Virus record (IMG/VR): IMGVR_UViG_3300010882_000012
Reading direction: 5' to 3' (one strand)
DNA length: 64,000 bases
DNA from: a virus
Lineage: Duplodnaviria > Caudoviricetes
In this document: positions 1 through 64,000 of the stretch, piece after piece
Numbering within the stretch: position 1 is the stretch's first letter
How the letters are laid out: each line of letters opens with the position of its first letter
Translations under genes and position numbers: made by a program
The notes under the pieces: model-generated
Seen by the model: only the letters and a program-made list of their open reading frames with translations
Told to the model about the DNA's origin: nothing
Database searches by the model: none

Positions 1-131
1 TGGTGCGAAAAATTAAACGTTAAATTTCGTTCCGTAAATCCATTCGCACCGTGTGCCGGATAATAATCTTTCAGAAATCTTTCGTAAGATTGTACTGTGT
101 TGTCAAATACTGTTTTAATGATGTCTTGCAT
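1..131 (-). CDS. Hypothetical protein, 5' part only (runs off window); not in ORF track
   Basis: ATG at 131 opens MQDIIKTVFDNTVQSYERFLKDYYPAHGANGFTERNLTFNFSH with no stop to position 1. Confidence 0.6.
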   Translation of the reverse strand, partial: MQDIIKTVFDNTVQSYERFLKDYYPAHGANGFTERNLTFNFSH

Positions 132-231
132 GGTTACGTTTTTAAAATTGGAGTACAATAACAATCTACCTTAAACTTAAAAGATAGACTATTTATTTTT
201 AGTACATCTGTAAGACTTATAAAATTTTTAT

Positions 232-1077
232 ATGTATATTTATAAAATTATTAATTTAATTAATAATAAAATTTATATAGGTCAATCTCAATTTGATTTT
301 AATAAGACAATAAATTATTTAGGTTCTGGAAATAAATTAAAATTGGCTTTTAAAAAATATGGTAAAGAAAATTTTAAAAAAGAAATTTTGGAATTTTGTA
401 ATACTAAAGAGGATCTTAATGACAGAGAAAAATTTTGGATTAAAGAATTAAATTCTCAAAATAGAATTATTGGTTATAATATTTTACCAGGTGGATATAA
501 TAAAAAAGATTTAAAACTTTTAGAAGAAACTAAACAAAAAATTAGTGAAGCAAATAAAGGTAAAAAAAGAACTGAAGAGCAACGAAAGAATATTAGTGAA
601 GGACATAAAGGAAAGAAAAGAGATTTAGAAGTAGTATTAAAAATTGCAAATTCAAATAAGGGGAAAAAACGAACAGAAGAACAACGCCAAAAAATTAGTA
701 AAGCAAATAAAGGTAAAAAACGAACCGAAGAGCAACGAAAAAAGAATAGCGAACTTAATAAAGGAAAAATACTTTCTGAAGAAACTAAACAAAAAATTAG
801 TGAAGGACGTAAAGGAATAAAAAATTCTATAGAATCTATTCAAAAAGGAATAGAAACAAAAAAGAAAAATGGTACTAATATTTGTAAAGAAGAAACCAAA
901 CAAAAATTAAGTATTTCTCATAAAGGAAAGAAAAAAGGAGAACCTACCGAAGAAACTAAACAAAAAATTAGTGAAGCAAATAAAGGTAAAAAAAGAACTG
1001 AAGAGCAACGAAAGAATATTAGTGAAGGACATAAAGGACAAATTCCATGGAATAAAGGATTAAAATTAAAGAAATAA
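232..1077 (+). CDS. Free-standing GIY-YIG homing endonuclease with NUMOD3-type DNA-binding repeats (Seg-like)
   Basis: YIYKIIN...IYIGQS, REKFWI, GYN motifs; repeated [15 protein letters not shown] units. Confidence 0.92.
523..1038 (+). repeat. Exact 90-nt direct repeat (523-612 and 949-1038) plus degenerate copies encoding NUMOD3-type units
   Basis: gaagaaactaaacaaaaaattagtgaagca...ggacataaagga occurs twice. Confidence 0.9.
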
Positions 1078-1078
1078 T

Positions 1079-1303
1079 ATGAATTTAAATGAAATAGAAA
1101 AAATTCAACTCGATGAAGAAGAATTAGAATTTTTAGAATGTTTTAGACAAGAAAAGAAATTAGCAGAATTACTTTATGAGAAACTACAAAAAGAAGGAAC
1201 TTTAAGTTTTGAATTACTTTATAGATCTTTAATAATAATAGCAGAAGAAAATCATAAAGTAGGCTATGATAATGGATGGGAAGATGCAAATAAAAATGAA
1301 TAA
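1079..1303 (+). CDS. Hypothetical protein
   Basis: 74-aa ORF packed in operon orientation. Confidence 0.6.
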   Translation: MNLNEIEKIQLDEEELEFLECFRQEKKLAELLYEKLQKEGTLSFELLYRSLIIIAEENHKVGYDNGWEDANKNE

Positions 1304-1306
1304 TTA

Positions 1307-1335
1307 AAAACTTTTTAACAGTTTCGAATACTAAT
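1307..1335 (+). promoter_or_regulatory. Putative middle-class promoter AAAACTTTT-N13-TACTAAT
   Basis: Motif recurs upstream of five gene blocks. Confidence 0.6.
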
Positions 1336-1428
1336 TAAAAATGAGGTAGAGATAAAGCTCTATCAAAACCTTAATAAAGAGTTTGGGGGAGGTGCCCAAT
1401 CGAAAAAACTAAAATTACTTTAAATGAA

Positions 1429-2415
1429 ATGGCAAGTGAAATGGATTTCTTCAATTTAACAGTTGAAGATTTTGACAAACCAGAACAAAAGAAAAGTTGG
1501 AATTCGGAAGATCTTTACAAACCGAGTCCTAAAAATGCAAAAGGAAACACAGGTGTTTACAAAGCGGTATTAAGATTTTTACCAAATCCAGTGGATCCAA
1601 AAAACAAATCAATTCTCTCTAAATGGTCAGTATTTTTAACAAATCCTGATACACAACAAAAACGAAGTGTAGATTGTCCGTCAACTATTGGTGAAAAATC
1701 AATTATTCAAGATGTTTTCTTTAAGCTTAAGAAATCAAATTCTGTAGCAGATCAAGAATTGTCTAAAGAATTTTCACGTACACAAAAATTCACATCTTTA
1801 GTACTCATAGTAGAAGACAAAAATAATCCTGATCTTGAAGGTAAGATTATGGTATGGCAATATGGTGTGAAAGTACATGATAAAATTAAAGCCTTAATTA
1901 AACCAGAATTTGGAAAACCTTGTATTCCATTTGATCTTTTTGAAGCTAAAGATTTCTTTTTATCGGTTAAAACTGTTAACAAATTTCCAAATTATGATGA
2001 CTCTTACTTTTTAGAAGAAAGAACACCATTAACGTTAAATGGAATTACATGTGATAAAGACAACCAAACAAGTACTAAAAAAGTAATTGAGTACTTGAAA
2101 GAAAATGCACCAGATCTTAGTACCTATGATTATCAACCATGGACAGATGAAATTAGAAACTTTGTGAATGATTGTATTAAAGCAATAGTTCCAGCTGGAA
2201 GAGTTGCAAGTGAAGTAGCAAAATATTCACAAGAATCAAGAAGTGCAAGTGCAAGTGCATCAAAAGTTGAAGAAAAAGTTGAAGTAAAACCAACTAAAAA
2301 AGTAGAAATACCTGAAATTCCTATCAAAAGTGCAGATTTGACAGAAGATGATATGAAATTTGATGATATGGATTTAGATGGAGACTTTGATGAAGAACTT
2401 TATAACAGTTTGTAA
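1429..2415 (+). CDS. gp32: Single-stranded DNA-binding protein (T4 gp32-like)
   Basis: AVLRFLP, DCPSTIG, GKIMVWQYG, PFDLFE, NYDDSYF motifs; acidic C-terminal tail. Confidence 0.9.
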   Translation: MASEMDFFNLTVEDFDKPEQKKSWNSEDLYKPSPKNAKGNTGVYKAVLRFLPNPVDPKNKSILSKWSVFLTNPDTQQKRSVDCPSTIGEKSIIQDVFFKLKKSNSVADQELSKEFSRTQKFTSLVLIVEDKNNPDLEGKIMVWQYGVKVHDKIKALIKPEFGKPCIPFDLFEAKDFFLSVKTVNKFPNYDDSYFLEERTPLTLNGITCDKDNQTSTKKVIEYLKENAPDLSTYDYQPWTDEIRNFVNDCIKAIVPAGRVASEVAKYSQESRSASASASKVEEKVEVKPTKKVEIPEIPIKSADLTEDDMKFDDMDLDGDFDEELYNSL

Positions 2416-2437
2416 TCTGACAAATGAAAATAATATC

Positions 2438-2472
2438 AAAGCCGATTATCTTACAAGGTGGTCGGCTTTTTT
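2438..2472 (+). terminator. Rho-independent terminator after gp32
   Basis: AAAGCCGAT...GTCGGCTTT stem followed by T run. Confidence 0.8.
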
Positions 2473-2489
2473 AGAAAATTTTCAATTAT

Positions 2490-3599
2490 ATGAATATTTT
2501 AGATTTTAATTTTGAAATTTCAAATTTTGAAGAAAATGTTATTCCTGAAAATTTTAAAGATAAAATTATATCTTTAATACAAGAAATTTTAAATGAACAG
2601 TTTTCTATTTTTCAAAAAAGAAAAATTAGAATTAAAAGAGATCGTTTAAATTTTAGTTGTCCATATTGTGGAGATAGTGCAACAGATTCTTCAAAAAAGC
2701 GAGGAAATCTCTATTTAAAAAATTTGTCTGTTTATTGCTACAATTGTAATCATCATACATCATTACAAAAGTTTCTTAAAGATTTTGGAAAATCATTAGT
2801 AGGTAATGATTTAGTTTATGCTAAAAAATTACAAGAAGAAAACAAACAGTTTTTATCACATCGCCAACAAATTGATAATTCTTTCTTTTTTGATGAAACA
2901 ATTTTAGATGAGTTTGCTATTGATAAAAGGGTAATTTTTGAAGCATACAATTTAATAGAGATTAATCATCCACAAGCTAATTGGATTAGAAAATATCTTG
3001 AAGACAGATTACAAACTAATTTTAGTAATTTTGGTTGGGATAAAGAAAGAAACAGACTTTTCATTTTTAATTTTACGAGTTCTGGTAAAGTATTAGGATT
3101 TCAAATTAGGAATTTCAAACAGGAACCTAAGTATATTACCAAAACCTTGCAAATTTTATATGAAGAATTAGGAATTGAACATGAAAAAGAAGACGAAGAA
3201 AGTGAATTTGAAGAAGTAAATCGACTTTCATTTTTGTTTGGTTTGAGTACAACCGATTTTAAAAAACCCGTTTTTGCATTTGAAGGTCCACTTGATTCTT
3301 TCTTAATTAGTAATGCTATAAGTACTTGTGGAACTAATAACGAGTTACCATTTTTCATGAGTAATCTTTACTTTATCTATGATAAGGATAAACCGGGAAC
3401 AAAAAAATCAATTGAAAAACTTAATGCAAAATGTAATGTTTTTCTTTGGTCTAAGTTTTTAAAAGCCATAGAATATCCTGAAACATCAAAAAAAATTGAT
3501 TTTACAGACATCATGAAATGGAGTATAGAAAATAATGTGGAATTACCATCTTTGTTGGGATTTTTTGGCAATCATCCACTTGATATTTGGGAATTATGA
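2490..3599 (+). CDS. gp61: DNA primase (T4 gp61-like)
   Basis: Zn finger CPYCGD...CYNC; TOPRIM motifs FEGPLDS and YDKD. Confidence 0.88.
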   Translation: MNILDFNFEISNFEENVIPENFKDKIISLIQEILNEQFSIFQKRKIRIKRDRLNFSCPYCGDSATDSSKKRGNLYLKNLSVYCYNCNHHTSLQKFLKDFGKSLVGNDLVYAKKLQEENKQFLSHRQQIDNSFFFDETILDEFAIDKRVIFEAYNLIEINHPQANWIRKYLEDRLQTNFSNFGWDKERNRLFIFNFTSSGKVLGFQIRNFKQEPKYITKTLQILYEELGIEHEKEDEESEFEEVNRLSFLFGLSTTDFKKPVFAFEGPLDSFLISNAISTCGTNNELPFFMSNLYFIYDKDKPGTKKSIEKLNAKCNVFLWSKFLKAIEYPETSKKIDFTDIMKWSIENNVELPSLLGFFGNHPLDIWEL

Positions 3600-3793
3600 G
3601 TGAGGAAAAGTACTTAAAAGAACTTGATGATTATTGTAAACCAAAGGAATATTTGAAAGCTCCTGTTAAAATGAAAATTATGGACTTAGAATCAGTAGAG
3701 GTAAAATTTAGAATAGATAGTATTGTAGAGACAAAAGAAAAAATTAAAGTAAAACATGATAGAAGAGGAAAATCTGGAAAACAACTATTCTGA
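3587..3793 (+). CDS. Hypothetical protein ending in KQLF
   Basis: 68-aa ORF overlapping both neighbours. Confidence 0.55.
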   Translation: MGIMSEEKYLKELDDYCKPKEYLKAPVKMKIMDLESVEVKFRIDSIVETKEKIKVKHDRRGKSGKQLF

Positions 3794-4232
3794 AAAAGAA
3801 ATTGATAAAAAAGAACAATTATATGAAAGGTTTGCAAGAGAAAGAATAGAGTGGTATGAAAAAATAGATGAAATGACAAGAAAATTAAGAGACATCTATC
3901 AAGTTTCAGAAGTATTGGTTGATGTTCTTAGTGCTCGTCAAAAATTACTTGATTATCAGCATACTATTTTTGGAAATCTTAGTAAAGTTAATGCAAATCT
4001 CAGAGATGCAAAACGTAAAAAGTTCATTCATTATACTACAGAATCGGATCTTCGTTTAGATAAAGAGAAAAATCTTTTTATTGAAACAGATCTTAAGAAA
4101 CAGATACTACTACAAGAATTATTAGACTCTCATTTAAAGTTTATCAGAGAAACTATTGAAACATGCGATCGCATACACTATTCTGTAAAATGGAAAATAC
4201 AGTTAGAAGAATATCGTAGAAGTAACAATTAA
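3756..4232 (+). CDS. Probable recombination mediator (UvsY-like)
   Basis: 158-aa helical/coiled-coil protein next to uvsW; C-terminal pattern resembles UvsY. Confidence 0.5.
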   Translation: MIEEENLENNYSEKEIDKKEQLYERFARERIEWYEKIDEMTRKLRDIYQVSEVLVDVLSARQKLLDYQHTIFGNLSKVNANLRDAKRKKFIHYTTESDLRLDKEKNLFIETDLKKQILLQELLDSHLKFIRETIETCDRIHYSVKWKIQLEEYRRSNN

Positions 4233-4246
4233 AATTAAGAAAGAAT

Positions 4247-5782
4247 TTGAAAGTAAGAATTTGTACCGAAAATCCCAATTTTTTACAAATCTATGAAGCA
4301 ACAGACAAAGAATTGACACAAATAGAATACAGTTTTAAGCCATTTGTAGATAATTATCGTTTTAATCCTAAGTATAAAAGAGGAATTTGGGATGGAAGAA
4401 TTTCATTTTATTCAAAACATAAAAGATTGATTCCAATTGGTCTTTGGAATCAACTTTGTGTTGTTGCTAAAGAATTTGATTTTGAATGTTTTATAGAAGA
4501 TATCGATGAAATTGTTGATCAAAATTTTATTTTTGAAGAATTTGAAGAATGGATACGAGATTTTTTTAAAGATCATCCATTATATTGTATCGGGGGCGAA
4601 AAAGAAGTTAGAGATTATCAAATAAAATCAGCATTTAATATATTACAATTTCGATTATCAACATCAGAAATTGCAACATCCGCAGGGAAAACTTTAATTA
4701 TGTTTATAGTTTTTGCTTATCTCTTTTCAACTAATAAGATTAAAAATTATCTAATTATAGTTCCTACTACTTCTTTGATTTTACAAGGGATGGAAGATTT
4801 TGAAGAGTATAATAATGGAAAATTAAAGTTTGATATTTTACCGGTACATGCGGGAACTAAAAAAGACAGAACAGGATATGAGATAATTTTTGGTACTTTT
4901 CAATCTTTGACAAAACAAGAAACGGAATGGTTTGCTGATATTGATGTGATTTGTGTAGATGAATGTCACACAGCTCAAAATCAATCAATTAGAGATATAA
5001 TTTCAAAATGTCCTGGATTAAAATATCGGTATGGATTATCGGGAACGGCAAAAAAACATCCAAATAGTGCAAATCACTATACATTACAAGCATATTTAGG
5101 TCCTTATGTTAATGACATCTCAGCTAAGTTTTTAATAGATAACAAGTTTGCTACTCAAGTTTTTGTTAAGGTAGTAAGAATGAACTATCTTGAAGATGAT
5201 ATCAAGAAAAAACTACAAGAACTTAGATACAAGAGACATGAAATTGAAGGTACAAAGTTACTTAATATTGAAAAAAAGTTAGTAATTGACAATAGAAAAC
5301 GTTTTCTTTATGTTACTGATTTTATTTCTAAAGCAACTAAAAATTCTTTAGTTTTATTTGCTGATATTAAGTATGGTTATGGACGAAAGATTTATGATTG
5401 GCTGCGACAAAATACAGATAAAACAGTTTATTATATTGATGGAGATACTAGTACAAAAAACAGAGATTTATATTTTTCTGAAATGGAAGAAGGAAATAAT
5501 AAAATTTTAGTTGCAAGTTTTTTAACTTGTAGTCAAGGAATTTCTATAAATAATTTACATAATCTTTTTTTAGTAGAAAGTTATAAATCCGATAAAATTA
5601 TCCGGCAATCAATTGGGCGTGGTATGCGTAAACAGAAAAATAAAGAAAGAACTACAATCATTGACTTTTGTGATGATTTTTCAATGAAAACACAAGGATA
5701 TCTTAGAAAACACTCGGAAGAACGAATTCAAACATACAAAGAGCAAGGATTTCCTTTTAAAATTTTTGAAGTGAACTACTAA
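4247..5782 (+). CDS. uvsW: SF2 DNA helicase UvsW
   Basis: WDGRI, RDYQ, ATSAGKT, DECH, GLSGT, QSIGRGMR. Confidence 0.93.
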   Translation: MKVRICTENPNFLQIYEATDKELTQIEYSFKPFVDNYRFNPKYKRGIWDGRISFYSKHKRLIPIGLWNQLCVVAKEFDFECFIEDIDEIVDQNFIFEEFEEWIRDFFKDHPLYCIGGEKEVRDYQIKSAFNILQFRLSTSEIATSAGKTLIMFIVFAYLFSTNKIKNYLIIVPTTSLILQGMEDFEEYNNGKLKFDILPVHAGTKKDRTGYEIIFGTFQSLTKQETEWFADIDVICVDECHTAQNQSIRDIISKCPGLKYRYGLSGTAKKHPNSANHYTLQAYLGPYVNDISAKFLIDNKFATQVFVKVVRMNYLEDDIKKKLQELRYKRHEIEGTKLLNIEKKLVIDNRKRFLYVTDFISKATKNSLVLFADIKYGYGRKIYDWLRQNTDKTVYYIDGDTSTKNRDLYFSEMEEGNNKILVASFLTCSQGISINNLHNLFLVESYKSDKIIRQSIGRGMRKQKNKERTTIIDFCDDFSMKTQGYLRKHSEERIQTYKEQGFPFKIFEVNY

Positions 5783-5784
5783 AG

Positions 5785-6792
5785 ATGATAATTAATAATT
5801 GCAAAATAGACCTGTACAATCAAGATTGTTTCAAGGTCTTTTCTAATTTAAAAGATGGTTCAGTTCATCTTGCCATAGTTGATCCTCCTTATGGAATTTC
5901 AATGAAAAACAGTCATTCAGATGATGTTCAAGATTGGGATAAGTTTGAAAAAGAAGAGTTTGTTAAATTCACAACCAAGTGGCTTAATGAACTTTACAGA
6001 GTTTTAACTCCTAATGGAAGCTGCTGGATTTTTTTCGGTCCTACTATGATACATGAAATGTTTGATGCTATTGCACAAACTAAGTTTCACAATTTGTTAG
6101 AAAATTGGATTTGTTATGCAAGAAACAAAGGAAGAGGTGCTAGCAAAAAATTAAAATCATTAAGAGAGGATATCTTCCACTTAGTTAAGGATCCAAAAGA
6201 CTACACTTTTCACAGTGAAGAGTATTTGCGAAGAGTAGTTGCGCCTTATGTTTTAAAAGGTGGAGAAAAAAGAGGATGGGATTATAGAGATGGAGTTCCT
6301 ATGCGCTATACAGGATTAGGAAACATTATGGCTTTTTCTGAGTATGAATCGCGAAAAGGTGCAAAACCAAAAGGGTGGGTTCCTGATATTTCAACAGGAG
6401 AACCATTACAGTTTTCCGGTGAACCTACTGATGTTTGTTTCTTTACACCACCTACTTATCATCATAGATTTGAAAAACAAGTGCATACATGTCAAAAACC
6501 GGTGCAACTATTAACTATGCTAATTTTGATGAGTTCTAAAATGGGTGAAACAGTAATTGATCCGTTTATGGGAAGTGGAAGTACGGGAGTTGCGGCAGTG
6601 ATTGGAGATAGGAATTTTATTGGTATTGAAATGAGTACTGATGTTTTTAATAAAGCAAAGAATTGGTTAGAAAACATCAATTTTAGAGAAGCAGAAAAAT
6701 ACTTAAAGGACCATATCTCAAGTTCTGAAGAAAACTCAAAGTTTCATTATAGTAAAAGAGATTTCATGCCCAAGTTAAAGAAGTTGTTTTAA
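5785..6792 (+). CDS. DNA amino-methyltransferase (beta class, N6A/N4C)
   Basis: DPPY precedes HTCQKP and DPFMGSGSTG. Confidence 0.9.
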   Translation: MIINNCKIDLYNQDCFKVFSNLKDGSVHLAIVDPPYGISMKNSHSDDVQDWDKFEKEEFVKFTTKWLNELYRVLTPNGSCWIFFGPTMIHEMFDAIAQTKFHNLLENWICYARNKGRGASKKLKSLREDIFHLVKDPKDYTFHSEEYLRRVVAPYVLKGGEKRGWDYRDGVPMRYTGLGNIMAFSEYESRKGAKPKGWVPDISTGEPLQFSGEPTDVCFFTPPTYHHRFEKQVHTCQKPVQLLTMLILMSSKMGETVIDPFMGSGSTGVAAVIGDRNFIGIEMSTDVFNKAKNWLENINFREAEKYLKDHISSSEENSKFHYSKRDFMPKLKKLF

Positions 6793-6807
6793 TAATAGAA
6801 AACTTGC

Positions 6808-6833
6808 AAAATAATCTGGAATAAATAGTAAAA
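6808..6833 (+). promoter_or_regulatory. Putative late promoter AAAATAATCTGGAATAAATAGTAAAA
   Basis: Eight related copies, mostly before structural genes; core resembles T4 late TATAAATA. Confidence 0.8.
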
Positions 6834-6847
6834 AATAGTGTATATCA

Positions 6848-7603
6848 ATGTTAAGAAAAATTAAATCCATAGATGAGTTCATCAACGAGAATTTGCAACA
6901 AAAAGTAAATGAAGAGTTGTATGATAGAACAGTTAATTTAAAATCTTTTAGACCTGAAGAGCAAAATTTCATTAGAAGAGTTTTGAATTTTGACAGTAAT
7001 GTGAAAGAAGTGTATGCTGTTAGTAATACTTTAGGAGTACAAAAGAAAGATTTTGCTAAAGTTACTAAAAGTTTGGGAAGCATACTTGAAGGACCAGTTA
7101 ATATTGAAGGTGTTACTTATACTGTTTATCAAGGAAATGGAAATAGTCCGGTAGTTGAATCAAAAAGTGGAAACAGTGTGATTTACTTAATGGATGCAGA
7201 TGCTATTTTAGAAGGACATCTTTTTGAAAGTGAAAATATTACACCAGAAGATTTGACAATTATTTTAGAAGCTTTACCAGAACTTGAAAAATTGATTTTT
7301 AAAAGAATTGGAATGAAAGTTAAACTTTCAGCAGAACTTAATCCAGGAAGAACGGATTCTTATATAAGAATTTCAAGCGGAGACTTGATGAAAGAATATG
7401 GAAATAATCCCATTGTTAAAGCATGTTTTGCAAAATGGAATCTTTATTTCTGGGGTGGTACCAAAATAAAAGATAATGAATTTTGGTTTAATCCAAAATG
7501 TAGTTATGAACATCCTTCAGGGGGACAAAATGGCACCGACTTTATTTGGGACAGTTTGTGGTTACAGAATGGTAAATGGGTAGAAGGAAGAGTAATTGTT
7601 TAA
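6848..7603 (+). CDS. Putative internal head protein with capsid-targeting-like N-terminus
   Basis: N-terminal KSIDEFINE; follows late promoter. Confidence 0.6.
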   Translation: MLRKIKSIDEFINENLQQKVNEELYDRTVNLKSFRPEEQNFIRRVLNFDSNVKEVYAVSNTLGVQKKDFAKVTKSLGSILEGPVNIEGVTYTVYQGNGNSPVVESKSGNSVIYLMDADAILEGHLFESENITPEDLTIILEALPELEKLIFKRIGMKVKLSAELNPGRTDSYIRISSGDLMKEYGNNPIVKACFAKWNLYFWGGTKIKDNEFWFNPKCSYEHPSGGQNGTDFIWDSLWLQNGKWVEGRVIV

Positions 7604-7631
7604 TAGCATATTTTAAAATAACAACAAACTA

Positions 7632-8099
7632 ATGAAGAAATTAACAGAAAGTTTAAAACAATACAGAGAAGAAAATCAAGAACAGTTTTTGTTGGAAAGG
7701 TACACTATTAGTAATAGTGATATAGCAGCAATTAAAAGATTGAAAAATTCTTATTTTGATGAACTTGATAAATTGACAATTCCTGCACGAGATTTTTTGA
7801 TGATGTTTTTTAATGCTATTAATGGAACTTTACCATTTTCTCAAAGATTTAATGCTATTACAGAAGGAAAAGTTAATTAAAATTATCCAACAGGAATTGA
7901 TGGAATTAGACAAAAAATGGCAGACTTTTTTAATGTTACTATTGGAAGTTTAAAACAGTTTAATTTTGATGGTACTGATGATTGGAAAAAGTTGACAAAA
8001 GCTTTAAATTCAACAAGCGAAGAAGGAACTAAGAATATTGTACGAGTAGCTTACAATGCAGCAATTAGAGATGGTGAAATAGATGGAACACCAATTTAA
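7632..8099 (+). pseudogene. Probable single gene interrupted by in-frame TAA at 7878-7880 (ORFs 7632-7880 and 7917-8099)
   Basis: Both ORFs share a frame and the 36 nt between are open (NYPTGIDGIRQK). Confidence 0.55.
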
Positions 8100-8122
8100 G
8101 GATAGTAAACAAAAAAAACACT

Positions 8123-8980
8123 ATGAACAGAAGAATTTCAACACTTGATGAATTCATCAATGAATCAAAACAAACAATAATTAATGAAGCTTTTGAGTCT
8201 AACATACTTAGAATAATGTCAAAAACTAAGATGTGGAGACAAATTAAAGATAGTATTAAGTTAAAATGGGATGAAATTAAAGATGATGATTTCATTCAAT
8301 TAGAACCGGTAGAAGCAGCAAAGAAAGCTAAAAAACAAGACGGTCAACATCCAATGGTAATTTTTTGGATGAATGGAAATGATTTACTCGGGGTTTCTAG
8401 AAATGATTGGGTAATGGTTACTGAATTTTATTACAAAAGCTATCGCTCAGGGGCTACACCAGTTTATCGTTCAGTTGATGCTATTAAAAGAGATTCAACT
8501 AACACTTACATAATTGATGATGCAAGGTACATTGAATTTAATGCTAATGATGTAAGACAAGAACGTTGGGCAAATAAGCAAGATGCTGAAGCTTTCAAAC
8601 AAAATTATGAAATTAAAAATGCTAATATCACAAGATACAAAGGAATTTTAGCAGAAAACAAAACTAAAAGATTGTTACCAGAAGAGGAAGAAATCAAAAC
8701 TATGGTAAAAGAAGTTTTCGAACATTACCAAACTTTGTTTGAAAAGTTAGTTGGTAGCCCGGATTGGTACAAAATTAAAAAATTGGGAGGTAAAATTGCT
8801 AATTTCTTAAATCTTTATAGTGAATTTACAAACAGAAGTACACAAGTTGCAGATTATAAAGCAAGAGGAAAAGAACCAGATGCTTATTATAATGATGAAT
8901 TAAGAAAGAATTACTTAGGTATTAAGCAAATTTTGTTAGAATTACAGAAAGAAAATGAAGAGCAAGTTGCCGCAGCTTAA
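8123..8980 (+). CDS. Putative internal head protein (CTS-like N-terminus)
   Basis: STLDEFINE then IINE. Confidence 0.6.
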   Translation: MNRRISTLDEFINESKQTIINEAFESNILRIMSKTKMWRQIKDSIKLKWDEIKDDDFIQLEPVEAAKKAKKQDGQHPMVIFWMNGNDLLGVSRNDWVMVTEFYYKSYRSGATPVYRSVDAIKRDSTNTYIIDDARYIEFNANDVRQERWANKQDAEAFKQNYEIKNANITRYKGILAENKTKRLLPEEEEIKTMVKEVFEHYQTLFEKLVGSPDWYKIKKLGGKIANFLNLYSEFTNRSTQVADYKARGKEPDAYYNDELRKNYLGIKQILLELQKENEEQVAAA

Positions 8981-8995
8981 AATAATGAGATAATA

Positions 8996-9304
8996 ATGAA
9001 GACTTTTAATGAATTTTTAACAGAAGCAAAAGAAGTAGATTATGATGGTGTTCTACTAAAAGATTTAGAAAAACTTTTGGATAAGTACCTTAATGATAAG
9101 ATTAAAACAAACGAAGAATTTGATGATGCTTTTTCAGCAGTTCTTAGTTTAATGCACATGGCTTTTAAAGTTGGTATGAAAATGCAATCCGTTGGTTATG
9201 TTGAAGTTACACCAGTTTTAGCAAAAGCTGAAAAAACTTTGAAATCTGATTTTAGAGTTTTTGATCAAGTTAAAAATAGTCCCGGCGGACTAAAATTCCA
9301 ATAA
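8996..9304 (+). CDS. Putative internal head protein (T4 IP-like CTS)
   Basis: MKTFNEFLTE versus T4 IPIII CTS MKTYQEFIAE. Confidence 0.65.
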   Translation: MKTFNEFLTEAKEVDYDGVLLKDLEKLLDKYLNDKIKTNEEFDDAFSAVLSLMHMAFKVGMKMQSVGYVEVTPVLAKAEKTLKSDFRVFDQVKNSPGGLKFQ

Positions 9305-9332
9305 GAATTAACTAAAATAACAAGATAGGAAA

Positions 9333-9956
9333 ATGAAACAAAGAGTTTTAAATTTAGACCAATTCATTGCTGAAGATAGTAGAATAGACAGAGAGCTTAA
9401 TTCATTAGTAGAAATAGCAGTAAATGAACAAGAAACAACAGAGCAATACAGAGAAACATGCAAATCAATTCTTAAAGAGAATTTTGGTGTTACTTCTATT
9501 GAAGTTTTGACTTTTGATCAAAAATCAAAGTATGTTGACATATTGAAATCAACAGACATGATTAAAGAAAGTATTGAAAGAGCAGAACAATTAGATGAGT
9601 CATTAAAAGAAGAGTATCAAACTTACTTTAGAGAATGCTTAAAAGGGTTTGGTATTAAAAATCTTAGCGAACTTACTAAAGAAACAAAACCTAAATTCTG
9701 GAAAACAGTAAAAGAAGGTTGGGAAAAAGGAAAAGGACGTAAAGAATCAGGTGAAAAGAAAATTGAAGAAGCTGAAATCAATGAAGCCGAAATTAAATCT
9801 GAAGAAGAATTCAGAAAATATGCAGAAGCTCGTTTAAAAAAGATGCACAAAGATGACTTTGATGAAACTAAAGCAAAGGAAACTATTGATGGATTATTAA
9901 AGAAAAAGAAAGAAGATAATCTTGAGTTTGGTGCTTTGGTGGGAATGTTAGGCTAA
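9333..9956 (+). CDS. Putative internal head protein (CTS-like N-terminus)
   Basis: NLDQFIAE; several internal (L/I/V)xE sites. Confidence 0.6.
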   Translation: MKQRVLNLDQFIAEDSRIDRELNSLVEIAVNEQETTEQYRETCKSILKENFGVTSIEVLTFDQKSKYVDILKSTDMIKESIERAEQLDESLKEEYQTYFRECLKGFGIKNLSELTKETKPKFWKTVKEGWEKGKGRKESGEKKIEEAEINEAEIKSEEEFRKYAEARLKKMHKDDFDETKAKETIDGLLKKKKEDNLEFGALVGMLG

Positions 9957-9975
9957 AAATTTAAATTACAATAGA

Positions 9976-10359
9976 ATGGAAAGAAAAATTAAAAGTTTAG
10001 ATAATTACATCAATAGTGAAAAAGTTATTGCTGAATCTTCAATTAATGAATCAACTTCTTACAACAGAGTTGTAGAATGTGCAAGATTTTTTGACAATTT
10101 GATTTCCATAATAGATGTACCATCTGACTTTACAATAATTCAATTTACTGAAAGAGAAACGTATGGTCAAGTTTTACGAAATTGGGATATTGATAAAGAA
10201 GATCCTAGATTTAATGAAACAGTAAAAGCTGGAATTTACCTCTTATTAAGGGGTAGTTATCGAAAAATACTAGATTTGTTTACACCAACCGAATCTTTTA
10301 CAATTTCAGCTAGATCAAAAACAGAGTCTATCTTTTACTACAGTTTTGGTGAATTTTAA
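9976..10359 (+). CDS. Putative internal head protein (CTS-like N-terminus)
   Basis: KSLDNYINSE...SINE. Confidence 0.55.
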   Translation: MERKIKSLDNYINSEKVIAESSINESTSYNRVVECARFFDNLISIIDVPSDFTIIQFTERETYGQVLRNWDIDKEDPRFNETVKAGIYLLLRGSYRKILDLFTPTESFTISARSKTESIFYYSFGEF

Positions 10360-10373
10360 AAACTAAAACTAAG

Positions 10374-11297
10374 ATGAGATTGTTCTACTTTTTAAAACGT
10401 CTTAACAAGTGTCTTAAAGAAAATTATGGCACTAATGAGTTTAAATTGCTCCGCAAAAAAGTGTGGAGTGATTTTGTTTTCATGATATTCATGGGACTTT
10501 ATGCTTGGATTACATCGGTTTTGATTTGGTGGATTGCTGTTTTAAGAAGAAAAGCAGTACAGAAAAATTTCTATGAAGCTATTAATCCTAAGATTGAAAA
10601 TTGGCTTAGAGACAAGTTCATGCCACATCCATTAGATAGAAAATACCGAATGCTTGAAGTTGCTATGTGGACTAAAATTTCAAGTTCAGAAGCAATTAGA
10701 ACTTTAGAAGATGCAAAAAATCATATCCATTGGAGATTAACAGGAAATGCTTGGAGATATGAAAAAGATAATTTTACAGAAGATGAGAAATTATTAATGG
10801 CTGAATTAGCTTGTCATTTTGACTTTGATCATCTAAGAAAGTTGATAAAAGAAAGAATGAGTTTCATTAATTACAGAATGCTTTGTCATCTTTCTATGGA
10901 CAATATTGCAAATCCATATCCACAATACTTTATGCTACAAAAGTACAATAATAAATGGTGGTTGGCTTGTATTGCAGATTACGTTTTTAGAAATCCAAGA
11001 AATACCGGTTACTATTTAGGAGATAGATTTTTAACATGTGATTTAACCAATATGCCAATTCATGGATTTAAGAATGTTTATGGTAAAGTAGAAATAGAAG
11101 GAATAGGACAAAGAGAATTAGGTGAACAGTTTTATTACACCGACGATCAAAACTATTTTCATTATCAGTGTAATGATGAAAAAGAAAAGAATTGGTTTCA
11201 GTTTGGATTTGGATACTTAAAACCTAATCCGGAAAGAGCTAGACCATATTTGGGTACTTCAATTCGTAAAATAATTAACACACCAACATACTATTAA
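10374..11297 (+). CDS. Hypothetical protein with one predicted transmembrane helix
   Basis: Hydrophobic FVFMIFMGLYAWITSVLIWWIAVL followed by RRK; no CTS-like motif. Confidence 0.6.
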   Translation: MRLFYFLKRLNKCLKENYGTNEFKLLRKKVWSDFVFMIFMGLYAWITSVLIWWIAVLRRKAVQKNFYEAINPKIENWLRDKFMPHPLDRKYRMLEVAMWTKISSSEAIRTLEDAKNHIHWRLTGNAWRYEKDNFTEDEKLLMAELACHFDFDHLRKLIKERMSFINYRMLCHLSMDNIANPYPQYFMLQKYNNKWWLACIADYVFRNPRNTGYYLGDRFLTCDLTNMPIHGFKNVYGKVEIEGIGQRELGEQFYYTDDQNYFHYQCNDEKEKNWFQFGFGYLKPNPERARPYLGTSIRKIINTPTYY

Positions 11298-11298
11298 G

Positions 11299-11946
11299 AT
11301 GATAGAATTAAAAGGATTTCTAAGTTTTGATCAATTTTTAAATGAGAATTTAAAAACAGGTTCTTTATTTGTAGTTAGTTATGGAGGAAAATTTAGTCCG
11401 TTTCATTCAGGGCATTTTGAAATTTACGAAAAGATTTGCAAACAGTTTGGTAAGGATAATGTTTTTATTACAACATCCGATTTACCTGTAAAACCAGATC
11501 CTACAAAACATTTTTTAAATTTTGAAGAAAAATCTTCAATAATGACAAAGATGTTTAAAATTCCATCAAATCGAATTTTTAAAGTGAAGAACAATTATGC
11601 ACCTATGGAATTATTAAATCAATTTCCAGAAAGTACAATTTTCGTTACTGTTCTTGGACAAAAAGATGTAGAAAGATTAGTTAATGGGAAGTACTTTAAA
11701 TGGATGGCTAAAGAAGATGTTTTGGTAGCTAAAAATGGTTCTGATTTAAGTTGGTTACAAGGGTACAAAGAAAGTGGTTACGTTTGGATAGAAGAAAATT
11801 GGAATGTTAATTTAAGCGCTACTGAAATTAGAGAATTTTTTAGAAATCCGGCAAATTCTTTAGAAGATAAGGAAAGATTTTTTAAGAAAATCTATGGTAA
11901 GATGGATGCAGGTATTTTTAATATGCTGGATTCTAAGATAAAATGA
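11299..11946 (+). CDS. HIGH-motif (cytidylyl/adenylyl) nucleotidyltransferase with CTS-like N-terminus
   Basis: YGGKFSPFHSGH, GQKD, LSATEIR; N-terminal SFDQFLNE. Confidence 0.85.
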   Translation: MIELKGFLSFDQFLNENLKTGSLFVVSYGGKFSPFHSGHFEIYEKICKQFGKDNVFITTSDLPVKPDPTKHFLNFEEKSSIMTKMFKIPSNRIFKVKNNYAPMELLNQFPESTIFVTVLGQKDVERLVNGKYFKWMAKEDVLVAKNGSDLSWLQGYKESGYVWIEENWNVNLSATEIREFFRNPANSLEDKERFFKKIYGKMDAGIFNMLDSKIK

Positions 11947-12226
11947 AGATGAAATTTTAATAGGAGTTAAATCACTTTTTGAAAAAATTGGTAAAATTTG
12001 GTATACCACTAAAGATGGTATTGAACATATTTATTGGCCAGATTTTTTTATCCCAAAAATTAACACTATTATTGAAGTCAAAAGTACATGGACATATGAA
12101 CATAATAAAGAAATTACACACTTAAAAAAGCAAGCTTGTATAGATTTAGGATTTAATCATGAAGTTTGGTTAGTACAAAGAAAAAAGAAAAATGATGATA
12201 ATACTAAAAGGATTAAAATCTTTTGA
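11945..12226 (+). pseudogene. Start-less remnant of a PD-(D/E)xK homing-endonuclease domain; not in ORF track
   Basis: Frame reads HIYWPDFFIPKINTIIEVKSTWT...KKQACIDLGF, homologous to the C-terminus of 29601-30644; in-frame TAA just upstream. Confidence 0.75.
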
Positions 12227-13493
12227 TCAATTTTTGAATGAAAAAATTAAAGAATCATTAGTAATTTCATATGATTTTAAAACAATGGCAGATTTAAATG
12301 GTGGTGCTTTTGGTCATCTATCTCATCTTTATGAAGATTTAGACCTTACTTTTGGAGATTTAAAAGAAATTGTTGAGGCAGGTTTAAGGGGTGAACTTAA
12401 TGAAATAGTGGAAAAGACTGATGGTCAGGCTCTTAGTTTATCATTTAAAGATGGTAGAATTATCTATGCTCGTAATAAAGGACAGTTTAAAAATTTTGGT
12501 GCTAATGCACTTGATTCTAAAGGAATTAAAGAAATGTTTGCTGGTAGAGGAACTTTGTCAGAAGCCTACAATTTTGCCATAGATGATTTAGAATCAGCAC
12601 TATTAAAATTACCAACAAAAGAACTTAATGCCATTTTTAATGAAGGTGAAAAATTCATGCATTTAGAAGTGATGTACACTAGAAATCAGGTTACAGTTCC
12701 TTATGGTGCTGAACTACTTGTTTTTCATAATGTTAGTACCTATGATAAAGATGGTGAATTAATGGTACAAGATAGAAAATCGGCAGACAAACTTGCTAAG
12801 ATGATAAAGGATGTGAATGCAGAAGTTCAAAAAACTTTTAAAATTCAAGGTAGTCCTTACGTAGACATGAAAGTAATTGATGATTTTGACAAAAAGAAAT
12901 CTGAATTTTTCAAGAAAATTAACGAGATAGAAAAGAAAGTAGGTTTAATTGATACAAGTACTTTAGGAGATTACTATGAGCAAGAATTTGAGAAAGTTCT
13001 TAAAAAAGAGAGACCTGGACTTAATGAAATAGAAAGAATAGGTTTGGTAAGAAGATGGGTTAGAGAGGACAAAAGTTTCAGATTAGACAAAAGCAATTTA
13101 GAACTTGAAAATATCGAATGGGCTAAAGATTTTGAGAAGAGTAAAGTTCTTAATACTATTAAAGAGATTAGAAAACCAATCGAATTATTTTCAATAGAGT
13201 TAGGAATTGAAATTATTAAGAATATCAAAACTTTTTTAACGGTTAATCCAGACCAAGCCACTGAAAGTATTAAACGAGAATTGGACAAAGCAATTAATGA
13301 TATTAAATCAGGCGGAGATGAATCAGCAATTAACAAAATGGAAAGACATCTAGAACGATTACAATCATTTGGAATGGACCAAATCTTTCCAACAGAGGGT
13401 GTAATTTTTCAAAGAGGAAACCAATTGTACAAACTCACAGGTACTTTTGCAGATGTACATCACATCATAGGAATTTTAAAATTTGGAAGATAA
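12192..13493 (+). CDS. Ligase-fold nucleotidyltransferase-like protein (DUF6267-like) with CTS-like N-terminus
   Basis: GGAFGHLSHLYED, EKTDG (motif I KxDG), EGVIF (IV), YKLTG (V); N-terminal SFDQFLNE. Confidence 0.7.
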   Translation: MMIILKGLKSFDQFLNEKIKESLVISYDFKTMADLNGGAFGHLSHLYEDLDLTFGDLKEIVEAGLRGELNEIVEKTDGQALSLSFKDGRIIYARNKGQFKNFGANALDSKGIKEMFAGRGTLSEAYNFAIDDLESALLKLPTKELNAIFNEGEKFMHLEVMYTRNQVTVPYGAELLVFHNVSTYDKDGELMVQDRKSADKLAKMIKDVNAEVQKTFKIQGSPYVDMKVIDDFDKKKSEFFKKINEIEKKVGLIDTSTLGDYYEQEFEKVLKKERPGLNEIERIGLVRRWVREDKSFRLDKSNLELENIEWAKDFEKSKVLNTIKEIRKPIELFSIELGIEIIKNIKTFLTVNPDQATESIKRELDKAINDIKSGGDESAINKMERHLERLQSFGMDQIFPTEGVIFQRGNQLYKLTGTFADVHHIIGILKFGR

Positions 13494-13909
13494 TGAAGCA
13501 GAGAATATCAAACACACTAGAACAGTTTATCAATGAAAATGTTGAGTACAGATTTATTGGAGATGATAACAAACCTATGGAACCATCAAAAGAGGTAGAA
13601 AAATTTAAAATACCACAAGATCCAATTACGGTTGCTAAAGTAACAGGTCACTATGGAAAAATGAGTACAAGAGATTATGCTTATGTTGAAGTTACTTTTT
13701 CAAATGGACAAGTATATTCTTTAGTTGTTGATCCTCCTAAAAAAGAAAAGTACAGAGTAAGAATTGATCATAGAACAGAAAGTGGACAAACTTGGCAATA
13801 TCCAATTGCAGGCGATGATTACCTCAACATGATGAAAAAGTATGATGAAGATATTGTTTACGTTGCAACACTTTTAATTGCCCAAAAGTTTTTTAAAATG
13901 AAGATTTAG
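13493..13909 (+). CDS. Putative internal head protein (CTS-like N-terminus)
   Basis: TLEQFINE. Confidence 0.6.
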   Translation: MKQRISNTLEQFINENVEYRFIGDDNKPMEPSKEVEKFKIPQDPITVAKVTGHYGKMSTRDYAYVEVTFSNGQVYSLVVDPPKKEKYRVRIDHRTESGQTWQYPIAGDDYLNMMKKYDEDIVYVATLLIAQKFFKMKI

Positions 13910-13911
13910 AG

Positions 13912-14340
13912 ATGGAACAAAGAATACCATTATTTGAGGATTTTATCATAGAAGCAGATTTTTCTTGGAATGTTGATGATGTTTTAAAAACAGTTCAAGA
14001 ATGTTTGCCTAATTTAGAAAAAAGAATTTTAAAGACTTTCAATAGAAACGTAAAATTGGAAGCAACATATGAACAACAAAGTCATCAAATTAGAATTAAA
14101 TCCGGTTTTCTTTTGGCGCCAAAATCTGAAATAGGACAATCATATGATGTTTACGAATACTATTTTTGGTTTGGTAGAATAGTTGATTCCCCAAAACATC
14201 CCGAATTAACATGGAAACCAACTTTAAAATCAAAAGCAAAAGAAGGATATTCTGGAATGCAATCTACTGATGTATTCTGGAAAGAGATAACACTAAACTT
14301 TGAAACACAGAAATGGTCTTTTAAAGGTAGAGTAGATTAG
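13912..14340 (+). CDS. Putative internal head protein (CTS-like N-terminus)
   Basis: PLFEDFIIE. Confidence 0.6.
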   Translation: MEQRIPLFEDFIIEADFSWNVDDVLKTVQECLPNLEKRILKTFNRNVKLEATYEQQSHQIRIKSGFLLAPKSEIGQSYDVYEYYFWFGRIVDSPKHPELTWKPTLKSKAKEGYSGMQSTDVFWKEITLNFETQKWSFKGRVD

Positions 14341-14360
14341 GAGATAAAATTAGAGAAAAA

Positions 14361-15446
14361 ATGTTAGCACAATTAAAGAGCTATTTTGAGGAAAATGGTA
14401 AAGAAAAAACTATTAACCTCTTGAAAAAGTACACTACAATTACAGAGAAAATTAATGCGCATAGAGTGTACTGTAAAAAGGAAAAAACAGGAAACATCTT
14501 GTTTTATTCCAAAAAGAAATCAAGCCCGATTACAATTTTAGATCGAATTACAACAGATCTTTACGAACCATTCATTAAGCACATCATCAGTAAAAAAGAC
14601 AAGTTGCAAATTGGTGAACATGGTTTTTACTTTATTAAGGATGATATTGATGTAGAGTATTCACAGAAACCGCAAAATTTTCTGTTAATTACCGATATCC
14701 CATTTAAAACAGGAAAAACTATTGTAGAAATTGCAATAGAGTTAGATGTTTCCTATGCACCACCTGTTTTCAAAGGAATTCTTAATGATGTAGCAGCCGA
14801 GAAAATCATTGAATATCTTGAAAATGAACACAATGAACAATCTCTTTTATTATTGTTTAACATGTTGTTTGATAAAAATTGTTCCATGTTTTTTGAAGAA
14901 GATGGAATAGTTGAAGGTTTTGTTTTCAACTTTAAAGAAGAGGGGACTTTTAGTTTGTATGATGATAATTTTGTGAAAAAAGAATTTCAGAAATTAAACA
15001 CAGCAAGTTACGAATTACTTGTTATTGAGATTTTTGAGTTTATCAAACAACAAGATTTTTCAACTGTTAAAATGCACAGTAAAAATACTGAAATTAAAAA
15101 AGCAGAATTCATCTTTGAAGTTTTCAACCGATTTGTCGAACAGACTGAAAATCTTGAAAATTACTTGCTTAATGAACCTGAATTTCTTAGTATGAAAGGT
15201 AAAGTAAATCGCAGGTACATTAACAACCAAAAGACTATTGACTTGATTTCTAAGAACAAAAAGTTAGAATACTTGCTTAGAGTTTTTATTACAGCTATCA
15301 AAGATGTGCAAAAATCGCGCGGCGTAATTTCTCAAGATTTAGCAGAAGAACACAACTACATCATACTAAAAATTAATGACTACATCCGAAACTCTGAAAA
15401 TCTTCTTGATTTTGAGAATTTTCGCAAGTTTTCACAAGAAATCTAA
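14361..15446 (+). CDS. Degenerate RNA-ligase-like (Rnl2-fold) protein
   Basis: TEKINA (cf. TEKxDG), PPVFKG, VEGFVF. Confidence 0.45.
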   Translation: MLAQLKSYFEENGKEKTINLLKKYTTITEKINAHRVYCKKEKTGNILFYSKKKSSPITILDRITTDLYEPFIKHIISKKDKLQIGEHGFYFIKDDIDVEYSQKPQNFLLITDIPFKTGKTIVEIAIELDVSYAPPVFKGILNDVAAEKIIEYLENEHNEQSLLLLFNMLFDKNCSMFFEEDGIVEGFVFNFKEEGTFSLYDDNFVKKEFQKLNTASYELLVIEIFEFIKQQDFSTVKMHSKNTEIKKAEFIFEVFNRFVEQTENLENYLLNEPEFLSMKGKVNRRYINNQKTIDLISKNKKLEYLLRVFITAIKDVQKSRGVISQDLAEEHNYIILKINDYIRNSENLLDFENFRKFSQEI

Positions 15447-15453
15447 GAGTGTC

Positions 15454-15479
15454 AAAATAATTCGGAATAAATAGTGAAA
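15454..15479 (+). promoter_or_regulatory. Putative late promoter
   Basis: AAAATAATTCGGAATAAATAGTGAAA. Confidence 0.75.
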
Positions 15480-15508
15480 GATAGTCAAAACTAAAAAGAT
15501 TTTAGCAT

Positions 15509-17173
15509 ATGAAATTTCCAACATACATCATTAATGAGGGTAAATTGGTTACAGTAAAAAGAAGATACACTGATAATCATCCCGAACAAAAAGTTGCAGC
15601 AATTACACCAGTAAGAGAAAAAGTTCTTGCTTTTGTAGGAGAAAGAGGTAGAGTATCAAAATCTGAGTTTGTTGAATTTCTAAGAGGATTTAATGAAGAA
15701 GCAGGTAGAAACACAACTTTTGCATGGGTTAGAAAAAACAAACATCTTTTTGATACTGTTAGAGAATCGGGTTCTGGTGAATTACAATTCAGACTTTCAA
15801 AATTTGGAAAAAGAGTTCTTGAAAAAACTAAGATTAATGAGTCAGTTGATACAGAACAAATGCTTAATGAAGACTACACAGATTCTCTTATCAAGTTGAC
15901 AGCCAAGAAATTGGGTGCCGATTTAACACCTTATGATTTGAAACAAGTAAAGATAGGTATGGCAGTAGAATTAAAACATGGTACCAAATTTGGTGATGTT
16001 TCTAATATCACAAAAGATGATCCGGAATTGACAATGAAGTTAGTTCTTGGAAATCTCATGGTAAATCCGAAATATTACACAGATCCAAAACCTGAAGATT
16101 GGGGTGAAATTGAAACTGAAATGGATAGAAAGGGAAGTGTTGAAAAAGCAGCAGAAGATAATGAAGAGGAAGTAGAACTTGAAGAACCGGATGAAATTGA
16201 AATCAAGTTAGATGATGATAAACAGAAAGACAATAAAGAGGTAGATAATCCAGAAAACAAAGAAGGTGAAAAGAAAGAAACCGAGGGTGAGAAAAAAGAG
16301 GAAGAAACAAAGGGTGAAACATCTGATGAAAAGCCAGCAGAAAGTAGTGAAATTTCTCCTGATGAAAAGAAGAAAAAGATGGTTGAGTTTTTACAAAAAG
16401 TAATTGATGAAGGAATAACAGGCGATGCTTTTGTTTCGAAATTAACTTTACTTGCTAAAGAACTTAATATGGAGTATGATGACCTTAAAAAAGAAATCTA
16501 TGGAATTGGTTTCAAAGCTATTAAGGAAGATAGTGTAGATGTTAATATTGAAGATTTGTCAGATGAAGCACAAGAAAAAATGGAAAAGAAAATCGGTGAT
16601 GAAGTACAATTAACAGATGATTTAATTCAAACTTTAGCAAAAGAAGCAGGAATTGAAGAAAAGCTAGTTAGAAGATTTTTCTATGAAGCAGCTAAATTAC
16701 AGTTAGCAAAACAAAAACTAACTAAAGATGAAAGTGAAATTAATGCAGCAGACATGCCGGAAGATTTAAAAAAGAAAGAACAAGTGAAAGAGTCAACTAC
16801 AGGATTTTTAACAACAGATGCAATAGACAAAAACACACCTGATAAATTAGGAAAGTACAATACTAAGAAAATGTTAACACTTGATGATTTTCTTGCTAAC
16901 AGAATGATACAACCGGCAAATGAAAGTGAACTTAATGAAGCTAAAGCACAACTTTGGACTTATTATGCACGCCATAATCCTCAATTAGGAGTTTACTACA
17001 AATTCTACAAAGAACCTCTTTCAGCAGCTGAATTTAAAAGAAAAGAAAAAGCAGGTTTAACAGGATATGGAAGTAATTATTATTACAGTTTTGCAACAAA
17101 AGAAGAGTTAGAAGCTGAATTTGCAAAATTAGAAGCAAAAGGAGAAAGAGTAAGCTGGACAAATCTTCTCTAA
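15509..17173 (+). CDS. Multidomain acidic putative virion protein with DUF5661-like segment
   Basis: GMAVELKH...NPKYYT segment; Glu-rich linker; many INE/LNE/VKE sites. Confidence 0.55.
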   Translation: MKFPTYIINEGKLVTVKRRYTDNHPEQKVAAITPVREKVLAFVGERGRVSKSEFVEFLRGFNEEAGRNTTFAWVRKNKHLFDTVRESGSGELQFRLSKFGKRVLEKTKINESVDTEQMLNEDYTDSLIKLTAKKLGADLTPYDLKQVKIGMAVELKHGTKFGDVSNITKDDPELTMKLVLGNLMVNPKYYTDPKPEDWGEIETEMDRKGSVEKAAEDNEEEVELEEPDEIEIKLDDDKQKDNKEVDNPENKEGEKKETEGEKKEEETKGETSDEKPAESSEISPDEKKKKMVEFLQKVIDEGITGDAFVSKLTLLAKELNMEYDDLKKEIYGIGFKAIKEDSVDVNIEDLSDEAQEKMEKKIGDEVQLTDDLIQTLAKEAGIEEKLVRRFFYEAAKLQLAKQKLTKDESEINAADMPEDLKKKEQVKESTTGFLTTDAIDKNTPDKLGKYNTKKMLTLDDFLANRMIQPANESELNEAKAQLWTYYARHNPQLGVYYKFYKEPLSAAEFKRKEKAGLTGYGSNYYYSFATKEELEAEFAKLEAKGERVSWTNLL

Positions 17174-17187
17174 AAACTAAAACAATA

Positions 17188-17403
17188 ATGAAAAGAATTC
17201 CATTATTTGAAGAGTTTATTGCAGCAGGTGGTGCCAATGTAGGTGCAACACCACAGAATACACCAGGTATGGGTAATGTTCGTGTAGGAACTATTGCCGG
17301 TGGTGCAGAATCTTTCCATAATGGAACTCCAGGAAGCGGAGATATTTTAGGAATGGGAAGTAGTTTTAGAAATCGAAAAAAGCGTAAAAAACGTCGTTCA
17401 TAA
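17188..17403 (+). CDS. Small Gly-rich protein with CTS-like N-terminus and basic tail
   Basis: PLFEEFIA, NTPGMGNV, RNRKKRKKRRS. Confidence 0.65.
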   Translation: MKRIPLFEEFIAAGGANVGATPQNTPGMGNVRVGTIAGGAESFHNGTPGSGDILGMGSSFRNRKKRKKRRS

Positions 17404-17434
17404 TAGGAGATTAAAGAATGAAAGAAATGTTAAG

Positions 17435-17460
17435 AAGTTGCAATTTTTTGCGACTTTTTT
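17435..17460 (+). terminator. Rho-independent terminator closing the late operon
   Basis: AAGTTGCA/TGCGACTT stem plus T run. Confidence 0.7.
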
Positions 17461-17473
17461 CATCCCCAAAATC

Positions 17474-17502
17474 AAAACTTTTTCTAGATTCGTAGTACAA
17501 AT
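17474..17502 (+). promoter_or_regulatory. Putative middle-class promoter
   Basis: AAAACTTTT-N13-TACAAAT. Confidence 0.6.
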
Positions 17503-17528
17503 TTAAAACTAAAAAGATTAAAATTTTA

Positions 17529-18242
17529 ATGAAGGATTATCCAGTTTTAAAGTACAAATTAAGAACAGAAAATGCCTATCATCCAGTTAGAGGAACAAAA
17601 GGAAGTTCCGGTTTGGATGTTTTTTCACCAATTGACATTATTGTACCAGCACGCCAAGATGCTTTAATTCCAACAGATTTAAGTTTTGATATTCCATTTG
17701 GTTGGGATTTGGCTGTTTACAATAAATCTGGTATTGCCACTAAGAAAAAACTCTTTAAGGGTGCCGAACTCATTGATACAGACTATGTTGGTAATTGTCA
17801 TATCCACTTTTTTAACCATTCAGATGTTGATGTTGAAATTAAGAAAGGAGATAAAATCGGACAACTTGTAATGAGAGAAGTTTGGATGGGTGAGTTACAA
17901 CAAGTAGATGAAATTGTAAAAGATACAGAAAGAGGCGAAGGCGCTTTTGGTTCAACAGATAAACAAAAAGAAGTTGAATTTAAACCGGTAGATGATGAAG
18001 ATTTTGGACATGCCGGTTGTTGGAAGTGTGGTAAAAGTATTGAGTTCACAAGAGATGATATTGAACAATACAGTGCGCTTATTCCATACATCATTTGTCC
18101 TGAATGTAATGCTAAAATAGACGTTTCTAATGAGTACATGGAATACTTAAAATCAAGAGATGTTGTAATTGAAGAACAAAAGAAATTTCTTGAAAATCAC
18201 AAGAAAGCACAAAAAGAACACGAAGAAAAATTTAAAGCATAG
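17529..18242 (+). CDS. dut: Trimeric dUTPase with C-terminal Zn-ribbon extension
   Basis: SSGLDV, KSG, LIDTDYVG, GDKIGQL, RGEGAFGST; then CWKC...CPEC. Confidence 0.9.
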   Translation: MKDYPVLKYKLRTENAYHPVRGTKGSSGLDVFSPIDIIVPARQDALIPTDLSFDIPFGWDLAVYNKSGIATKKKLFKGAELIDTDYVGNCHIHFFNHSDVDVEIKKGDKIGQLVMREVWMGELQQVDEIVKDTERGEGAFGSTDKQKEVEFKPVDDEDFGHAGCWKCGKSIEFTRDDIEQYSALIPYIICPECNAKIDVSNEYMEYLKSRDVVIEEQKKFLENHKKAQKEHEEKFKA

Positions 18243-18244
18243 AG

Positions 18245-18517
18245 ATGAGTCAAAATTTAAACGCCCAACAAATGGGAATGATGGGACAACAGTTACCATG
18301 GCATAAAGCCACAACAATAGAATGCAAATGCGGCAACAAGTTTTTTACGGAAGTTTTCTTGATGAAAAAATTTCCAAAGACTATCATAGAAACACCAGGC
18401 GAGATGAAATTTCCTGAAGATCAAATAGTACCAATTGCAGTACTTTCTTGTAGTAAATGTGGTGAAATTCAAAAGGACATGCTACCAAAGCAAGTTCAAG
18501 AAACAATAGGTTTGTAG
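18245..18517 (+). CDS. Small Zn-binding hypothetical protein
   Basis: CKCG...CSKCG. Confidence 0.65.
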   Translation: MSQNLNAQQMGMMGQQLPWHKATTIECKCGNKFFTEVFLMKKFPKTIIETPGEMKFPEDQIVPIAVLSCSKCGEIQKDMLPKQVQETIGL

Positions 18518-18518
18518 T

Positions 18519-19925
18519 ATGATTAACATAGAACAAGCAGATTCTAGTTTGAAGATTTCTTACTTTAATGAAAAGGGAGAGATTGATATGTTAAGTGTGC
18601 AAATACCTCAAAATGAGTACTATGAGTGGTATTATGCAAAAACTTCTAAACATGATTTGCACTTTAAATCATGGAATAATAAACCGGTCATCAAAAACAA
18701 TTCTAAGTTCTTATCAAGCAATAGGATAAAGGAATTTTTGGCAAAACAACCAGAACATGTTCATGAAAGGATTTATCAGTACAACATGCCTAAAAAGTTC
18801 TTTGTCGATATAGAGGTAAACAATGATGATGAGTGGCCAGAACCAAGTATTGCAAGACATGAAATTACGGCAATTTCTTTTTCTCACGGTCAACTTTTAG
18901 TTGTAATGGGTCTTAATGAACTTTCAAAATCTCAAGTAGAAGAAATTGAAAAATCAATTAATGAGTACTTGGCAACTAAAGAATATCCACCTATTGAGTT
19001 TCGTTACATCTACTATAAAACAGAGTATGATATGATTTTTACTTTTTTCAACAAGTGGATTCAGAAAATGCCTTTAATTACAGGATGGAATTTTGTTGAA
19101 TTTGACTGGGCATACTTAGTTAATCGTTGTAAAAAACTTGCAATTGATCCAGGAGTTGCTAGCCCAAGTAAAAAACTTTATGGTAAAAATCAATTACCAA
19201 TGCACAGAGTTGTAGTTGACTATATGGCTATCTACAAAAAATGGGACAGAGTAGTATTCAAAGAAAACAATAGTCTTGACTATGTTGCAACTCAAGCAAC
19301 AGGATTAGGAAAAATTAAGTACAATGGAACTTTAGCAGATCTTTACACAACAGATTTTCAGAAGTACATCTATTACAATGCTATTGATAGTGTTTTAGTT
19401 AGGTTAATTGATGAAAAAATTTCTACAATGGATTCAATGTTTAGTTTAGCCAAAGTAACAAAATCTGAAATTCTTAATGTTTTTTCGCCAATTTCAATGA
19501 CTGAAAATGTTATGGTAACTGAATTTTTCAAAAGAGGAAAAGTTTTTACTAATGAGAGAAGAAAGTTAACAGAAAAAGAAGAGTATGAAGGTGCTTTTGT
19601 TTTTGAACCAATACCGGATCTTTTAGAATGGTGTGCAAGCTTTGACTATGCCAGCCTATATCCAAGTACAATGAGACAATGGAATATGAGCCCGGAATCG
19701 TATCTTGGTAAAATGGACAAGAAACTTTTTGATGATCCTGAATTTGTCAAAGATCCAAATGTTATCTATTCGGCAAGCGGTGCAATGTTTGACGGTAAAG
19801 AAGATTCAGTTTTTAGAGTAATTTTGAACAATCTCTATGCAAAGAGAAGAGAAGCAAAAGATGCAATGGAAACTGTAGAATTAGAAATGGAAGAATTAAA
19901 AAGAATGAAAGAAAGACTAAAATAA
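18519..19925 (+). CDS. gp43: Family B DNA polymerase, N-terminal subunit (exonuclease and motif A)
   Basis: DIE, GWNFVEFD, YNAID, YEGAFV, SFDYASLYPS; ends in fingers helix. Confidence 0.9.
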   Translation: MINIEQADSSLKISYFNEKGEIDMLSVQIPQNEYYEWYYAKTSKHDLHFKSWNNKPVIKNNSKFLSSNRIKEFLAKQPEHVHERIYQYNMPKKFFVDIEVNNDDEWPEPSIARHEITAISFSHGQLLVVMGLNELSKSQVEEIEKSINEYLATKEYPPIEFRYIYYKTEYDMIFTFFNKWIQKMPLITGWNFVEFDWAYLVNRCKKLAIDPGVASPSKKLYGKNQLPMHRVVVDYMAIYKKWDRVVFKENNSLDYVATQATGLGKIKYNGTLADLYTTDFQKYIYYNAIDSVLVRLIDEKISTMDSMFSLAKVTKSEILNVFSPISMTENVMVTEFFKRGKVFTNERRKLTEKEEYEGAFVFEPIPDLLEWCASFDYASLYPSTMRQWNMSPESYLGKMDKKLFDDPEFVKDPNVIYSASGAMFDGKEDSVFRVILNNLYAKRREAKDAMETVELEMEELKRMKERLK

Positions 19926-19935
19926 TGAAGATTAG

Positions 19936-21810
19936 ATGAAGAAAGATTTGTCAATAGAAATCTTAAGCGAATTAACGATATTTACCAAGTATGCAAGAGT
20001 TAATCCGAAAACAAAAAGAAAAGAAACTTGGAAAGAATTGGTAGATAGAAACAAAGAAATGCACATTAAAAAGTTTCCAAATCTTAAAGATGAGATAGAA
20101 GAAGCATACAAAATGGTGTATGATAAGAAAGTATTACCATCAATGCGCAGTTTACAATTTGCCGGTAAACCTATTGAGATATCACCTAATCGAATCTACA
20201 ATTGTGCCTATTTGCCAATTGATGATTGGCGTGCTTTTCCTGAAACCATGTTTTTACTTTTAGGAGGAAATGGGGTTGGATATTCAGTACAAAAACATCA
20301 TATTGAGAATTTGCCTATTATTACAAAACCAAATCCCGGTAGAAAGAAACGTTACTTAATTGGAGATTCAATTGAAGGATGGGCAGATACAATTAAACAC
20401 TTGATGAAATCTTACTTTCATGGTGGACCTACAATTGAGTTTGATTACAGAGACATCCGCCAAAAAGGTATGCCATTAATTACATCCGGGGGTAAAGCAC
20501 CAGGACCACAACCTCTTAAAGAGTGTGTTTTGAAAATTAAAGGAATTTTAGATAACAAAGAAGATGGAACTCAATTAACATCTTTAGAAGTACATGATAT
20601 TGTTTGTCATATTGCAGATGCTGTTTTAGCAGGTGGAATTCGCAGGGCAGCATTAATAGCACTTTTTAGCGCTGATGATACAGAAATGATTAGTTGCAAG
20701 TATGGTAATTGGTATGAACTTAATCCTCAAAGAGGACGTGCTAATAATAGTGCTATGTTATTGAGACACAAGATTACTAAAGAATTTTTCATGGATTTTT
20801 GGGAAAAAATGCAAGCAAGTGGAACAGGTGAACCGGGTTTTGTTTTTTCTAATGACAAAAACGCCGGCGTAAATCCATGTTGCGAAATTTCTTTAAGTCC
20901 AAATCAGTTCTGTAATTTAACAGAAATTAGCGTTTCAGATTTAACAGACCAAGATGAGTTTAATAATCGTGCAAAAGTTGCTAGTTTTATTGGAACTCTT
21001 CAGGCAAGTTACACAGATTTTCACTATTTAAGACCAATTTGGAAGAAAACTACAGAAAAAGATTCTTTAATTGGTGTTGGGATGACCGGTATTGCAACAG
21101 AAAGTTTTCTAAAACTTGATTTGATAGAAGCAGCAAGTGCAGTAAAAACTGAAAATGCAAGAGTTGCAAAATTAATCGGAATTAATCAAGCAAGTAGAAC
21201 AACTTGTGTAAAGCCATCTGGTACAACAAGTTTAGTGCTTGGAACTTCTTCAGGTATTCATGCTTGGTTTGATAGGTTTTACATCCGCAGAATGAGAGTT
21301 GGTAAAAATGAATCCATCTATCCTTACTTGTTAGAAACTAATCCGTCTTTAGTTGTAGATGAATACTTTAGACCTCATGATACAGCTGTGATTGAAGTTC
21401 CACAAAAAGCGCCAGAAGGTGCAATTTTACGTTCTGAATCTGTTTACGGATTTCTCGAGAGAATTAAAAGACTGAACAAGAAATGGATACATGGTGGATA
21501 CAGAAAAGGTGATAACCATAATAATGTTTCAGCAACTGTTTTCATTAAAGACAATGAATGGGAAATGGTAGGAGAATGGATGTGGGAAAATCGAAAGTAC
21601 TATAATGGAATGGCGATTTTACCTTATGATGGAGGTAATTACAAACAACCACCATTTGAAACAATAACAGAAGAAGAATTTAACACAAGATTTGCAACTT
21701 TAGGAAGTATTGACCTGTCAAAAGTAACCGAAGTAGATGATGATGGATTTGGTCAAGAAGCAGCCTGTTCTGGCGGATCATGTAGTATTGAAAGTTTTTC
21801 AAAAAACTAA
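19936..21810 (+). CDS. nrdJ: Class II (B12-dependent) ribonucleotide reductase
   Basis: PSMRSL, YNC, GGIRRAA, NPCCE, CVKPSGT, C-terminal ACSGGSC. Confidence 0.9.
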   Translation: MKKDLSIEILSELTIFTKYARVNPKTKRKETWKELVDRNKEMHIKKFPNLKDEIEEAYKMVYDKKVLPSMRSLQFAGKPIEISPNRIYNCAYLPIDDWRAFPETMFLLLGGNGVGYSVQKHHIENLPIITKPNPGRKKRYLIGDSIEGWADTIKHLMKSYFHGGPTIEFDYRDIRQKGMPLITSGGKAPGPQPLKECVLKIKGILDNKEDGTQLTSLEVHDIVCHIADAVLAGGIRRAALIALFSADDTEMISCKYGNWYELNPQRGRANNSAMLLRHKITKEFFMDFWEKMQASGTGEPGFVFSNDKNAGVNPCCEISLSPNQFCNLTEISVSDLTDQDEFNNRAKVASFIGTLQASYTDFHYLRPIWKKTTEKDSLIGVGMTGIATESFLKLDLIEAASAVKTENARVAKLIGINQASRTTCVKPSGTTSLVLGTSSGIHAWFDRFYIRRMRVGKNESIYPYLLETNPSLVVDEYFRPHDTAVIEVPQKAPEGAILRSESVYGFLERIKRLNKKWIHGGYRKGDNHNNVSATVFIKDNEWEMVGEWMWENRKYYNGMAILPYDGGNYKQPPFETITEEEFNTRFATLGSIDLSKVTEVDDDGFGQEAACSGGSCSIESFSKN

Positions 21811-21816
21811 AACAAA

Positions 21817-22089
21817 ATGGTGCATAATAATACAATAGAAGATTTAAGAGCATACCTTAATGAGTTTGAATTCACAAAACATCATCAAATTACAATTGAT
21901 ATTGTAGAAAAATTAGAAGATGTTTTGTTAGATAATACTGAAAATTTTAATATCGAAAAATTAGGTTCAATAGGATACAAAATCAGTACCTTACTTGAAA
22001 TAATTTCACCCGATTTTATTGCAGATATTAAGACTTTAAAAAATCTGTATGGCTTAATTGAAAAAATAGTGTATTCAGAAAGATACTAA
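21817..22089 (+). CDS. Hypothetical protein
   Basis: Packed ORF in operon. Confidence 0.55.
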   Translation: MVHNNTIEDLRAYLNEFEFTKHHQITIDIVEKLEDVLLDNTENFNIEKLGSIGYKISTLLEIISPDFIADIKTLKNLYGLIEKIVYSERY

Positions 22090-22102
22090 AAATTAAAGAA
22101 AA

Positions 22103-22531
22103 ATGAAAAGAAGAAAAGTTTTAATAGTAATTCAAGATGAACAAAATGATAATCATAGCTTAGCTACTATTGCAGAAGATATGGTACAATGTGCTGAATG
22201 TCTTTTAGGATTAGATGATTATGGGATTGATAAAGCTATTGTAGTTGTAAACAGACATCTTGAAATGGCAGAACAACAAATTTCAGAAGAGTACAAGGAT
22301 AAGATTATCTTAATGGAAGATTTGAATTATGAACAATATGGTGATAATGGTAGTCTTTACATCGGATTTGAACATGTTGAAAAAGGAGATGTAGTTGTAA
22401 TTATGAGACCTTCAAAATGTTTTGGTTACAATGAAGATTCAGGTCTTGGTATTATTGCAGAAAATCTTGAATTCATTTCTTACGAAAAAGTAGAACAATT
22501 TGAACAAGATTTAGAAAATTCTCTAAAATAG
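22103..22531 (+). CDS. Hypothetical protein
   Basis: Packed ORF in operon. Confidence 0.6.
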   Translation: MKRRKVLIVIQDEQNDNHSLATIAEDMVQCAECLLGLDDYGIDKAIVVVNRHLEMAEQQISEEYKDKIILMEDLNYEQYGDNGSLYIGFEHVEKGDVVVIMRPSKCFGYNEDSGLGIIAENLEFISYEKVEQFEQDLENSLK

Positions 22532-22538
22532 TACAACT

Positions 22539-23246
22539 ATGGCATTGAAGATTTACGAAAATGGAATAGTCGACAAATATCGAGCGCAACATAGAAAAAG
22601 ATTTGCTTTTAAAGATTTAGCTATTGCGCTTGGTGATATTGAAGAGAATATCCTCTTAATGGATATGGGAGTTGCTATTTTAGTTATTAACAAAAATGCA
22701 ACAGTTCTTAATTCAGTTGCTAGTTTGTTTTTTCGGAATGTTGTTAATGGTCATTGTTTGATTGTTTCAGGAAGAGAATTAGATCCTGAAATTTTTTGGG
22801 AAACAATTACTAAAGAAAATTGTCATTATGATTTAGATTTTTTTGAACAAAATCTAATGGTTGGAATTAAAGAAACTTTAGAAATTTTTCAAATGGTACT
22901 TGATAAAAACAAAGAAAGTTTGAAACCTGTTAAAAATGTTTTTTATGCCAAAGTTCCACAGTATGAAAGTATGAATGAGGAAGAGAAGAAATTCATGAAA
23001 AACTTTTTTAATGCTACAGTTCAACGAATGGAAAAGTACAATAATGAAAATGAAGAAACTAATTTTCAAGACCTTATCCTCTTTGAAGAAAATGATTTTG
23101 TAATCAAGTTTCCGAAAGAAAAGAAAGAAGTTGAAGGATTCATGGAGTCAGTAATTGATTATTACATGGAAAAAGAACAGTTTGAAAAATGTGAGATTTT
23201 AACTAATGCTTTAAATTTTGCCAAAAGTACTGAAAAGTTAGTTTAA
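22539..23246 (+). CDS. Hypothetical protein (UVR-like C-terminal helix pair)
   Basis: Ends YYMEKEQFEKCEIL. Confidence 0.6.
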   Translation: MALKIYENGIVDKYRAQHRKRFAFKDLAIALGDIEENILLMDMGVAILVINKNATVLNSVASLFFRNVVNGHCLIVSGRELDPEIFWETITKENCHYDLDFFEQNLMVGIKETLEIFQMVLDKNKESLKPVKNVFYAKVPQYESMNEEEKKFMKNFFNATVQRMEKYNNENEETNFQDLILFEENDFVIKFPKEKKEVEGFMESVIDYYMEKEQFEKCEILTNALNFAKSTEKLV

Positions 23247-23247
23247 A

Positions 23248-23577
23248 ATGAAAGTTATTGAAAACAATTTCATACCATCAAAGAATTTTTTAGCTATTAA
23301 CATTTTTGGATTATTGTTTGTTAGATGTTGTAATAAAGATAAAATTTCCGAAGAAACAAAAAGACATGAAAGAATACACACAGAACAAATGAAGGAATTG
23401 TGTTTTATTGTATTTTACGTTTGGTATGGAATAGAATGGTTAATAAAAATTATCTGGCATAAGAATTTGATAAAAGCATACTATAGTATAGCATTTGAAA
23501 AAGAAGCATACAGAAATGAAAAGGATGAAAGGTACTTTAGTAAAAGAAAAAGGTTTAATTGGATAAAATTGATTTAA
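23248..23577 (+). CDS. HExxH-containing membrane-associated hypothetical protein
   Basis: RHERIHTEQMKE, hydrophobic FIVFYVWYGIEW, AYYSIAFEKEAY. Confidence 0.7.
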   Translation: MKVIENNFIPSKNFLAINIFGLLFVRCCNKDKISEETKRHERIHTEQMKELCFIVFYVWYGIEWLIKIIWHKNLIKAYYSIAFEKEAYRNEKDERYFSKRKRFNWIKLI

Positions 23578-23608
23578 ATTAAAATTGTTAGTAAAAAGTT
23601 TAAAGTTC

Positions 23609-23641
23609 TTGCCTGGTGTAAGAACTTTTTCATTATCTTTG
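23609..23641 (+). promoter_or_regulatory. Bacteroidota-type host sigma promoter (TTG...TAnnTTTG)
   Basis: TTG at 23609, TATCTTTG at 23634-23641. Confidence 0.6.
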
Positions 23642-23664
23642 CATAATAATTGAAATAGTACAAA

Positions 23665-24744
23665 ATGATAGAATTAAAAGGAGCTTATTGTAAAGATTGC
23701 AAGATTTTCATTGATGATGTAGAATCTGAAGCAATTTCTACTATTTACAGTATTTTGAATGATCAAGTTTCTGAAAATGTTCCAGTTAGAATAATGCCAG
23801 ATACTCACAATGGTCAAGATATTGTAGTAGGTTTTACTATGCCATTAACAGATAGAGTAAATCCTTATCATATTGGAGTTGATGGAGGTTGTGGTGTTCT
23901 TTCTATTCCTATTCCAAAATTAAATCAACCATTAGAAAAGATAGACCGTAGAATTAGAGAAGTAATTCCTATGGGATTTGAACATCGTAAAGTTTCATTG
24001 AAGTATGAGAATGAAGATGTTGAAAAAATTTGCAAGAAAATTCATCTTAATTATGCCGAAGTTGTAAAGCAAATGGGAACATTGGGAGGTGGTAATCATT
24101 TTATCGAAATCGGAGAAACTAAGAAAGGTTGGATGCTTTTCATTCATTCCGGTTCTCGTAATTTTGGATTGCAAGTTTGCAAATTTCATGGAAATCAAGC
24201 AAAAGCTGGAAAACACTCTAAGTATCTCTTTGAAGATAAGATGAAAAATTATCTTGCAGATTTAAAAGTAGTTCAAGAATTTGCTGCCGAAAATCGCAAA
24301 AAAATTGCAGAAGAAATTCTAAAGGTTTTTAATTTACCAACAAAATTATTGAAAGAAAGTTTTGATACTGTCCATAATTACATCGGAACCGACCAAATCA
24401 TTCGAAAAGGAGCTATTTCAGCACACCAAAATGAGATGGTAGTAATTCCTCTCAATATGCGAGATGGTGTCCTCTGGTGTCGCGGATTGGGCAATGTGGA
24501 GTGGAATAATAGTGCACCTCATGGAGCGGGCAGAATATTATCAAGAAATGCAGCTAAAGCTAAAATTAATTTAGTCGATTTCAAAAACTCAATGAAAGGA
24601 ATCTACTCTTCATCTGTTTGCAAAGAAACTATTGATGAAAGTCCAATGGCTTACAAAGATGCAGAAATTATCAAAGGTTTAATTGGAGAAACAGTAGAAA
24701 TTTTAGAGGTAATAAAACCTGTTTTAAATCTCAAAGCTCATTAA
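23665..24744 (+). CDS. rtcB: RtcB RNA ligase
   Basis: MPDTH, GVDGGCG, GTLGGGNHFIE, HSGSR, HNY, HGAGR, DESPMAYK. Confidence 0.95.
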   Translation: MIELKGAYCKDCKIFIDDVESEAISTIYSILNDQVSENVPVRIMPDTHNGQDIVVGFTMPLTDRVNPYHIGVDGGCGVLSIPIPKLNQPLEKIDRRIREVIPMGFEHRKVSLKYENEDVEKICKKIHLNYAEVVKQMGTLGGGNHFIEIGETKKGWMLFIHSGSRNFGLQVCKFHGNQAKAGKHSKYLFEDKMKNYLADLKVVQEFAAENRKKIAEEILKVFNLPTKLLKESFDTVHNYIGTDQIIRKGAISAHQNEMVVIPLNMRDGVLWCRGLGNVEWNNSAPHGAGRILSRNAAKAKINLVDFKNSMKGIYSSSVCKETIDESPMAYKDAEIIKGLIGETVEILEVIKPVLNLKAH

Positions 24745-24771
24745 ATTGTTAGTAACTTTTTTCTAAATCTG

Positions 24772-24802
24772 TTGATTCGTAAGGAAAAAAGTGGTATTTT
24801 TA
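24772..24802 (+). promoter_or_regulatory. Bacteroidota-type promoter variant
   Basis: TTG-N20-TATTTTTA; shares upstream AAATTGTTAGTAA with the rtcB promoter. Confidence 0.5.
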
Positions 24803-24832
24803 CAGTATCAAATCAATCAAAATTCTAAAGAT

Positions 24833-26821
24833 ATGACAACAAATTACACACAAGACGAGCAACTTTATCTTGAAGCAAAACATGCTTATTATAACACGGA
24901 TAAGCCCATAATGACAGATTCTGAGTTTGACCACTTAGAAGCAAAATTAAAAGCACTTAATTCTCAAGTAATTGGAATAGTAGGTGCTGATGTTTTCGAT
25001 CGTTATGCAAAGTTTTCTCATATTACACCTATGCTTTCATTGGCAAAATATCAAACCAATAAAACTACCGGTTTGCCTCCTACTGAAGAAGCCATTAAAT
25101 GGATGAAAAATTTAGTTGGTCAAGGAGTACAACCTCATTTTGGATTTTCTCCAAAATTCGATGGAAATGCGGTAAATGCTATCTACAAAAATGGAAAACT
25201 TTGGAAAATTTTATCTCGTGGTAATGGTATTCAAGGTCGTGATTACACTTCAAAATTAAGACAACAAGTTCCCGCTACTATTCCGGTTTTAGACCAAGTA
25301 GAAGTAAGAGCAGAGGTTGTAATTCCAAAAGCAATTTTCGCAGCCAAGTATGTAGCTAATTTTGCAAATGAACGTAATTTTGTAGCTGGTGTACTTAATG
25401 ATGACAAACCAAATCCAGCCATTAATGAGATTGTGTTTATGGCTCATGAAATTAAGCACATTGAAGGAAAAACCGCTGAATGGATTCCTACTTCAAAATT
25501 AAAAGAATGGGGATTTAACAAACAATACGATCTTGTTGAGTTTTACTATCATTATGATGAGTTTGAAAAAGCATACTATGCTATGAAAAACTATCGTGAG
25601 AATAAAAGCCCATTTCTTTTGGATGGTTTTGTTATCAAAGCAGCGGAAAAATATCGTCCTGAACTCGGAGAAAATAGTCACGATCCTGAATGGGGTGTTG
25701 CTATTAAGTTCATTCCCAAGGATGTAATAACAAAAGTAGCAAAATTAAAATGGGAACTTGGAAAGACCGGAGTTTTTACACCAGTTGCACTTTTAGAACC
25801 TGTTAATCTTGATGGAAGTACAGTAACAAAAGCAAGTATCTACAATTATCGCTATGTTATTGACAATGAAGTTTTTGCAGGTGCTGAAGTTAGTTTAGTA
25901 AAATCTGGAGATATTATTCCACAAATAGTAAAAGTAATTGAACCGGCACCAACTGATCCATTTGTGAACATGGTAACTGAAATTCCAACTCATTGTCCCC
26001 ATTGTGGAACTAATCTTGAAATAGTAAATGGTATTCATCTAACTTGTCCTAATGCAAATTGTGATGAAGTAAAGTATTGTATCTTTGAAGATTGTGTTGA
26101 AAAATTAGAATTATTTGGAGTTGGACCATCAATTATCCGTTCATTTTGGAATGCCGGTATTAAAGAAGCATGTCACATTTTAAATCCTAACATTTTTAAC
26201 AAGAAAAACTTAATAGCAAGTGGACAATTTCAAGACGGTCGTTCTCTTGATAAAATTTTGGATGTTGTTGATAAAGTAAACAATTTGAGTTTACAACAAG
26301 TAATTCAATTATTAGGTTTTAAAGGAATGGGCAAAACTATTTCAAAACAAGTAGCTAACAAAATTGCCGGAGTTGCTTACAGTTTTGCAAGCTTAGAAAA
26401 AGCAGTATGTGAAGGTTTTGAACCTGGTGAACCAAAAAGAATTGGTGTAGATAATGTAGTAAATTACTTGTCTGAATGGATTACAATTGATATGCCACAA
26501 GATACAAGCCATTTGCAATTTTTGGAAATGACCGGTAGTCCAAAAGCTTTTGGTTTTGTTACTAAAGAAGATTTTTTAGACACTATTAAACCATTTGGAT
26601 TTGAACATGGAAAGTTAAATGAAGCAAGGTTTTTAATTACTGATGATTTAAGTTCAACTTCAAGTAAGATGAAAACAGCTGAAAAGAAAGGTATTGAAAT
26701 AATGACCTATTCTCAATTTGTTGACAAATTTTGTCAAGGAGTTCCCGTTATTCAACTGGTTGTAAAAAGCATACCACAAACAAAATTAAATCCAATAATT
26801 AAACAAACCTCATTATTTTAG
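24833..26821 (+). CDS. ligA: NAD+-dependent DNA ligase (likely start ATG 24833)
   Basis: PMLSL, PKFDG, SRGNG, EVRAE, LDG, VAIKF, Zn finger CPHC, BRCT-like C-terminus. Confidence 0.93.
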   Translation: MTTNYTQDEQLYLEAKHAYYNTDKPIMTDSEFDHLEAKLKALNSQVIGIVGADVFDRYAKFSHITPMLSLAKYQTNKTTGLPPTEEAIKWMKNLVGQGVQPHFGFSPKFDGNAVNAIYKNGKLWKILSRGNGIQGRDYTSKLRQQVPATIPVLDQVEVRAEVVIPKAIFAAKYVANFANERNFVAGVLNDDKPNPAINEIVFMAHEIKHIEGKTAEWIPTSKLKEWGFNKQYDLVEFYYHYDEFEKAYYAMKNYRENKSPFLLDGFVIKAAEKYRPELGENSHDPEWGVAIKFIPKDVITKVAKLKWELGKTGVFTPVALLEPVNLDGSTVTKASIYNYRYVIDNEVFAGAEVSLVKSGDIIPQIVKVIEPAPTDPFVNMVTEIPTHCPHCGTNLEIVNGIHLTCPNANCDEVKYCIFEDCVEKLELFGVGPSIIRSFWNAGIKEACHILNPNIFNKKNLIASGQFQDGRSLDKILDVVDKVNNLSLQQVIQLLGFKGMGKTISKQVANKIAGVAYSFASLEKAVCEGFEPGEPKRIGVDNVVNYLSEWITIDMPQDTSHLQFLEMTGSPKAFGFVTKEDFLDTIKPFGFEHGKLNEARFLITDDLSSTSSKMKTAEKKGIEIMTYSQFVDKFCQGVPVIQLVVKSIPQTKLNPIIKQTSLF

Positions 26822-26825
26822 AATT

Positions 26826-27038
26826 ATGCAAAAAGTAGTAATTACCAAAAATAGTAATAGTGATGAACTTAACAAACTATTAGATGATGGATGGACAGTA
26901 AAAGAATTTAAACCTATTGCAGCAAGAATTGTAATGGGAGGTGCATGTACATGGTCTGATAAAGAAGGTAATGTTTATTGTTACTATCTTTTAGAAAAAA
27001 TTGAGTTTAATTTCAAAGACAAACCAAAATTAGATTAA
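26826..27038 (+). CDS. Hypothetical protein
   Basis: Packed ORF. Confidence 0.6.
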   Translation: MQKVVITKNSNSDELNKLLDDGWTVKEFKPIAARIVMGGACTWSDKEGNVYCYYLLEKIEFNFKDKPKLD

Positions 27039-27041
27039 GAT

Positions 27042-27248
27042 ATGGAAGATTTAATCAAAGCTTTTCAAATTTTCTTCAAGTATTCGCAAGAAAAATTTCC
27101 AACTCATTGTGAACATGATGTAATGTATGTTCAAGTAGATCCTAATGATGTTTCAGAAGAAGACATCAAAGAATTAGATGAATTAGGTTTTAATGCCGAT
27201 TATGAAGACCTTAACAATTTTTACTCTTACCGATTTGGTAGTTGCTAA
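27042..27248 (+). CDS. Small phage hypothetical protein
   Basis: PTHCEHD...RFGSC; packed ORF. Confidence 0.65.
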   Translation: MEDLIKAFQIFFKYSQEKFPTHCEHDVMYVQVDPNDVSEEDIKELDELGFNADYEDLNNFYSYRFGSC

Positions 27249-27260
27249 AATTAAGAAATC

Positions 27261-27641
27261 ATGGATACAACTTGTCCTTATTGTGGAGGTTCCGATTTTC
27301 TAAAAACTTGCACTTGTGATGATGGATATGGTGATAATGAAATTTTTTTACCACGACCACCAGATTACAACTCTAAGAAATTACCAGAAGTTCAAGAATT
27401 CATTGATTGGACATGGGAAGAATACAGAAAAGAAAATAGTGTAGAAGCTAAAAGACAAAGAAAATTAGAAGTTTATCAAGAATTAAAAGAATGTCTTGAA
27501 AAATTCACAAATGAAAAATTATTGGAACTACATCAAGAATGGAAAAAATTGGGTAATCCAATTCACCAATTTAAAGAAGTTAATGTTAATCGCTTAGCTT
27601 TCATTAAAAGAGAATTAAAAAGAAGAAAACTACAATGGTAG
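27261..27641 (+). CDS. Hypothetical protein with N-terminal Cys cluster
   Basis: CPYC...CTC. Confidence 0.6.
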   Translation: MDTTCPYCGGSDFLKTCTCDDGYGDNEIFLPRPPDYNSKKLPEVQEFIDWTWEEYRKENSVEAKRQRKLEVYQELKECLEKFTNEKLLELHQEWKKLGNPIHQFKEVNVNRLAFIKRELKRRKLQW

Positions 27642-28066
27642 AAAATCAAGAAGCTTTTCTTGCTATGATTCCAGGTGCTATTGGAAATATCCGATACAAA
27701 TGGGAAGACAGTAGAAAAGTACTTTCAAATTCAGAACAACAGGATAAAAACAGTTTTATTGACCAATATGCCGGCGAATACATGCATAGTATTGTTTCAA
27801 AATCCATGTATGGTGAAAAACATGTACCTATTGAAAATGCGTTTATTCTTGCAAGAGAAGAAGCGAGAAAAGAATGGGAAAGATTAGAATTGGGTAAAAT
27901 TACACTTAGACAAGAAATGCTACAAGTTGGTGATGCTGAAAGTTTGAAAAGAGTAATGAAACTAAAAAATCATCCATACTTTAAAGGTTGGAAAGAACCT
28001 CATGTAATTCAAGCGTTTATTACAGAAACTACTAAAATTTTAAATGAAGAAAGCAAAAAGAACTAA
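27635..28066 (+). CDS. Hypothetical protein
   Basis: Overlapping, translationally coupled ORF. Confidence 0.6.
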
Positions 28067-29187
28067 TGGAAAAACGAGATTACTATGAAATTCTAGAGGT
28101 TGATAAAAATGCAAATGCAGATGAGATTAAAAAAGCTTATCGCAAAAAAGCAATGGAATATCATCCTGATAGAAATCCTGATAACAAAGAAGCTGAAGAA
28201 AAATTTAAAGAAGCAGCAGAAGCATATGATGTTTTAAGTACGCCGGAAAAACGTCAAAGATATGATCAATTTGGACATCAAGGTATGAATGGTGGATTTT
28301 CAACACAAGGTTTTAACATGGATGATGTTTTTTCACAATATGGTGATCTTTTTAATGGTCATTTTAGTGGAATGGGGGATTTCTTTGGAAGACGTGGACA
28401 TGGTGGACAACAACGAAAACCAGTAGTAAAAGCAAAGGATTTAAGAGTTACAGTAAAATTAACTCTTGAAGAGATTGCAACCGAACAAGAAAAGAAAATC
28501 AAGTTTAAAAAACAGATTCTTTGTCCAGAATGTAATGGTCTGAAAACCAAGAATAAAGAAGATGTTGTTACTTGTCCTGCTTGTAATGGAACAGGTCAAG
28601 TTGTTCATACTCAAAGAAATGGATTTAGCATAATGCAGCAAGTTATGCCTTGTAATAGTTGTGGAGGACTTGGAACAATAGTAAAAAATCCTTGTTCTAA
28701 TTGTCATGGAAAGGGGACCATACTTGGTGAAGAAACTGTTGAAATTAAAATACCGGCAGGTGTACTGAATGGAACTCAAATTGCAATTAGAGGTATTGGA
28801 AATGCAGCACCGGCAGATGGTATTAGTGGAGATTTGATTGTGCAAATTGAAGAAATACCGCATGAACTTTTTGAAAGAGGTGGAATAGCTGGTAATGATT
28901 TGTTTGCTGAATGGTACATCTCAATTCCCGAAGCAATTTTAGGTTGTGAAGTTGAATTACCAACACTTACTGGAAAAGTAAAAGCAAAATTGAATGCTGG
29001 AATACAAAATGGAGAAATCATACGATTAAAAGGAAAAGGATTACCTGGAGCACCAAACATGAATTACAGAGAAACTGGAAACTTGATTTTTACTATTAAA
29101 GTTTGGATTCCACAGACTTTAAGCAAAATTGAAAAAGAAACAATAGAACAATTACTAGAATCTCAAAATTTTAAACCACAACTATGA
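28066..29187 (+). CDS. dnaJ: Type I DnaJ co-chaperone
   Basis: J domain with HPD, G/F-rich linker, four CxxCxGxG-type repeats. Confidence 0.96.
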
Positions 29188-29576
29188 TAACACTATTTCT
29201 CATCTTATTATTACTAATTACAGCTCATTTTGTAGCAGATTTTTGCGATTTTGTTTATGGTGGTCTCTACAAGAAAATTTTAGTTGCAAAAATTGAGTAC
29301 AAAAATCTTTATTGGCTTTACATTCATGGATTAGTTAATGGACTTGTCTATGGACTTATAGCAGCTTTGTTTGTCCCCATAATTTCATGGATAGTTTTAG
29401 GTGTAATCCTAATCGAAACTTTAACACATGGAGCAATAGATCATGGAAAATCTTGGATTTATCGAAAGTACAATTTATCATACATGAACAAAGGATACTG
29501 GATTTTCTTGGGCGTTGACCAATTGTTACATTACATTGTAATTTTAGGATTAGGATTCTTAATTTTTCTTGGATAG
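29184..29576 (+). CDS. Membrane protein (DUF3307-like)
   Basis: [25 protein letters not shown]. Confidence 0.75.
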
Positions 29577-29600
29577 CTAAAACTTTTTTGTATAATAAAT

Positions 29601-30644
29601 TTAAAAATTTTCTACTAATATTTCTTTCCCGTTTTTTTCATAAATATACCAACGATAATTATATCCTAAATTTATACATGCATCCTTTTTAAGGATGCAT
29701 TTTTCTTTTTCTATATTAAAAGTTCTTGTAGATTTTGTTTCTATAATTAAATTATCTTTAGGTATAAAAAAATCAGGTCTATAATAATGAATTATATTAT
29801 TTTGAAGATAAGTTATTGGTCCTGTTAATTTAAAAATTTCTTTATCTTTTATAATTATTTCTTCTTCTTTATAAATTTTTAATAAAGAATTTAAAGTATA
29901 ATTTTCATATCCTTGTAAAGTTATTTCTTTTTTGGATGGTAAAATATAATTTTTTCTATAATAAGAACTTTTTTGTTGTTTTTCAAAAATATCTATATTT
30001 TGCATAGGATTTTCTACTCCTAAATTTTTAAAAAAAGTTTGTTTTGCTTTATTATAAATTTTTTCTTTTTCTTCCTTTGATCTATTTTCCCAAATTTCCT
30101 GTAACATTTTGCTAAATTCTTTTGTTTGTGAATATGTTTTAACTCCATATTTTTCTAAACAAGTTTTTTCTGAATTATCTTTTTTCTGTTGTGATTGAGA
30201 AGTGAATTCTACACCATATTTTTTTAAGCATGTTTGCTTTCCTTTTTCTTTACATTTTTCAGCTTGAAATGTATTTTTAACTCCATATAATTTAAATATA
30301 GTTTGTTCTTTTTTAATAATATATTCTTTATCATTTACCATACATTTAATAGAACACCAAGTAGCAAATTCTCCTTTATTTCTATTCCATGAAGTAATTT
30401 TTCCACATTTTTTACAATATGGTTTTAAATTAAACATAATTATAAAAGCTCTACCAATATAAGGTATTTCTTCTTTGAATTTAGAAGTATATTTTAAAAT
30501 TAAATTTTTTAATTTTTCAGAATTACCTATAGTAGATCTTAATGAAGATCTTGATTTTTTATTTAAAATTTCTAACATAAAATTTTTACATTCATTTTTA
30601 GATTTTATATTTTCAATTTTAATAGTATTTTCATTTTTCAACAT
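29601..30644 (-). CDS. Putative homing endonuclease (KYGV repeats plus PD-(D/E)xK domain)
   Basis: CKKC...CSIKC, KYGV repeats, QGYE, PDFFIP...IIETKS; antisense to neighbours, very AT-rich. Confidence 0.78.
   Translation of the reverse strand: MLKNENTIKIENIKSKNECKNFMLEILNKKSRSSLRSTIGNSEKLKNLILKYTSKFKEEIPYIGRAFIIMFNLKPYCKKCGKITSWNRNKGEFATWCSIKCMVNDKEYIIKKEQTIFKLYGVKNTFQAEKCKEKGKQTCLKKYGVEFTSQSQQKKDNSEKTCLEKYGVKTYSQTKEFSKMLQEIWENRSKEEKEKIYNKAKQTFFKNLGVENPMQNIDIFEKQQKSSYYRKNYILPSKKEITLQGYENYTLNSLLKIYKEEEIIIKDKEIFKLTGPITYLQNNIIHYYRPDFFIPKDNLIIETKSTRTFNIEKEKCILKKDACINLGYNYRWYIYEKNGKEILVENF
29678..29710 (+). terminator. Terminator-like hairpin inside the antisense endonuclease gene
   Basis: ATGCATCCTT-TTT-AAGGATGCAT perfect 10-bp stem followed by TTTTCTTTTT. 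Confidence 0.5.
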
Positions 30645-30676
30645 ATATTCTTGTTTATAATATATTCATATTTTAT

Positions 30677-30705
30677 AAAACTTTTTTTAACTTTTGTATA
30701 ATAAT
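30677..30705 (+). promoter_or_regulatory. Putative middle-class promoter
   Basis: AAAACTTTT-N13-TAATAAT. Confidence 0.6.
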
Positions 30706-30765
30706 TAAACTTTAATTGCAATTTTTTATGAATTGCTTTTCTTGATTTAAAATGACTTTTATGTT

Positions 30766-32580
30766 TTGGAAGAAAAACAAAATATACCTTCAAAAGAAAT
30801 TATTGCACTTTCTGATTTTGAATTTGTCCAAATTCGCCCGGCGATTTATATAGGTTCTTTAGATATTATACCAGAAAAAGTTAGAATCATCAAAAATAAC
30901 ACAATTGAAGATGCAACCAAAGAAATTTCAACCGGTTTTTACAAACTGATGAATGAAGTTCTTGATAATGCTTTTGATGAAGCTAAAAGAATGAATGGTA
31001 AAATGGAAAAAATTACCATTTCTTTTGATTCGCAAACAAAAAGAGTTACTGTTACTGATACAGGTAATGGTTTTCACAAGGGAACAGAAATTAATGATAA
31101 AACAGGTCTTAATAATATTGAGACTGCTTTAACTATTCTTAGAGCTGGTTCTAATTTTAAAAACGAGGAACTTGATGAAACTATTTTAGGAACTCATGGA
31201 ATTGGTGCAAGTGTTGTTAACATGCTTTCAGATGAGTTTGAAATTCACACAATTAATGATAAGCATAATTACAAGCAAGTTTGGAAGCAATTCAAAACAG
31301 TAGTAAAGGAAGAAAAAAAGAAAAAATCGACAGACCAAAAAGGTACAATAATTTCTTTCATTCCAAGAGTTGACAAATTTAAAAAATGTCAATGGGATTT
31401 TGATTACATCGAAGCACAGATGATTTTCAAGGATTACATCCGTAAAAATGATCCAATTTTATCAAAAGTAAAGTTTGAAGTTTATTGTGATGGTAAGCTT
31501 TTGAATCTTAACAAACCATTCATTCCTTACGAAAGTTTTACTATTGATACTAAGATAGGACGCTTTATTCTTTGGGAACATCGAGAAGATGGAACTAAGA
31601 TGACTTCTTTTATTAACACGGCACTTTGTAATGGTATTCACCAAACAATAATGCAAGATGTTCTAAATGAGCTCTTTGACTACAAAGGTGCTCATGCTTA
31701 TTATGATTTTTTCTTTATGCTAAATCTCCCCCCAAAACATGTGAGATTTGGTGACCAAAACAAAACTCAGTACAAAGTTAGTAGATGGGAAATTGAACCT
31801 ATTCTAGAAAAGCACTTTTTTAAAGAATTGAAAAAGGATTTTACCAAAACTGAAATGTTTAAACGGATTAAACAACGGATTAAAGAGAAGAATGAAATTG
31901 AAGAGATGTCCGGTTTAAAGAAAGCAATTCGCAATAAAGGTAAAAAAGCAATTTCAGAAAAGTACATCCCGCCTACGGACAGAAAAGACAGTCTTTTCAT
32001 TTGTGAAGGACTATCAGCTGCCGGAAGTTTAGCTTTGAAACGAAATCCACTAAATGATGGGATTTATGCTTTGAAAGGAAAGGTAAAGAATACTAGGTCC
32101 ATAGGAGATTTAAGCAAAAATGCAGAAATTGTAGATTTGATTAACATCTTGGGACTTGAAATTGGTAAAACCAAATGCGATTATTCCAAAATTATTATCA
32201 GTTGTGATGCAGATCCGGATGGACACCATATTGCAACTTTAATTATCAACTTTTTCTTTAAATGGTTTAGGTTTATCATAGAACAAGAAAAACTTTTCAT
32301 TTTGATAACACCGTTAGTTTCTGTGGAAGTAAACAAGAAGCGCAAGTACTTCTATGCACTGAAAGACTTTGTAGAATACCAAAAAACTACATCTGAAAAG
32401 TTTTCGAATATCCGGTATTTGAAAGGATTAGGTTCACTCGCAGCTCAAGACTGGGAAATCATAATGAACAAACGAGATTGTTTTAAAGTAACTAATGATA
32501 AACAGGCAGAAAAATATCTTGAAATTGCTTTTGGAAAATCGGCAGGATTAAGAAAAAATTGGATGGAAGGTAAGCAATAA
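30766..32580 (+). CDS. gp39: Type II topoisomerase ATPase/TOPRIM subunit (gp39+gp60 fused)
   Basis: EVLDNAFDE, DTGNG, AGSNF, HGIGA, EGLSA, DADPDG, YLKGLG. Confidence 0.93.
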   Translation: MEEKQNIPSKEIIALSDFEFVQIRPAIYIGSLDIIPEKVRIIKNNTIEDATKEISTGFYKLMNEVLDNAFDEAKRMNGKMEKITISFDSQTKRVTVTDTGNGFHKGTEINDKTGLNNIETALTILRAGSNFKNEELDETILGTHGIGASVVNMLSDEFEIHTINDKHNYKQVWKQFKTVVKEEKKKKSTDQKGTIISFIPRVDKFKKCQWDFDYIEAQMIFKDYIRKNDPILSKVKFEVYCDGKLLNLNKPFIPYESFTIDTKIGRFILWEHREDGTKMTSFINTALCNGIHQTIMQDVLNELFDYKGAHAYYDFFFMLNLPPKHVRFGDQNKTQYKVSRWEIEPILEKHFFKELKKDFTKTEMFKRIKQRIKEKNEIEEMSGLKKAIRNKGKKAISEKYIPPTDRKDSLFICEGLSAAGSLALKRNPLNDGIYALKGKVKNTRSIGDLSKNAEIVDLINILGLEIGKTKCDYSKIIISCDADPDGHHIATLIINFFFKWFRFIIEQEKLFILITPLVSVEVNKKRKYFYALKDFVEYQKTTSEKFSNIRYLKGLGSLAAQDWEIIMNKRDCFKVTNDKQAEKYLEIAFGKSAGLRKNWMEGKQ

Positions 32581-34004
32581 TGAAGACAGTAAAAGAAACA
32601 AAGGTAAAATCAAAGATAATCAAACTTAATGTCAGTTCTCAAGTTGATGTTAATTTCCGTGAGTATGCACTTTACGTTTTAGAGAATAGAGGAATTCCAG
32701 ATTGGCATGATTCAATTAATAATGTGCAAAGAATTATCCTTAATAATGCAAAACCATCTTATGATAAAACTTTAACACTCGTAGGTAGCTGTATTTCGGA
32801 TGGATACCATCATGGAGATTCTTCAGTTGGTGGTGCTATTAACAAAATTACGCGTCCATTTGGTTGTGCCGAGCAACTTTTACTCGGTGATGGATTTTTT
32901 GGTTCTCCTTACAAACATGAACCTGCGGCGCCTCGTTACACTTCTGTAAAAATCAATCCTGATATTTCAAAAATCATTAAAGAGAATGGATTTCTTAATA
33001 CTAAAGATGATGAAGGAAAGTACAATCCATTACATGTGAATTTACCTGTTGGACTTGCTACTTTTGTAATTGGTATTGCAGTTGGTTACAGTTCTACTAT
33101 TTTACCTCGTAATCTAGATGATATCAAAAAGTTCTTAGAAGGGAAGAAAAAAGAAGTAAAACCATACTTTAAAAATTTTAAAGGAACTATCAAAAGATAT
33201 CAAAATCTTGATAAAACTTGGCTTATTGAAGGAGCTGTAGAGTACGATGATTTTCGTCAACGAATTTCAATAACAGATTTACCTCCTATTATGAAACCAG
33301 CGAATTTCATTAAGAAGCTAGAAAAAATTATTGACGACCATAATGGTAAGTGTGTACTAACTAACAAATCCTCTGAGAATATCGATTTAACCATTAGATT
33401 TACCGGTTTTAAGAATGAATGGGACCATTTCAAAACTATGATTGCTAAAGCAACAAAAATTTTAGTAACCGAAACACCCGTATTTGTGAAAGATGGTTTA
33501 GTAATTCAGTATGATAAAATTGAAGACTATCTTACTGATTTCAAGTACAGAATTGGCGAGATTGCTTTTAAAAGAACAGAATACTTTTACAATGAAACAT
33601 GTTTTGATTTAGAATACAATAAAGCAAAGAAAGAGTATTTTGAGTTCATGTTAAAACAGAAAAGAAAAGAAGAAGAAGTTGTTGAATTTTTAAAAAAATT
33701 TAGCAAACAGATAGCAGGAAAACTTAATGCAATCTTTTTACACTACCTTAACAACGAAGAACTTGCAAGAACTATTGAAAAAATTAAGGAACTTGAACTT
33801 TTGAAAAAAGAAAGAAAAAAACTGATGGATGATGAAAAAAAGATTTTCTCTAAATTAGTTGATGTTTCAATTGCTAGAGGTATTAAGAATAAAGCTGTAA
33901 AGAATCTTTTTGATGAAATGAGTGATGTAGATGGTATTGAGTTTTTTAATGCAGAAGATGATTTAGAAATTCAAGAAGAACAAGATACGGAAGAACATGA
34001 TTGA
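32580..34004 (+). CDS. gp52: Type II topoisomerase breakage-reunion subunit
   Basis: RGIP, YHHGD, AAPRY (catalytic Tyr), GIAVGY. Confidence 0.92.
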   Translation: MKTVKETKVKSKIIKLNVSSQVDVNFREYALYVLENRGIPDWHDSINNVQRIILNNAKPSYDKTLTLVGSCISDGYHHGDSSVGGAINKITRPFGCAEQLLLGDGFFGSPYKHEPAAPRYTSVKINPDISKIIKENGFLNTKDDEGKYNPLHVNLPVGLATFVIGIAVGYSSTILPRNLDDIKKFLEGKKKEVKPYFKNFKGTIKRYQNLDKTWLIEGAVEYDDFRQRISITDLPPIMKPANFIKKLEKIIDDHNGKCVLTNKSSENIDLTIRFTGFKNEWDHFKTMIAKATKILVTETPVFVKDGLVIQYDKIEDYLTDFKYRIGEIAFKRTEYFYNETCFDLEYNKAKKEYFEFMLKQKRKEEEVVEFLKKFSKQIAGKLNAIFLHYLNNEELARTIEKIKELELLKKERKKLMDDEKKIFSKLVDVSIARGIKNKAVKNLFDEMSDVDGIEFFNAEDDLEIQEEQDTEEHD

Positions 34005-34176
34005 TGAAGAAATGTTAAAAAAGGCTCTAGGACCTAACGGATATCAAGAATGGATGAATCGATTTGTTTTTATTAAACCGGAAACTAACAAGGAAAAAGA
34101 GTTTTTTGATAATCAAACAGAAAAGTATTGTCAAGAAATTAACAAAAAATGTGCAAAAACAATTTTAAGATACTAA
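33997..34176 (+). CDS. 59-aa hypothetical protein (not in ORF track)
   Basis: MIDEEMLKKALGPNGYQEWMNRF...ILRY fills the gap and overlaps the gp52 stop. Confidence 0.55.
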   Translation: MIDEEMLKKALGPNGYQEWMNRFVFIKPETNKEKEFFDNQTEKYCQEINKKCAKTILRY

Positions 34177-34192
34177 AAACAACTAAGATAAA

Positions 34193-34693
34193 ATGAAAAA
34201 TCTAAAACCAAAAAGAGTAATTTCAAGTAGAGATTATCCGGAATATGGAAACAATTGTCCAGATTCAGATTGGCAGGCAGCACGACTCTTTAATGAACAT
34301 CCTGAATTTGATATTAAATCAAAGCCATACAAATTCAAAGGATTAGTAAAAACTAACACAAGATCTCATGGTTGGCATGTAGAATTTAATGGTGAGTACT
34401 TTATTGTATTGCAGCATAGAATGTATGGAGCAAGCGAGTATGTTTCTGTTTTTTACACTAACTCAAAACAAGATTTTGATGGTAGTTGTAGACCAATTAA
34501 AAGATTTGCAACTATGATTGATATTGAAACAGTTGCAGATGACTTTTTTGCTAACTATGAACAGTATGCTAAAGAATTCAGAGATGAATTAGATAAAGAA
34601 AAAGAACAAAAAGAATTAGAAAAACAGAAAAAGTATGAAGAGTACTTAAAGACAAAAAAGCATGAAAATCATGCAAAACTTTTGCAAAATTAG
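34193..34693 (+). CDS. Hypothetical protein
   Basis: Packed ORF. Confidence 0.6.
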   Translation: MKNLKPKRVISSRDYPEYGNNCPDSDWQAARLFNEHPEFDIKSKPYKFKGLVKTNTRSHGWHVEFNGEYFIVLQHRMYGASEYVSVFYTNSKQDFDGSCRPIKRFATMIDIETVADDFFANYEQYAKEFRDELDKEKEQKELEKQKKYEEYLKTKKHENHAKLLQN

Positions 34694-34703
34694 GCATAAA
34701 AAT
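34675..34703 (+). promoter_or_regulatory. Putative middle-class promoter
   Basis: AAAACTTTT-N13-TAAAAAT. Confidence 0.55.
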
Positions 34704-34723
34704 TAAAATTAAAATACTAGAAA

Positions 34724-35476
34724 ATGGCACAGAACTTAAATTTAAAGATCAGTAAAGCAGCTAAATTAATTAACTTTTTAAACAAATTCTCACCTATTGA
34801 TAATTCTTTGTTAATAGAAATGAATGAAACTGAAATGAAAGCAAAAAATTACACCGTTGAAAAAGCGTTAGTAAAGTATTCAGCAATTCCATTATCTGAA
34901 ATTTTTTCAGAATACTCTGAAATTAAAGGAGATTTAAAATTTGGAGTTCATAACATCAAAAGGTTGGTAGAAACTTGCAAATTTTTCGGAGATACTGAAT
35001 TTGATATGACACTTGAATGTAGTAAAATCAATGGAGAAACAATTGGAACTTTAATCGTTTTTAAAAATTCAATTTTAACTCTTGAATTTCAATGTGCGCC
35101 CTTAAAATTGCTTAATTATGTTGATGATAATACTTTAAACAAAAAAGTATTCGGTGATTTGACTAATGCAAAAGTAGAGTTTGCACTTTCAAAAGAAAAT
35201 TATGGTAAAGTTCTTTCACTCTTCAAACTTGAAGATACACCAAAAGTTACTTTCGTAAAGAAAGGAAAGAAAGTTACTATCAAAGGTTCTTCTTTTGAAA
35301 TTCTTGTGGTTGAAGATGATAATTTGAAAACTTTACCAGATCATTCATTATCTACTTTGAAAACTCACTATGGATACTTAGACAATGAAAACCAAGATGC
35401 TTACTTGATGGATGATAGAATAGTTTTCATTTCAAAAGAAAGTGATACTAAAATTACTATCGGAGAAGCAGACTAA
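34724..35476 (+). CDS. Probable sliding clamp (gp45-like)
   Basis: 250 aa; FLNKFSPIDNSLLI and FGVHNIKRL resemble gp45; lies upstream of polymerase subunit. Confidence 0.6.
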   Translation: MAQNLNLKISKAAKLINFLNKFSPIDNSLLIEMNETEMKAKNYTVEKALVKYSAIPLSEIFSEYSEIKGDLKFGVHNIKRLVETCKFFGDTEFDMTLECSKINGETIGTLIVFKNSILTLEFQCAPLKLLNYVDDNTLNKKVFGDLTNAKVEFALSKENYGKVLSLFKLEDTPKVTFVKKGKKVTIKGSSFEILVVEDDNLKTLPDHSLSTLKTHYGYLDNENQDAYLMDDRIVFISKESDTKITIGEAD

Positions 35477-36129
35477 TGATAGCAATAACACCTCCTGTTT
35501 CAGTCAGAGAGTTAAACCGATACACAATTTGGATGACTCGAAGAAAAATTGAGTATCGAATTTTAGAACATGATGAATTTTTGCAAAAAGATGATGTTTT
35601 AATGTTGTGTGGAGGTTCTGATTTTGGAACTAACAAAGAAAGAGATAGAAGAGAACTTGAATTATTACATCAAGCATTTGAATGGCATATTCCAATTGTA
35701 GGAATATGCAGAGGAATGCAGGTTTGTAATATTGCAATGGGAGGAACAGTAAAGGACCTCAATGAAACAGGTTGTAAAACACATCAAGAAGTTGCAGCAA
35801 CTATTGGAGATTCAGCAACTGATAAAATGAAACAATCTAAATTTCATGAGGTCCATATTATTAAATCATGGGGGCGAGATTCTAATCAAAGATTAGGTTC
35901 TAGAATAACAGTAAATTCAAGACATCATCAAATGATAGATTTGCTAGCACCTAATTTGCAACTTGATGGATACTGTGTTGGTGATGATGTTCCTGAAATT
36001 GCACTTAATAATTCAATTAGATTGGTACAATGGCACCCAGAATTTGATGAAGTCTATGATAGTGATTGTGAAATTTACGTTAGTAATTGGATAAAAGAAA
36101 AAATTAAAGAACAGAATGATAGAAGTTAA
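35476..36129 (+). CDS. Class I glutamine amidotransferase-like / peptidase C26
   Basis: GGSD, GICRGMQ, VNSRHHQ, VQWHPE. Confidence 0.88.
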   Translation: MIAITPPVSVRELNRYTIWMTRRKIEYRILEHDEFLQKDDVLMLCGGSDFGTNKERDRRELELLHQAFEWHIPIVGICRGMQVCNIAMGGTVKDLNETGCKTHQEVAATIGDSATDKMKQSKFHEVHIIKSWGRDSNQRLGSRITVNSRHHQMIDLLAPNLQLDGYCVGDDVPEIALNNSIRLVQWHPEFDEVYDSDCEIYVSNWIKEKIKEQNDRS

Positions 36130-37297
36130 AGAATTCAAGTTTGCTAAACTTAGTGAACAACCAACAATAGAAGAAATTGATAAAGAAATTAAAAGATTAG
36201 GAAAGCTTGAAAGAGACTATCATAATGAAGAACAAGCAATTAAGATTTTTTTGAATTCCATGTATGGTGCCTTAGCTAGCCAATACTTTATGGCAGCTAA
36301 TACTGATATGGCAGAAGCAATTACTTTACAAGGTCAAAATATCATCCAAACATCAGCCACTCTTTTGGATAATTACTTTAAGAATTTCTGGCATAAAGAT
36401 AAGGATCTTCACAAAAAATTAGGAATTACAAAAGTTGCTGAAGTTACTTGTGAAGTAGCCAAATATGGTGATACTGATTCAGTCTATGCTACTCTACAAG
36501 AAGCTTTTTTAGGAACAGACTATCAAAAAGAGCCATATCAATTTGTTCTTGATGTTTACGAATACAGGCTAAAAGATTATCTTCAAAAAGGAATGGAGAA
36601 ACTTGCAGAAAAGTACAATACAAAGAACATCCAGAAATTTGAACTTGAAACAATTTCTCGTTCTATGTTACTCATAGCTAAGAAAAAGTACATCCTTGAT
36701 ATTGCTTGGCAGGCTCCTGATATTTTCTATGGTCCTCAACAAAAGATTAAACCAAAAGGAGTTGAAATTGTACAGTCTTCAACACCGATTTTCTCTCGTA
36801 AAATCCTTAAAGACATCCTTAAAGTTATCTTGACTGAAAAAAAAGATTTGAATGTTAAAGAATTCATTAAACAACTACGAGTGTATAAAGAGAAATTTTT
36901 AACATCTGAAATTAGTGATATTGCTTTACAGGCGGGAATTAATGACTATGCTAAAGGAATCGCAAATGATACTGAAAAATTTGAAGTTAATTCAAGATGT
37001 CCAATTTATGTTAGAGCAGCAGGATATTACAACTATTTGATTAACAATAATCCTAAACTAAAGAAAAAGTACTCTTTGATTAAAACGGGTGATAAAGTAA
37101 AATTCTACTATTCAACAGACCATTTTTGTAATGTTTTTGCTTTTCCGGTTGGTCAGTGGTGTCCAGAAATTGCACCGTCAATTGATTATGATGCTCATTT
37201 TCAAAGAGTATTGTTAGATGCAGTAAACCGATTAATAAAACCATTAGGATTTCCTGGATTTGATTCAGACCTCATTATTTCGAAAAAACTTTTTTAA
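36116..37297 (+). CDS. gp43: Family B DNA polymerase, C-terminal subunit (motifs B and C, thumb)
   Basis: KIFLNSMYG, ITLQGQ, YGDTDS, KKKY, KGVE. Confidence 0.92.
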   Translation: MIEVKEFKFAKLSEQPTIEEIDKEIKRLGKLERDYHNEEQAIKIFLNSMYGALASQYFMAANTDMAEAITLQGQNIIQTSATLLDNYFKNFWHKDKDLHKKLGITKVAEVTCEVAKYGDTDSVYATLQEAFLGTDYQKEPYQFVLDVYEYRLKDYLQKGMEKLAEKYNTKNIQKFELETISRSMLLIAKKKYILDIAWQAPDIFYGPQQKIKPKGVEIVQSSTPIFSRKILKDILKVILTEKKDLNVKEFIKQLRVYKEKFLTSEISDIALQAGINDYAKGIANDTEKFEVNSRCPIYVRAAGYYNYLINNNPKLKKKYSLIKTGDKVKFYYSTDHFCNVFAFPVGQWCPEIAPSIDYDAHFQRVLLDAVNRLIKPLGFPGFDSDLIISKKLF

Positions 37298-37313
37298 AAT
37301 AACAACAATAGTA

Positions 37314-37493
37314 ATGGAAGTTACAAAACATGGATCATGGTATGAGAAAAAAGTTGATAATAAATGCTCTAAATGTGGGTGTGAATTCACAGTAGATGTA
37401 AAAGAACTTACCGTAGTTAATTGTTATCATGACATCATAACATTTTCAATAGACTGTCCGGAATGTGGCAAGAAAATGCTATTCCAATCTTAA
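37314..37493 (+). CDS. Small Zn-ribbon protein (likely start ATG 37314)
   Basis: CSKCGC...CPECG. Confidence 0.6.
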   Translation: MEVTKHGSWYEKKVDNKCSKCGCEFTVDVKELTVVNCYHDIITFSIDCPECGKKMLFQS

Positions 37494-37508
37494 AAATAGT
37501 CAAAATTA

Positions 37509-37814
37509 ATGGCAAAAAAAGAATCATCTCTAAAAAGTGAGATGTCATTTATAGAACTTGATAATTTACTTTCAAAAGTAGATCCAAGAGGCTCAATATC
37601 AACAATTAACACTTTCTCTAAAATAGACGATTTCATAGATACTGGTAACTATCTGTTTAATGCTCAGATATCCGGGAGTTTATTTGGTGGTATACCGAAT
37701 TGTAGAACAGTTGCATTAGCAGGAGAAACTGGCTGTGTAGCTAAGTCTCAAAAAATACGAGTATATAGATTAAAGAGTATATCAAATGGATTCCACAATG
37801 TTATTATTGAATGA
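37509..37814 (+). CDS. uvsX: UvsX/RecA N-terminal fragment fused to 26-aa N-intein
   Basis: IDTGNYLFNAQISGSLFGGIP...AGETG|CVAKSQKIRV; intein Cys codon at 37734. Confidence 0.88.
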   Translation: MAKKESSLKSEMSFIELDNLLSKVDPRGSISTINTFSKIDDFIDTGNYLFNAQISGSLFGGIPNCRTVALAGETGCVAKSQKIRVYRLKSISNGFHNVIIE

Positions 37815-39045
37815 GTTGTTTTTTACTAAAGTACCAAAACTTTCTAGAAAGTACAAACTTTTAGAAAATCCAAGGTCTAAAAAAGAAATGCTAAAAATTT
37901 TACAAAATAGTTACAGTTATTCTAAAAATCCAGTAATTACTATTGTAGAAAATCATTATAATGATTATCTTAAAAAGTTTTTAGAATTTCATGAAAGTAA
38001 AACTAAGGTAAGCAAAGGAATGTGTAATCTTCCACAGCAAATTTTTTCATTCTGGGAAACGCATAATACAAGAATAAACTTTTACATTTGCAGGGGCTAT
38101 ACAGAAGAAGAATCTTTACATTTAAGAGGCATTAGACAATCAACAATGAACAATAATACACAAGAAAAAGTTGAAAAACGTAAAAAGACGATGGAATTAA
38201 AATCTCCGGAAGAACAAAATCGGATTAATAATGCAAAAGGAAATTGTAATAGATGGGAATGGTATTTAGATAAGATTAATTCTATAACTGGTGAAGTTTT
38301 TACAGAATTAGAAGCAAGAGAAAAAGTTAGATTAAAACAACAAAAAGCTACATTAGGATTATGGAAAAAGGTAAAAAATGGTGAAATTGAGTATTATACA
38401 AATTGTAATGTTAATTTTTACATCAAGTATAAAGGATTGAATTATGATGAAGCAGTACAAGAATTAACAAAAAGACAAGAAACGTTTTCATTAGAAGTTT
38501 GTATTGAAAAATATGGTAAAGAAGAAGGTATAAAAAGATGGGAAAGACGTCAGAAAAAATGGCAAGAAACTATGGATACTAAATCTGATGAAGAAAAAAA
38601 GCGTATAAACATTGCTAAAACTAGAAAATTACCAAGATTTTCTAAATCATCGGCAGATCTTTTTGATTTAGTATTAGGAGACGGATTATTTACAAATTAT
38701 GACGTTTATTACAAAGATAAAGAGTACTTTGTTTATGATAATGAAAAAAAGAGGATTTTTTATTATGATTTTGTTATACCAGAATTAAAAGTTTGTATTG
38801 AATATCAAGGTATAACATATCATCCTCATCCTAATTTAACAGAAAATGAGAAACAAAAATGGATAGAACCATATAGTAAGTTAAATTATTGGGAATGTCA
38901 AAAATTTGACAATTATAAAAACAATCTTATAATAACAAAGGGATATGATTTGTTAATAGTATGGGAAACTGATAAAAACAAGTTTGAAACTATCCGTACA
39001 TTTTTAAAAACAAAAAAAGACGAATATGAACGAATTACAAATTAA
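37786..39045 (+). CDS. Free-standing putative homing endonuclease (Vsr-like C-terminal domain) between uvsX halves
   Basis: TFSLEVCIEKYG, YDF...IEYQGITYH...LLIVWE. Confidence 0.8.
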   Translation: MDSTMLLLNELFFTKVPKLSRKYKLLENPRSKKEMLKILQNSYSYSKNPVITIVENHYNDYLKKFLEFHESKTKVSKGMCNLPQQIFSFWETHNTRINFYICRGYTEEESLHLRGIRQSTMNNNTQEKVEKRKKTMELKSPEEQNRINNAKGNCNRWEWYLDKINSITGEVFTELEAREKVRLKQQKATLGLWKKVKNGEIEYYTNCNVNFYIKYKGLNYDEAVQELTKRQETFSLEVCIEKYGKEEGIKRWERRQKKWQETMDTKSDEEKKRINIAKTRKLPRFSKSSADLFDLVLGDGLFTNYDVYYKDKEYFVYDNEKKRIFYYDFVIPELKVCIEYQGITYHPHPNLTENEKQKWIEPYSKLNYWECQKFDNYKNNLIITKGYDLLIVWETDKNKFETIRTFLKTKKDEYERITN

Positions 39046-40537
39046 GAATGAACTACTTTCTTTTATAGAATGGACTGAAGAAAAATTATCAAGAGAGTTA
39101 AAGAATAGGTCATTATTTGAGATTTTTAATGAACATTGTGAAAAATATGCAGAGTATAAAACAGCTAAAGAAATAGTAGATGAATTTCAACATACTAGTT
39201 TTTTAATAGATACACCAGATGGATTTCAAGAAATTGGTGATTTTTATGTTAAGCATAAACGCAATATTCATCATGTGATATTTGAAAATTACCAAATTAA
39301 AGTTTCATCAGATCATCTTCTTGAGACTAAATCTGGATTTAAGCATACTAAAAATCTTAAAAATGGTGATGAAATTTTAACAAAATTAGGATTTATACCA
39401 ATAATTTCAAATGATATTGTTTCATTTGAAGAAGTTTATGATTGGGAAGTTTTACACAAAAATCACAGATATTGGTGCGATGGAGTTTCTTCGCATAATA
39501 CAGGTAAAACGTTTTTGGCGCTTAATCTTTGTAGAGGTGCACAAAAGAAAGGATATCACATAATTTACTGTGATACAGAGGCAGCAGTAGATGAGAAACA
39601 ATTCAGAAAATTTGGATTAGATCCCGAAAAAGTTAGGTATCAGCCTGTTAATACACCAGCAGAGTTTAAGTTCTTTGTTTCTAACCTCTTAAAACAATTG
39701 AAAGATGCTCGTGCGGCAGGTAAGCAAGTTCCTAAAATTATGATGGTACTCGACTCACTTGGAAATCTTGCTACATCTAAAGAACGTAATGATGCTTTAG
39801 AAGGTAAAGAAAAAAGAGATATGACAAAACAACAAGAATTACGTTCTCTTTTTCGTATTATTACAATGGATTTAGCAGAGGCAAAAATTCCATTTGTGTT
39901 AACTAATCATAGTTATGCAGCGGTTGGTGCCTATGTTCCTACCGATGTTTTTGCAGGTGGCGGCGGTGCACTTTACAATTCTTCATTCATTGCTTTTCTT
40001 TACAAAGCGCAACTTAAAGAGGATAAGCCAAAAGATGATGAGAATAGTGATGTAGATATGAAAGCAACAGGAATTGTTGTACGGTCAAAACCTCACAAAT
40101 CAAGATTTGCAAAACCAATTCAGATTAGATTTCACATCTCATTCTTTAAAGGCATGAATCCCTATGTTGGTCTTGAAGATTTCATTTCTTGGAAAAATTG
40201 TGGAATTGAAAAAGGTAACTTGGTTTCAAAATCTGAGTATGAGAAACTAACTCCAGGAGATAAAGCAAAAGCAGATGTTTTTGAGTTTAACGGAAAAACC
40301 ATGTACTTTGTACCAAAAGCAAGTGCAATGCGTTATATCGTAAAACACTTGGGAGATGGAGTTAAAGCAAATCAACTTTTTACACCGGAAGTTTTCACAG
40401 AAGAAGCTCTTAGAGAACTTGATGAAAAAGTTATTAAACCTACTTTCATGTTGCCAGATGTTAATGATATCTACGAAATTGATGATTATGTTGATGAAGA
40501 GTTAGAAGAAACAGAAGAAAATTTGATAGAAGATTAA
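39026..40537 (+). CDS. uvsX: 158-aa C-intein fused to UvsX/RecA C-terminal fragment
   Basis: IDTPDG...SSDH...VYDWEV...SSHN|TGKT, then DTEAA, LDSLGNL, TNH, GGGG. Confidence 0.9.
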   Translation: MNELQIKNELLSFIEWTEEKLSRELKNRSLFEIFNEHCEKYAEYKTAKEIVDEFQHTSFLIDTPDGFQEIGDFYVKHKRNIHHVIFENYQIKVSSDHLLETKSGFKHTKNLKNGDEILTKLGFIPIISNDIVSFEEVYDWEVLHKNHRYWCDGVSSHNTGKTFLALNLCRGAQKKGYHIIYCDTEAAVDEKQFRKFGLDPEKVRYQPVNTPAEFKFFVSNLLKQLKDARAAGKQVPKIMMVLDSLGNLATSKERNDALEGKEKRDMTKQQELRSLFRIITMDLAEAKIPFVLTNHSYAAVGAYVPTDVFAGGGGALYNSSFIAFLYKAQLKEDKPKDDENSDVDMKATGIVVRSKPHKSRFAKPIQIRFHISFFKGMNPYVGLEDFISWKNCGIEKGNLVSKSEYEKLTPGDKAKADVFEFNGKTMYFVPKASAMRYIVKHLGDGVKANQLFTPEVFTEEALRELDEKVIKPTFMLPDVNDIYEIDDYVDEELEETEENLIED

Positions 40538-40764
40538 TGACACGAAATATCACAATAATCGTAGATAAAGTTTGGTTGAATTATCATGAAGATGATGTTT
40601 TAAGTTTTCAATATCCAATAGAATGGACTTTAGAAGAAAAAGAAAGCTGGAAAGAAAGAAATGATGATTTAATTTTAATGTTTCAAAATACCGCCAAAAA
40701 TGCTATGGAAAAAATGAAGGAAGAAAAAATTTTTGATGTAGATGGAACTGAAATTAAATCGTAG
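40537..40764 (+). CDS. Hypothetical protein
   Basis: Coupled ORF. Confidence 0.55.
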   Translation: MTRNITIIVDKVWLNYHEDDVLSFQYPIEWTLEEKESWKERNDDLILMFQNTAKNAMEKMKEEKIFDVDGTEIKS

Positions 40765-41077
40765 TAAGTTAAAACTGAAACACTTTCTTAATGTGCAAAA
40801 AGAATGCAAAAATTATCCGACTGATGAAGATTATCTTTACGAATTAATTAGTGCACTTGAAGAAAATGATATGTTGTATGAACCATTTACATCAACTTTC
40901 TCAAAACGTAATGTCAAAAGTTTTACCAAATCTCTACCAGAAGATGATGAAGAAAAACCATTAGTTAAACATCTTGAAAAATTAAAGAGTTTAACAGAAG
41001 AAGGAATTTTAGAAATGATAGAAGAAGGTGGAGTTAATAAATCAAAATTTAAACTAAAAACACATCCCTGGTTATGA
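40742..41077 (+). CDS. Hypothetical protein
   Basis: Coupled ORF. Confidence 0.6.
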   Translation: MELKLNRSKLKLKHFLNVQKECKNYPTDEDYLYELISALEENDMLYEPFTSTFSKRNVKSFTKSLPEDDEEKPLVKHLEKLKSLTEEGILEMIEEGGVNKSKFKLKTHPWL

Positions 41078-41313
41078 TAGCAATACCTGTTCCATTAGCA
41101 ATACTTGTCTTTTTTATTGTACTTTTTGCTATAATGATAATTGTAGCAAGAAATTGGGAAGCAAGAGATTTTAATAATGGCTTTTGTCCTCATTGTGGTA
41201 GAAAATTAAGATACTTTGACTCTGACAGTCAAGGTGGTAGAGGATACCGTTGTGATGCTTGCGAGTACACAACTTGGTGTTCATATGCAGTAGACAAAAA
41301 TTACGAAAATTAA
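41074..41313 (+). CDS. Membrane-anchored Zn-ribbon protein
   Basis: N-terminal hydrophobic helix; CPHC...DSQGGRGYRCDAC. Confidence 0.65.
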   Translation: MIAIPVPLAILVFFIVLFAIMIIVARNWEARDFNNGFCPHCGRKLRYFDSDSQGGRGYRCDACEYTTWCSYAVDKNYEN

Positions 41314-41315
41314 GA

Positions 41316-42047
41316 ATGATACCAAATCACTTAGAGAAGATCATTTTTCACAATATCCTTGAAAATAAAGAGTACATTAGGGTAACAAAAGCAGAATTTT
41401 TTGATTCTCCAAATTATTCTGATTTGTTCAAATGTGCCGCCGGATTTATTGAGAAGTACAATCAAACTCCTACAAAGGAACAAATGGTTGAACTTGCAAA
41501 AATTGGAGGTCTTGAAAAGATTAATCGAGATTTCATTGAAATTGTATTCAATTGTGACAAATCAGCATATGATAAAGAATGGTTGCAAGAATCAACAGAA
41601 GCTTGGATTGAATCTAAAAAACTTGAAAAAGCTGCAAATCAATTAGTTACCTATCTTAAAACTACAGATATCTCAATAGAAAATGTTAAGAATGTAGTGG
41701 AAACTTCAAGAGATATTATCATGAATGGTACTAATCTTGATTTAAAATTTGATGAAGGTCTTGACTTTTTTAATCCTGAAAGCCATAGACAACCATTAGC
41801 AGATACTTTTAGTTCTGGATTTCCATATGTTGATTTAGTTCTTGGAGGTGGTTGGTATTCAAAAGCTTTGTTTGTACTTTGCGGACAACAGAAAGTTGGT
41901 AAGTGTTCAAAAGGTACAACAAAAATTACTATTAGAAACAAAAAAACAGGGGAAATTAAGAAAATTTCATTGAAAAAATTTCATGAGTTAACTAAAAAAT
42001 TAAATCCTACTTTTTGTAGACCAACATTCCAAAATAATCTGGAATAA
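41316..42047 (+). CDS. gp41: Replicative helicase gp41 N-terminal fragment fused to 47-aa N-intein (likely start ATG 41316)
   Basis: SGFPYVDLVLGGG...GQQKVGK|CSKGTTKITIRNKKTGE; intein Cys codon at 41904. Confidence 0.88.
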   Translation: MIPNHLEKIIFHNILENKEYIRVTKAEFFDSPNYSDLFKCAAGFIEKYNQTPTKEQMVELAKIGGLEKINRDFIEIVFNCDKSAYDKEWLQESTEAWIESKKLEKAANQLVTYLKTTDISIENVKNVVETSRDIIMNGTNLDLKFDEGLDFFNPESHRQPLADTFSSGFPYVDLVLGGGWYSKALFVLCGQQKVGKCSKGTTKITIRNKKTGEIKKISLKKFHELTKKLNPTFCRPTFQNNLE

Positions 42048-42056
42048 ATAGTAAAA
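42031..42056 (+). promoter_or_regulatory. Putative late promoter for the endonuclease; overlaps stop codon of helicase-N
   Basis: AAAATAATCTGGAATAAATAGTAAAA. Confidence 0.8.
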
Positions 42057-42057
42057 G

Positions 42058-43215
42058 ATGTTAACTATGAAAAGTACAAAAAGATTTAACCGATATTCAA
42101 TAGAAGATCAAATGGAACGTTTTAATTTATCAAAAGAACAAGCAGAAGAAAAAGTTAAAAAAATTAAACATCAAAATTCTGAATCTTCTAAAAACAAGAT
42201 GAATGTTGAATGGCAAATGGAACGTTTTAATTTATCAAAAGAACAAGCAGAAGAAAAAATTAAAAGAATTAGTAATGCATACTCAACATATCAAAAAACA
42301 ATAAATGTTGAATGGCAAATGGAACGTTTTAATTTATCAAAAGAACAGGCAGAAGAAAAAATTAAAAGAATTAAAAATGAAAAATCTTCAATTTTATCTA
42401 AATTAAAGAATAATGACTATGAAAAATTTTTAACAATTAATCCTAATAATAAAGAGCATTGGATTAAAAAAGGATTTTCATTAGAAGATGCAACAATAAA
42501 AGCACGACAATTTACTAAAGAAAATTGTCAAAATATGCGTAATACCTACGAACAAATTAGAGAAGAAAATCCCGGTATTCATAAAAATTACAATTCAGCT
42601 TGTTTAGAATATTGGCAAAATCAAGGATATACTATAGAAGAATCAATTGAATTAAGAAGTAAACGTCAATCAACATTTTCTTTAGAAATTTGTGTTGAGA
42701 AGTATGGAACTGAAATTGGATTTCAAATTTGGAAAGAAAGAAATGAAAATTGGTCAATAAAAATTGAAGAAAAATATCAAAATGGCGAATTTTCTAGGAT
42801 ACCAAAAAATCCACTATCGACATCTTTTTCTAATAAAGAGATTAATTTAATTAAAGAATTAGTTCAAGTTTTAAAACTTGATGAAAAACAATACTATTCA
42901 ATAATAAATGGAAAACAATTTGGTAGATGGAGCACTGAATTAAAAAGAGGATTTTCTTTTGATTTTGTTTTAAAAGAAAAATTTAAAATTATTGAATTTT
43001 TTGGTGATTATTGGCATTGTAATCCAAGGTTTTATGATAGGAATTATTTTCACAAAAAAATGAAATGTTTAGCAGAAGAAAAATGGGAACAAGATAAAAT
43101 TAAGGAAGATTTTATTAAAAAAGAAGGATTTGAAGTTTTTGTTGTTTGGGAGTATGATTATGATACAGATAAAGAAACTATTTTAAATAATTGCGTAAAA
43201 TTTTTAAAATCATAA
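42058..43215 (+). CDS. Free-standing putative homing endonuclease (Vsr-like) between helicase halves
   Basis: Three QMERFNLSKEQAEEK repeats; TFSLEICVEKYG; FDF...IIEFFGDYWH...VFVVWE. Confidence 0.82.
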   Translation: MLTMKSTKRFNRYSIEDQMERFNLSKEQAEEKVKKIKHQNSESSKNKMNVEWQMERFNLSKEQAEEKIKRISNAYSTYQKTINVEWQMERFNLSKEQAEEKIKRIKNEKSSILSKLKNNDYEKFLTINPNNKEHWIKKGFSLEDATIKARQFTKENCQNMRNTYEQIREENPGIHKNYNSACLEYWQNQGYTIEESIELRSKRQSTFSLEICVEKYGTEIGFQIWKERNENWSIKIEEKYQNGEFSRIPKNPLSTSFSNKEINLIKELVQVLKLDEKQYYSIINGKQFGRWSTELKRGFSFDFVLKEKFKIIEFFGDYWHCNPRFYDRNYFHKKMKCLAEEKWEQDKIKEDFIKKEGFEVFVVWEYDYDTDKETILNNCVKFLKS

Positions 43216-43219
43216 TAAA

Positions 43220-44296
43220 ATGAAATTATCAGATATTACAGAAAAAAAATTTGAAGAATTTTTTGAAATTTCGGATTGGGAAATTGAAACAGATACAGGA
43301 TGGGAAGATATTAAAGGAATTGGTAAAACTATTCCATATCAAGTTTGGTTTTTAAAAACTTGGGGATTTGAATTAGAATGTGCAGATAATCATATCGTTT
43401 TTGATGAACAATTTAACGAACTTTACGTTTATGAATTAAAAGTTGGTGATAAAATAATGACTGAATTTGGACCTCAAGAAGTATTGAAAATTGAAAAAAC
43501 CAATGAAATTATTGAGATGTATGATGTTCAAGTTAGTTCGGATAATCATCGTTATTACACAAATGGAATTCTTAGTCATAATTCAATTTTTTTAGCAAAT
43601 TTGGCAGCAAATGCAGTTAAATTAGGATATAATTCAGCTGTAGTTTCTTTAGAAATGGCAGATCGAAAAGTTGTTAAAAGACTTGGTGCTAATCTTCTTA
43701 ATGTTACAATGGGAGAGTATGCACAGATTGCAGAAGATCAAGATTTAATTCGTAAGAAACTTGCAACTATTGGAATGGAAAATTTCAAACAACCGGGGCA
43801 GCTTTTTGTTAAAGAATTTCCAACTTCTGCTGCAAGTATTAAGGATGTTGAAAGATGGTTACTAAAAATGGAACAGATGAAAGGAATTAAATTTAAAACC
43901 GTTTTTATTGACTATATCAACATCTTAGCAAACTGGAGAAATCCAAATTCAGAAAATACCTACATGAAGGTTAAACAAATTGCAGAAGATATGAGAGCTA
44001 TGGCAATTAGAAACAATTGGGCAATAATTAGCTTAACACAAACAAACAGAGGAGCTTTTAATACTTCAAGTATGAGCATAACTGATATTGCAGAATCTTC
44101 TGGTCTTGGTGCTACTGTAGATGCAATGTTTGGTATTGTACAAGATGAGATAATGCATGCTAATAATGAGTACTTTTTGCAGACACTTTTGAATAGAGAT
44201 GAAGGTTACAAAAACTCGCGCAAACGGTTAACTATTAACTATTCACACATGCGCTTAGAAGAAACTTTAGACGATATTATTACAGACGTCTACTAA
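43220..44296 (+). CDS. gp41: 121-aa C-intein fused to gp41 helicase C-terminal fragment
   Basis: ETDTGW...CADNH...MYDVQV...YYTNGILSHN|SIFLAN, then SLEM, IDYIN, TQTNR, AES. Confidence 0.9.
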   Translation: MKLSDITEKKFEEFFEISDWEIETDTGWEDIKGIGKTIPYQVWFLKTWGFELECADNHIVFDEQFNELYVYELKVGDKIMTEFGPQEVLKIEKTNEIIEMYDVQVSSDNHRYYTNGILSHNSIFLANLAANAVKLGYNSAVVSLEMADRKVVKRLGANLLNVTMGEYAQIAEDQDLIRKKLATIGMENFKQPGQLFVKEFPTSAASIKDVERWLLKMEQMKGIKFKTVFIDYINILANWRNPNSENTYMKVKQIAEDMRAMAIRNNWAIISLTQTNRGAFNTSSMSITDIAESSGLGATVDAMFGIVQDEIMHANNEYFLQTLLNRDEGYKNSRKRLTINYSHMRLEETLDDIITDVY

Positions 44297-44310
44297 AAAC
44301 AGAATAGAGA

Positions 44311-44820
44311 ATGAAACTATTTGATGAAGATAATCCATTAGATGAAATAGAACCAAGTTTTGAAAACATGGATGAACAAACTGAAATAGAGAATAATAAC
44401 AATAATGATGGAGAGTTTGAATTTCAATTGTTTGGAACTTTTGCAGTAGATGAAAATTGGATGACCAAAAATTATTCCGAATTAAGATACTTGCATGAAA
44501 CTTTTGAAATGGAAAAATTGAAAAACAATCTCTATGATATTTTTGTAGAATCAAGATTTTACGAAAAGTACAAAGATTATAGTTCTAAAGTAACTAAGCA
44601 AGATTTGTTAGATATCTTTTTACACTTTTACGAAAATATTGAAGATGGAGACAGGTATTCAGAAATGGACAAATTTTGTGAGATTGCAGACTTCTTTGGA
44701 ATTAATTACGATTTACTTTACAAAGAGATACCAATTACAATAAAGCAAAAATTAATAGTTGATATGGATGAAAAGTATCAAATGTTAAATGGTGGTACTA
44801 AAGTTAAAAAATTGTTTTAA
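44311..44820 (+). CDS. Hypothetical protein, possible gp33-like late transcription co-activator
   Basis: C-terminal helices resemble gp33; ends KKLF. Confidence 0.4.
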   Translation: MKLFDEDNPLDEIEPSFENMDEQTEIENNNNNDGEFEFQLFGTFAVDENWMTKNYSELRYLHETFEMEKLKNNLYDIFVESRFYEKYKDYSSKVTKQDLLDIFLHFYENIEDGDRYSEMDKFCEIADFFGINYDLLYKEIPITIKQKLIVDMDEKYQMLNGGTKVKKLF

Positions 44821-44821
44821 T

Positions 44822-45136
44822 ATGGCAAATGTTAATTTTGTTAAGATATCAGAAGTTTTTTACAATCAAAAAGAGGAAATACCAACAGATTTTGGCATAA
44901 AGTTAGAAAGGATAAAAGAAGAATTATTGAATGTTCTTAATAGTTTTCAATTTCAATTCATGGATAAAGCTACTATGAATGAAATTGAAAATAACATGAG
45001 AAAAGTAATAGACAAATTTGAAGTTACTTGGGCTCGTTTTAAAGTAATCCCAAATTATGATGATTGTAGTGTAAGTTTAGAACCATGCAATTTTGAAACC
45101 TACTTGCTATTTAAAAATTTTAAGATGTGTGATTAA
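44822..45136 (+). CDS. Hypothetical protein resembling tail-sheath C-terminal domain
   Basis: IKEELLNVLNSFQFQFMDKATMNEI versus sheath IEETVEDILSNYIFEFNDASTRLEI. Confidence 0.45.
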   Translation: MANVNFVKISEVFYNQKEEIPTDFGIKLERIKEELLNVLNSFQFQFMDKATMNEIENNMRKVIDKFEVTWARFKVIPNYDDCSVSLEPCNFETYLLFKNFKMCD

Positions 45137-46229
45137 GACAGAGATAAAAAGAGTTTGGTTGCTAGCAGATTTGCATTTTGGTGTAAGAACTAATTCATTA
45201 GAATGGTTAGAGATACACAAAGATTACTTCTATAATTTCTTTATCCCAATGCTAAAGGAAAAGAAAAAAGAAGGTGATGCTTTGTTTGTACTTGGAGATA
45301 TTTTTGAATCTCGTCAATCTCTTAACATTCGAGTTCTTAATGAAGCTATTAACATTTTTATCGAACTTTCAAAAATAATTCCAATTTACGTTATTGTTGG
45401 AAATCATGATAGTTTTGCACGTAATTCTCTTGACATCAATTCTTTAATTGTTTTTAAGAATATTGACAATATTACAATTTTTGATAATCCTGATGTTTTA
45501 GAAACACAATTTGGACAGAAACTTTTAATGATGCCTTGGATTGAATCCAAAGAAGAAGAGTTAAAATGCCTTAATTCAAATCAAGCCGATTATCTTTTTT
45601 GTCATACAGATTTTCAAGGAATCATGTTTAACAAAAAAGTAGAAATTGAAGAAGGTCTTGAATTAAAAGCAGTTTCAAAATTTAAAAAAGTGTACTCAGG
45701 ACATATCCATCTTTCACAAAAGAACAAGAATGTTTTTATGATTGGTTGTATTTTCCCATTAACTCGTAATGATTTAGGAGATACAAAAAAGATAGTTATT
45801 CTAGATTTTGAAACAGGAAAAGAAACTATTATTAATAACAATTATTCACCTAAATTTTTAAAGTACACTATTGATGGATTACTTGAAAGAACTTTTGAAA
45901 ATTTTGAAAAAGAAATTCAGAATAATTTTGTGGATATTATCATAGATAGTACTTGGACAACTAAATTTCCATTTTCAAACTTAATGGATTCTGTTTCCGG
46001 ATACAAAAAACTAAACTACATTCTCTCTACTTTACAACGAGATGGTGATGGAGATGAATTTGATGAAGATGTTGTAGATGGAGAAATGGATATTGAAGAT
46101 TTGACTGAATTTTACATCCAAAATCTCAACTATTCAGAAGATTTTAAAAAATTGTTATTGGAAACATCAACTAAACTTTACAAAAAAGGTGTGAAATACC
46201 TTGAAGAAAAAACAATTGAGATAGACTAA
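45093..46229 (+). CDS. gp47: Mre11/SbcD-like nuclease
   Basis: DLHFG, LGDIF, VGNHD, FCH, SGHIH. Confidence 0.92.
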   Translation: MKPTCYLKILRCVIKTEIKRVWLLADLHFGVRTNSLEWLEIHKDYFYNFFIPMLKEKKKEGDALFVLGDIFESRQSLNIRVLNEAINIFIELSKIIPIYVIVGNHDSFARNSLDINSLIVFKNIDNITIFDNPDVLETQFGQKLLMMPWIESKEEELKCLNSNQADYLFCHTDFQGIMFNKKVEIEEGLELKAVSKFKKVYSGHIHLSQKNKNVFMIGCIFPLTRNDLGDTKKIVILDFETGKETIINNNYSPKFLKYTIDGLLERTFENFEKEIQNNFVDIIIDSTWTTKFPFSNLMDSVSGYKKLNYILSTLQRDGDGDEFDEDVVDGEMDIEDLTEFYIQNLNYSEDFKKLLLETSTKLYKKGVKYLEEKTIEID

Positions 46230-47896
46230 TGCGCATAACTAAATTGGCATGGAGAAATTTTTCATCATATGGAAACAAATTACAAGAATTAGACCTTGAT
46301 GAACCGGGGATGAAACTTTTAATTGGAGAAAATGGAGCAGGAAAGTCAACAATTTCAGATGTTGTAATTTTTTCTCTTTATGGTAAATTACCTAACAAAA
46401 AACAAAAGGATATTGTAAACCGGTTTAATAATAATCTCTACACTAAGATAGAACTTGAACACTATAATAGCCATATTGTAATTGAAAGAGGTGTGACACC
46501 AAATTTCATTAATCTTACAGTAAATGGCAAGCCATATGATGTTGCCGGAAAACGTAATATTGAAGACTATTTAGAGGAAGAGATTTTTAAAATACCATTT
46601 TACGTTTACACTAATCTCATTACTTTGAGTATTAATGACTTTCAAAGTTTCATTACAATGGGTGCTAAAGCAAAAAGAGATTTAATTGACAAAATCTTCT
46701 CTTTGCAAATTATCAATGTTATTCGTACTTTAATTCGTGAAGAAATCCGTAAAACTTCAGAAGATGCAGCAATACTTTCTAATGAAATTGATGCACTTGA
46801 AATTACAATCCAAACATCTGAAAAAGAACTTACTAAGCTTAAAAAGCAAATTGAGATTAATGCTATTTCAGAAAAACAAGAAACTTTGAAAAACATTGAA
46901 AATTACAACAAAAATCTTGAAGAACTTGCTGGAAAATTAAAAGAGATTGGTGAAAAGTATGAAAAAGCAGAAGATAAGATTCAAGATCTTAATGAAATGT
47001 TAACAACTAACAAACAGAAAAAGAAGGGGATAGAAGAGAAAAAGTTATTGTATGAAAATCAAAAATGTCCACTTTGCCAATCTGATTTAGAAACGGATTT
47101 CCACAAGCATTTGTTAAAAGGTTACTTAGATGAAGAAATGCAGATTAATGAGAATATTGAAGCAACTAAAACATCAATTGAATCCTACAAAAAAGTTAGA
47201 AATCAAATTGGTACAATGATTACTAAGATGAATTCTAAAAAATCTGAGTTTACTACTTTAATTAGTAATTTTAACAAAAAGCTGAAAGAACTTGATAACT
47301 TGAAAGATAACTCAATGGAAACTAATTCTATTGAAAAAATTATTAACGAGTCAAGAAAACGAAAAGTAACTACAACAAAGAAAAAGGATAATACTGTAAA
47401 CAAAACCAACTTTTTCAAGATATTAGAAGACATCTACAGTGAGAGTGGCGTGAAACAGTTGGCTTTACAGAAAATACTACCAACTTTAAATTCTGAAATT
47501 CGTAAAGTAATGATAGACTTAAAGATGGATTACAAAGTAGTTTTCAATATCAATTTTGATGCAGAAATTAGTCATCTTGGATATGAAGTTTCCGCACAAC
47601 AGATTTCAACCGGTGAAAAAAAGAAGATTGATTTTGCAATTTTGATAGCTTTAATTAGACTAATGAAAATTAAATTTCCAACTATTAACATGATGTTTTT
47701 AGATGAACTCTTTAGTAGTATTGATCAAGATGGAATTTTTCACATCATTCAAGTTTTAGCACAATCTTCAAAAGAATTAGGTCTTAGTATTTTTGTTGTT
47801 AATCACAGTCCTCTTCCAGAAGAGTTGTTTGATTACAAAATTGAAGCAAAAAAGGTTAATAACTTTTCTTCACTCAATATTGAGAAATTAAACTAA
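46229..47896 (+). CDS. gp46: Rad50/SbcC-like ATPase
   Basis: GENGAGKS, CPLC hook, ISTGE signature, FLDE. Confidence 0.93.
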   Translation: MRITKLAWRNFSSYGNKLQELDLDEPGMKLLIGENGAGKSTISDVVIFSLYGKLPNKKQKDIVNRFNNNLYTKIELEHYNSHIVIERGVTPNFINLTVNGKPYDVAGKRNIEDYLEEEIFKIPFYVYTNLITLSINDFQSFITMGAKAKRDLIDKIFSLQIINVIRTLIREEIRKTSEDAAILSNEIDALEITIQTSEKELTKLKKQIEINAISEKQETLKNIENYNKNLEELAGKLKEIGEKYEKAEDKIQDLNEMLTTNKQKKKGIEEKKLLYENQKCPLCQSDLETDFHKHLLKGYLDEEMQINENIEATKTSIESYKKVRNQIGTMITKMNSKKSEFTTLISNFNKKLKELDNLKDNSMETNSIEKIINESRKRKVTTTKKKDNTVNKTNFFKILEDIYSESGVKQLALQKILPTLNSEIRKVMIDLKMDYKVVFNINFDAEISHLGYEVSAQQISTGEKKKIDFAILIALIRLMKIKFPTINMMFLDELFSSIDQDGIFHIIQVLAQSSKELGLSIFVVNHSPLPEELFDYKIEAKKVNNFSSLNIEKLN

Positions 47897-47898
47897 GG

Positions 47899-47921
47899 AA
47901 AATCTGGAATAGATAATAAAA
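47899..47921 (+). promoter_or_regulatory. Putative late promoter variant
   Basis: AAAATCTGGAATAGATAATAAAA. Confidence 0.65.
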
Positions 47922-47933
47922 AGAGTAGTATTA

Positions 47934-49511
47934 ATGGCTTTCTCACAAACAAGTAATGTTGAAAATGTTTTTGCACGTGCAGTTGTAGTTGGATTAGTTA
48001 AAACTTTAAACAATCAGATTTTTTACGAAAATGTTTTAGATAGTAATGGAACCTATGATATTGTAGGTGTTCCATTTTTTCCAGATTTTGGTCAAGGTTC
48101 AAGTGAACGATTTCTTCAAGATTACTTTTTGAATTGGGGTGATTGTGGTTCTGCTCAAAAAGTAGATGGTAACATAGATCCACTACCGAGAGGAATGGTA
48201 TCTCTTAATTCAATGGAAATTGATACATCAGCACTGACACAAAGATGGATACGAGCTGAATTTTCTAAAGTAATTGATGGTAATATCCAAACTTTTAATG
48301 CTTATCTTAATTCTTTACCACTTAAAATGGATTTTGATATTGAGATAAGAACAGATACTATGGTAGAAGCTTTTAAAATAGTGCAAGCTATTTTAGATAC
48401 TTTTTACAAAGTAAGGATTTTTAATGTTGAGTTTAGAGGATTCATGATACCATGCCAAATTTCATTTCCAGAAAATTATCCAATTGAAAGAGCAATGGAA
48501 TTTTCTTATCCATCTGAAAACAAAATTAACTTTACTTTTTCACTTGAAATTGAAACTTACTATCCTGTTATTGATGAACCAAACATGGGATCTGTAGAAG
48601 GTAGAAAACTACTTGCTGATGGAGATGGGGATATTACAAAGAAAAGGTTAACTAATGCCGATTTTGATATGGTTTTACGCAGAAGGGTTGGTAGTTATGC
48701 AGCAATGGTTTCAAATCCGATAGAACAAGAAATGGTGCCTAATCCAGATTGGGATGGTGAAGATTGGGATAAAGAATTCATTCCGGATCCTAATTGGCAA
48801 GAGATGATACCAAATCCTGTTTTAGAAGGAGCGGGTTTGGGAATGTCCGACAATTTGTCAAGTAAAACTTCGTCAATTCGTCAAGCAAGGAATACAATGG
48901 ATGGAATTATCATAGAGAAAGAAAATGATCAAGCAGGTTTTAATTGGTACCAACATAGACCGGTTCTAAATTTAGAAACACCAAAAGTAGGTGTAACTTT
49001 ATTGAGTAAAGATACTATTGAAATTTCATGGAAATTCACAGGATGGCTTGATAAAGTAAATGGTTATTGGTCAGATGATTATGGTACAACCTGGAATACT
49101 TTTATGCGACTTTATGATGCACACAAAGGAAGTTTCATGTGGCAATTGCCAGAATTTAATCCTACAATAGAAGCAGTTGTAATTTCAGATGTTAAAGTTC
49201 TTGAAAAAGCCATAATAAGATTAATTTCAGATGTAAATGGTACAATTACAGACTACATCATTATTAATCCTGGATTGGGATATGATGAGGCTACAAGTAT
49301 TGAAATTGAAGCAGAAGGAACTGGAGCTTTGATAGAACCATTAGTTGTCAACAGAAGGATAGAAGGAATTACCATCTTAAATGGTGGTTCTGGATACAAA
49401 CCAAGCAAAGAAACAGAAATTGCAATTAAGATTAGGTCTTCAGCAGATGAAACAATTTTTGATACAACTAAAGATGAGCAAGGAAATTTAGGTGTGATCT
49501 CTGTTAAGTAG
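47934..49511 (+). CDS. Tail terminator / sheath stabiliser (gp15-like) with long C-terminal extension
   Basis: VP...ERFL...LPRG...FKIVQAILDTFY pattern; C-terminal Ig-like region and I.N.G.GY repeats. Confidence 0.65.
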   Translation: MAFSQTSNVENVFARAVVVGLVKTLNNQIFYENVLDSNGTYDIVGVPFFPDFGQGSSERFLQDYFLNWGDCGSAQKVDGNIDPLPRGMVSLNSMEIDTSALTQRWIRAEFSKVIDGNIQTFNAYLNSLPLKMDFDIEIRTDTMVEAFKIVQAILDTFYKVRIFNVEFRGFMIPCQISFPENYPIERAMEFSYPSENKINFTFSLEIETYYPVIDEPNMGSVEGRKLLADGDGDITKKRLTNADFDMVLRRRVGSYAAMVSNPIEQEMVPNPDWDGEDWDKEFIPDPNWQEMIPNPVLEGAGLGMSDNLSSKTSSIRQARNTMDGIIIEKENDQAGFNWYQHRPVLNLETPKVGVTLLSKDTIEISWKFTGWLDKVNGYWSDDYGTTWNTFMRLYDAHKGSFMWQLPEFNPTIEAVVISDVKVLEKAIIRLISDVNGTITDYIIINPGLGYDEATSIEIEAEGTGALIEPLVVNRRIEGITILNGGSGYKPSKETEIAIKIRSSADETIFDTTKDEQGNLGVISVK

Positions 49512-49532
49512 TTGAAAAGCGGGAAAACTCTC

Positions 49533-49558
49533 AAAATAATCTGGAATAAATAGTAAAA
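49533..49558 (+). promoter_or_regulatory. Putative late promoter
   Basis: AAAATAATCTGGAATAAATAGTAAAA. Confidence 0.8.
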
Positions 49559-49610
49559 GATATTGGGCTGGTTTTAGATTCAATCAGTCAATTTAAAATA
49601 ATTGAAGATA

Positions 49611-52322
49611 ATGATTACAAAGTTAAAAGAACGAATCAATATCCTAAAAGAAAGCACAACAAATCAAGAGATAATCATTTTGGCAGATGCAGCGATTAAT
49701 TCATGCAAACAAGCCCCTGAATACTTGCAATCCATGGTTGCAGAATCATTGATTAATGATTTGAAAGAGTATGATGATCCGGCGACTAAAAAGTTTATTG
49801 CAAGAGAACAAAGAATTTTAGCAATTGATAATTTAGGTTTAAAAGATCTTCTTACTAAGATTTCAGAAAGTGAGTTGATGTACAACCAACAAACCAAGTA
49901 TGCAATTACATCATATGCAGAAGCTTTGAAATATCAGCCGGAATACAGTCTTGTTGAAGGGATGGTTGTTGAATTAAATTGTTTGGGTTGGCATAAGCTT
50001 GTAGCAGAAGGTATTGCAACTATTCAAGAAAATTGTGAGAAGTACAAAGAGGAAATCTTTTTATGCAATTTCATTAATGAGATTAAGAATTCAGCTGGAG
50101 ATTACTTGACTAAATTTTTCATAACAGAGTTTGATAATTACTTTGTTAATAGAGATGAGTATTCAAAACAAGCTTTAATGGAAAAAATTGAACCATATCT
50201 CTATGATGGTAGAATGCAAAAACTTAGCAACTTTTTGAAAGAGACATCAGCAGGATTGCAAGCTTTTTCAGATAATATTGCAGAAGTATCAACTATCTAT
50301 TCTCCGGTTATCATTAAAGAAAACTCAGAAATTTTTTACAGTTCTGGTCAAATGTTGAAAAGAAATAATGGATCTTTAGTTCAATTATCAGAAGCAGAAT
50401 TAAGAGAAGTACCACAGTCATTCTACATGTTGGCAGAGTTTATCAATAGACCGATTGTAAAAATGGGTAACAATAAAGCCACTATTTACACTAGCGATAA
50501 GAAAGTTGAAGTATTAAAAGAAGGGGAAACTACAATTTTGAAATTGAATGGAAAACAAATGGCAGCTGAATCTTTTACTAAGTTTTTCATGAATGAAGGA
50601 ATTTTTAGAGCACAAGATAACAATGTTTTAGCAAATGTTTTGAATTTGTATGAAAACTTTGATTCAATTTACGAAATTGATTATGGCAAGAGGATATTCA
50701 GTAAAATTCATGAAGCACAATGGATTGATGTTTTCAAATTAGACAAAAATGTGGCAGCTATTAGAATTGATGCACAAAATGGTCTTAATGAGTTTTACAA
50801 TAGTTTGAATGCAGTACAGACAAAAGTTTTAGTACAAGAACATGTGGGATTTGATATTAGCAGATCATTTAGAGATTTGTTACCAAGTGAAGAAGCAAAA
50901 GTTAAAGAATACAATACTGAAATTGCTAAGATAGATGAAACAATTTTAAGTTTGAAAACAAAGAAAGAAGAAATTTTGACCGAAGTTAATGAAAGTGCTA
51001 TTTTAAGAAATGATGCAACTATTAAAGAACTTTTAGAAGCAATTGATACTGAAATTTCAAAATTACAAGAGTCTAAATCAATGTTTAACAACATCTTAGA
51101 AAAGTTTAGTACTATCAGTATTGGTTTTAAGCAAGAAGAGTTTGTGAATGAAAAAGGTGGAGCAAGTTCAGAAATTGAAGAATTTTGGATGGATCATAAA
51201 AACAAAGATTTGACTGTTTATTTTGCACAAGATCAAGAAGATGGAACAGGAAAATGGTTAGTAGGTGAGCAAGTATTATCAGATTTTAAAGCAGGTTTGA
51301 TTTGGAATTTAGTTGAAGATGATCTTTCAAAAGCGGCAGCAATTAAAATGGCAAAAGATTTAGCAAAGAAAGATGATAAAGGACACTATTTTGAAACAGA
51401 AGAAGCAGTTTTTACTTTTGAAAGTAAAGTAGATGAAAGTGAAATTAAAGACGTTTGGAACAATAGAGATGAATACCTTGGATATTTAGGAAGTTTGTTA
51501 AAAGGAAAAAAAAATTCTGAAAAAGAGTACATCCTTGATAAACATGGTTTTTTGAGTGCTAAGTACAAAGTAACGGGTGCAGAATTTAAAGCTTTCTTTG
51601 AGTCAGAACAAATTGATGAATCTAAAGATCCTGATGGAAATGAGAAGTTTGATAAAAAGCATACTAAAGTAAAAGAAAGCAGTCCTTCAAGTTCTAATGA
51701 ATTAGGAGTCGGAGATAAAATCCGTATGCCTAATGGAAAACTTGGAACTATTGCAAGTATTGATGAAACAAATGGCAAGATAATTGCAAACATGGAAGAT
51801 GGTAAAGCCGTTGAAGTTCCTAAAAATCGTGCACATGAGCTAGAAATAGTAGAGCATAAATCCGATGGTAAACAACCTATCAAAACTTCAGACGGTTCAC
51901 AATCGGTTCAGGTTAAAGAAGGTAAAAACGATGAAACAAGAGTAATTGTTTCTTTAGAGATGTTTGGAACTAACAATTTTAAGATGATTGAAGTTGATGC
52001 TAAAGCTTTTGGTGTTGAAGTACAATTAAATGGAAAAGCAGTTTTAGTAACTGGAACATATGATGATATTTCAGCTTTTGTAGAAGATACAATACCTAAT
52101 CGAAAAGATCAAGTAGAAATAATTGGACAAATGGAGTCAGAACAAGTTCAAGAAAATCAAGATGAATGGGTTGCAGCGCAAGCAATTATCAAAGGTAAGA
52201 AAGAACCTGTGAAAGTAATGGCAATTGAATACACAACAGGCGGAGATGATGATTTGATAACAATTGATTTCAAAGGAAAAATTATGCAAATTGAGAAAAA
52301 ATTTGTGAATGTTAGTCTTTAA
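49611..52322 (+). CDS. Large late protein, probable head/prohead-associated protein
   Basis: Own late promoter and terminator; coiled coil; repeated (V/I/L)xE(S/G/N) sites. Confidence 0.5.
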   Translation: MITKLKERINILKESTTNQEIIILADAAINSCKQAPEYLQSMVAESLINDLKEYDDPATKKFIAREQRILAIDNLGLKDLLTKISESELMYNQQTKYAITSYAEALKYQPEYSLVEGMVVELNCLGWHKLVAEGIATIQENCEKYKEEIFLCNFINEIKNSAGDYLTKFFITEFDNYFVNRDEYSKQALMEKIEPYLYDGRMQKLSNFLKETSAGLQAFSDNIAEVSTIYSPVIIKENSEIFYSSGQMLKRNNGSLVQLSEAELREVPQSFYMLAEFINRPIVKMGNNKATIYTSDKKVEVLKEGETTILKLNGKQMAAESFTKFFMNEGIFRAQDNNVLANVLNLYENFDSIYEIDYGKRIFSKIHEAQWIDVFKLDKNVAAIRIDAQNGLNEFYNSLNAVQTKVLVQEHVGFDISRSFRDLLPSEEAKVKEYNTEIAKIDETILSLKTKKEEILTEVNESAILRNDATIKELLEAIDTEISKLQESKSMFNNILEKFSTISIGFKQEEFVNEKGGASSEIEEFWMDHKNKDLTVYFAQDQEDGTGKWLVGEQVLSDFKAGLIWNLVEDDLSKAAAIKMAKDLAKKDDKGHYFETEEAVFTFESKVDESEIKDVWNNRDEYLGYLGSLLKGKKNSEKEYILDKHGFLSAKYKVTGAEFKAFFESEQIDESKDPDGNEKFDKKHTKVKESSPSSSNELGVGDKIRMPNGKLGTIASIDETNGKIIANMEDGKAVEVPKNRAHELEIVEHKSDGKQPIKTSDGSQSVQVKEGKNDETRVIVSLEMFGTNNFKMIEVDAKAFGVEVQLNGKAVLVTGTYDDISAFVEDTIPNRKDQVEIIGQMESEQVQENQDEWVAAQAIIKGKKEPVKVMAIEYTTGGDDDLITIDFKGKIMQIEKKFVNVSL

Positions 52323-52350
52323 TCTTAGACTAATTTTTTGATAAAAATCT

Positions 52351-52380
52351 AGGTCCTACCAGAAATGATAGGACCTCTTT
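52351..52380 (+). terminator. Terminator hairpin
   Basis: AGGTCCTA...TAGGACCT then CTTT. Confidence 0.65.
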
Positions 52381-52387
52381 GATTACC

Positions 52388-52417
52388 AAAACTTTTTGCA
52401 AATTCCGTGTTAAAATA
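52388..52417 (+). promoter_or_regulatory. Putative middle-class promoter upstream of late sigma factor
   Basis: AAAACTTTT-N13-TTAAAAT. Confidence 0.55.
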
Positions 52418-52458
52418 GTAAGGAATTGCAAAACAAAGATTAAAAAGATGAAGGATGA

Positions 52459-52845
52459 ATGCCGGCAATAAAGGAACCAAAAGCTCCCAAGGAAAAGAAA
52501 ACTAATTACTTAGATCCTCAAGAATTTAGAGAAGAAATGCTAAAATCTAGAGAACAAGATGAATTGACACCAAAAGCAGTTCAGATGTTTAGAATAATGA
52601 GTCATGAAAATGCAAAGAGACGTACCTACAAATTCGAAGAGGACAGAGAAGATTGTGTTGCTTGTGGTGTTTTAGATTGTTTACTTTATTGGCGAGGTTG
52701 GGATCCTGAAAAGGGTGCTAACTGTTTTGCATACTTTACTACTGTTGTTTACAATGGATTACAGAAAGGTTGGAAAAGGCTTAATGGAAAAATTAAGTAC
52801 TCTCAAAAAGTTAGTTTAAGCCATCAAAATCTCTACAATATCTAA
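52459..52845 (+). CDS. gp55: Late-transcription sigma factor (gp55-like, compact)
   Basis: NYLDPQEF...DRED...WDPEKGANCFAYFTT. Confidence 0.75.
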   Translation: MPAIKEPKAPKEKKTNYLDPQEFREEMLKSREQDELTPKAVQMFRIMSHENAKRRTYKFEEDREDCVACGVLDCLLYWRGWDPEKGANCFAYFTTVVYNGLQKGWKRLNGKIKYSQKVSLSHQNLYNI

Positions 52846-52850
52846 CCAAG

Positions 52851-53495
52851 ATGAACGTAAACAATGATATCAAGAATTTAAAGCCTCAAAAAGGAACTTT
52901 CATTAATGGATTGTATCATATCCAACATCCTGAAAAGTACATCGGTGATGTTATGAAGTGCATATTTCGATCTTCATATGAGAAAAAATTCATGATTTAT
53001 TGTGATTCTAATGATAGAATAGTAAAATGGGCAAGTGAACCATTTCCAATTGTTTACTTTAATCCTGTGGATAAAAAAGAACATCGTTATTTTGTTGATT
53101 TCTACATCAAGTTAGAACAAGAAGATGGAACAATACAAGAATACTTAGTCGAGGTTAAACCAAAAGCAAAATTACAACCTCCAATATTAAAAGGACATCC
53201 AACAAACAGAACAATAAATCAGATTAAGTTGTACAATGCACAGTGCAAAGAATACATCACAAATTGGGCTAAATTTAAAGCAATTAAAGTTTTTTGTGAA
53301 TTGCACAATAAAAAGTTTTTGTTAGTAACTGAAGATTTTTTATTCGGAGAAAACTACAAAAAGGGAGTTGGAATTGAAAAACCAAAGAAAACTGAAAAAC
53401 AAAAACAAGCAGATAGAGAACTAAAGAAAAAACGTAAAGCCAAGAAAGAAATGGAATTGCGGATAAAATCTCAAGAATTAAATGGAAAATCCTAA
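52851..53495 (+). CDS. gp4: Head completion nuclease (gp4/TnsA-like)
   Basis: PEKYIGD, RSSYE, WASE, HRYFVDF, EVKP. Confidence 0.88.
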   Translation: MNVNNDIKNLKPQKGTFINGLYHIQHPEKYIGDVMKCIFRSSYEKKFMIYCDSNDRIVKWASEPFPIVYFNPVDKKEHRYFVDFYIKLEQEDGTIQEYLVEVKPKAKLQPPILKGHPTNRTINQIKLYNAQCKEYITNWAKFKAIKVFCELHNKKFLLVTEDFLFGENYKKGVGIEKPKKTEKQKQADRELKKKRKAKKEMELRIKSQELNGKS

Positions 53496-54201
53496 AGACT
53501 ATTACAAAAAGAATGCTGGTAATAGTAGCATAAGAGAAGAGACATATCAGTACTTTCTTGAGAAGTACATCAAGGGAGATGTTTCTAAATTTGCTTTAGA
53601 ATTACATGAAGGTTCTAAGATTAGCCATAATCAAAAACCGTTTTGGATTCCTGGTCGTGTTTACACCTATGAGTATGATCCTAAGTACAAAGATGTTTTA
53701 GATTGGTATGATACAAGACCTATGATGATGTGCATGGGAATAGAACATAATGAGAATACAGGTAATGATTTAGTATGGGGAATTAATCTTAGTTTTCTTC
53801 CAGAACAAGTGCGTACAACGGTTTTACAATTTTATTGGGATGCTTTTAGAAAAGAAATTGAACATGCTGAAAAATCATTTTGGGAAGGAAAACTTTTCTT
53901 AACTGTTCAAAAAGTAGTTGATTTTATTAAGAACTGGGTTTTACAACTAAAAATTTTCTCAAATCAAAACACTAATCTTAGTTTTGCATACAGAAAGTAC
54001 ATCATTGCTGGACCAGATGCAGGTAGAATACGTAATGCAACTTTAGTAGAATACACCGATTGGTCAAAATCAGTCTTTTTTGCGAGTAAAGAGATTCAAA
54101 AAGTAGGATTGGCTGAAATCTACAATTTGTACTGGAAAAATCTTCCAAAGAATATCAAAAGAGACAAAAAGAATAGTACAAACAAGAAACTAAAGAAATA
54201 G
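53482..54201 (+). CDS. gp2: DNA end protector protein
   Basis: GRVYTYEYDPKYK...WYDTRP...GINLSFLP. Confidence 0.82.
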   Translation: MENPKDYYKKNAGNSSIREETYQYFLEKYIKGDVSKFALELHEGSKISHNQKPFWIPGRVYTYEYDPKYKDVLDWYDTRPMMMCMGIEHNENTGNDLVWGINLSFLPEQVRTTVLQFYWDAFRKEIEHAEKSFWEGKLFLTVQKVVDFIKNWVLQLKIFSNQNTNLSFAYRKYIIAGPDAGRIRNATLVEYTDWSKSVFFASKEIQKVGLAEIYNLYWKNLPKNIKRDKKNSTNKKLKK

Positions 54202-54207
54202 CAATAG

Positions 54208-54230
54208 AAAAACTGGAATAGATAGTAAAA
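54208..54230 (+). promoter_or_regulatory. Putative late promoter variant
   Basis: AAAAACTGGAATAGATAGTAAAA. Confidence 0.65.
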
Positions 54231-54264
54231 GGTAAGGACCTTAAAGTAAAAAGAAAGAAAACCG

Positions 54265-55932
54265 ATGGCTGGTTTCATAGAATACGGTGTAGATGGTACA
54301 ACAAAAAGTTTAGCAGGTAATTTTGGTGTAGCAAAATCATTAAGAAAACTTGCTAGATTAGGAATGGACTATGATGATATGGTCATTAAGAACTCTATGG
54401 CGATAGGGCAAACCGAAAGTGCAATGGGTAATGATGGTTTTATGCCTGTAGAATTTTTGTACTCATTGGCTTATGCTGACATCTCACAAAAAAAGTACAT
54501 TGCTTATTTTGACAAATCTTTAAAAAATCGTAGAGATTACATCCGTAAATTTGCAATGAACTCTGAAATTGATTTTATTCTAGAGACTATTGCAGATGAA
54601 GCCATTGTTTATGATGAACGTAATTTTTTCTGTAGACCATCACTTGCCAACCTCCGCAAAATTCTTTCTGAAGATATTGAGTCAGAAGTAGTTAACTATG
54701 TTTGGAATGCTTTTACTTCAATTTACTATGCACACCATTTTATTGAAGGTTTTGATGCATGGGGTTATTTTAAACAATTTTTAATTGATGGATTTCTTGC
54801 TTTTGAAATCATTTGGGATAAAACAGGTGAAAATATCATTGGTTTTAAAGAGTTAGATCCTCTTTCACTTTATCCAAAAATGGAAAAAGGAAAAGATGGA
54901 TTACTTGAAAAAGTTTGGGTACAATATGAAGACATCCCAGCAATGAAAAGAAAACTTTTTGATTCTCAAATTATCTACCTTAGTTACTCAAAAGCTAATT
55001 TTATTGGTCGTACATCATACACTGAAAGATTAATCCGTTCTTTTAACTTGCTTAGGATTTTAGAGAATTCTCGTATTATTTGGAATATCATGAACTCAAG
55101 TTACAGAATTAAGATGATTGTGCCTATTGGAACTAAATCTCCACAAAAAGCAAAAGAAAGCTTAGGTGAAATGATGGCGCTATACAAAGAAGATATCAAT
55201 CTTGATATGGATTCCGGAGAACTTTCAGTAAATGGTAGACCAAGTATGCAATTTTACAAAAACTACCTCTTTCCAAGTAAAAATGGTGAAGAACCAACCA
55301 TTGAAACAATGGGTTCAGATGGATATGATCTTAGTGATACTGATGCTTTAAAGTACTTTGAAAACAAACTTAGAAGAGACAGTAAAATTCCATTTGAAAG
55401 ATTTGATAGAGAAGGAGGCGGCGGAACTTGGACAAATGATGCAACCTCAATAAACAGAGAAGAAATTCGGTTTGGTAAGTTCATTAACAGATTAAGGTCA
55501 CAATTTAATGAAATTTTGCTAAAACCATTAATTTTGCAAACCTTGCAAAAATTTCCGAGTTTGAAAGATGATGTAATGTTTAGGACAAGTATCGGGCTTG
55601 ATTATGAAGAAGAGAACTTGTTCCAGGAAAGCAAAGAAATGACCATATTTGGTGCCAGAGTAGATTTTGTGAATAATATGGCCAGCCTAATGGTAAGTGA
55701 GCCAGATGACACCGGAATGACAAATGAAGTACCATTTTTTGATGGATTGTTTCTTGCTGAAAGATTTTTGAAAATGAGTAACGCAGATTTGGAATTAAAT
55801 CAAAAGTACGTTAATAGACGTAAGAAAGGACTTGATCCACGGACGGGTAAAAAAATTCCAGCTCCTAAACCAGCGGAAGGTTCTGGTGGAGGTTCTTCAG
55901 ATGAACCGGATAGTATTAGTTTAGATGTTTAA
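54265..55932 (+). CDS. gp20: Portal protein
   Basis: EID...IADEAIV, FLIDG, NLLRILE, SKIP..RF, REEIRFGKFINRLR. Confidence 0.92.
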   Translation: MAGFIEYGVDGTTKSLAGNFGVAKSLRKLARLGMDYDDMVIKNSMAIGQTESAMGNDGFMPVEFLYSLAYADISQKKYIAYFDKSLKNRRDYIRKFAMNSEIDFILETIADEAIVYDERNFFCRPSLANLRKILSEDIESEVVNYVWNAFTSIYYAHHFIEGFDAWGYFKQFLIDGFLAFEIIWDKTGENIIGFKELDPLSLYPKMEKGKDGLLEKVWVQYEDIPAMKRKLFDSQIIYLSYSKANFIGRTSYTERLIRSFNLLRILENSRIIWNIMNSSYRIKMIVPIGTKSPQKAKESLGEMMALYKEDINLDMDSGELSVNGRPSMQFYKNYLFPSKNGEEPTIETMGSDGYDLSDTDALKYFENKLRRDSKIPFERFDREGGGGTWTNDATSINREEIRFGKFINRLRSQFNEILLKPLILQTLQKFPSLKDDVMFRTSIGLDYEEENLFQESKEMTIFGARVDFVNNMASLMVSEPDDTGMTNEVPFFDGLFLAERFLKMSNADLELNQKYVNRRKKGLDPRTGKKIPAPKPAEGSGGGSSDEPDSISLDV

Positions 55933-55938
55933 AAAGAT

Positions 55939-55964
55939 AAAGAGGATTTAAATCCTCTTTTTTT
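55939..55964. terminator. Bidirectional terminator between convergent genes
   Basis: AAAGAGGATTTAAATCCTCTTT palindrome with T run. Confidence 0.8.
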
Positions 55965-57987
55965 ATTTAATTAAAATCACAAATTCTTTATTTTCTCCAA
56001 AGTGACTTTTATTCTTTATCTCTTCAACTATGAAGTCTTTATACTTTTCTGTTTTATCAACTACAAAAAGATAACTTTCACACTTAAAGTTCTTTAAACA
56101 TATATCAATCCACTCATCACAACTTAAATCCTTTTGGCCTTCAAACCAAATCTCTTTCATATTATAAGGAGGGCAAGTAAATAAGCATTCATAAGTTCCT
56201 TCACATTCAAAAACATCTTTAACTTCTAAAAAAACATTTTCTATATCAAAATACTTTACAATTTCTTTAGATTCATTAATTACTATAGAATTTATATCTT
56301 GACCTATATATCTTTTACTTAAAGCAACTGTTCCTAACATTCTCCCTGAATATCCACTAAAAGGATCAAAGATTTCCCGATATTGATCCAGATACTTTTC
56401 TATTAAAGTTCTTGCTAAAGAAGGTTGAAATATAGTTACTTTCGGGGCTATTTTTGAAATATTAAATCCTTCTAAAATTCTGGATGGATCTATATTATTT
56501 TTATAAATAAATCTATTTTTTATAGCTCTAAGTAATAAATCATCTTGAAACCATGCTTCATAAGGTGAAAATTTTGCAACTTTAGATTTCCAAATAGAAT
56601 AATGAAAATGTCTTATAATTTTATCTCCTATTTGTGATTTTAATAAAAAATATTTATAATCTTTTAGTTGTTGGAAACTTGTTTTCAATATTTCATTTGA
56701 ATAAATTGGATATGGAAATTCTATAGATCTACACCAATTAAAAAGATTTTGAATATACTCATCATAATTCATTTCTAAAACATTAAAAAGTTCTTTAATT
56801 CCTTCTTCAAATTGTGATTCTAAAATTACTATAAATTTTACATTTTTTGGAATAAATAATATTCTATTTATATCAGGTTCTATATTTACTTTTTTACCAT
56901 TTTGATCTCCATAATATCCATGATAGTATAATCCATCACATTCAACCAAACAAATTAATTCAGTTTTTTCAATATCTTTAAATATTGCAAAATCAAAAGT
57001 TTTTGTGCAATTATCTCCTTGTATTGTATATAAATGTTCAAAAATTATACCCCTATTTGTTAAAACTTCTATCATTTTCTTTTCTAATTTTGAAAATTTA
57101 GAAGATTTTACTATTTTTGAACGAATTTCTTTTAAACAAAGTAAATATTTAACACCATATTTTTCTAAATTAGATTGAATAATTTTATCCTGAATAATAT
57201 TTGATTGAAATGGCCATTTGGTACCATAACGTTCTAAATTTGTTATATTTGTTTTATCCTGAATTTCTTTACATTTCATTGGATTATCCGTACCATATTT
57301 ATCAAAAAAGGTTTGTTTGCGTTTTTCTTGAAATTGTATAACATTACTAGGATTTTCAACACCATATTTTTTTAAATTTGTAGCAATTACTTTTTCTCGA
57401 ATTTCTTTAGATTGTCCCGGATTTTCAACACCATAATTTTGTTTTAATGTTTTTTTTTGTTTTTCTTGACAAATACTAGATTGAAATGGAAAATCTACAC
57501 CTAATTTATTTCTTATTGATTGTCTTACAGATTCTAATTGATATGCGTTTGTAACACCATGCCGTTCTATTAAAGTATTAATTATTTTTTCTCGAATTTC
57601 TTTAGATTGCCCCGGATTTTCAACACCATAATTTTTTAATAATGTCTGTTTTCCTTTCTCCTGAATTTCTTTACATTTCATTGGATTATCAACACCATAT
57701 TTATTAATAAAAGTTTGTTTTGCTTTTGCTTTTTGGATTATTTTAATACATTCTTTTTTTCCACATGTTTTATAATAATCTTTTATATAAAATTTTAATA
57801 ATTTATTACAATTTAAACATCTTTTTGGTTCTATTAAATTATTAAGTAATAAATAAATTTTTTCTTGATATGTTTCTATATTAGGAAATAAATTATCAAT
57901 TTCTTCTTTATTTTCTAAGTAAAGTTTTTCTTTTTTTGTCCAATGAAAATTAAAAAAATTATTTAATTTTTCTTTTAGTTCTTCCAT
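55963..57987 (-). CDS. Fusion protein: YGV(E/D)NP repeats, Vsr-like endonuclease, SAM-dependent DNA methyltransferase
   Basis: Repeats YGVENPGQSKEIREK; FDFAI...VECDGLYYHG; FDPFSGYSGR, YIGQDIN, FTCPPY. Confidence 0.78.
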   Translation of the reverse strand: MEELKEKLNNFFNFHWTKKEKLYLENKEEIDNLFPNIETYQEKIYLLLNNLIEPKRCLNCNKLLKFYIKDYYKTCGKKECIKIIQKAKAKQTFINKYGVDNPMKCKEIQEKGKQTLLKNYGVENPGQSKEIREKIINTLIERHGVTNAYQLESVRQSIRNKLGVDFPFQSSICQEKQKKTLKQNYGVENPGQSKEIREKVIATNLKKYGVENPSNVIQFQEKRKQTFFDKYGTDNPMKCKEIQDKTNITNLERYGTKWPFQSNIIQDKIIQSNLEKYGVKYLLCLKEIRSKIVKSSKFSKLEKKMIEVLTNRGIIFEHLYTIQGDNCTKTFDFAIFKDIEKTELICLVECDGLYYHGYYGDQNGKKVNIEPDINRILFIPKNVKFIVILESQFEEGIKELFNVLEMNYDEYIQNLFNWCRSIEFPYPIYSNEILKTSFQQLKDYKYFLLKSQIGDKIIRHFHYSIWKSKVAKFSPYEAWFQDDLLLRAIKNRFIYKNNIDPSRILEGFNISKIAPKVTIFQPSLARTLIEKYLDQYREIFDPFSGYSGRMLGTVALSKRYIGQDINSIVINESKEIVKYFDIENVFLEVKDVFECEGTYECLFTCPPYNMKEIWFEGQKDLSCDEWIDICLKNFKCESYLFVVDKTEKYKDFIVEEIKNKSHFGENKEFVILIK

Positions 57988-58080
57988 TTTTTATTATTAT
58001 TTTATAAAATGTTCTCATTCATCTACACTATATTTTAATATATATTCAAATTTTTCAAAAGTTTTTTATATTTTTAAAAT

Positions 58081-58106
58081 AAAAAAGGAGATAAATTTAT
58101 CTCCTT
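58081..58106 (-). terminator. Terminator after tail tube gene
   Basis: AAGGAGATAAATTTATCTCCTT palindrome with T run on the minus strand. Confidence 0.8.
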
Positions 58107-58134
58107 AATTTTATAACATATTGTTATTCAAGAA

Positions 58135-58701
58135 CTAAAGCCATACTTCATCCCAGTCGTCTACTCGTAATTTATATCCAGTTACTCTGTAGATGTCATC
58201 GGATTCCCAATCAACATCATTTGGTCCAACTACTTGCGTCATTGGAATACAAACTTGATAAGTAATCTGTCTAAAGATGTCACCATTAGCATTAAACTGA
58301 GTAACAACCAATGGACCTCCATGATAATCACGTTTCATTCCCCATTTACCTGTCAACGGATTAAAAGCTAAATCTGACCATTGTCTAAGGGCTTTGTAGA
58401 CGTACATTGAATTACTATCATTAAGGTTAACCTCAAATTCTAATGTTAGATCATGAGAATTTTCCATTGGTTTACCACCAACATAGCTTCTGTGTGCACC
58501 TTTGTATGATTGTTGTTGGACGTTCATATCTCCATCTTGACTACCAAGAAGACCATCAATTTTGATGATGTTGTTCATTACTAATGGCCAGTCTGATATT
58601 CCACTTGGAGGAGTTATCATTACGTCAAAGTAAGCTTTAAACACCGGATCCCAGTGTTTCATTGCTGCAATTGAGTTTTTATAGTGAGGTAAACCTGCCA
58701 T
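58135..58701 (-). CDS. gp19: Tail tube protein (gp19-like)
   Basis: 188 aa directly after sheath; LRQWSDL..NPLTG, DY, G...R pattern. Confidence 0.8.
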   Translation of the reverse strand: MAGLPHYKNSIAAMKHWDPVFKAYFDVMITPPSGISDWPLVMNNIIKIDGLLGSQDGDMNVQQQSYKGAHRSYVGGKPMENSHDLTLEFEVNLNDSNSMYVYKALRQWSDLAFNPLTGKWGMKRDYHGGPLVVTQFNANGDIFRQITYQVCIPMTQVVGPNDVDWESDDIYRVTGYKLRVDDWDEVWL

Positions 58702-58741
58702 AATTTTCTATCTTTTTTTATCGTTTTGTTCAATTAAAATT

Positions 58742-58773
58742 AGGGAGATTAACTTTAGAGAATTAATCTCCCT
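58742..58773 (-). terminator. Hairpin between sheath and tube genes (attenuator or RNA-stability element)
   Basis: AGGGAGATTAA...TTAATCTCCCT. Confidence 0.55.
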
Positions 58774-58781
58774 TATTCTTA

Positions 58782-61700
58782 TTATGCTACTGTAAATCCT
58801 CCGGAGCTAATTGCACCAGTTTTCAATACAGTTACACGGTTAATCACTTTTTGTAATCCTCTTGCTGGTTCAATACCGATGTCGATAATACCAACATTTT
58901 GGTCAATAACTTCTGGAGTGTTGTTAGTTTCGTCCATAATTACCATAAAGTCGTAAATTCCACCTGCATTTCTTACAGTTTGCAAGTATCCATCTACAAT
59001 TGTTCTAATTTCAAGGCGTGTGCTAGCATCATTAAATTCAAAGATGTAGTTGCTCAAAATATCCTCTACAGTTTCTTCAATAGTAATCAACAAGTCTCTC
59101 ACATGCAAGTTGTTAAAAGCTGTCAAAGTACGTTGATAAGCTGTTTGGTTGCCATAGATCATAGGTCCAGTTTTCTTTGTGGTAATAATTGGATTTAATC
59201 CCATCGGTTCAATCCATTCACGGTCTGTTAACAAGTATTCATACTCAAGACCTGTCAATTTAGGATTACTCAAAATACCACGTCTTGGGCCAGCTGTAAT
59301 TACGTATGGTTGTCCATTGATGAACTTACGCACAAAGTTGTTTGAAACGTCAGCTGCTGGCGGAATCATTTTGTTTTTGTTTTGTTCGTAGATCTTCAAG
59401 AATGGAGTGAAAACACCACAGAATCTTGCACCATTTTCATCATCTGGTAAACTAAATCTGAATGATGGTCCTAAGCTTAAGTTACCACCTGTAGAGATGT
59501 ACTCAGTTCTTAATAATGGTTTTGGTTCTCCAAGATCTGGTCTTGGTTCATCAGTAAATCTAGGATCTGTTGATTGGATAAACTCTGAAATTGATGGAGC
59601 ATTAAGTAAAGCCATACATTTCAGTCTGCGTTTTGCAAGACGTGAAAGAATTGCTTTAGGTCCCATCATAGGTTCCAAACCACCTGCAAAAGTATCTACT
59701 ATGTAACGGAAAGAAATCAATTCTTTGTCAACTAAAGTAGCACCTAAATTAGTATCTTCAATTACGCCATAAATCTTCCAAAGTTGGTCACGACCACCAG
59801 GCATATGATAAGTTGTAATTGTAAAACCATTAAGAGCCGTAAATTGAAGATGATGTGCTATTTGTGGAATTGGTAACATTCTGTTAACAAAACTTACGCC
59901 TGCTTCATCAGTGTAAATTTCAACCGGTTCATTAACTTGAATTTCAAATTCAGTAAATCCTGTAGTTGCATTAGCACGTTTAATTTTATTGATAACCTTA
60001 GTCAATCTTGTTTCACCACCAGCTACATTAATATCCACGGCTAAATAATGCCCTACTTCAATATCAAGTGCATTTGCTGCATTTACTCTGAAAATTGTTT
60101 TGCTAGCATTCAAAGTACCATCAATAACAGGGACGTTTTGTTGGATTTTTGCTGCTGCCGATTGTATTGCGATGTAAGTTGGTGCTTGTAATGGATCACC
60201 GTCTCTATCTACTATCAAACCATGTTCTTCTGCAATATCTAACCATTCATCAACTAAGTGGTCTGTTTGAATACCTGCACGAATCCAAGAACCTGTATCC
60301 ATTTTGATAAGATCTGCAAAAGTATCAATTGGTGTATTCAATTCTGGATTAGCCCATTGTCTAATTCTTTGAACAGGAAGACCATAAAGACCAATTGCCG
60401 GCGCGAATGAGAAGTATCTAAGATCGGTAAGTTGTTCATTTGCAAACGCATAGTCACCATCAATTATTGAACGATTAACAATTTCGTCAAACAATTTGTT
60501 ACCAGGATAAACATCAATAGAAAATTTTTCACCTATTGCATTTTGCCATACGTCTTCGATGTAAGATGATTTGAAAATGAATTGCATACCTTCTTCAAGA
60601 TTTGGCATATAGTTCATTGCTGCTTCACCATTACAGTAAGTTACTTGACGATTTTCTAAAGTATTAGGTTGGGCTATACCACCAACAATAGGGCTGGCTG
60701 GAATACCAATTTCACCATTCAACCAATACTTAAACCAATTTAAGTGGATATCTGTTGTTGGTACATCTGCCATTAATTCTTCAAGAGTTTTGTAGAACTC
60801 AACTCTGTAATCAGTGTAAGAAACAGATGGATCTGGAATCATAGCTGGTACACTTGGATCAACTATTTCGCCTTGTGCTACCGGATTTGGTAAAAATTCA
60901 TACTCATTTTCTGTTCCTGGAGTTTCATCCCATACTTGTCCTTCGCCTCCTGGAAATGTTATACTATCCCAAGTTCCATTAAGTACTGTAGGTTTCCAAG
61001 CTGGATCTGGAATCATCGATGGATAAGCTAGATTAGGCACCATTGTTACAGTACTTGCTGCTTCACCGTCTTTTACTACCATGTAACGATTGTATCCTTT
61101 AACGTAAATCATGTCGAACTGACTGATAAACTGAGGAGGTCTCATTGTAGGTCCGTCAAGTGCAAAAGTATTATCAGGAAATACCATAGTGAGCTTTTGC
61201 TCAGTCGGATCAATATCTTTAATTGTAATACCATCCCAAATACCTGACCACTCTTCATTCTTAGTAGGATTTGAAAGCACTAATTCTAAAGCATTTCCAG
61301 TGCTTGTTACACTATCAACTTTAAGATATCCATTTTTGTTCAAAATAGCACCAGGGAAAGTTCCACCTTCACCAGTATCAGGATCAGCATCACCTGCTTC
61401 CATTACTCTTGAACCATATGCTTTAATCAAACTGTTAGAATTCAATACTGTTGCTAATTTAGTGTAATCTGAAACAGTAAATTGTTGTCCAGGAGCTAAC
61501 ATCTTAGGTCTTGGAATAACTAAAGTATTGAAGAACGGGCTTGAATTGTTTGTGTATGGTAATGATTTTACAAAAACATTTTGTTGTTTACCATTTACTT
61601 CATTAAAATCGGGTTCTGCAAAGTTAGTAGTTTCTGTTTCATCAATAATTGAATAATGAGAACTAAAAAACAACTCATCTGTAATAGGTCCAACATAACT

Positions 61701-62684
61701 CAAAAAGTTCATTGAAGATTTAGTAGAACCAATTAAAGAGTGTCCTATTAAGTCAAGTTTCCAATCTGAATTTTCATAGTCATCAAACATTGCACGATTT
61801 ACTACACAGAAAAGACCTGTTGTTCCTACTGTATTGTTCACAATATTTTCAATAAAATGGTTAACACCATTTCTATCTGTAAAATCTGGAATAATACAAC
61901 CTGTCATGTTTGCTACTAAAGTTACAGTATCATCCGTAATAAAGTACTCAATCATTTCGGTTTTAATACCATTAGCATCAAAGAATCTTGAATACAATGG
62001 ATCAATTGATAATGTTTCATAATTAGTCCAATCTCCTTCAACTACAATAACATCCAAAAAATAGTCTGAGATATAGTCAAATTCCTTAATAAAATCAGGA
62101 ACATTACCAGATCCATAGAATTCTCTTGCTGTAATATCAAAACCTTTAATGTTTCTTGCTTTTCTGATTAAAATCGAAAGTGGTCTTTGACTAAAATTAG
62201 TAAAAGAGAATAGCATATCTCTTGTAATTGGATTTAAATCTACAATAGCTTGAAAATAGCTTGTATCTGGAAACCAGAATCTTTCTTTATTGTAAAAACT
62301 TGCTATCAATTCTCTCGAAACATTTGCATTATCCTGTGTAATACTTGTCGAAAATGGACGGTACTCAATTTTGTCTCCTGTTGGCGTATTATCAAGAGCC
62401 AACAAATTCAAGGCATAAACAGGACCAGTTTGAAGACATGTCTCAATACTTCTATGGAAGAATGAACCTCTCTTTTCAAGAATAGTATCAACTTCTCCAA
62501 ATATCTGACGTGCTGATTTAACATCTCTTAAAAACACCGGCGCGTTGAATGGACCTCTACGAGAAAAACCAACTACAAGTCTAATCGTTTGAGTACTCAC
62601 TGTAATACTTTCACTCGCGTCAAATTCCACAGTATAAACACCTGCTGCTCTGAACTGATTAAGGTCTAAAGTTAATTTAGCCAT
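58782..62684 (-). CDS. gp18: Contractile tail sheath protein with large internal insertions
   Basis: AGVYTVEFD, GFSRRGPFNAP, AGPRRG, NPI, FEFND, DETNNTPEVID. Confidence 0.93.
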   Translation of the reverse strand: MAKLTLDLNQFRAAGVYTVEFDASESITVSTQTIRLVVGFSRRGPFNAPVFLRDVKSARQIFGEVDTILEKRGSFFHRSIETCLQTGPVYALNLLALDNTPTGDKIEYRPFSTSITQDNANVSRELIASFYNKERFWFPDTSYFQAIVDLNPITRDMLFSFTNFSQRPLSILIRKARNIKGFDITAREFYGSGNVPDFIKEFDYISDYFLDVIVVEGDWTNYETLSIDPLYSRFFDANGIKTEMIEYFITDDTVTLVANMTGCIIPDFTDRNGVNHFIENIVNNTVGTTGLFCVVNRAMFDDYENSDWKLDLIGHSLIGSTKSSMNFLSYVGPITDELFFSSHYSIIDETETTNFAEPDFNEVNGKQQNVFVKSLPYTNNSSPFFNTLVIPRPKMLAPGQQFTVSDYTKLATVLNSNSLIKAYGSRVMEAGDADPDTGEGGTFPGAILNKNGYLKVDSVTSTGNALELVLSNPTKNEEWSGIWDGITIKDIDPTEQKLTMVFPDNTFALDGPTMRPPQFISQFDMIYVKGYNRYMVVKDGEAASTVTMVPNLAYPSMIPDPAWKPTVLNGTWDSITFPGGEGQVWDETPGTENEYEFLPNPVAQGEIVDPSVPAMIPDPSVSYTDYRVEFYKTLEELMADVPTTDIHLNWFKYWLNGEIGIPASPIVGGIAQPNTLENRQVTYCNGEAAMNYMPNLEEGMQFIFKSSYIEDVWQNAIGEKFSIDVYPGNKLFDEIVNRSIIDGDYAFANEQLTDLRYFSFAPAIGLYGLPVQRIRQWANPELNTPIDTFADLIKMDTGSWIRAGIQTDHLVDEWLDIAEEHGLIVDRDGDPLQAPTYIAIQSAAAKIQQNVPVIDGTLNASKTIFRVNAANALDIEVGHYLAVDINVAGGETRLTKVINKIKRANATTGFTEFEIQVNEPVEIYTDEAGVSFVNRMLPIPQIAHHLQFTALNGFTITTYHMPGGRDQLWKIYGVIEDTNLGATLVDKELISFRYIVDTFAGGLEPMMGPKAILSRLAKRRLKCMALLNAPSISEFIQSTDPRFTDEPRPDLGEPKPLLRTEYISTGGNLSLGPSFRFSLPDDENGARFCGVFTPFLKIYEQNKNKMIPPAADVSNNFVRKFINGQPYVITAGPRRGILSNPKLTGLEYEYLLTDREWIEPMGLNPIITTKKTGPMIYGNQTAYQRTLTAFNNLHVRDLLITIEETVEDILSNYIFEFNDASTRLEIRTIVDGYLQTVRNAGGIYDFMVIMDETNNTPEVIDQNVGIIDIGIEPARGLQKVINRVTVLKTGAISSGGFTVA

Positions 62685-62727
62685 ATTGTTAGAATTTTTT
62701 TAAATTTTCTTAGTTATTAACTACTTC

Positions 62728-62806
62728 TTACTATTTATTCCAGATTATTTTAGAATATCTAATAATTTTTTAGCCTAACATCTTTTACTATTTATTCCAA
62801 TATTTT
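62728..62806 (-). promoter_or_regulatory. Tandem putative late promoters upstream of sheath
   Basis: Reverse-complement AAAATAATCTGGAATAAATAGTAA (62728-62751) and AAAATATTGGAATAAATAGTAAAA (62783-62806). Confidence 0.78.
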
Positions 62807-64000
62807 TTCAACTTTTTCACTTTTTATTAAAATCACAAATTCTTTATTTTCTCCAAAATTACTTTTATTTATTATTTCTTCAGTAATAAAATCTTTATAT
62901 TTTTCTGTTTTATCTACAACAAAAAGATATGAAGAACATTTAAAATTCTTTAAACATATATTTATCCATTCATCACAACTTAAATCTTTTTGTCCTTCTA
63001 TCCAAACTTCTTTAAGATTATAAGGAGGACAAGTAAACAAACAGTCATAAGATCCTTTTGATTTTATTATATCTTTACATTTTAATTGAACCTTGTTATT
63101 TAACTTTAAAAAATCTATCATATTTTTACTTTCTTTTATATGAATTTCATTTATATCTTGACCAATATAATTCTTATTTAAAGAAATTGTACCTAACATT
63201 CTACCAGAATAACCTGAAAATGGATCAAAAATTGTATTAAATTCATTAAGATATTTTTCAATTAATTGTTTAGCTCGCCATGCTTTAAAAGTTGTTACTT
63301 TCTGACAAATTTTTGAAATATGAAATCCTTCTAATATTCTATTTGGATCAATATTATTTTTATAAATAAGTCTATTTTTAATAACTTTCATAAGTAATTT
63401 ATCATCAAACCATGCTTCATATGGACTCAAATTATCTTTTTTTGCATGCCAAATAGAATGATGAAAATGACGAATAAGATTTGAACCTATTAAAGCTTTT
63501 TCTTTAAACAAAGTATATTTACAAAGTTCATCAAAACTTTTTTGTAAAACTTTTTCATTATATTTAGGATATGGAAATTCTATAGATCTACACCAATTAA
63601 AAATATCTTGAATATACTCATCATAATTCATTTCTAAAACTTTAAAAAGTTCTTTAACTCCTTCTTCAAATTGAGTTTCTATTATAGAAATAAATTTTAC
63701 GTTTTCAGGAATAAAATTTAATCTTTCAATATCACGTTCTATATTTACACGAATACCATCTTGATCTGAAAGATAACCGTGCCAATATAATCCATCACAT
63801 TCAATAAGAGCTTTTAAATTATTTTTATCATCAAAAATTGCAAAATCAAATTCTTTTATTTTATTTTTATCTTCAATTAAATAATGATGTTCAAATTTTA
63901 TATTTCTATTAATTAATAATTCTATAAGTTTTTTTTCTAAACGAGAAAATTGTCCTTCTTTTGTAACTTTATCTCTAAAACTTTTTGAATGCATAAGATG
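62792..64000 (-). CDS. Second endonuclease-methyltransferase fusion (5' end off window), paralog of 55963-57987
   Basis: IECDGLYWHG, FDPFSGYSGR, FTCPPY; frame stays open to the window edge. Confidence 0.78.
   Translation of the reverse strand, partial: HLMHSKSFRDKVTKEGQFSRLEKKLIELLINRNIKFEHHYLIEDKNKIKEFDFAIFDDKNNLKALIECDGLYWHGYLSDQDGIRVNIERDIERLNFIPENVKFISIIETQFEEGVKELFKVLEMNYDEYIQDIFNWCRSIEFPYPKYNEKVLQKSFDELCKYTLFKEKALIGSNLIRHFHHSIWHAKKDNLSPYEAWFDDKLLMKVIKNRLIYKNNIDPNRILEGFHISKICQKVTTFKAWRAKQLIEKYLNEFNTIFDPFSGYSGRMLGTISLNKNYIGQDINEIHIKESKNMIDFLKLNNKVQLKCKDIIKSKGSYDCLFTCPPYNLKEVWIEGQKDLSCDEWINICLKNFKCSSYLFVVDKTEKYKDFITEEIINKSNFGENKEFVILIKSEKVEKILE

Follow-up and report, generated by a model that had tools for sequence, protein, structure and literature searches.

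Proteins packaged in the head of bacteriophage T4 include the anti-restriction protein IPI*. The capsid-targeting sequence (CTS) of IPI, IPII and IPIII is a propeptide of 10-19 residues on otherwise unrelated proteins, a description that also fits the locus reported here (Mullaney & Black 1996; PMC9026906, PMC3012670). Within it, residues 4 and 7 serve targeting and residues 8 and 10 serve processing (PMC9026906). The T4 ADP-ribosyltransferase Alt is likewise packaged in the head and is cut at ITE-6 and LTE-619 (PMC5694885). The genes ipII and ipIII start with MKTYQEFIAE, and ipI starts with MKTFKEFTS…ITE.

P1 loads its head through partner proteins that act in a hierarchy, and depends also on the N-terminal part of DarB; it is not known to use a common short cleavable tag of the sequence described below. 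The P1 proteins DarA, Hdf and DarB act in anti-restriction, enter the head as it is assembled and are injected with the DNA (PMC9024508, PMC12810830). In the phiKZ-like phages, many head-internal or ejected proteins are cut after Glu by MEROPS S80 proteases (gp175 of phiKZ, gp245 of SPN3US) that are distantly related to gp21, and a CTS-like role has been proposed for the propeptides (PMC5694885, PMC10052503). Most of those propeptides exceed 100 residues, and their cut motif is S/A/G-x-E, whereas the leaders described below are short and end in I/L-x-E, and the protease of the relatives scores as S77 itself. The leaders do not fit a propeptide of the phiKZ type, having 10-17 residues with I/L two positions before the Glu.

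Huge phages are known almost entirely through metagenomes, and only a minority of their genes have been given a function; no description of such leaders in huge phages was found in the literature. The window analysed here, a stretch of 64,000 nucleotides, belongs to a 146 kb contig of a huge, AT-rich, uncultured phage that is a distant relative of T4. The contig has an estimated completeness of ~56% and carries 250 ORFs (45,066 residues). In the phage collection searched, no record exceeded ~43% identity to its portal protein, which was 68% identical to that of the closest near-complete relative, a phage of 425 kb (G001).

The locus under study is a block of 15 ORFs at 6848-17403; features of the block and its flanks are on the plus strand. 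A sequence-only reading had placed it between a late promoter and a terminator, and both were found. A late-promoter-like 16-mer, CTGGAATAAATAGTAA, lies at 6816-6831, 32 nt before the first ORF, and at 17433-17463 there is a terminator-like hairpin with an 11-bp stem and a U-run after it (72-nt stretch folded, MFE -14 kcal/mol, z -2.2). The same box, with 0-2 mismatches, recurs 19-116 nt upstream of the genes at 54265 (portal), 62684 (sheath, on the minus strand, with two copies), 47934, 49611 and 42058. A second, weaker box with 3 mismatches is located inside the block at 15462-15477, and the gene at 52459 codes for a gp55-like late sigma factor. These promoter motifs and the sigma factor suggest that the block is transcribed late, together with the structural genes.

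Ten of the 15 ORFs start with a leader of 10-17 residues of the form hydrophobic-D/E-E/Q-F/Y-I/L-x-E. The ten N-termini quoted in the earlier reading are all present at the starts it gave, and independent gene calls in other assemblies of the same phage returned identical ORF lengths. A strict pattern, [LIFVMT][DENS][EQDN][FY][IL][ANTI][ESA], with N-terminal matches beginning at residue 4-11, matched ten N-termini, every one within the block, and, across all 45,066 residues, just 2 internal sites. The motif is absent from ORF starts outside the block, with 0 of 235 ORFs compared to 10 of 15 inside (Fisher p = 1.4e-14), and the scan of contig ORF N-termini detected none at the starts of replication genes, in agreement with the earlier observation. 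When a PSSM trained only on the leaders of G001 was scored on the 250 contig N-termini, the top nine were nine ORFs of the block. Weak leader-like starts were seen at 7632, 14361 and 15509; the motif reported as weaker in 7632 and 15509 is real at that strength (FLLE at residues 19-22 and YIINE at 6-10, respectively). By the strict pattern and by inspection of the N-terminus, no leader was found in the ORFs at 7917 and 10374.

Compared with MKTYQEFIAE, all ten leaders have a hydrophobic residue at position 4, F/Y at 7 and I/L at 8. Glu occupies position 10 in eight; in the ORF at 9976 it comes one residue later, and that at 17188 has none. The proposed likeness to the T4 CTS is thereby upheld at each of the four positions to which T4 genetics assigned a function. 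The short leader of ORF 8996 is of the T4 type, with four conservative differences from the IPII/IPIII tag. Most leaders here have 14-17 residues and carry a basic N-terminal extension, M-x-R/K-R/K-I-x-S/T, which is lacking in T4, so the docking partner could differ.

The first ORF of the block (6848-7603, 251 aa, leader MLRKIKSIDEFINE with SIDEFINE) shares its C-terminal domain of ~125 aa with its paralogue, the 142-aa ORF at 13912-14340 (leader MEQRIPLFEDFIIE, LFEDFIIE). In an all-against-all BLAST with the first 22 residues removed, these were the sole related pair (E 9e-8). Homologues of 6848 formed 88 clusters, ~24 of them with MKxLxTFxEFxNE-type leaders; in distant homologues the N-terminus is the domain itself, with no leader. 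A structure comparison of its fold gave nothing informative. The 82-aa ORF at 7632-7880 has a longer, weak leader (…EQFLLE at 17-22) and is conserved in relatives, where ORFs of 62-63 aa with FFILE or YFILE occur at the corresponding place in two genomes (L074 and L075). The 60-aa ORF at 7917-8099 had no family match. The 285-aa ORF at 8123-8980 (leader MNRRISTLDEFINE, TLDEFINE) gave the best PSSM score of the contig, 31.4, and is an orphan, with no homologue besides itself among 5.8 billion proteins. The next ORF, at 8996-9304, starts with MKTFNEFLTE, and at 102 aa its product is similar in size to IPI (95 aa) and IPII (100 aa) of T4. It is followed by a Lys/Glu-rich ORF of 207 aa at 9333-9956 (leader MKQRVLNLDQFIAE, NLDQFIAE), whose only match was a weak one to an Ant-like PHROG, a 127-aa ORF at 9976-10359 (leader MERKIKSLDNYINSE, SLDNYINSE), and a 307-aa ORF at 10374-11297 that has a hydrophobic stretch near its N-terminus and for which a family match was searched and none found.

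The centre of the block holds a split gene. The 215-aa product of 11299-11946 (leader MIELKGFLSFDQFLNE, SFDQFLNE) matched PF01467 (E 5e-9) and is a predicted HIGH-type, cytidylyltransferase-like nucleotidyltransferase, whose domain begins at residue 28, past the leader, and whose HxGH motif is intact. The 433-aa product of 12192-13493 (leader MMIILKGLKSFDQFLNE, SFDQFLNE) was modelled with a pLDDT of 85.6, residues 1-38 being of low confidence. The top Foldseek match was T4 RNA ligase 1 (2c5u, E 6.7e-4, prob 0.99), followed by fungal tRNA ligase; the probabilities for the top matches 2c5u, 8rbj and 6n0t were 0.98-0.99, yet the TM scores were low (0.24-0.29). Its EKTDG motif is near-invariant across 21 homologues. 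The KxDG motif together with the Rnl1/Trl1-like adenylyltransferase fold of the model matches an Rnl1-type protein, which we predict to be a ligase. In relatives the two proteins are fused behind a single N-terminal leader, while here the fused gene is split and each half has its own leader, the two being close at the DNA level. Between the halves, at 11942-12226, is an open frame without a start codon that matched the DUF7487 (Hef-type) homing endonuclease profile (E 1.6e-12, positions 163-219 of 220) and is a C-terminal remnant of such a gene. An intact DUF7487 gene of 314 aa is found directly upstream of the fused enzyme gene in L075. The ORFs had been described as unrelated, which holds for the mature parts in general but not for all of them: a domain is common to 6848 and 13912, and the halves 11299 and 12192 correspond to one fused gene in relatives.

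Downstream of the split gene is a 138-aa ORF at 13493-13909 (leader MKQRISNTLEQFINE, TLEQFINE). After the paralogue at 13912 comes a 361-aa ORF at 14361-15446, whose weak start, MLAQLKSYFEE, has LKSYFEE at residues 5-11; no family match was found for it, and L006, L074 and L075 have ORFs of similar length and start in the equivalent position, a correspondence of position and N-termini rather than of alignment. The 554-aa product of 15509-17173 is an acidic, low-complexity protein (pI 5.0, D+E 22%) with a DUF5661 match that was weak and below cut-off. It starts MKFPTYIINE/G, with I-N-E at residues 8-10, and its positional counterparts in relatives start MRFNPYVIKE/G and MNFKKTSRLNE. The last ORF, at 17188-17403, encodes a Gly-rich protein of 71 aa (pI 11.6) whose tail is basic and whose start, MKRIPLFEEFIA (LFEEFIA), is leader-like, without Glu at the cut position. 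Over residues 6-52 it shares 53% identity with residues 41-86 of the capsid protein of G001 (E 9e-12 in a pairwise comparison), and by sequence it resembles the N-terminal arm of the relative's major capsid protein.

Head protease, scaffold and capsid genes were not found on the 146-kb, ~56%-complete contig, and the proposed reader of the tag is therefore taken from relatives. In G001, the protease-scaffold gene matched PF03420 (gp21-type, Peptidase_S77) above cut-off (45.5 bits); in LR756500.1, the gene adjoining the portal gene matched it above the Pfam cut-off (44.8 bits). The capsid proteins of these two phages start with MKLLNE and MIKLINE, respectively. About 50 ORFs of G001, roughly 7% of those called, have leaders; eight lie directly downstream of the protease-scaffold and capsid genes and run in the same direction, and the leader clusters have a promoter, GAATATATAAAATAAA, in common with the protease gene. 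In three other phages, the corresponding helicase-to-dUTPase block is filled with different leader-bearing ORFs. Two cargo families have homologues both with and without the leader, and distant homologues of 12192 start with MIRLNKLLSEVLLNE, immediately before the GGAYGH domain. The leader is of low confidence in both structure models. These features, with the position of PF01467 after the leader and the split gene, suggest that the leader is a modular unit.

The locus resembles the T4 internal proteins in its apparent late expression, in a cargo that varies among related phages and in the presence of a gp21-family protease in the lineage. It differs in scale, T4 having three internal proteins plus Alt, compared to ten strong cases in this operon and ~50 per genome in the closest relative. 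Unlike the T4 internal proteins, the cargo includes predicted enzymes of 200-430 aa. In this it is like Alt, an enzyme with a short N-terminal propeptide ending in I/L-x-E that is loaded into the head and delivered with the DNA; the enzyme class differs, the candidates here being a HIGH-type nucleotidyltransferase and an Rnl1-like ligase.

The leader might instead be an address or docking tag for a target other than the prohead, for instance a chaperone, a regulatory protease, or a compartment in which replication or assembly takes place; the similarity to the T4 CTS would then be due to convergence. The case for a CTS is one of sequence and context, the basic extension has no T4 counterpart, and no such leader family was found in Lak-A1, which does have an S77 protease, so that having the protease is not enough to predict the tag. 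Against this, the match with T4 falls precisely on the four functional residues, the leader genes of G001 sit within the head-gene module and share its promoter, the relatives' capsid proteins begin with the same L/I-N-E triplet, and 17188 is homologous to a capsid-protein arm; convergence on another target is on balance improbable. The shared start could also be a remnant of common descent or of cassette exchange at the DNA level, as an element serving recombination or the initiation of translation, whose encoded peptide has no function. Cassette shuffling is known in T4-type phages, and the closeness in DNA of the 11299 and 12192 leaders would fit. However, among leader copies the amino acids are kept while codons differ synonymously, the peptide persists over phages of 24-32% G+C with differing late-promoter boxes, the mature parts are unrelated, and an aromatic residue is fixed at position 11 in 45 of 52 G001 leaders, which together make this explanation very improbable.

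A further alternative accepts loading and processing but not the effector role: the proteins would be core, scaffold or DNA-condensing internal proteins, mostly degraded or inert, and 'injected effectors' would overstate what they do. The large, acidic, low-complexity 15509 resembles a scaffold or core protein, the small, basic 17188 is capsid-arm-like, and the T4 core proteins gp22, gp67 and gp68 are cut by the same protease as the internal proteins (PMC5694885). Yet two cargo proteins are predicted enzymes whose motifs are intact (HxGH in one, KxDG and an Rnl1-like fold in the other), and the cargo is very different between relatives, with 8123 an orphan, which fits accessory functions under diversifying pressure better than components of the particle's structure. 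We consider a purely structural or inert cargo unlikely.

The shared N-terminus is thus quite likely to be a T4-type CTS on late-expressed proteins that are packed into the head and matured there. As a head-loading peptide of the T4 kind, it would mean that the ten leader proteins are probably packed in the virus particle. The operon would be transcribed late from a promoter of the type used for portal and tail genes, and the propeptide would dock each product on the scaffolding core of the assembling prohead. Enclosed in the head, the products would mature by losing 10-17 residues to a gp21-family (S77) prohead protease that cuts behind the Glu ending (I/L)-x-E, and most would probably be released into the host alongside the DNA, where they may have a role. 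The cargo would be a fast-changing set of small proteins, a HIGH-type nucleotidyltransferase, an Rnl1-like ligase, a large acidic protein and a small basic capsid-arm-like protein. The sequence-only reading of packaged, injected anti-defence candidates is partly supported, every part of it that sequence could test having come out in its favour.

It is possible, though doubtful, that in this lineage the tag marks a first-strike kit of ~50 proteins per genome, delivered with the DNA, in which the Rnl1-like ligase and the HIGH-type nucleotidyltransferase, as RNA-repair enzymes made in advance, would undo tRNA- or RNA-cutting defences before phage genes are expressed; the tag on each half of the gene, split by a homing endonuclease, would then reflect selection for packaging each part. 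Packaged enzymes of the RNA-repair type offer a testable idea of counter-defence. If the preferred reading of the leader as a CTS is true, the head contents of huge phages, probably injected, could be listed directly by reading a tag in their sequences, with ten proteins for the window and some fifty for the closest complete relative, and the T4 loading mechanism would reach, scaled up, far beyond the T-even phages.

The N-termini that the sequence-only reading had quoted for the late operon at 6848-17403 (the block; its 15 ORFs are named by start position) were all present in the sequence, and independent gene calls on a second assembly gave identical ORF lengths. A strict pattern for the shared N-terminal leader matched ten N-termini, every one within the block, as well as two internal sites in all 250 ORFs of the contig (45,066 residues). 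The motif was not equally common outside the block, with 10 of 15 ORFs matching inside versus 0 of 235 outside (Fisher p = 1.4e-14). Weaker versions were seen in ORFs 7632, 14361 and 15509, and none in ORFs 7917 and 10374. Scored with a position matrix derived only from the leaders of G001, the closest near-complete relative, nine block ORFs outranked all others among the 250 N-termini of the contig (6.2-31.4 versus 2.4 for the next); the front of ORF 8996 was too short for this scoring. Between the leader copies the amino acids are kept and the codons differ, so selection acts on the peptide. A Sec/Tat-type secretion signal was considered and dropped, since the charged leader lacks a hydrophobic core. 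The ORFs had also been described as otherwise unrelated. After removal of the first 22 residues of each ORF this held for most; the sole related pair was the C-terminal domain of 6848 and ORF 13912 (E 9e-8).

The leader resembles the capsid targeting sequence (CTS) of T4. In the T4 record, ipII and ipIII start with MKTYQEFIAE and ipI with MKTFKEFTS…ITE, to be compared with MKTFNEFLTE in ORF 8996; MNRRISTLDEFINE is another form of the tag. A review (PMC9026906) reports that in T4 residues 4 and 7 are the main determinants of capsid targeting, and residues 8 and 10 those of processing. When the ten leaders were aligned on the aromatic residue, a hydrophobic residue at position 4, F/Y at position 7 and I/L at position 8 were kept. 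Glu at position 10 was kept in eight of the ten, occurred one residue later in 9976 and was missing from 17188. Unlike the T4 tag, most leaders here have a basic start, M-x-R/K-R/K-I-x-S/T. CTS-like starts are already known in T-even relatives and the mechanism is known from T4 (PMC9026906); for the leader-bearing proteins of this phage, packaging, cleavage and ejection are what we infer.

The leader behaves as a separable module. In ORF 11299 the leader precedes the Pfam nucleotidyltransferase domain, which starts at residue 28, and the model of ORF 12192 (pLDDT 85.6) is of low confidence at residues 1-38. Homologues of the domain shared by 6848 and 13912 were of two kinds: about 24 begin with MKxLxTFxEFxNE, and more distant ones begin at the domain itself. 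Similarly, distant 414-aa members of the 12192 family begin with MIRLNKLLSEVLLNE, immediately before a conserved GGAYGH. The closest homologues of this family are nucleotidyltransferase and ligase-like fusions with a single N-terminal leader and none at the junction. In this phage the nucleotidyltransferase (11299) and the ligase-like part (12192) are encoded by two genes, both of which have a leader, and these leaders are nearly identical. Exactly between them, at 11942-12226, lies a 94-codon open frame without a start codon that matches the last 57 positions of the DUF7487 profile; this frame is what remains of the C-terminus of a DUF7487 (Hef-type) homing endonuclease. An intact DUF7487 gene was found just upstream of the fused nucleotidyltransferase-ligase gene in one relative. 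We read 11299 and 12192 as one gene that was split by a mobile endonuclease, both halves then being tagged, the direction of the event being putative. Tagging of both halves after the split would be expected if neither could arrive at its destination without the tag.

ORF 11299 is a HIGH-type nucleotidyltransferase. ORF 12192 contains EKTDG, a ligase motif, and in structure it most closely matched T4 RNA ligase 1 and a fungal tRNA ligase; because of this modelled RNA-ligase fold, RNA repair is a reasonable idea for its role. ORF 8123 had no homologue in the protein search and no usable Atlas match. No informative fold was obtained for the C-terminal domain of 6848: a Foldseek search of PDB had no hit at E <= 0.001, VIA reached a Z of 5.7 at best, and all BFVD matches were unnamed phage proteins. 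The protein encoded by ORF 15509-17173 is acidic, is 554 aa long and has I-N-E at residues 8-10. It showed a weak DUF5661 match (23.4 bits, under the cut-off), and DUF5661 was also recorded on one fused 12192 homologue (P0025) and on a 697-aa ORF at the corresponding place in L075, a locus of a relative.

The exact T4 late box TATAAATA was rejected as the promoter, being not enriched (6 sites against 9.6 expected) and not found before the block. The box in this phage is a variant, GGAATAAATAGTAA. The 16-mer CTGGAATAAATAGTAA is located 32 nt before ORF 6848 and, with 0-2 mismatches, 19-116 nt before the portal and sheath genes (two copies at the latter), 47934 (gp15-like), 49611 and the endonuclease gene 42058. 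It was also found at two ORFs beyond the window (starts 109303 and 146085 in window numbering, minus strand), and a copy with three mismatches lies ahead of ORF 15509. A hairpin with a U-run follows 17403. The motif common to the block and the structural genes (portal and sheath), together with this hairpin, supports the late promoter and terminator that had been proposed to bound the block. In G001 the equivalent box, GAATATATAAAATAAA, precedes 48 gene starts, in most cases by 18-37 nt and by 94 nt at the most. Among these genes are the protease gene, one resembling a tail-tube gene, homing endonuclease genes and 11 genes that head leader clusters. The box at 42039-42054 precedes an endonuclease gene (42058-43215) that interrupts the replicative helicase, and many GIY-YIG-like endonuclease genes of G001 also have a box ahead of them. 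From these boxes, homing endonucleases in this lineage look to be late-expressed.

The contig, an IMG/VR virus record of 146,406 bp that is rated as about 56% complete, is AT-rich (about 30% G+C), and its first 63.9 kb correspond to window positions 101-64000. One of this phage's proteins also lies on a 181-kb contig and on other contigs. The contig encodes a UvsW-type helicase, upstream of which a gp32 gene is found on another assembly of the same phage, as well as gp46/47-like nuclease subunits, a gp55-like late sigma factor, gp4 head closure, gp2 DNA-end protector and gp20-type portal proteins, a gp15-like sheath stabiliser and a 1300-aa tail sheath. The portal's nearest records in the phage collection were metagenomic huge phages (LR756500.1, 43% identity, and other LR7565xx) and Lak megaphages of Prevotella; the closest in IMG/VR was G001 (425,361 bp, 97% complete, portal 68% identical). 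The T4-type core genes and the portal neighbours argue that the window is a piece of a huge phage distantly related to T4. Cultured phages yielded no match to the block by megablast, no relative turned up when viral contigs were searched with the single protein 12192, and Rfam had no hit within 5500-19000. A family-B DNA polymerase ORF at 18519-19925, followed by a ribonucleotide reductase gene, has only 468 aa and matched approximately the first half of full-length phage polymerases; it may be another split gene.

A head protease, the presumed reader of the tag, was not found on this contig, which is incomplete: profile searches gave no match to Peptidase_S77 (PF03420) or Gp23 (PF07068), and a tblastn search with the G001 protease-scaffold and capsid proteins found only a short arm in ORF 17188. 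In LR756500.1, the portal, S77 protease (44.8 bits, within a 632-aa protein) and capsid protein are encoded in a row, and the capsid starts with MIKLINE. G001 has a 683-aa S77 protease-scaffold-type gene and a capsid protein starting with MKLLNE; downstream of these come one further gene and eight leader ORFs that share its orientation, and further leader ORFs occur a few kb on. Over 47 residues, ORF 17188-17403 (71 aa, pI 11.6) shares 53% identity with the N-terminal arm (residues 41-86) of the major capsid protein of G001 (L098:2-508, minus strand); after this part the ORF ends in an Arg/Lys run. It could be a capsid-arm mimic or a remnant of a capsid-gene duplication.

About 50 of the 677 ORFs of G001 have leaders, with the consensus M-x-x-R-I-P-T/S-L-D-E-F-I-N-E-S and an aromatic residue at position 11 in 45/52. 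In LR756500.1 about 27-30 ORFs start with MKYIKEYEEF(I/L)xE. Leader ORFs of differing content occupy the region between the UvsW helicase and the dUTPase in LR756500.1, in a JGI contig of 263 kb and in a Logan contig of 54 kb; in the Logan contig, about 20 of 26 ORFs have the leader. Several genes directly upstream of leader ORFs in LR756500.1 (L012-L035; e.g. 12212-15898, 197835-199531, 323012) end in a conserved motif, (N)ADDFGF(L/F)DN, just ahead of the stop codon, and many genes with this ending carry leaders themselves. At the relatives' loci corresponding to the block (L074 6857-9104; L075 6408-8655), an ATP-grasp (D-Ala-D-Ala-ligase-like) gene with a leader-like start is followed by an alanine-dehydrogenase/PNT-like gene without one; this pair is absent from the window.

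No enriched N-terminal leader was found under either genetic code in Lak-A1, which has an S77 protease, and none in the first 50 kb of Tenacibaculum phage PTm1, including its helicase region, so the tag would not be general to huge phages. In the papers searched, no description was found of CTS-type leader families in huge metagenomic phages. Judged from these genomes, the tag belongs to this sub-lineage and to other T4-like phages rather than to huge phages as a whole. Compared with the known T4 mechanism, what stands out here is the scale of the leader family, the enzyme cargo and the case of the split gene.

Follow-up and report, generated by a model that had tools for sequence, protein, structure and literature searches.

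Why should a large phage carry, within some 4 kb, a HIGH-superfamily nucleotidyltransferase and two proteins resembling nucleic acid ligases, the first two of the three headed by a leader like those that target proteins to the capsid? The DNA analysed here (the window, 64,000 nt, to which all coordinates refer) comes from IMG/VR record IMGVR_UViG_3300010882_000012 (Duplodnaviria; Caudoviricetes), which in full is a 146-kb fragment, about 56% complete, of T4-like background (homologues of portal, gp2, gp4, gp55, gp46/47 and UvsW). An earlier note on this DNA had listed four elements, namely a HIGH enzyme, a protein with ligase motifs, a leader shared by these two and a second ligase fold, and all four lie where it had placed them. 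Of its interpretation, the folds and the shared leader stood, and virion delivery and RNA repair stood in part. The explanation that best joins the evidence, to which we give a probability of roughly one half, is that genes 1 and 2 are a split HIGH-plus-ligase-core protein with capsid-type leaders, injected into the host to repair RNA (tRNA) ends. The features are:

11299..11946, + strand: gene 1, NMNAT/NadD-like HIGH nucleotidyltransferase, 215 aa (PF01467)
11299..11346, + strand: gene 1 leader, residues 1-16, ending F-L-N-E
11401-11415, + strand: gene 1 HxGH motif
11815-11832, + strand: gene 1 SATEIR motif
11942..12229, + strand: start-less frame, remnant of the C-terminal PD-(D/E)XK part of a DUF7487 homing-type endonuclease (PF24308, phrog_15137)
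12192..13493, + strand: gene 2, RNA-ligase-fold core, 433 aa (predicted structure, motifs)
12192..12242, + strand: gene 2 leader, residues 1-17, ending F-L-N-E
12300-12326, + strand: gene 2 GGxxGHxxH element
12411-12425, + strand: gene 2 motif I, EKTDG
12885-13370, + strand: gene 2 helical region, residues 232-393, part of an insert at residues 195-393
13395-13433, + strand: gene 2 motifs IV-V
14361..15446, + strand: gene 5, second RNA-ligase-fold protein, 361 aa (Foldseek, structural alignment)
14442-14465, + strand: gene 5 motif I
14913-14963, + strand: gene 5 motifs IV/V, with Ser198 at the motif V lysine position

Gene 1 matches Pfam CTP_transf_like (PF01467; E 5e-9, 36.9 bits against a cut-off of 21) and has both motifs on which its assignment to the HIGH superfamily had been based, F35-H-S-G-H39 and S173-A-T-E-I-R178. 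What it matches best in NCBIfam and the PDB are NaMN/NMN adenylyltransferases, with every score far under the curated cut-off (about 26 bits for the HIGH domain, against NMNAT/NadD cut-offs of 112-187). The families nearest to it by sequence, NadD, NadM and archaeal NMNAT, have the HxGH and SxTxxR motifs in common with it, but it falls far short of their equivalog scores; it further differs from NMNATs and from the phage NAD+ reconstitution pathway NARP2 in its leader and in its partner, a ligase fold (fused or paired) rather than Nudix or Nampt. Set beside NARP2, this phage also encodes other NAD salvage enzymes.

Sequence searches with gene 2 gave no Pfam, NCBIfam or PDB match. Its AlphaFold model (pLDDT 86) matches the ATP-dependent RNA ligase fold: Foldseek returned T4 Rnl1 (E 2e-4, prob 0.98), and VIA-align Trl1 (Z 8.8), NgrRnl (Z 8.3) and T4 Rnl1 (Z 7.9). 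The structure prediction and Foldseek search proposed in the earlier note hence yielded RNA-ligase folds for both gene 2 and 14361-15446, with structural matches of moderate strength (Z 8-9, TM 0.2-0.3). The ligase/capping-type motifs and HxxH element that it had pointed out proved invariant or nearly so across 40 homologues: K75-T-D77-G78 (motif I), E402-G403 (motif IV) and K414 (motif V), together with the N-terminal G37-G-x-x-G-H42-x-x-H45. E159 and H179 are conserved to the same degree. The best structural matches, T4 Rnl1 (with Pnkp) and the ligase domain of fungal Trl1, repair tRNA breaks, and like gene 2 they have a lysine-nucleotidylating motif I, motifs IV and V and an all-helical accessory module; T4 Rnl1 is also phage-encoded. 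Gene 2 differs from them in having no sequence-level match to PF09511 or PF09414, in its additional invariant GGxxGHxxH element, in the placement of the helical module between motif IIIa and motif IV (an insert of about 200 mostly helical residues) rather than after motif V, in its HIGH partner where theirs is a kinase-phosphatase, and in its capsid-type leader, T4 Rnl1 not being a head protein. We read the substrate as RNA because the top structural matches are all RNA ligases.

A new finding is that genes 1 and 2 together make up one conserved phage protein, which is split in this phage. In their closest homologues (50-60% identity), leader, HIGH domain and core form a single protein of 610-690 aa, and Microcystis phage Mel-JY01 has the same fusion. 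Exactly at the gene 1/gene 2 junction lies the endonuclease remnant, matching PF24308 (E 1.2e-12, profile positions 161-219 of 220) and phrog_15137 'endonuclease'; it shares 51% identity (E 1e-21) with residues 233-305 of an intact 314-aa endonuclease in one relative (L003), whose gene sits directly upstream of the fused gene and abuts the leader. The leaders of genes 1 and 2 are about 80% identical as DNA. Starting from the normal layout (short leader, NMNAT-like HIGH nucleotidyltransferase, variable middle, RNA-ligase-fold core), a DUF7487 homing-endonuclease gene may have landed at the domain junction, bringing a second copy of the leader, and then decayed to a start-less remnant, which would leave the enzyme as two genes with one leader each.

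The core is present in more than 1000 metagenomic phage proteins, almost always with a HIGH domain and in about 10% also with a CCA-adding enzyme or HD domain. Among the 120 long homologues listed, 116 had a GRFQP-type HIGH motif, about 10 a PolyA_pol/CCA tRNA nucleotidyltransferase (E 1e-50) and about 11 an HD domain, the varied middle domains being CCA-adding enzyme, HD, DUF5661, GNAT and zinc finger. The pairing recurs in reversed order in two further branches. One is the sister family of gene 5, where the ligase precedes the HIGH domain in at least 44 of the 101 long members. The other is the cyanomyovirus 'cytitidyltransferase' (T4-like gene cluster 190), which in S-PM2 consists of DUF6267 followed by a HIGH domain: it has the same two-domain pair as this phage (KxDG, helical region, EG...KxK, plus GRFxP...GH) in the opposite order to the gene 1/gene 2 family. 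Foldseek matched the S-PM2 protein to the gene 2 model (prob 1.0, E 3e-4), but neither gene 2 nor gene 5 resembles it significantly in sequence; hhalign of the cyanophage virion proteins was likewise not significant, and they are only distant structural relatives. The ligase fold of the 'cytitidyltransferase' is not mentioned in PMC10665884 or PMC9146016. The near-universal pairing and its reversed recurrence argue for functional coupling of HIGH enzyme and core.

Gene 5 is a sister-family ligase with an ordinary layout, a nucleotidyltransferase domain (residues 1-207) and then a C-terminal helical domain. Foldseek matched it to T4 Rnl2 (E 1e-4, prob 1.0), and structural alignment over residues 1-207 gave Z 9.2 for NgrRnl and 8.8 for T4 Rnl2, bearing out the second ligase fold that had been seen after gene 2. 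Naegleria NgrRnl (Rnl5) and T4 Rnl2 are nick-sealing RNA ligases with the same canonical motif order and C-terminal domain; unlike them, gene 5 has no Pfam match and a serine for the motif V lysine, and its relatives often have a C-terminal HIGH enzyme fusion. The label 'degenerate' given to gene 5 suits Ser198, which is rare (K in 122/156 relatives, S in 3/156), but not the intact motif I K30 and motif IV E185-G186; with the motif V lysine lost, the protein may be weak or non-catalytic. Three points had been overlooked in the earlier note: the gene 1/2 split, the membership of gene 5 in a sister family also fused to HIGH domains, and its retained catalytic lysine.

Both genes 1 and 2 begin with the leader ...F-D-Q-F-L-N-E, the shared CTS-like element noticed earlier. 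The strict pattern heads eight ORFs in 6848-14340, against about one expected from shuffled sequence, and looser copies occur at 9976 and 17188 (8-10 fold enrichment overall); the leader ends in (I/L)-x-E, and in syntenic relatives it heads dozens of small genes. The remaining features of the cluster are:

6818..6829, + strand: late-promoter-like motif GGAATAAATAGT heading the leader-gene operon
13493..13909, + strand: leader-bearing protein, 138 aa, no known family
13912..14340, + strand: leader-bearing protein, 142 aa, no known family
15464..15475, + strand: second copy of the late-promoter-like motif, preceding a DUF5661 gene (15509-17173)

Genes 1 and 2 apparently belong to a single operon (6848-15446) headed by a promoter-like motif common to portal and tail genes: 12-mers of the class GGAATARATART precede the portal (54215) and sheath-like (47906) genes by 25-45 nt, and also occur at 49543 and upstream of structural genes on the minus strand (12 matches at ≤1 mismatch, 3.6 expected). 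Terminator-like sites before 15446 were not above chance, and the T4 late consensus TATAAATA was not enriched. In other phages the fused proteins often have DUF5661 as their middle domain.

The gp21 protease cuts after L/I-x-E, and a 10-residue CTS is enough for loading (PMC9026906, PMC10229621). T4 IPI-III and Alt resemble the proteins of this phage in their short N-terminal peptide with an aromatic residue and then (I/L)-x-E (PMC3012670, PMC9026906), borne by unrelated proteins clustered in a variable locus; here the leader runs to 14-17 residues where the T4 one has 10, two nucleotidyl-transfer enzymes form the cargo, and packaging and cleavage are predicted. Since both bear this T4-type head-loading tag, genes 1 and 2 probably enter the cell ready-made with the DNA. 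The survey of gene neighbourhoods suggested in the earlier note found HIGH domain and core together in related phages, with the core gene just upstream of terminase and portal in 75-77 of 80 IMG/VR loci and an S77-type (T4 gp21-type) protease gene, 58-64% identical to that of Mel-JY01, in 29 of these. Directly before the core stands [LIVMF]-x-E in 215/231 homologues (93%, against a background of 1.8%), the exceptions being unfused, leader-bearing forms. This junction, the neighbourhood, the metagenomic spread of the core, its HIGH pairing and its CCA/HD fusions are also new. Mass spectrometry of virions of the cyanomyoviruses S-CREM2, S-SZBM1, S-CBWM1 and S-SCSM1 detected NMNAT-like or cytidylyltransferase proteins (PMC10665884, PMC9146016). 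Virion delivery thus gains from leader, promoter-like motif, family neighbourhood, the L/I-x-E site before the core and cyanomyovirus virions, but prohead protease and major capsid genes were not found in the 146-kb record.

That absence would also suit cytoplasmic enzymes acting late in infection, for example on phage transcripts or while the DNA matures, with the shared N-terminus a translation, folding or localisation element or the mark of a recent duplication. The cluster lies between replication genes (UvsW region; dUTPase/DNA polymerase) rather than in a head module, and the authors of the cyanophage study warn of possible carry-over in CsCl preparations (PMC10665884). We nonetheless consider this quite unlikely: in several phages unrelated proteins bear the leader with its amino-acid sequence conserved, it terminates in the gp21 motif, weak PHROG matches below threshold (E 0.05-0.24) link one leader with families of T4-type internal head proteins, the split gene gained a second leader rather than losing one, and the family usually adjoins terminase, portal and protease genes. 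Packaging could instead be the sole tie between the parts, HIGH enzyme, core and middle domains being independent effectors with unrelated targets that share a polypeptide only so that one leader suffices to bring all of them into the head, where the prohead protease would cut them apart. The L/I-x-E exactly at the pre-core junction, the diverse middle domains and the separate, leader-bearing genes of this phage speak for such a polyprotein, which we hold to be improbable given the HIGH-ligase pairing in 116/120 listed homologues and, reversed, in two further branches.

The substrate is the other point at issue. RNA repair, which we favour, is among the roles that the earlier note had raised, and it gains support because the core is fused to CCA-adding enzymes and HD domains, although only a minority of the family has such fusions, which could stem from joint packaging and not from work in one pathway. 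The sequenced part of this phage yielded neither an end-healing kinase nor a CCA-adding enzyme, an HD partner or a tRNA gene; it does encode, elsewhere, an ordinary PF09414 RNA ligase. We know of no precedent for a HIGH enzyme in RNA repair. NAD+ restoration, also raised before, is a possible though unlikely role because the phage encodes the remainder of a salvage route (nicotinamidase, NAPRT/NAMPT-family enzyme, NAD synthase, PRPP-synthetase-like protein) that gene 1 would complete as NaMN/NMN adenylyltransferase; the ligase partner might then use NAD+ as AMP donor, the NMNAT recycling NMN, or join AMP to a phosphoribosyl compound. Gene 1 and the fused domains match NadD, NadM and archaeal NMNAT best (GRFQPFHKGH and S-x-T-E-I-R in common), the annotated part of the genome has Isochorismatase, NAD_synthase, NAPRTase, Pribosyltran and PARP-domain genes but showed no second NMNAT, a 662-aa ligase at 24833-26821 seems to be NAD+-dependent (LigA-type), judging by its N-terminal sequence alone, and the cyanophage virion protein has been read as NMNAT-like (PMC10665884). 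Against this, the NMNAT matches, all far under family cut-offs, mostly span the first 40-70 residues, domain Ia of the LigA type was not detected, an NMNAT delivered by injection would lack NMN until the salvage enzymes were made, and the pathway-hole argument is weak because the record is only 56% complete. Outside LigA, to our knowledge, no RNA-ligase-fold enzyme uses NAD+. If true, this reading would mean that NAD+-dependent steps are kept running under NAD+-depleting host defences. Very unlikely, finally, is that the ligase-fold proteins do something other than sealing RNA, be it capping or adenylylation of DNA or RNA ends or nucleotidylation of a protein, or serve chiefly as structural proteins or chaperones, as T4 Rnl1 does in tail-fibre attachment. 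Catalysis may be dispensable in some members of the gene 5 family, since gene 5 is without the motif V lysine and about 18% of the family without that of motif I, and the invariant GGxxGHxxH and helical insert of gene 2 have no counterpart among known ligases; yet the gene 2 core keeps every catalytic motif in all or nearly all of 40 homologues, and in two homologues an intein C-terminal junction (VHN|TDG) falls within motif I, a position typical of essential active sites. Protein NMPylation and capping, both suggested earlier, drew no specific support.

Under the favoured reading of RNA (tRNA) repair, the leader, acting like a T4 capsid targeting sequence, would take the proteins into the prohead core, a gp21-type protease would cut after (I/L)-x-E, and the mature enzymes would leave the capsid together with the DNA. 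The core would charge Lys75 with a nucleotide, transfer it to a 5'-phosphate end and seal that end, most likely of a broken RNA such as tRNA, and the NMNAT-like partner would support it by adenylylating a phosphate acceptor with ATP, the acceptor being NMN/NaMN (giving NAD+) or a phosphorylated end. Mending or modifying RNA ends is the most likely purpose of genes 1 and 2.

Three genes in the window and one downstream neighbour concern us here:

11299–11946 (+): gene 1, HIGH nucleotidyltransferase, 215 aa
12192–13493 (+): gene 2, predicted ligase-fold "core" protein, 433 aa
14361–15446 (+): gene 5, second predicted RNA-ligase-fold protein, 361 aa
15509–17173: DUF5661-domain protein, 554 aa, acidic (E 8e-5, below the Pfam cut-off), with its own promoter-like motif

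Gene 1 is a HIGH nucleotidyltransferase, with FHSGH and SATEIR where the earlier note had placed them (H36-x-G-H39 and S173-A-T-x-x-R178) and a PF01467 match at E 5e-9, above the Pfam threshold (36.9 bits, cut-off 21). It scored below the NCBIfam equivalog cut-offs for the NMN/NaMN adenylyltransferases NadD and NadM (best 26.1 bits vs 187 and 25.5 bits vs 112), and its profile found NadD among PDB entries at E 1e-3. In sequence it resembles the NMN/NaMN adenylyltransferases most closely and fails every curated cut-off, a likeness that falls short of showing membership.

Gene 2 had no match in Pfam (reported at E up to 1), NCBIfam or PDB sequences, and PDB sequence searches with gene 5 also returned none. 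The ligase-type motifs I, IV and V and the HxxH element first read from the single sequence proved to be conserved in an alignment of 40 homologues: in motif I (E74-K75-T-D77-G78) D77 and G78 never vary and K75 is kept in at least 90% of the sequences, E159, F178-H179, E402-G403 and K414 show little or no variation, and an N-terminal GGxxGH42xxH45 is also conserved. The AlphaFold model (pLDDT 86, pTM 0.84) matches the ATP-dependent RNA ligase fold by two independent aligners. Foldseek, the check proposed at the outset together with structure prediction, returned T4 Rnl1 (E 2e-4, prob 0.98), and VIA-align returned Trl1 (Z 8.8, 218 aligned, rmsd 4.7), NgrRnl (Z 8.3), T4 Rnl1 (Z 7.9) and Rnl2 (Z 7.5), the alignments to Rnl1, Rnl2 and NgrRnl reaching residues 422–427; the BFVD list for the model was filled by viral RNA ligases. 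Predicted strands carry motifs III and IIIa (154–161, 175–184) and motifs IV and V (403–408, 411–415), and in the secondary-structure map helices at 195–393 precede motifs IV/V (402–414). Because these helices lie between the motif IIIa and IV strands, the model places a helical module inside the nucleotidyltransferase domain, whereas the accessory helices of Rnl1 and Rnl2 follow that domain. Gene 2 has the marks of the covalent nucleotidyltransferase superfamily (the motif I lysine, motifs III/IIIa, IV and V on strands, and the fold); of the marks of the Rnl1 family (T4 Rnl1/Trl1), neither PF09511 nor a helical domain C-terminal to motif V was found. In two metagenomic homologues, P0012 and P0013, a sequence ending I-L-V-H-N stands directly before the T-D-G of motif I and looks like an intein C-terminal splice junction in the ligase active site.

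Gene 5 is, on its structural model, an RNA ligase in fold (T4 Rnl2 by Foldseek, prob 1.0; NgrRnl, Z 9.2 over residues 1–207), followed by a helical C-terminal domain. The earlier note had called it a degenerate ligase; the ligase fold stood, and "degenerate" applies to motif V only, where the lysine position is Ser198, since the motif I lysine K30 and E185-G186 are retained. Among 156 relatives, serine occupies that position in three and lysine in 122. Sequence by itself does not establish genes 2 and 5 as paralogues, the profile comparison giving 5% probability with only the EG...YKL stretch aligned.

The core is widely distributed and seldom alone. A word-indexed search gave relatives of similar length (at least 372) and longer ones of 759–2165 aa (more than 1014), all of which carry the core at their extreme C-terminus; at least 572 IMG/VR loci contain the core family, and its Atlas neighbours were all viral. 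Co-occurrence of the HIGH enzyme with the ligase-fold core in related phages, on which the earlier note had staked its module, was borne out: a HIGH motif of the GRFQP type occurs in 116 of the 120 long forms listed, usually between residues 15 and 30 and preceded by a short peptide such as M-N-E-L-S-K-F-L-V-E. The middle portions of these 120 include PolyA_pol/CCA tRNA nucleotidyltransferase domains (about 10; NCBIfam E 1e-50), HD (about 11), DUF5661 (about 11) and, in a few, GNAT. The gene 5 profile gathered 304 cluster representatives, many of 580–1100 aa, and in many of them the ligase-like part comes first and a GRFQPF[HT]xGH domain follows. The pairing of a ligase fold with an NMNAT-like domain thus recurs in both domain orders, which argues that the two enzymes work together. 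A similar arrangement is seen in the 'cytitidyltransferase' of the cyanomyovirus S-PM2 (T4-like gene cluster 190), in which Pfam DUF6267 precedes a HIGH domain: TTKWDG is followed by a helical stretch and then by PEGFVAI and KAVKIVD, and the structure predicted for the protein matches that of gene 2 (prob 1.0, E 3e-4). Neither gene 2 nor gene 5 matched the DUF6267 model (PF19782) at E up to 1. Comparing the gene 2 family with the two S-PM2 DUF6267 pieces in hhalign gave no significant score, and a profile search of the S-PM2 genome found no match; the proposed kinship is one of predicted structure and motif order only. A literature search returned nothing on DUF6267, DUF5661, 'cytitidyltransferase' or Mel-JY01, the Microcystis phage discussed below.

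Sequence comparison indicates that genes 1 and 2 are the two halves of one conserved gene. The nearest homologues of gene 2 (50–60% identity) are proteins of 610–690 aa that run from leader through HIGH domain and linker to core, and Mel-JY01 encodes the same HIGH-core fusion. In the 246-nt gap between the two genes, a start-less frame (11942–12229) aligns with the final 60 positions of the model for DUF7487 endonucleases (E 1.2e-12) and shares 51% identity with the C-terminal end of a 314-aa DUF7487 gene that is intact in a relative's locus (L003), where it lies immediately upstream of the fused gene and overlaps its leader. The leaders of genes 1 and 2 share about 80% DNA identity over about 55 nt. 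In the simplest history, a copy of the endonuclease gene with leader would have inserted at the HIGH/core domain junction and the endonuclease would later have decayed; since the inserted copy brought a leader, the downstream half would have retained access to the leader's benefit. Continuation of gene 1 in the endonuclease frame through a programmed +1 frameshift was set aside because that frame covers only the last quarter of the endonuclease.

The leader on genes 1 and 2, likened earlier to the T4 capsid targeting sequence, withstood closer analysis, F-L-N-E occupying residues 13–16 and 14–17, respectively. A strict pattern ([LIMFV]-x-[DENQS]-[FY]-[ILV]-x-[ED] within the first 26 residues) occurs in eight ORFs clustered in 6848–14340 against about one expected from shuffling, an enrichment of about eight-fold, with looser copies at 9976 and 17188. 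The consensus is basic residues followed by I-x-S-L-D-x-F-I-N-E, ending in (I/L)-x-E, so that both genes have the N-terminal peptide with a putative (L/I)-x-E site that marks T4-type capsid-targeted proteins. The same leader is found on dozens of unrelated small genes in syntenic relatives, and in the window the leader at 8996 has weak PHROG matches, over its first 21–30 residues only, to 'internal virion/head protein' families. In T4, gp21 cuts after (I/L)-x-E, and a ten-residue N-terminal peptide loads foreign proteins into the head (PMC9026906, PMC10229621, PMC3012670).

Peptidase_S77 and Gp23 were not found in the phage's own 146-kb, 56%-complete record; a gp21-type (S77) protease is encoded by Mel-JY01 (E 5e-31) and by IMG/VR loci carrying the core family. 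Pfam Peptidase_S77 is the family of T4 gp21. Among the 80 best IMG/VR loci, 75–77 have the core-bearing giant gene closely followed by genes for a 222-aa protein, the large terminase and a gp20-type portal, and a head maturation protease gene, 58–64% identical to that of Mel-JY01, was found in 29. A [LIVMF]-x-E directly precedes the GG[AS][YF]GH motif of the core in 215 of 231 homologues (per-position background, 1.8%), and the exceptions include unfused leader-bearing forms, namely gene 2 and its nearest unfused relative. This pattern fits a protease site that would free the core from the fused protein and be needless once the core has its own leader.

A 12-mer, GGAATARATART, stands 25–45 nt ahead of structural genes, the portal and sheath-like genes among them, and one copy precedes the first leader gene. 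Exact copies before structural or leader genes number nine:

6818, 15464, 42041, 47906, 49543, 54215, 56849, 62730 (−), 62787 (−): GGAATARATART

We consider it a candidate late promoter unlike the T4 late consensus TATAAATA, of which six were found against 9.6 expected. Terminator-like sites between the copies at 6818 and 15464 were not above chance. Virion proteomics has detected NMNAT-like/cytidylyltransferase proteins, only distant relatives, in the cyanomyoviruses S-CREM2, S-SZBM1, S-CBWM1 and S-SCSM1, in S-SZBM1 together with an adjacent hypothetical protein; the authors warn of possible carry-over (PMC10665884, PMC9146016). The leader, the 12-mer, the terminase–portal–protease neighbourhood, the [LIVMF]-x-E at the junction and these proteomes make up the case for probable packaging of the pair.

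The source of the window is an IMG/VR virus record of 146 kb (contig G000), classed linear and about 56% complete, with a GC content of about 30%. A longer contig of 181 kb that encodes identical proteins also exists. By its gene homologies the phage is T4-like (gp20-type portal, gp4 head-closure, gp2 end-protector and gp55 late-sigma), and its replication-gene order matches that of relatives, which also have gp32 and UvsW. The region had no blastn match among 50,697 phage records, and the only tblastn matches were Mel-JY01 and a pair of huge uncultured phages. Mobile endonucleases are abundant in the genome: a 674-aa homing-endonuclease gene (PHROG homing endonuclease; 55963–57987, −) directly follows the portal gene, and a protein with a GIY-YIG-like start (232–1077, +) is counted with it. 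In two relatives' loci (L003 6408–8655 and L004 6857–9104), the fused gene is preceded at short distance by two genes not seen in the window, one ATP-grasp-like with a start that resembles the leader, the other alanine-dehydrogenase/PNT-like. Outside the window the contig carries:

78544–79230 (L006): ordinary RNA ligase, PF09414 E 8e-27, no leader
97421–99136 (L014): Por/T9SS C-terminal sorting-domain protein
about 101.3–116.4 and 141.1–142.1 kb (L007, L008, L009, L013, L015): isochorismatase/nicotinamidase-like, NAD synthase, NAPRT/NAMPT-family, PRPP-synthetase-like and PARP-domain (423 aa) proteins
144127–144621 and 130093–130671 (L010, L011): phosphopantetheine adenylyltransferase-like protein and dephospho-CoA kinase

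The Por/T9SS sorting domain is a hallmark of Bacteroidota, and with the 30% GC it suggests a host of that phylum. The last two steps of CoA synthesis are phage-encoded. The phage has three RNA-type ligase-fold genes in all, plus an apparently NAD-type DNA ligase (24833–26821).

A ligase fold with intact motifs predicts that gene 2 forms a lysyl-nucleotide intermediate and transfers the nucleotide to a 5'-phosphate; its top structural neighbours are all RNA ligases. The bacterial CCA addition and repair protein combines two activities, a CCA-adding enzyme and an HD domain. Together with the RNA-ligase neighbours, the recurrent CCA-adding and HD fusions point to RNA ends, particularly those of tRNA, as the probable target. 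The 146-kb record contained no PolyA_pol (CCA enzyme), AAA_33 healing kinase or DUF6267, and no tRNA genes. We give the composite reading, a packaged pair that joins RNA ends, about an even chance (roughly 0.5). A role in NAD+ metabolism is a serious rival, since the genome encodes the nicotinamidase-like, NAPRT/NAMPT-family, NAD synthase, PRPP-synthetase-like and PARP-domain proteins and no other NMNAT was seen in its annotated remainder. The remaining weight is shared with a cargo polyprotein, a pair that is not packaged and a core that does not seal.

In a more elaborate reading, which we regard as unlikely, the NMNAT-like enzyme and the core would be one injected two-step machine with a chemistry as yet undescribed. 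The core might be an RNA ligase or end-capping enzyme charged via NAD+ or another dinucleotide made by its partner, or the HIGH enzyme might adenylylate (or NAD-cap) 5'- or 3'-phosphate ends before sealing. Such a pre-made machine would counter tRNA- or RNA-cutting host defences before phage gene expression.

The concept of capsid-targeted cargo, the RNA-ligase fold and the presence of a 'cytidylyltransferase' in cyanophage virions were already known. As far as we found, new elements are the recognition in these proteins of a core that belongs to the ligase superfamily and has a helical insert, its near-universal coupling to the HIGH domain, the conserved protease motif at the junction, and the split with leader duplication in the window. 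The split gene is a natural experiment in which the downstream half acquired its own leader, which argues that the leader is necessary for each polypeptide. If our reading is true, the core would represent a new ligase-superfamily branch, one with an unusual helical insert, and the recurrent 'cytidylyltransferase' of cyanophage virion proteomes would be explained. Very widespread aquatic T4-like phages (by the IMG/VR loci and the more than 1000 metagenomic proteins) would carry a pre-made RNA-end-joining enzyme and a NAD-type adenylyltransferase in the capsid, and enzymes of nucleic-acid repair or cofactor metabolism would join the few phage effectors known to be injected (T4 IPI*, Alt and the N4 RNA polymerase).

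Follow-up and report, generated by a model that had tools for sequence, protein, structure and literature searches.

The window analysed here comprises 64,000 nt of IMGVR_UViG_3300010882_000012, an uncultured T4-like phage (Caudoviricetes) whose full record extends to 146 kb. Three open reading frames with clean starts and stops, each in a different frame, follow one another on the plus strand. The outer two encode the halves of a gp41/DnaB-like replicative helicase together with the parts of an intein, and a free-standing endonuclease gene lies between them. The features of the locus are listed below.

41316..41903, plus strand: helicase N-extein (gp41/DnaB-like, residues 1-196, the last two being the Walker-A Gly-Lys), matching phrog_19 positions 163-366
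41904..42044 (stop 42045-42047), plus strand: IntN, 47 aa, with invariant C1 and R-N-K-x-T in the family alignment
41904-41999, plus strand: conserved core of IntN, 32 aa (Cys1, strands 1-2, first helix), tiling residues 1-32 of contiguous family members
42000-42044, plus strand: non-conserved tail of IntN, 15 aa, aligning to the post-stop spacer DNA of the related locus L004
42008..42076, plus strand: predicted RNA hairpin with the second endonuclease ATG (42067) in its 3' arm, MFE -13.8 kcal/mol
42030..42059, plus strand: promoter-like 30-mer with the T4-late-like core AATAAATA, noted from its recurrence in the window
42058..43215, plus strand: putative free-standing homing endonuclease gene, 385 aa (or 382 aa from 42067), from phrog_22677 and AF2/Foldseek
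42086..42386, plus strand: three tandem 102-105-nt repeats in the endonuclease gene (~34-aa helical modules), from a repeat search, 73-100% identity
43220..43582, plus strand: IntC, 121 aa, with blocks B (A-D-x-H), F (M-Y-D) and G (G-I-L-S-H-N), from matches to solved inteins
43583..44296, plus strand: helicase C-extein (237 aa plus stop, the first residue being the Walker-A Ser), matching PF03796 DnaB_C and phrog_19 positions 367-581

The N-terminal frame (41316-42047) encodes 243 aa, in which the extein (1-196) is followed by Cys, a further 46 residues and a TAA stop, so that the original prediction of this half was borne out to the residue. The C-terminal frame (43220-44296) encodes 358 aa, whose residues 1-121 end in SHN and whose extein starts from Ser122; the predicted 121-aa C-intein, followed by a Ser that completes the Walker-A GK-S, was likewise recovered. 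When aligned with PHROG 19 (DnaB-like helicase), residues 6-196 of the N-part fall on positions 163-366 and residues 122-349 of the C-part on positions 367-581, and the two exteins adjoin exactly at 366|367 without loss or gain. The C-extein is also matched by PF03796 DnaB_C (E=1.7e-14), beginning at profile position 34, while Pfam alone gave no recognition of the N half or the endonuclease. The start ATG of the N-extein agrees with the starts of its homologues, and in uninterrupted relatives the same GK is preceded by 196-206 residues. The intein junction GK|S is situated inside the Walker-A P-loop, directly before the Ser, and it matches DnaB insertion point b, the P-loop site as defined in PMC4760082.

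Megablast of the locus against GenBank phages gave no match, and tblastn returned distant helicases only (<50% identity), the nearest of which belong to Lak phages and an uncultured phage. The apparent match at 94% coverage in gp41 of S-SSM7 turned out to be a normal-length, intein-less gene and was rejected. For the C-extein, the analysis yielded 70 related loci. Uninterrupted helicases at exactly GK|S/T account for 62 of 69 relatives, and the same split is found in the remaining 7, where the endonuclease is present, degraded or deleted.

The split intein and its family

The intein possesses the full class-1 catalytic set. The nucleophiles are in place, namely the Cys after the Walker-A Lys and the Ser after His-Asn, and in relatives these positions are invariant, with +1 being Ser or Thr. 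His58, Asp102, His120 and Asn121 of IntC are also invariant in the family alignment, in which intein identity amounts to ~50%. The block-B Thr is replaced by Ala in IntC, a substitution that is shared by VidaL, which splices. Searches against PDB sequences matched IntC to VidaL (6vgv, E=9e-11), CatC (6dsl, 4e-7) and gp41-1 (6qaz, 1e-5), while the same searches with IntN peptides gave no match. IntC evolves with a dN/dS of 0.08-0.42 (21 pairs with dS <1), the value being 0.40 between the window and its nearest relative. The predicted opposition of a basic IntN and an acidic IntC was also observed, with net charges of +9 and -15, respectively.

The split is atypical, with the cut placed N-terminal to block B, so that IntC holds blocks B, F and G. 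In contiguous TerL members of the same family, the IntN core and IntC tile one complete mini-intein, and the AF2 model of a contiguous member (pLDDT 82.5) adopts a HINT fold resembling VidaL, Cat, gp41-1 and many other inteins (prob 1.0), in which the break coincides with a loop of low confidence joining helix 1 to strand 3. The idea that the K-K-F leader of IntC duplicates the IntN helix was discarded, since contiguous members contain both in tandem and the model places K-K-F at the start of strand 3. The 15-aa tail of IntN is missing from relatives, and its counterpart in the nearest relative, L004, is spacer DNA after the stop codon; only because of this non-conserved tail does the total length of IntN exceed the published range of 15-37 aa.

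Viral P-loop inteins split just after the first helix were found on 98 IMG/VR contigs, and gp41 helicases make up 34 of the 80 that were kept; the family also takes in TerL loci, both split and contiguous. In every family locus for which an upstream ORF was found, IntN follows the Walker-A GK. Because the relatives have the endonuclease intact, decayed or deleted, the life cycle of a homing endonuclease around a locked-in split intein is documented.

The endonuclease gene and the promoter-like element

As predicted, an endonuclease gene separates the two halves, and its motifs and modelled fold mark it as a putative Vsr-like (I-Bth0305I-type) homing endonuclease. Its N-terminal region consists of repeats, is helical in the AF2 model and is presumed to bind DNA; a C-terminal Vsr-like / I-Bth0305I-type nuclease domain follows. 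The D...E-x-x-G-D-x-W-H...W-E motifs are kept in 22 homologues, where D302, E313, G316 and H320 are invariant and W364-E365 are nearly so. The AF2 model (pLDDT 83.6) retrieved Vsr (1cw0) and I-Bth0305I (3r3p) as the top Foldseek matches (prob 1.0, TM by target 0.71); profile matches to Vsr were weak (E 0.04-2), and a PDB sequence search with the endonuclease alone gave no match. The start at 42067 (382 aa) is more likely than that at 42058 (385 aa), in view of its use by gene callers and its alignment with the start of the remnant in L004. That the endonuclease might be borne by a group I intron was considered and rejected, as the region had no Rfam match and both flanks are in-frame intein parts.

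The 30-mer spans the stop codon of IntN and runs as far as the first endonuclease ATG. A late promoter had been predicted at this place, and the promoter part of the claim gained support: the 30-mer recurs without change at 49532, with 1 mismatch at 6807 and with 3 at 15453, none of these copies being expected by chance, and this recurrence upstream of other genes favours the promoter reading. Its 11-nt core is present 8 times in the 146-kb record and never inside a long ORF; six of the eight copies stand just upstream of an ORF, two of them as a tandem pair upstream of the tail sheath gene, and the extended element is also located beside a gp15-like gene. As to the "late" part of the claim, the octamer AATAAATA at 42043-42050 is a 7/8 match to the T4 late consensus TATAAATA, which in T4-type late promoters stands about 6-7 nt before the transcript start and which is not enriched in the window (6 found versus 9.6 expected); the element may be late, judging solely from where it stands, ahead of the tail sheath gene and beside the gp15-like gene. 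The hairpin is regarded as a tentative element, for which z = -2.95 was calculated against shuffles, and comparable hairpins are inconsistent across family members.

The C-half starts 4 nt past the endonuclease stop, and the two are 10 nt or less apart, or overlap, in 14 of 22 family cassettes examined. Given this 4-nt spacing and the overlap of the promoter-type element with the IntN stop, co-transcription of the endonuclease with the C-half is probable, late infection included, and the C-half may thereby receive extra late transcription. A selfish cassette would then sit immediately downstream of a promoter element that belongs to the phage itself.

Probable trans-splicing and the rival explanations

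It is very probable that the only detectable replicative helicase (gp41/DnaB family) of this phage is encoded by the fractured gene, whose intein halves would splice in trans to yield the helicase, with the endonuclease gene lying between them. According to the proposed mechanism, a free-standing gene for a Vsr-like homing endonuclease would have split a class-1 intein, inserted between the Walker-A Lys and Ser, in the loop after its first helix, leaving two proteins. Protein 1 consists of the N-extein (196 aa) and a short basic IntN with its 32-aa core and 15-aa read-through tail, and protein 2 of the acidic 121-aa IntC and the C-extein (237 aa). These two products would pair via the intein halves into a complete HINT fold, in which Cys1, the block-B His, the block-F Asp, the terminal His-Asn and Ser+1 would carry out protein trans-splicing to form a 433-aa helicase with the P-loop intact. 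Meanwhile, the endonuclease would presumably cut intein-less helicase alleles of co-infecting phages and so spread the cassette. The dependence of the helicase on a split intein is supported by every computational test run, and the splicing reaction itself is inferred.

Several other explanations were weighed against trans-splicing. In the first, the two halves would function unspliced, held together non-covalently by the intein fragments or by the helicase fold itself, in the manner of the intein-less split NrdA of phage Aeh1. Intein-less fractured genes that function by assembly are indeed documented (PMC3045599), and an SbcD-like case is contained in PMC2677866. However, the break here is within the P-loop that binds ATP, and without splicing 168 aa of intein would occupy the active site; moreover, the splicing residues are all invariant and under purifying selection, and assembly alone would not need them, which renders this explanation very unlikely. 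It might also be supposed that the fractured copy is a decaying relic and that replication relies on a helicase from an unsampled part of the genome or from the host. Since the record is estimated by CheckV to be only ~56% complete, a second helicase elsewhere is still conceivable, and a longer contig of 181 kb exists. Nevertheless, the check for an intact helicase elsewhere, called for by the original prediction, revealed a single DnaB_C/phrog_19 copy in the 146-kb record, namely the fractured one, with its two exteins and two intein halves all intact and conserved; many diverged phages also keep the arrangement, at dN/dS values well below 1, and decay is thus scarcely probable.

A frameshifted or chimeric contig that mimics a split gene has to be borne in mind for any metagenome-derived source, but the probability of such an assembly or sequencing artefact is negligible here. 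Gene calling on independent assemblies from ENA and Logan gives the same genes of 243, 382 and 358 aa, the N and C proteins do not differ between several contigs from separate samples, and more than 30 diverged loci show the same architecture; together with the clean starts and stops of three ORFs in three frames, this upholds the earlier argument against an artefact.

A further proposal goes beyond trans-splicing and concerns its regulation. If the IntN stop lies in a resident late-type promoter, the endonuclease start is held in a hairpin formed by read-through transcripts only, and the C-half is coupled to the endonuclease ORF, the cassette would be wired into the transcription programme. 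The supply of ligatable halves would then differ between early and late infection, and trans-splicing would act as a timing device rather than a neutral scar. Were this so, the amount of active helicase would shift between the two stages, although we consider such a role unlikely.

Comparison with known systems

Earlier publications already describe such a layout (Dassa 2009), insertion at this P-loop site (DnaB point b) and this type of atypical split (AceL/GOS TerL, VidaL). Current understanding is therefore unchanged by this locus, and its novelty was overrated by the original prediction. The locus would nonetheless provide a natural, clean case of an essential replication enzyme that exists only after protein trans-splicing. 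The few natural inteins with a short N-fragment, which are valued as protein-ligation tools, gain from it a helicase P-loop member and a sizeable viral family of which little use has been made.

Dassa et al. 2009 described fractured genes (gp41-1 to gp41-9, NrdJ-1, IMPDH-1 and Terminase; PMC2677866) that resemble the present locus in having a late-promoter-like octamer and a hairpin upstream of the endonuclease and an endonuclease stop that adjoins the downstream half, and their defining features are all present here: a host gene in two adjacent ORFs with intein parts, abutting exteins and a free-standing endonuclease ORF between. A basic IntN and an acidic IntC are likewise shared with gp41-1 and gp41-8 (PMC2677866). 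In contrast with the P-loop insertion described here, gp41-1 to gp41-7 occupy a different site, position 356 of P-SSM2 gp41, and are split canonically, with IntN of 88-105 aa and IntC of 33-54 aa, instead of after the first helix; a long IntC (122 aa) is found in PMC2677866 at the Terminase locus only.

AceL-TerL, GOS-TerL and the consensus Cat (PDB 6dsl) are split at the same position, after the first helix (termed "S2" in PMC13014065), and also combine a short IntN with an IntC of ~105-120 aa that bears blocks B, F and G. Their host protein is the terminase large subunit rather than a helicase, their published IntN spans 25-37 aa as against 32 aa plus a 15-aa tail here, and sequence identity is only moderate. 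The DnaB point-b inteins of bacteria, including mycobacterial DnaBi1 (PMC4760082, PMC6195587), are contiguous and cis-splicing, often contain an in-frame endonuclease domain and reside in cellular genomes, whereas the present intein is split, has a separate endonuclease gene and belongs to a phage. With regard to that endonuclease, I-Bth0305I (Vsr-like, EDxHD; PMC3239194; PDB 3r3p) shares the C-terminal nuclease fold, the acidic and His motifs and a modular N-terminal DNA-binding region, at a marginal sequence similarity (profile E about 1). It is, however, encoded in a group I intron of recA (PMC3239194) and not as a free-standing gene inside a split intein.

The best solved-structure match of IntC is VidaL (PDB 6vgv/6vgw), an atypically split, fast-splicing intein (PMC13014065), which is split earlier, after strand 2, with an IntN of 16 aa, and not after the first helix. 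In the VidaL crystal construct, the intein is followed by S-G-K, which corresponds to the site of the UvsX intein of the window (HN|TGK) and not to the helicase site. This UvsX gene lies a few kilobases upstream in the same phage; the intein that fractures it is likewise atypically split but different and unrelated, in accordance with the earlier description of the helicase intein as the "second" of its kind. Lake Vida inteins designated "T4Lh-1" and "UvsX-2" were reportedly named by Neugebauer et al. in 2017.

Anatomy of the fractured helicase gene

The window forms the leading 64 kb of an IMG/VR virus record that is 146 kb long, with a G+C content of about 30% and T4-like replication and tail genes. 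Positions 41316-44296 are occupied by three ORFs, no two of which lie in the same frame, and the replicative helicase of the gp41/DnaB family is coded there in two parts:

41316-42047, plus strand, N half of the helicase, 243 aa
42058-43215, plus strand, intervening endonuclease gene, 385 aa
43220-44296, plus strand, C half of the helicase, 358 aa

Independent gene calls on other assemblies gave 243, 382, and 358 aa, and the start of the N ORF resembles those of its homologues. The N ORF comprises 196 residues up to the Walker-A Gly-Lys, followed, as the original prediction had described, by Cys and 46 residues before a TAA stop. The C ORF opens, again as described, with 121 residues terminating in Ser-His-Asn and then Ser, and it holds a DnaB_C domain (PF03796, E=1.7e-14, matched from profile position 34). 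Seventy IMG/VR loci related to the C-extein were fetched, and the junction was reached in 69 of them; the helicase is uninterrupted in 62, reading GK-S/T precisely at the window's junction point after 196-206 residues (223 in two loci), and the same interruption as in the window was found in seven. In phrog_19, a phage DnaB-like helicase profile, the N and C parts contiguously occupy positions 163-366 and 367-581, and the exteins, once joined, would give a protein of 433 aa, a normal length, with its P-loop restored, in line with the claimed recovery of Walker A. By these comparisons, the extein junction is exact.

Identity and split position of the intein

Among solved inteins, the C-terminal intein half (IntC) matched VidaL (6vgv, E=9e-11), the consensus atypical TerL intein CatC (6dsl, 4e-7), and gp41-1 (6qaz, 1e-5). 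When the window was aligned with six related loci, the inteins proved about 50% identical; Cys1 and the R-N-K-x-T turn are invariant in the N-terminal half (IntN), as are block-B A-D-x-H, block-F M-Y-D, and the terminal G-I-L-S-H-N in IntC, and the +1 position is Ser or Thr throughout. The block-B Thr is replaced by Ala in the helicase IntC, and likewise in VidaL, which splices fast (PMC13014065). IntC dN/dS values of 0.08-0.42 (21 pairs, dS < 1; 0.40 between the window and its nearest relative), against 0.01-0.15 for the exteins, point to purifying selection that is weaker than on the exteins. By these sequence measures, the helicase insert is identified as a conserved intein. The halves are basic and acidic as proposed, with net charges of +9 (IntN) and -15 (IntC), a polarity identical to that of gp41-1 and gp41-8 (Dassa et al., PMC2677866).

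A search with an IntC profile yielded 98 viral contigs, the best 80 of which were kept. Gp41-type helicases account for 34 of these best 80, the remainder being terminase large subunits and several AAA+/Clp-like or clamp-loader-like ATPases; the intein part forms the ORF start in nearly all, and the recognised upstream ORFs all end in one common pattern, Walker-A GK and an IntN of 27-43 aa. Three loci carry contiguous members of the same family as the helicase intein:

L118:4851-5369, contiguous mini-intein at Walker-A GK of a terminase large subunit
L129:4869-5345, contiguous mini-intein at Walker-A GK of a terminase large subunit
L143:4884-5342, contiguous mini-intein at Walker-A GK of a terminase large subunit

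The split form prevails among the other terminase loci found, which indicates that both states of one intein family coexist in viral metagenomes. In alignment, the 32-aa core of the window IntN spans residues 1-32 of these contiguous inteins, and IntC begins in the variable linker, shortly before a conserved K-K-F motif. Modelled with AlphaFold (pLDDT 82.5, pTM 0.75), the L143 intein matches VidaL, Cat, gp41-1, and many further inteins with probability 1.0 and has strands at 7-12 and 18-22, a helix at 23-29, and a low-confidence loop at 30-42, the following strand beginning at K-K-F. Alignment and model together place the break behind the first helix, at the atypical position named 'S2', where AceL-TerL and GOS-TerL are broken too (PMC13014065). 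The 15 residues of IntN beyond its core are not conserved; in L004, the nearest relative, a stop codon directly follows the core and the window tail aligns to spacer DNA, so that the tail would most simply represent read-through following loss of the stop codon.

A group I intron was excluded by the absence of any Rfam match in 37300-44400, and an assembly artefact, against which the original prediction had argued, was ruled out because the N and C proteins recur unchanged on contigs of separate ENA and Logan samples. Assembly of the halves non-covalently, without splicing, is unlikely, since it is the ATP-binding loop that is broken and the residues needed for splicing are conserved. An intact second helicase elsewhere in the genome is improbable, a single DnaB-family gene being detectable in the 146 kb of a record estimated as 56% complete. 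The anatomy of a fractured gp41 helicase with an atypically split intein is confirmed, and the reading that the helicase would depend on protein trans-splicing is supported in silico.

The intervening endonuclease and its putative expression signals

The 385/382-aa protein is a member of phrog_22677, a family shared with the ORF within the fractured UvsX gene upstream. Among 22 homologues, D, E-x-x-G, and H are invariant and W-E nearly so. The claim of an endonuclease gene between the halves was supported by an AlphaFold model (pLDDT 83.6), in which a helical N-terminal region with three tandem repeats of ~34 aa accompanies an alpha/beta C-terminal domain, for which Foldseek ranked Vsr (1cw0) and the catalytic domain of I-Bth0305I (3r3p; probability 1.0, TM by target 0.71) best. 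At the profile level, Vsr, I-Bth0305I, and a DUF559 protein were matched weakly (E 0.04 to 2). In related loci, the gene is intact (L005/L006, L021, L034), reduced to short remnants (L004), or absent (L017, L059), and the split intein is kept in all alike; by sequence, these states represent the putative homing cycle expected around an intein no longer simply lost. A further ORF of 171 aa, its N-terminus signal-peptide-like, separates the endonuclease gene from IntC in L005/L006 (L005:5020-5535), implying that the gap can gather unrelated cargo.

A 30-mer at 42030-42059, within which the TAA is the IntN stop codon, has an exact second copy at 49532-49561, following a gp15-like tail gene, and copies with one mismatch at 6807-6836 and three at 15453-15482, where none would be expected by chance. 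The promoter-like element is 20-30 nt long, and its 11-nt core, G-G-A-A-T-A-A-A-T-A-G, has eight copies across the 146 kb, never inside long ORFs. Six of these closely precede an ORF, two of them in tandem before the tail sheath gene (phrog_34521, E=3e-103; 1300 aa). Further positions of the element in the window are:

about 62732-62742, minus strand, core copy
about 62789-62799, minus strand, core copy

This recurrence marks the element as a putative resident promoter-type signal of the phage. Of the late promoter originally proposed, the promoter-type part gained support, and lateness is plausible. The T4 late octamer in its exact form showed no enrichment in the window (6 found against 9.6 expected), and the site at the IntN stop matches it at 7/8.

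Translational control has been described for other phage endonucleases, and a predicted hairpin at 42008-42076 (dG -13.8, z=-2.95) resembles it: sequence upstream of the element pairs with the second ATG (42067), which is the gene callers' start and aligns with the L004 remnant start. Comparable hairpins are inconsistent among relatives. The C-half ATG lies 4 nt past the endonuclease stop, and the two genes overlap or are <=10 nt apart in 14/22 family cassettes examined, arrangements from which co-transcription is likely and translational coupling perhaps follows. A W-A-T-A-W-A-W-A octamer occurs <=45 nt upstream of 16/22 family endonuclease genes, compared with 49/147 other ORFs (Fisher p=0.0007), which agrees with Dassa et al. 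(PMC2677866).

Known systems and further fractured genes

In layout, the locus follows the fractured genes that Dassa et al. described in 2009, nine gp41 loci among them, which differ in their insertion sites and canonical split; a long IntC was reported there in the terminase locus only (PMC2677866). The P-loop site corresponds to insertion point b of bacterial DnaB inteins (PMC4760082). Natural atypically split inteins have been called rare in one review, and the four that are characterised have IntN parts of 25 aa (AceL-TerL), 37 aa (GOS-TerL), 16 aa (VidaL), and 15 aa (PolB16). Among GenBank phages in the collection searched, none has the split-helicase allele. The novelty is modest, namely one further fractured helicase, plus evidence for a broad viral intein family.

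UvsX is fractured likewise (37509-40537) by a different intein, bearing out the claim that the helicase intein is the second of its kind in the genome; the two are 25% identical in IntC, with no detectable IntN similarity. The UvsX N ORF ends within the Walker-A loop with Cys and 25 aa, and the C ORF opens with a 158-aa IntC ending HN, then T-G-K-T. Between them lies:

37786-39045, Vsr-like endonuclease in UvsX, 419 aa, overlapping the ORFs on both sides

The UvsX IntC is closest to VidaL (E=5e-13). In the crystal construct of VidaL, the intein is followed by S-G-K, a C-extein of the same kind, so the site is common to VidaL and the UvsX intein, not the helicase intein.

A 393-aa ORF at 36116-37297 holds the C-terminal part only of a family-B DNA polymerase; the Y-G-D-T-D-S motif is present, intein ends are absent, and the upstream genes are unrelated. 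Adjoining the tail sheath gene, a 674-aa ORF (55963-57987, minus strand) matches homing-endonuclease PHROGs (phrog_3339, E=1e-31), bringing the endonuclease-type selfish genes to at least three. Relatives hold further fractured genes. UvsX is split elsewhere than in the window in L004:863-3975 and L005:1149-2806 by canonically split inteins (long IntN, IntC ~40 aa), with a 414-aa transposase-like ORF between the halves in L004 and none in L005, and in L059:1239-3279 a DNA polymerase C-part opens with a canonical short IntC directly 3' of a Vsr-like endonuclease gene.

Follow-up and report, generated by a model that had tools for sequence, protein, structure and literature searches.

In the 64,000-nucleotide stretch of phage DNA that was analysed as a whole (the window), gene P0001 lies on the minus strand between the tube gene and the portal gene. 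Its reading frame, open under table 11, is a single ORF of 674 residues made up of four parts, in the order Zn ribbon, nine repeats, Vsr/EDxHD-like nuclease, and 275-residue class I SAM methyltransferase module. With a GC content of 0.229 against a mean of 0.301, the gene occupies the most GC-poor 2 kb of the window and forms a unit of its own, bounded by two hairpin terminators. The tube protein ends with ...DDWDEVWL and P0001 with ...EFVILIK, and the last heptapeptide of the former does not recur in the latter. The features are:

55939..55960 (.): bidirectional hairpin terminator between the stop codons of P0001 and the portal gene
55963..57987 (-): complete gene P0001, encoding a Hef-type nuclease with a fused methyltransferase module
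55966..56427 (-): SAM methyltransferase core of Rossmann type, residues 521-674
56164..56178 (-): motif IV, T-C-P-P-Y, residues 604-608
56341..56370 (-): motif I (SAM binding), FDPFSGYSGR, residues 540-549
56428..56772 (-): helical portion at the N-terminus of the methyltransferase module, residues 406-520
56773..57105 (-): Vsr/EDxHD-like PD-(D/E)xK nuclease domain, residues 295-405
56920..56997 (-): FDF (residues 331-333) and E-C-D-G-x3-H (residues 349-356), the core motifs of the nuclease
57106..57741 (-): nine helix-turn repeats of ~23 residues with a YG(V/T)xNP turn, residues 83-294, from the DUF7487 match, the model and the motif count
57742..57825 (-): Zn ribbon, residues 55-82 (C57, C60, C75, C80)
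58085..58106 (-): hairpin terminator that follows the tube gene and precedes P0001
62792..64000 (-): paralogue 2, cut by the window end

The sequence-only reading had placed on one chain a Zn site, YG(V/T)(D/E)NP repeats, a Vsr-like nuclease and a Rossmann methyltransferase with FDPFSGYSGR, IGQD, an unusual CPPY motif and a short C-terminus. Every one of these motifs was found in the single ORF, 66 residues remain after TCPPY, and the calls on architecture, nuclease, methyltransferase and odd CPPY proved correct by family-model matches, modelled folds and motif conservation. The Zn ribbon, with short strands at residues 56-71, has its four cysteines spaced as C57-x2-C60 ... C75-x4-C80, a pattern kept as CxxCGK...CxxxC among 110 homologues. 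The repeats that follow comprise five strict YG[VT][DE]NP and four degenerate copies, spaced by 23, 23, 19, 23, 23, 23, 23 and 23 residues, and at least one strict motif arose in merely one of 20,000 shuffles of the protein. Pfam DUF7487 (PF24308) matches P0001 with 182.9 bits for a cut-off of 27, as do phrog_3339 (1.4e-31) and phrog_12131 (4.2e-30), which each bear the label 'homing endonuclease'. The repeats also occur in genes of Dickeya, E. coli, and Salmonella phages that carry a homing endonuclease annotation, and the Dickeya genes have been named Hef-like (PMC3296691). The array of P0001 is presumed to bind DNA and to target the protein to its site.

The nuclease domain, like the methyltransferase, is modelled with high confidence. 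Its model (residues 296-405) matches I-Bth0305I (Z 9.4, 90 residues aligned), Vsr (Z 9.1, 100 residues aligned), and NGO0050 (Z 9.1, rmsd 2.0), and the BpuSI nuclease weakly (Z 5.5). Its core motifs read F331-D332-F333 ... E349-C-D351-G-x3-H356. Among 319 homologues, D332 is kept in 307, D/E349 in 310, D351 in 304, and H356 in 301; with D361 added, the range is 288-310, which measures sequence conservation and not superposition on the catalytic residues of Vsr or I-Bth0305I. On the nuclease side of the family, E302 is likewise conserved.

The methyltransferase module comprises a helical part that always accompanies the Rossmann part, and the entire 275-residue unit recurs (TM 0.83-0.96). Its model adopts the class I methyltransferase fold (pLDDT 96.3) and matches METTL5 (Z 15.8), aTrm11 (Z 14.9), TGS1 (14.4), and Trm14 (14.2), the nearest solved structures being RNA methyltransferases. 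Among sequence profiles, the best PDB match is a DNA N4-cytosine methyltransferase (8s9n), with TCPPY aligned to TSPPY, and PADLOC reports mad2 (2.5e-7) and Type II methyltransferases. Pfam search returns no PF01555 match for P0001 at E <= 1 and matches 29 of 76 relatives at E <= 1e-3, with the individually listed relatives scoring partly below and partly above the 26.7-bit cut-off. Motif I and IGQD are both intact. In 150 cluster representatives, motif I reads FDPFSG(F/Y)SGR with invariant D and R, YIGQD keeps its D in at least 90%, and motif IV reads T-C-(P/S)-P-Y with its Cys in at least 90%. The conserved residues thus include D541, R549, the D of IGQD, T-C-x-P-Y, and E612. Five cysteines of the module are conserved as well (C601, C605, C623, C630, and C636). 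The motif IV Cys sits where D, N, or S is usual, and P0001 has no Asp, Asn, or Ser before P-P-(Y/F/W) in this motif; methyl transfer to an exocyclic amine is therefore not assured. Structure comparison recognises no target-recognition domain in the module. We infer that its substrate is DNA, and N4-cytosine would be the best guess for the modified base because motif IV resembles TSPPY.

The module matches 1352 clusters and is nearly always C-terminal to other modules. It is joined to a Vsr-like nuclease in 98 of 149 representatives and has Hef repeats as its only partner in 26; other partners include LAGLIDADG (LAGLIDADG_2) and DUF723, both from atlas clusters, as well as NUMOD3, HTH, and Zn ribbons. 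The Lak phage and DUF723 forms carry DNA-binding modules and the methyltransferase with no recognisable nuclease. Free-standing homologues of 266-272 residues also exist; all five examined lie downstream of gp23, each behind an ORF that overlaps the start of the module gene by 8-23 nt. The N-terminus of these upstream ORFs varies, being NUMOD3 or HTH-like, and the C-terminus is conserved and nuclease-like. The motifs of the latter align with those of the Vsr-like domain profile, but the hhalign score is weak (E 0.074), and homology between the two domains is therefore not established. The module is phage-restricted; its atlas clusters are 90-100% viral, and 185,579 species genomes hold nine loci, all in MAG bins. 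No isolated phage in the phage collection has a close homologue, the sole matches being with uncultured Lak megaphages (37-39%). The domain-architecture search suggested earlier thus returns the module joined to several unrelated homing-endonuclease-type modules or placed behind an overlapping nuclease-like ORF. This recurrent linkage, together with the conservation of both catalytic motif sets and the resemblance of the gene to a mobile insert, lends comparative support to the putative functional partnership of nuclease and methyltransferase that had been proposed.

The mobility assigned to the nuclease in the sequence-only reading accords with an insert-like look: besides its low GC and its terminators, P0001 has no copy beside the sheath-tube genes in 78 related loci (35 + 43) and has a second copy in the same phage. 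In the nearest relative (L052, 81% tube identity), the tail genes directly follow the tube gene; since the related loci compared are merely 39-81% identical, they provide no clean empty-site pair. The second copy, paralogue 2 (634 residues, whole at L002:1471..3375), is directly upstream of the sheath gene, on the side opposite to P0001, and is 60% identical to it. By part, identity amounts to 32% in the repeats, 62% in the nuclease, and 66-71% in the methyltransferase. At the DNA level, similarity covers the nuclease-methyltransferase coding part alone (74% nt), and none was found between the flanking regions. A promoter-like motif common to the upstream regions of the two copies was rejected as not significant (3 matches for 0.7 expected; 3 of 100 shuffles reach 3). 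Diverged repeats next to similar methyltransferases would fit a tethered methyltransferase of low specificity, and would fit equally well one with a target unconnected to the nuclease site. The window also encodes a Hef-type nuclease without a methyltransferase (29601..30644), and the phage separately encodes a canonical PF01555 methyltransferase, so the module is not its sole methylase. From these sequence and model data, we read P0001 as a free-standing mobile homing-type nuclease, with predicted activity, of a T4-like large uncultured phage.

Free-standing homing endonucleases leave their target uninterrupted, so the escape of the carrier is usually ascribed to sequence differences. For P0001, we tentatively favour another reading, which we rate a little short of evenly balanced: a homing nuclease with its own site-directed protective methyltransferase, in effect a single-chain restriction-modification-like selfish element. 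The coupling of the two domains is seen in the chain itself, and the protection would arise as follows. The Zn ribbon and the nine Hef-type helical repeats would find the DNA target and the Vsr/EDxHD-like domain would cut it, while the compact SAM-dependent methyltransferase, tethered to the same targeting array, would modify a base in or beside the nuclease site. If the site is so modified, the carrier genome, in which the free-standing gene leaves it undisrupted, would therefore be immune. Unmethylated sites in co-infecting relatives would be cut and repaired from the carrier, resulting in homing or marker exclusion. It counts against protection that Hef-type nucleases devoid of any methyltransferase are common, and protection by methylation is therefore no general need of the family. 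Further points against this reading are the non-canonical motif IV, the RNA methyltransferases as nearest solved structures, and the relatives that combine DNA-binding modules and the methyltransferase with no recognisable nuclease.

Other functions of the module were weighed against this reading. SAM licenses cleavage in several Type I, III, and IIG enzymes, and the module may similarly be a working part of the nuclease, either a base-flipping or DNA-clamping domain or a cleavage-licensing SAM sensor, with methylation being incidental. The nearly universal fusion or translational coupling, the lack of a recognisable target-recognition domain, and the non-canonical motif IV would all suit such a role; we nevertheless hold it unlikely, as the module also accompanies DNA-binding modules alone, with no detectable nuclease, and as conservation extends beyond the SAM pocket to the full catalytic loop T-C-x-P-Y-x3-E. 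Somewhat less probable still is a beneficial cargo, for instance a methyltransferase shielding phage DNA from host restriction, for which the nuclease would be the vehicle and whose methylated sequence would be unrelated to the nuclease target. Orphan methyltransferases are indeed common in phages, free-standing forms of the module are numerous, and the two paralogues resemble each other far more in the methyltransferase module than in the targeting repeats. However, fusion would be unnecessary for cargo, every free-standing form examined is coupled to a nuclease-like ORF (5/5), the module lacks a target-recognition domain of its own and has homing-endonuclease-type DNA binders as partners, and the phage already has its separate canonical enzyme.

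Degeneration is frequent among free-standing homing endonucleases, and the Cys at a catalytic position could be a sign of it, P0001 then being a decaying or domesticated homing endonuclease in which one or both domains are relics without coupled activities. The key residues of both domains are, however, conserved at ~90% or more over hundreds of diverged sequences, and the Cys itself is conserved rather than random, which makes this very improbable. We give the least credit to a module that methylates RNA or another non-DNA substrate, or to a pair that acts like Dcm-Vsr, combining modification with repair of its deamination products. RNA amino-methyltransferases are indeed the top structural neighbours, and the nuclease resembles Vsr, whose gene has dcm as its partner in E. 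coli. Against this, the sequence-profile neighbours are DNA methyltransferases (the PF01555 relatives, the N4-cytosine PDB match, and the PADLOC mad2 and Type II matches), the partners are homing-endonuclease modules, LAGLIDADG included, and the genes that share the repeats of P0001 in Dickeya (Hef-like, PMC3296691), E. coli, and Salmonella phages have been annotated as encoding homing endonucleases.

If the protective reading holds, a nuclease equipped with a tethered methyltransferase of its own would offer a different and general answer to carrier escape, and the boundary between homing endonucleases and restriction-modification systems would be blurred. A bolder proposal, which we regard as quite doubtful, is that the TC(P/S)PY module is a phage DNA modification enzyme of a new catalytic class, whose invariant Cys would perform a chemistry other than that of classical amino-methyltransferases, e.g. 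nucleophilic attack on a pyrimidine, and which, having no specificity itself, would be sent to individual sites by exchangeable DNA-binding arrays of homing endonucleases. Were this true, it would constitute a portable, programmable immunity mark for homing nucleases and would account for the intact targets that free-standing homing endonucleases can leave in the genome of their carrier. The invariant motif IV Cys is in any case an enzymological question in its own right. The family, with >1000 clusters, is large and confined to large uncultured phages, and such a compact methyltransferase, directed by modular DNA binders and free of a target-recognition domain, could become a tool for targeted methylation.

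Among known systems, the Hef-type nucleases (DUF7487; Hef of phage U5 and F-Lim III/VII/VIII/X of Dickeya phage LIMEstone1) share with P0001 the Zn ribbon and the YGVxNP array, the link with U5 Hef resting on annotations and family models rather than on direct alignment. Their genes are also free-standing between structural genes of T4-like phages, and one LIMEstone1 copy likewise adjoins the tail tube gene (PMC3296691). Hef itself cuts nrdB (PMC2988022). Unlike P0001, the described members have no methyltransferase. I-Bth0305I/EDxHD and Vsr have in common with P0001 the Vsr-like nuclease fold, at 13-17% sequence identity, and may share its conserved acidic/His set. I-Bth0305I is likewise of phage origin (PMC3239194), but it is intron-encoded, has another DNA-binding region, and is devoid of a methyltransferase. 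In the beta-class N4-cytosine/N6-adenine methyltransferases (PF01555; 8s9n), motif X/I (F..LA...DPFxGSG...Y.G.D) and the T-S-P-P-Y-like loop align with those of P0001; the latter has a Cys in place of Ser/Asp, and its motif I precedes motif IV, an order shared with the gamma class and with Trm11, whereas the beta class is permuted.

The Type IIG/IIC enzymes (MmeI, BpuSI) resemble P0001 in having a PD-(D/E)xK-type nuclease N-terminal to an amino-methyltransferase-fold domain in one polypeptide, and MmeI protects itself by its own methylation (PMC2731913). They are bacterial defence enzymes whose motif IV is NPPY and in which a C-terminal target-recognition domain fixes the specificity of both activities. 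Both the gamma-class NPPY and this domain are absent from P0001, whose chain ends 66 residues past motif IV; P0001 has instead a lytic-type phage carrier, homing-endonuclease repeats for targeting, and TCPPY as motif IV. On the sequence alone, the architecture had not been recognised as a characterised one. This stands insofar as no description of the nuclease-methyltransferase architecture of P0001 was found in the open-access literature searched, and it does not extend to the principle, which is known from Type IIG/IIC, e.g. MmeI (PMC2731913). Single-chain nuclease-methyltransferase enzymes being known, what is new is this particular build.

The P0001 gene, which encodes a Hef-type nuclease joined to a methyltransferase module, lies in a T4-like morphogenesis block according to its gene neighborhood, in which it and a second copy, paralogue 2, bracket the tail sheath and tail tube genes (L002 is a stretch of the same genome that reaches past the window end):

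54265-55932, plus strand: portal gene (phrog_213), convergent with P0001
55939-55960: two-way hairpin, from the P0001 stop to the portal stop
55963-57987, minus strand: P0001 gene, single ORF, 674 residues
58106-58085, minus strand: hairpin terminator behind the tube gene
58135-58701, minus strand: tail tube gene, upstream of P0001
58782-62684, minus strand: tail sheath gene (1300 residues), upstream of P0001
62792-64000 (full-length at L002:1471-3375), minus strand: paralogue 2 (634 residues), directly upstream of the sheath gene
L002:3375-3539, minus strand, just past the window end: 54-residue ORF overlapping the paralogue 2 start codon by one base (TAATG)

Since hairpins flank both of its ends, the P0001 gene is predicted to form a transcription unit apart from its neighbors. 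Its GC content is 0.229, for a window mean of 0.301 (sd 0.026), and the lowest-GC 2-kb stretch of the window lies inside it (from 56101, GC 0.223).

Pfam analysis of P0001 reports a hit with DUF7487 (182.9 bits), and PHROGs returns two families, both labelled 'homing endonuclease'. Repeats of the same type are detected by tblastn in phage genes of Dickeya, Campylobacter, E. coli, and Salmonella, the listed E. coli and Salmonella phage matches being annotated as homing endonucleases. The Dickeya LIMEstone copies have been termed Hef-like, and one of them adjoins the tail tube gene (PMC3296691); the Hef of phage U5 cleaves nrdB (PMC2988022). In the AlphaFold model of the 405 N-terminal residues (pLDDT 94.1), a small Zn ribbon (C57, C60, C75, and C80) is followed by nine helix-turn units of ~23 residues each, with YG(V/T)xNP at the turns, and then by an α/β domain (residues 296-405). 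Structurally, this domain best matches I-Bth0305I (catalytic domain, Z 9.4), a homing endonuclease that serves as prototype for the Vsr-like EDxHD homing enzymes (PMC3239194), followed by Vsr (Z 9.1) and the DUF559-like NGO0050 (Z 9.1, rmsd 2.0). Residues E302, D332, D/E349, D351, H356, D361, D372, and R375 are conserved in 282-310 of 319 homologous domains. The Vsr-like nuclease proposed by the sequence-only reading is borne out by these structural matches.

The 275 C-terminal residues are modelled (pLDDT 96.3) as a class I SAM methyltransferase, whose best structural matches are amino-methyltransferases with a (D/N/S)PP(Y/F/W) motif (METTL5, Z 15.8; aTrm11, 14.9; PH1948, 14.6; TGS1, 14.4; Trm14, 14.2). 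At the sequence level, its neighbors are DNA methyltransferases: PADLOC reports mad2 (2.5e-7) and Type II methyltransferases, PF01555 matches in many relatives, and the family profile hits the DNA N4-cytosine methyltransferase 8s9n (E 0.0024), aligning a T-S-P-P-Y loop to T-C-P-P-Y. FDPFSGYSGR (motif I), the Asp of IGQD (motif II), and a Glu located four positions after motif IV are (nearly) invariant. Motif IV itself reads T-C-(P/S)-P-Y; among 150 representatives of 50%-identity clusters, at least 90% have the Cys. Their conservation argues that the module is intact and under selection. Its motif IV fails the classical definition. The oddest feature is the invariant Cys, an isostere of the Ser found in N4-cytosine methyltransferases that occupies the position of the nucleophile in C5-pyrimidine methyltransferases. 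Past motif IV, P0001 continues for only 66 residues, and the module shows no separate target-recognition domain. Several other Cys in and around the β4-αD-β5 segment also recur in at least 90% of relatives, namely C630, C636, and the one in SCDEW; the Cys of this stretch in P0001 are residues 601, 605 (that of motif IV), 623, 630, and 636 (window about 56080-56187).

A search with the module alone returns 1352 clusters (E <= 1e-30 for 281), in which it almost always forms the C-terminal end of 400-830-residue proteins. Among 149 representatives, it follows a Vsr-like nuclease in 98, Hef repeats without detectable nuclease in 26, and other N-terminal extensions in 20, and is free-standing in five. 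Further partners are NUMOD3, HTH modules, Zn ribbons, and DUF723. ESM Atlas clusters, 90-100% viral where taxa are recorded, carry the whole module (TM 0.83-0.96) on LAGLIDADG_2 endonucleases, on DUF723, or free-standing. In a FastTree tree of 193 modules, architectures are grouped, yet switch many times: the minimum numbers of changes, rough because many forks are weakly supported, are 15 for free versus fused (shuffled-label mean 36) and 27 for nuclease versus none (mean 64). Real bacterial genomes are essentially devoid of the module (nine loci in 185,579 species genomes, all nine in MAG bins). It was not found in any isolated phage of the collection searched, where uncultured Lak megaphages are the sole carriers; their form comprises Zn ribbons and a TCSPY module. 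The Prevotella phage Lak-A2 homologue (L040:1520-3424, 634 residues) contains two Zn ribbons, a Lys/Glu-rich linker, and the module, and no Vsr-like nuclease is recognizable in it.

The surroundings of five free-standing homologues (266-272 residues) were read. All five lie downstream of gp23, the capsid gene of T4-like phages, and are preceded by a 257-320-residue ORF overlapping their start by 8-23 nt. These ORFs vary at the N-terminus (NUMOD3 or HTH-like) and share a conserved C-terminal domain. Its pattern, S-x-PE ... CDFYI ... LFIELN-x-W-x-HGG, is nuclease-like, and alignment to the Vsr-like domain (E 0.074) gives no more than a hint of homology. Each locus is a two-gene cassette of nuclease-like ORF and TCPPY methyltransferase (L041:4046-5813, L043:4097-5801, L044:3235-4813, L046:3058-4819, and L048:3073-4810). 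In L041 and L042, the translation matches the query only if TGA is read as W.

The IMG/VR record of this phage, a fragment of 146 kb, has a completeness of about 56%. Its two full copies share 34% identity in the N-terminus and Zn ribbon, 32% in the repeat array, where repeat numbers differ, 62% in the nuclease, and 66% and 71% in the helical and Rossmann parts of the module; no DNA similarity was found between their flanks. The 54-residue ORF returns no Pfam match, resembles by eye a ribbon-helix-helix regulator, and could be a controller of the paralogue 2 element; P0001 has no counterpart of it. Two other genes are relevant:

5785-6792, plus strand: separate canonical PF01555 N6/N4 DNA methyltransferase gene (138.5 bits)
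29601-30644, minus strand: third Hef-type gene (347 residues, GC 0.195), Zn ribbon and four YGV repeats

The latter, in a block whose other genes are all on the plus strand, ends in a different, PD..ExK-type nuclease-like tail (RPDFFIP..IIETKS) and has no methyltransferase. Hef repeats seem to be exchanged among nuclease types.

Among loci with a related tube gene, a copy adjoining sheath and tube occurs in none of 35 from IMG/VR and none of 43 from metagenomes. Directly behind its tube gene, L052, the nearest relative (identity 94% at the sheath end and 81% in the tube), has a 320-residue gene, then a 97-residue gene and a tape-measure-like gene (>935 residues) (L052:357-5133), whereas in the window (55963-58701) P0001 and the convergent portal gene come next. 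Synteny breaks exactly at the P0001 element. The 320-residue protein has no match within the 146-kb record. The P0001 gene shows signs of mobility, and homing is predicted.

The coupling of the module to homing-endonuclease parts is too regular for an accident: at least three unrelated nuclease or DNA-binding builds carry it as a fusion, and elsewhere it shows translational coupling with a nuclease-like ORF. Both enzymes of P0001 keep their key residues, and that the module is a relic is highly improbable. The module lacks a target-recognition domain, and the parts it is joined to are those by which homing endonucleases usually find their DNA targets. In the simplest reading, one shared array would carry nuclease and methyltransferase to a single site, where methylation would render the carrier immune to cleavage; such immunity would suit free-standing endonucleases, because insertion leaves their target intact. 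Self-protection of this kind was already the idea of the sequence-only reading. We tentatively give this protection of the carrier a little less than an even chance. The module may instead serve the nuclease by handling DNA or sensing SAM, which we consider unlikely, or be a beneficial cargo with nothing to do with the nuclease site, which is doubtful as the phage already encodes a canonical PF01555 methyltransferase. A non-DNA substrate, or a Dcm-Vsr-like role, has very little probability.

No paper on this architecture was found in the open-access literature searched. Enzymes with nuclease and methyltransferase in a single chain are a known kind; one that combines homing-endonuclease parts with a minimal methyltransferase of the Cys type appears to be new among them. 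The working mode proposed for P0001, carrier protection by methylation, resembles that of Type IIG/IIC enzymes such as MmeI, which protects its host through its own methylation (PMC2731913). P0001 does not belong to that family: it is devoid of a C-terminal target-recognition domain and of NPPY, its family occurs in phages only, and its nuclease is of the homing type.
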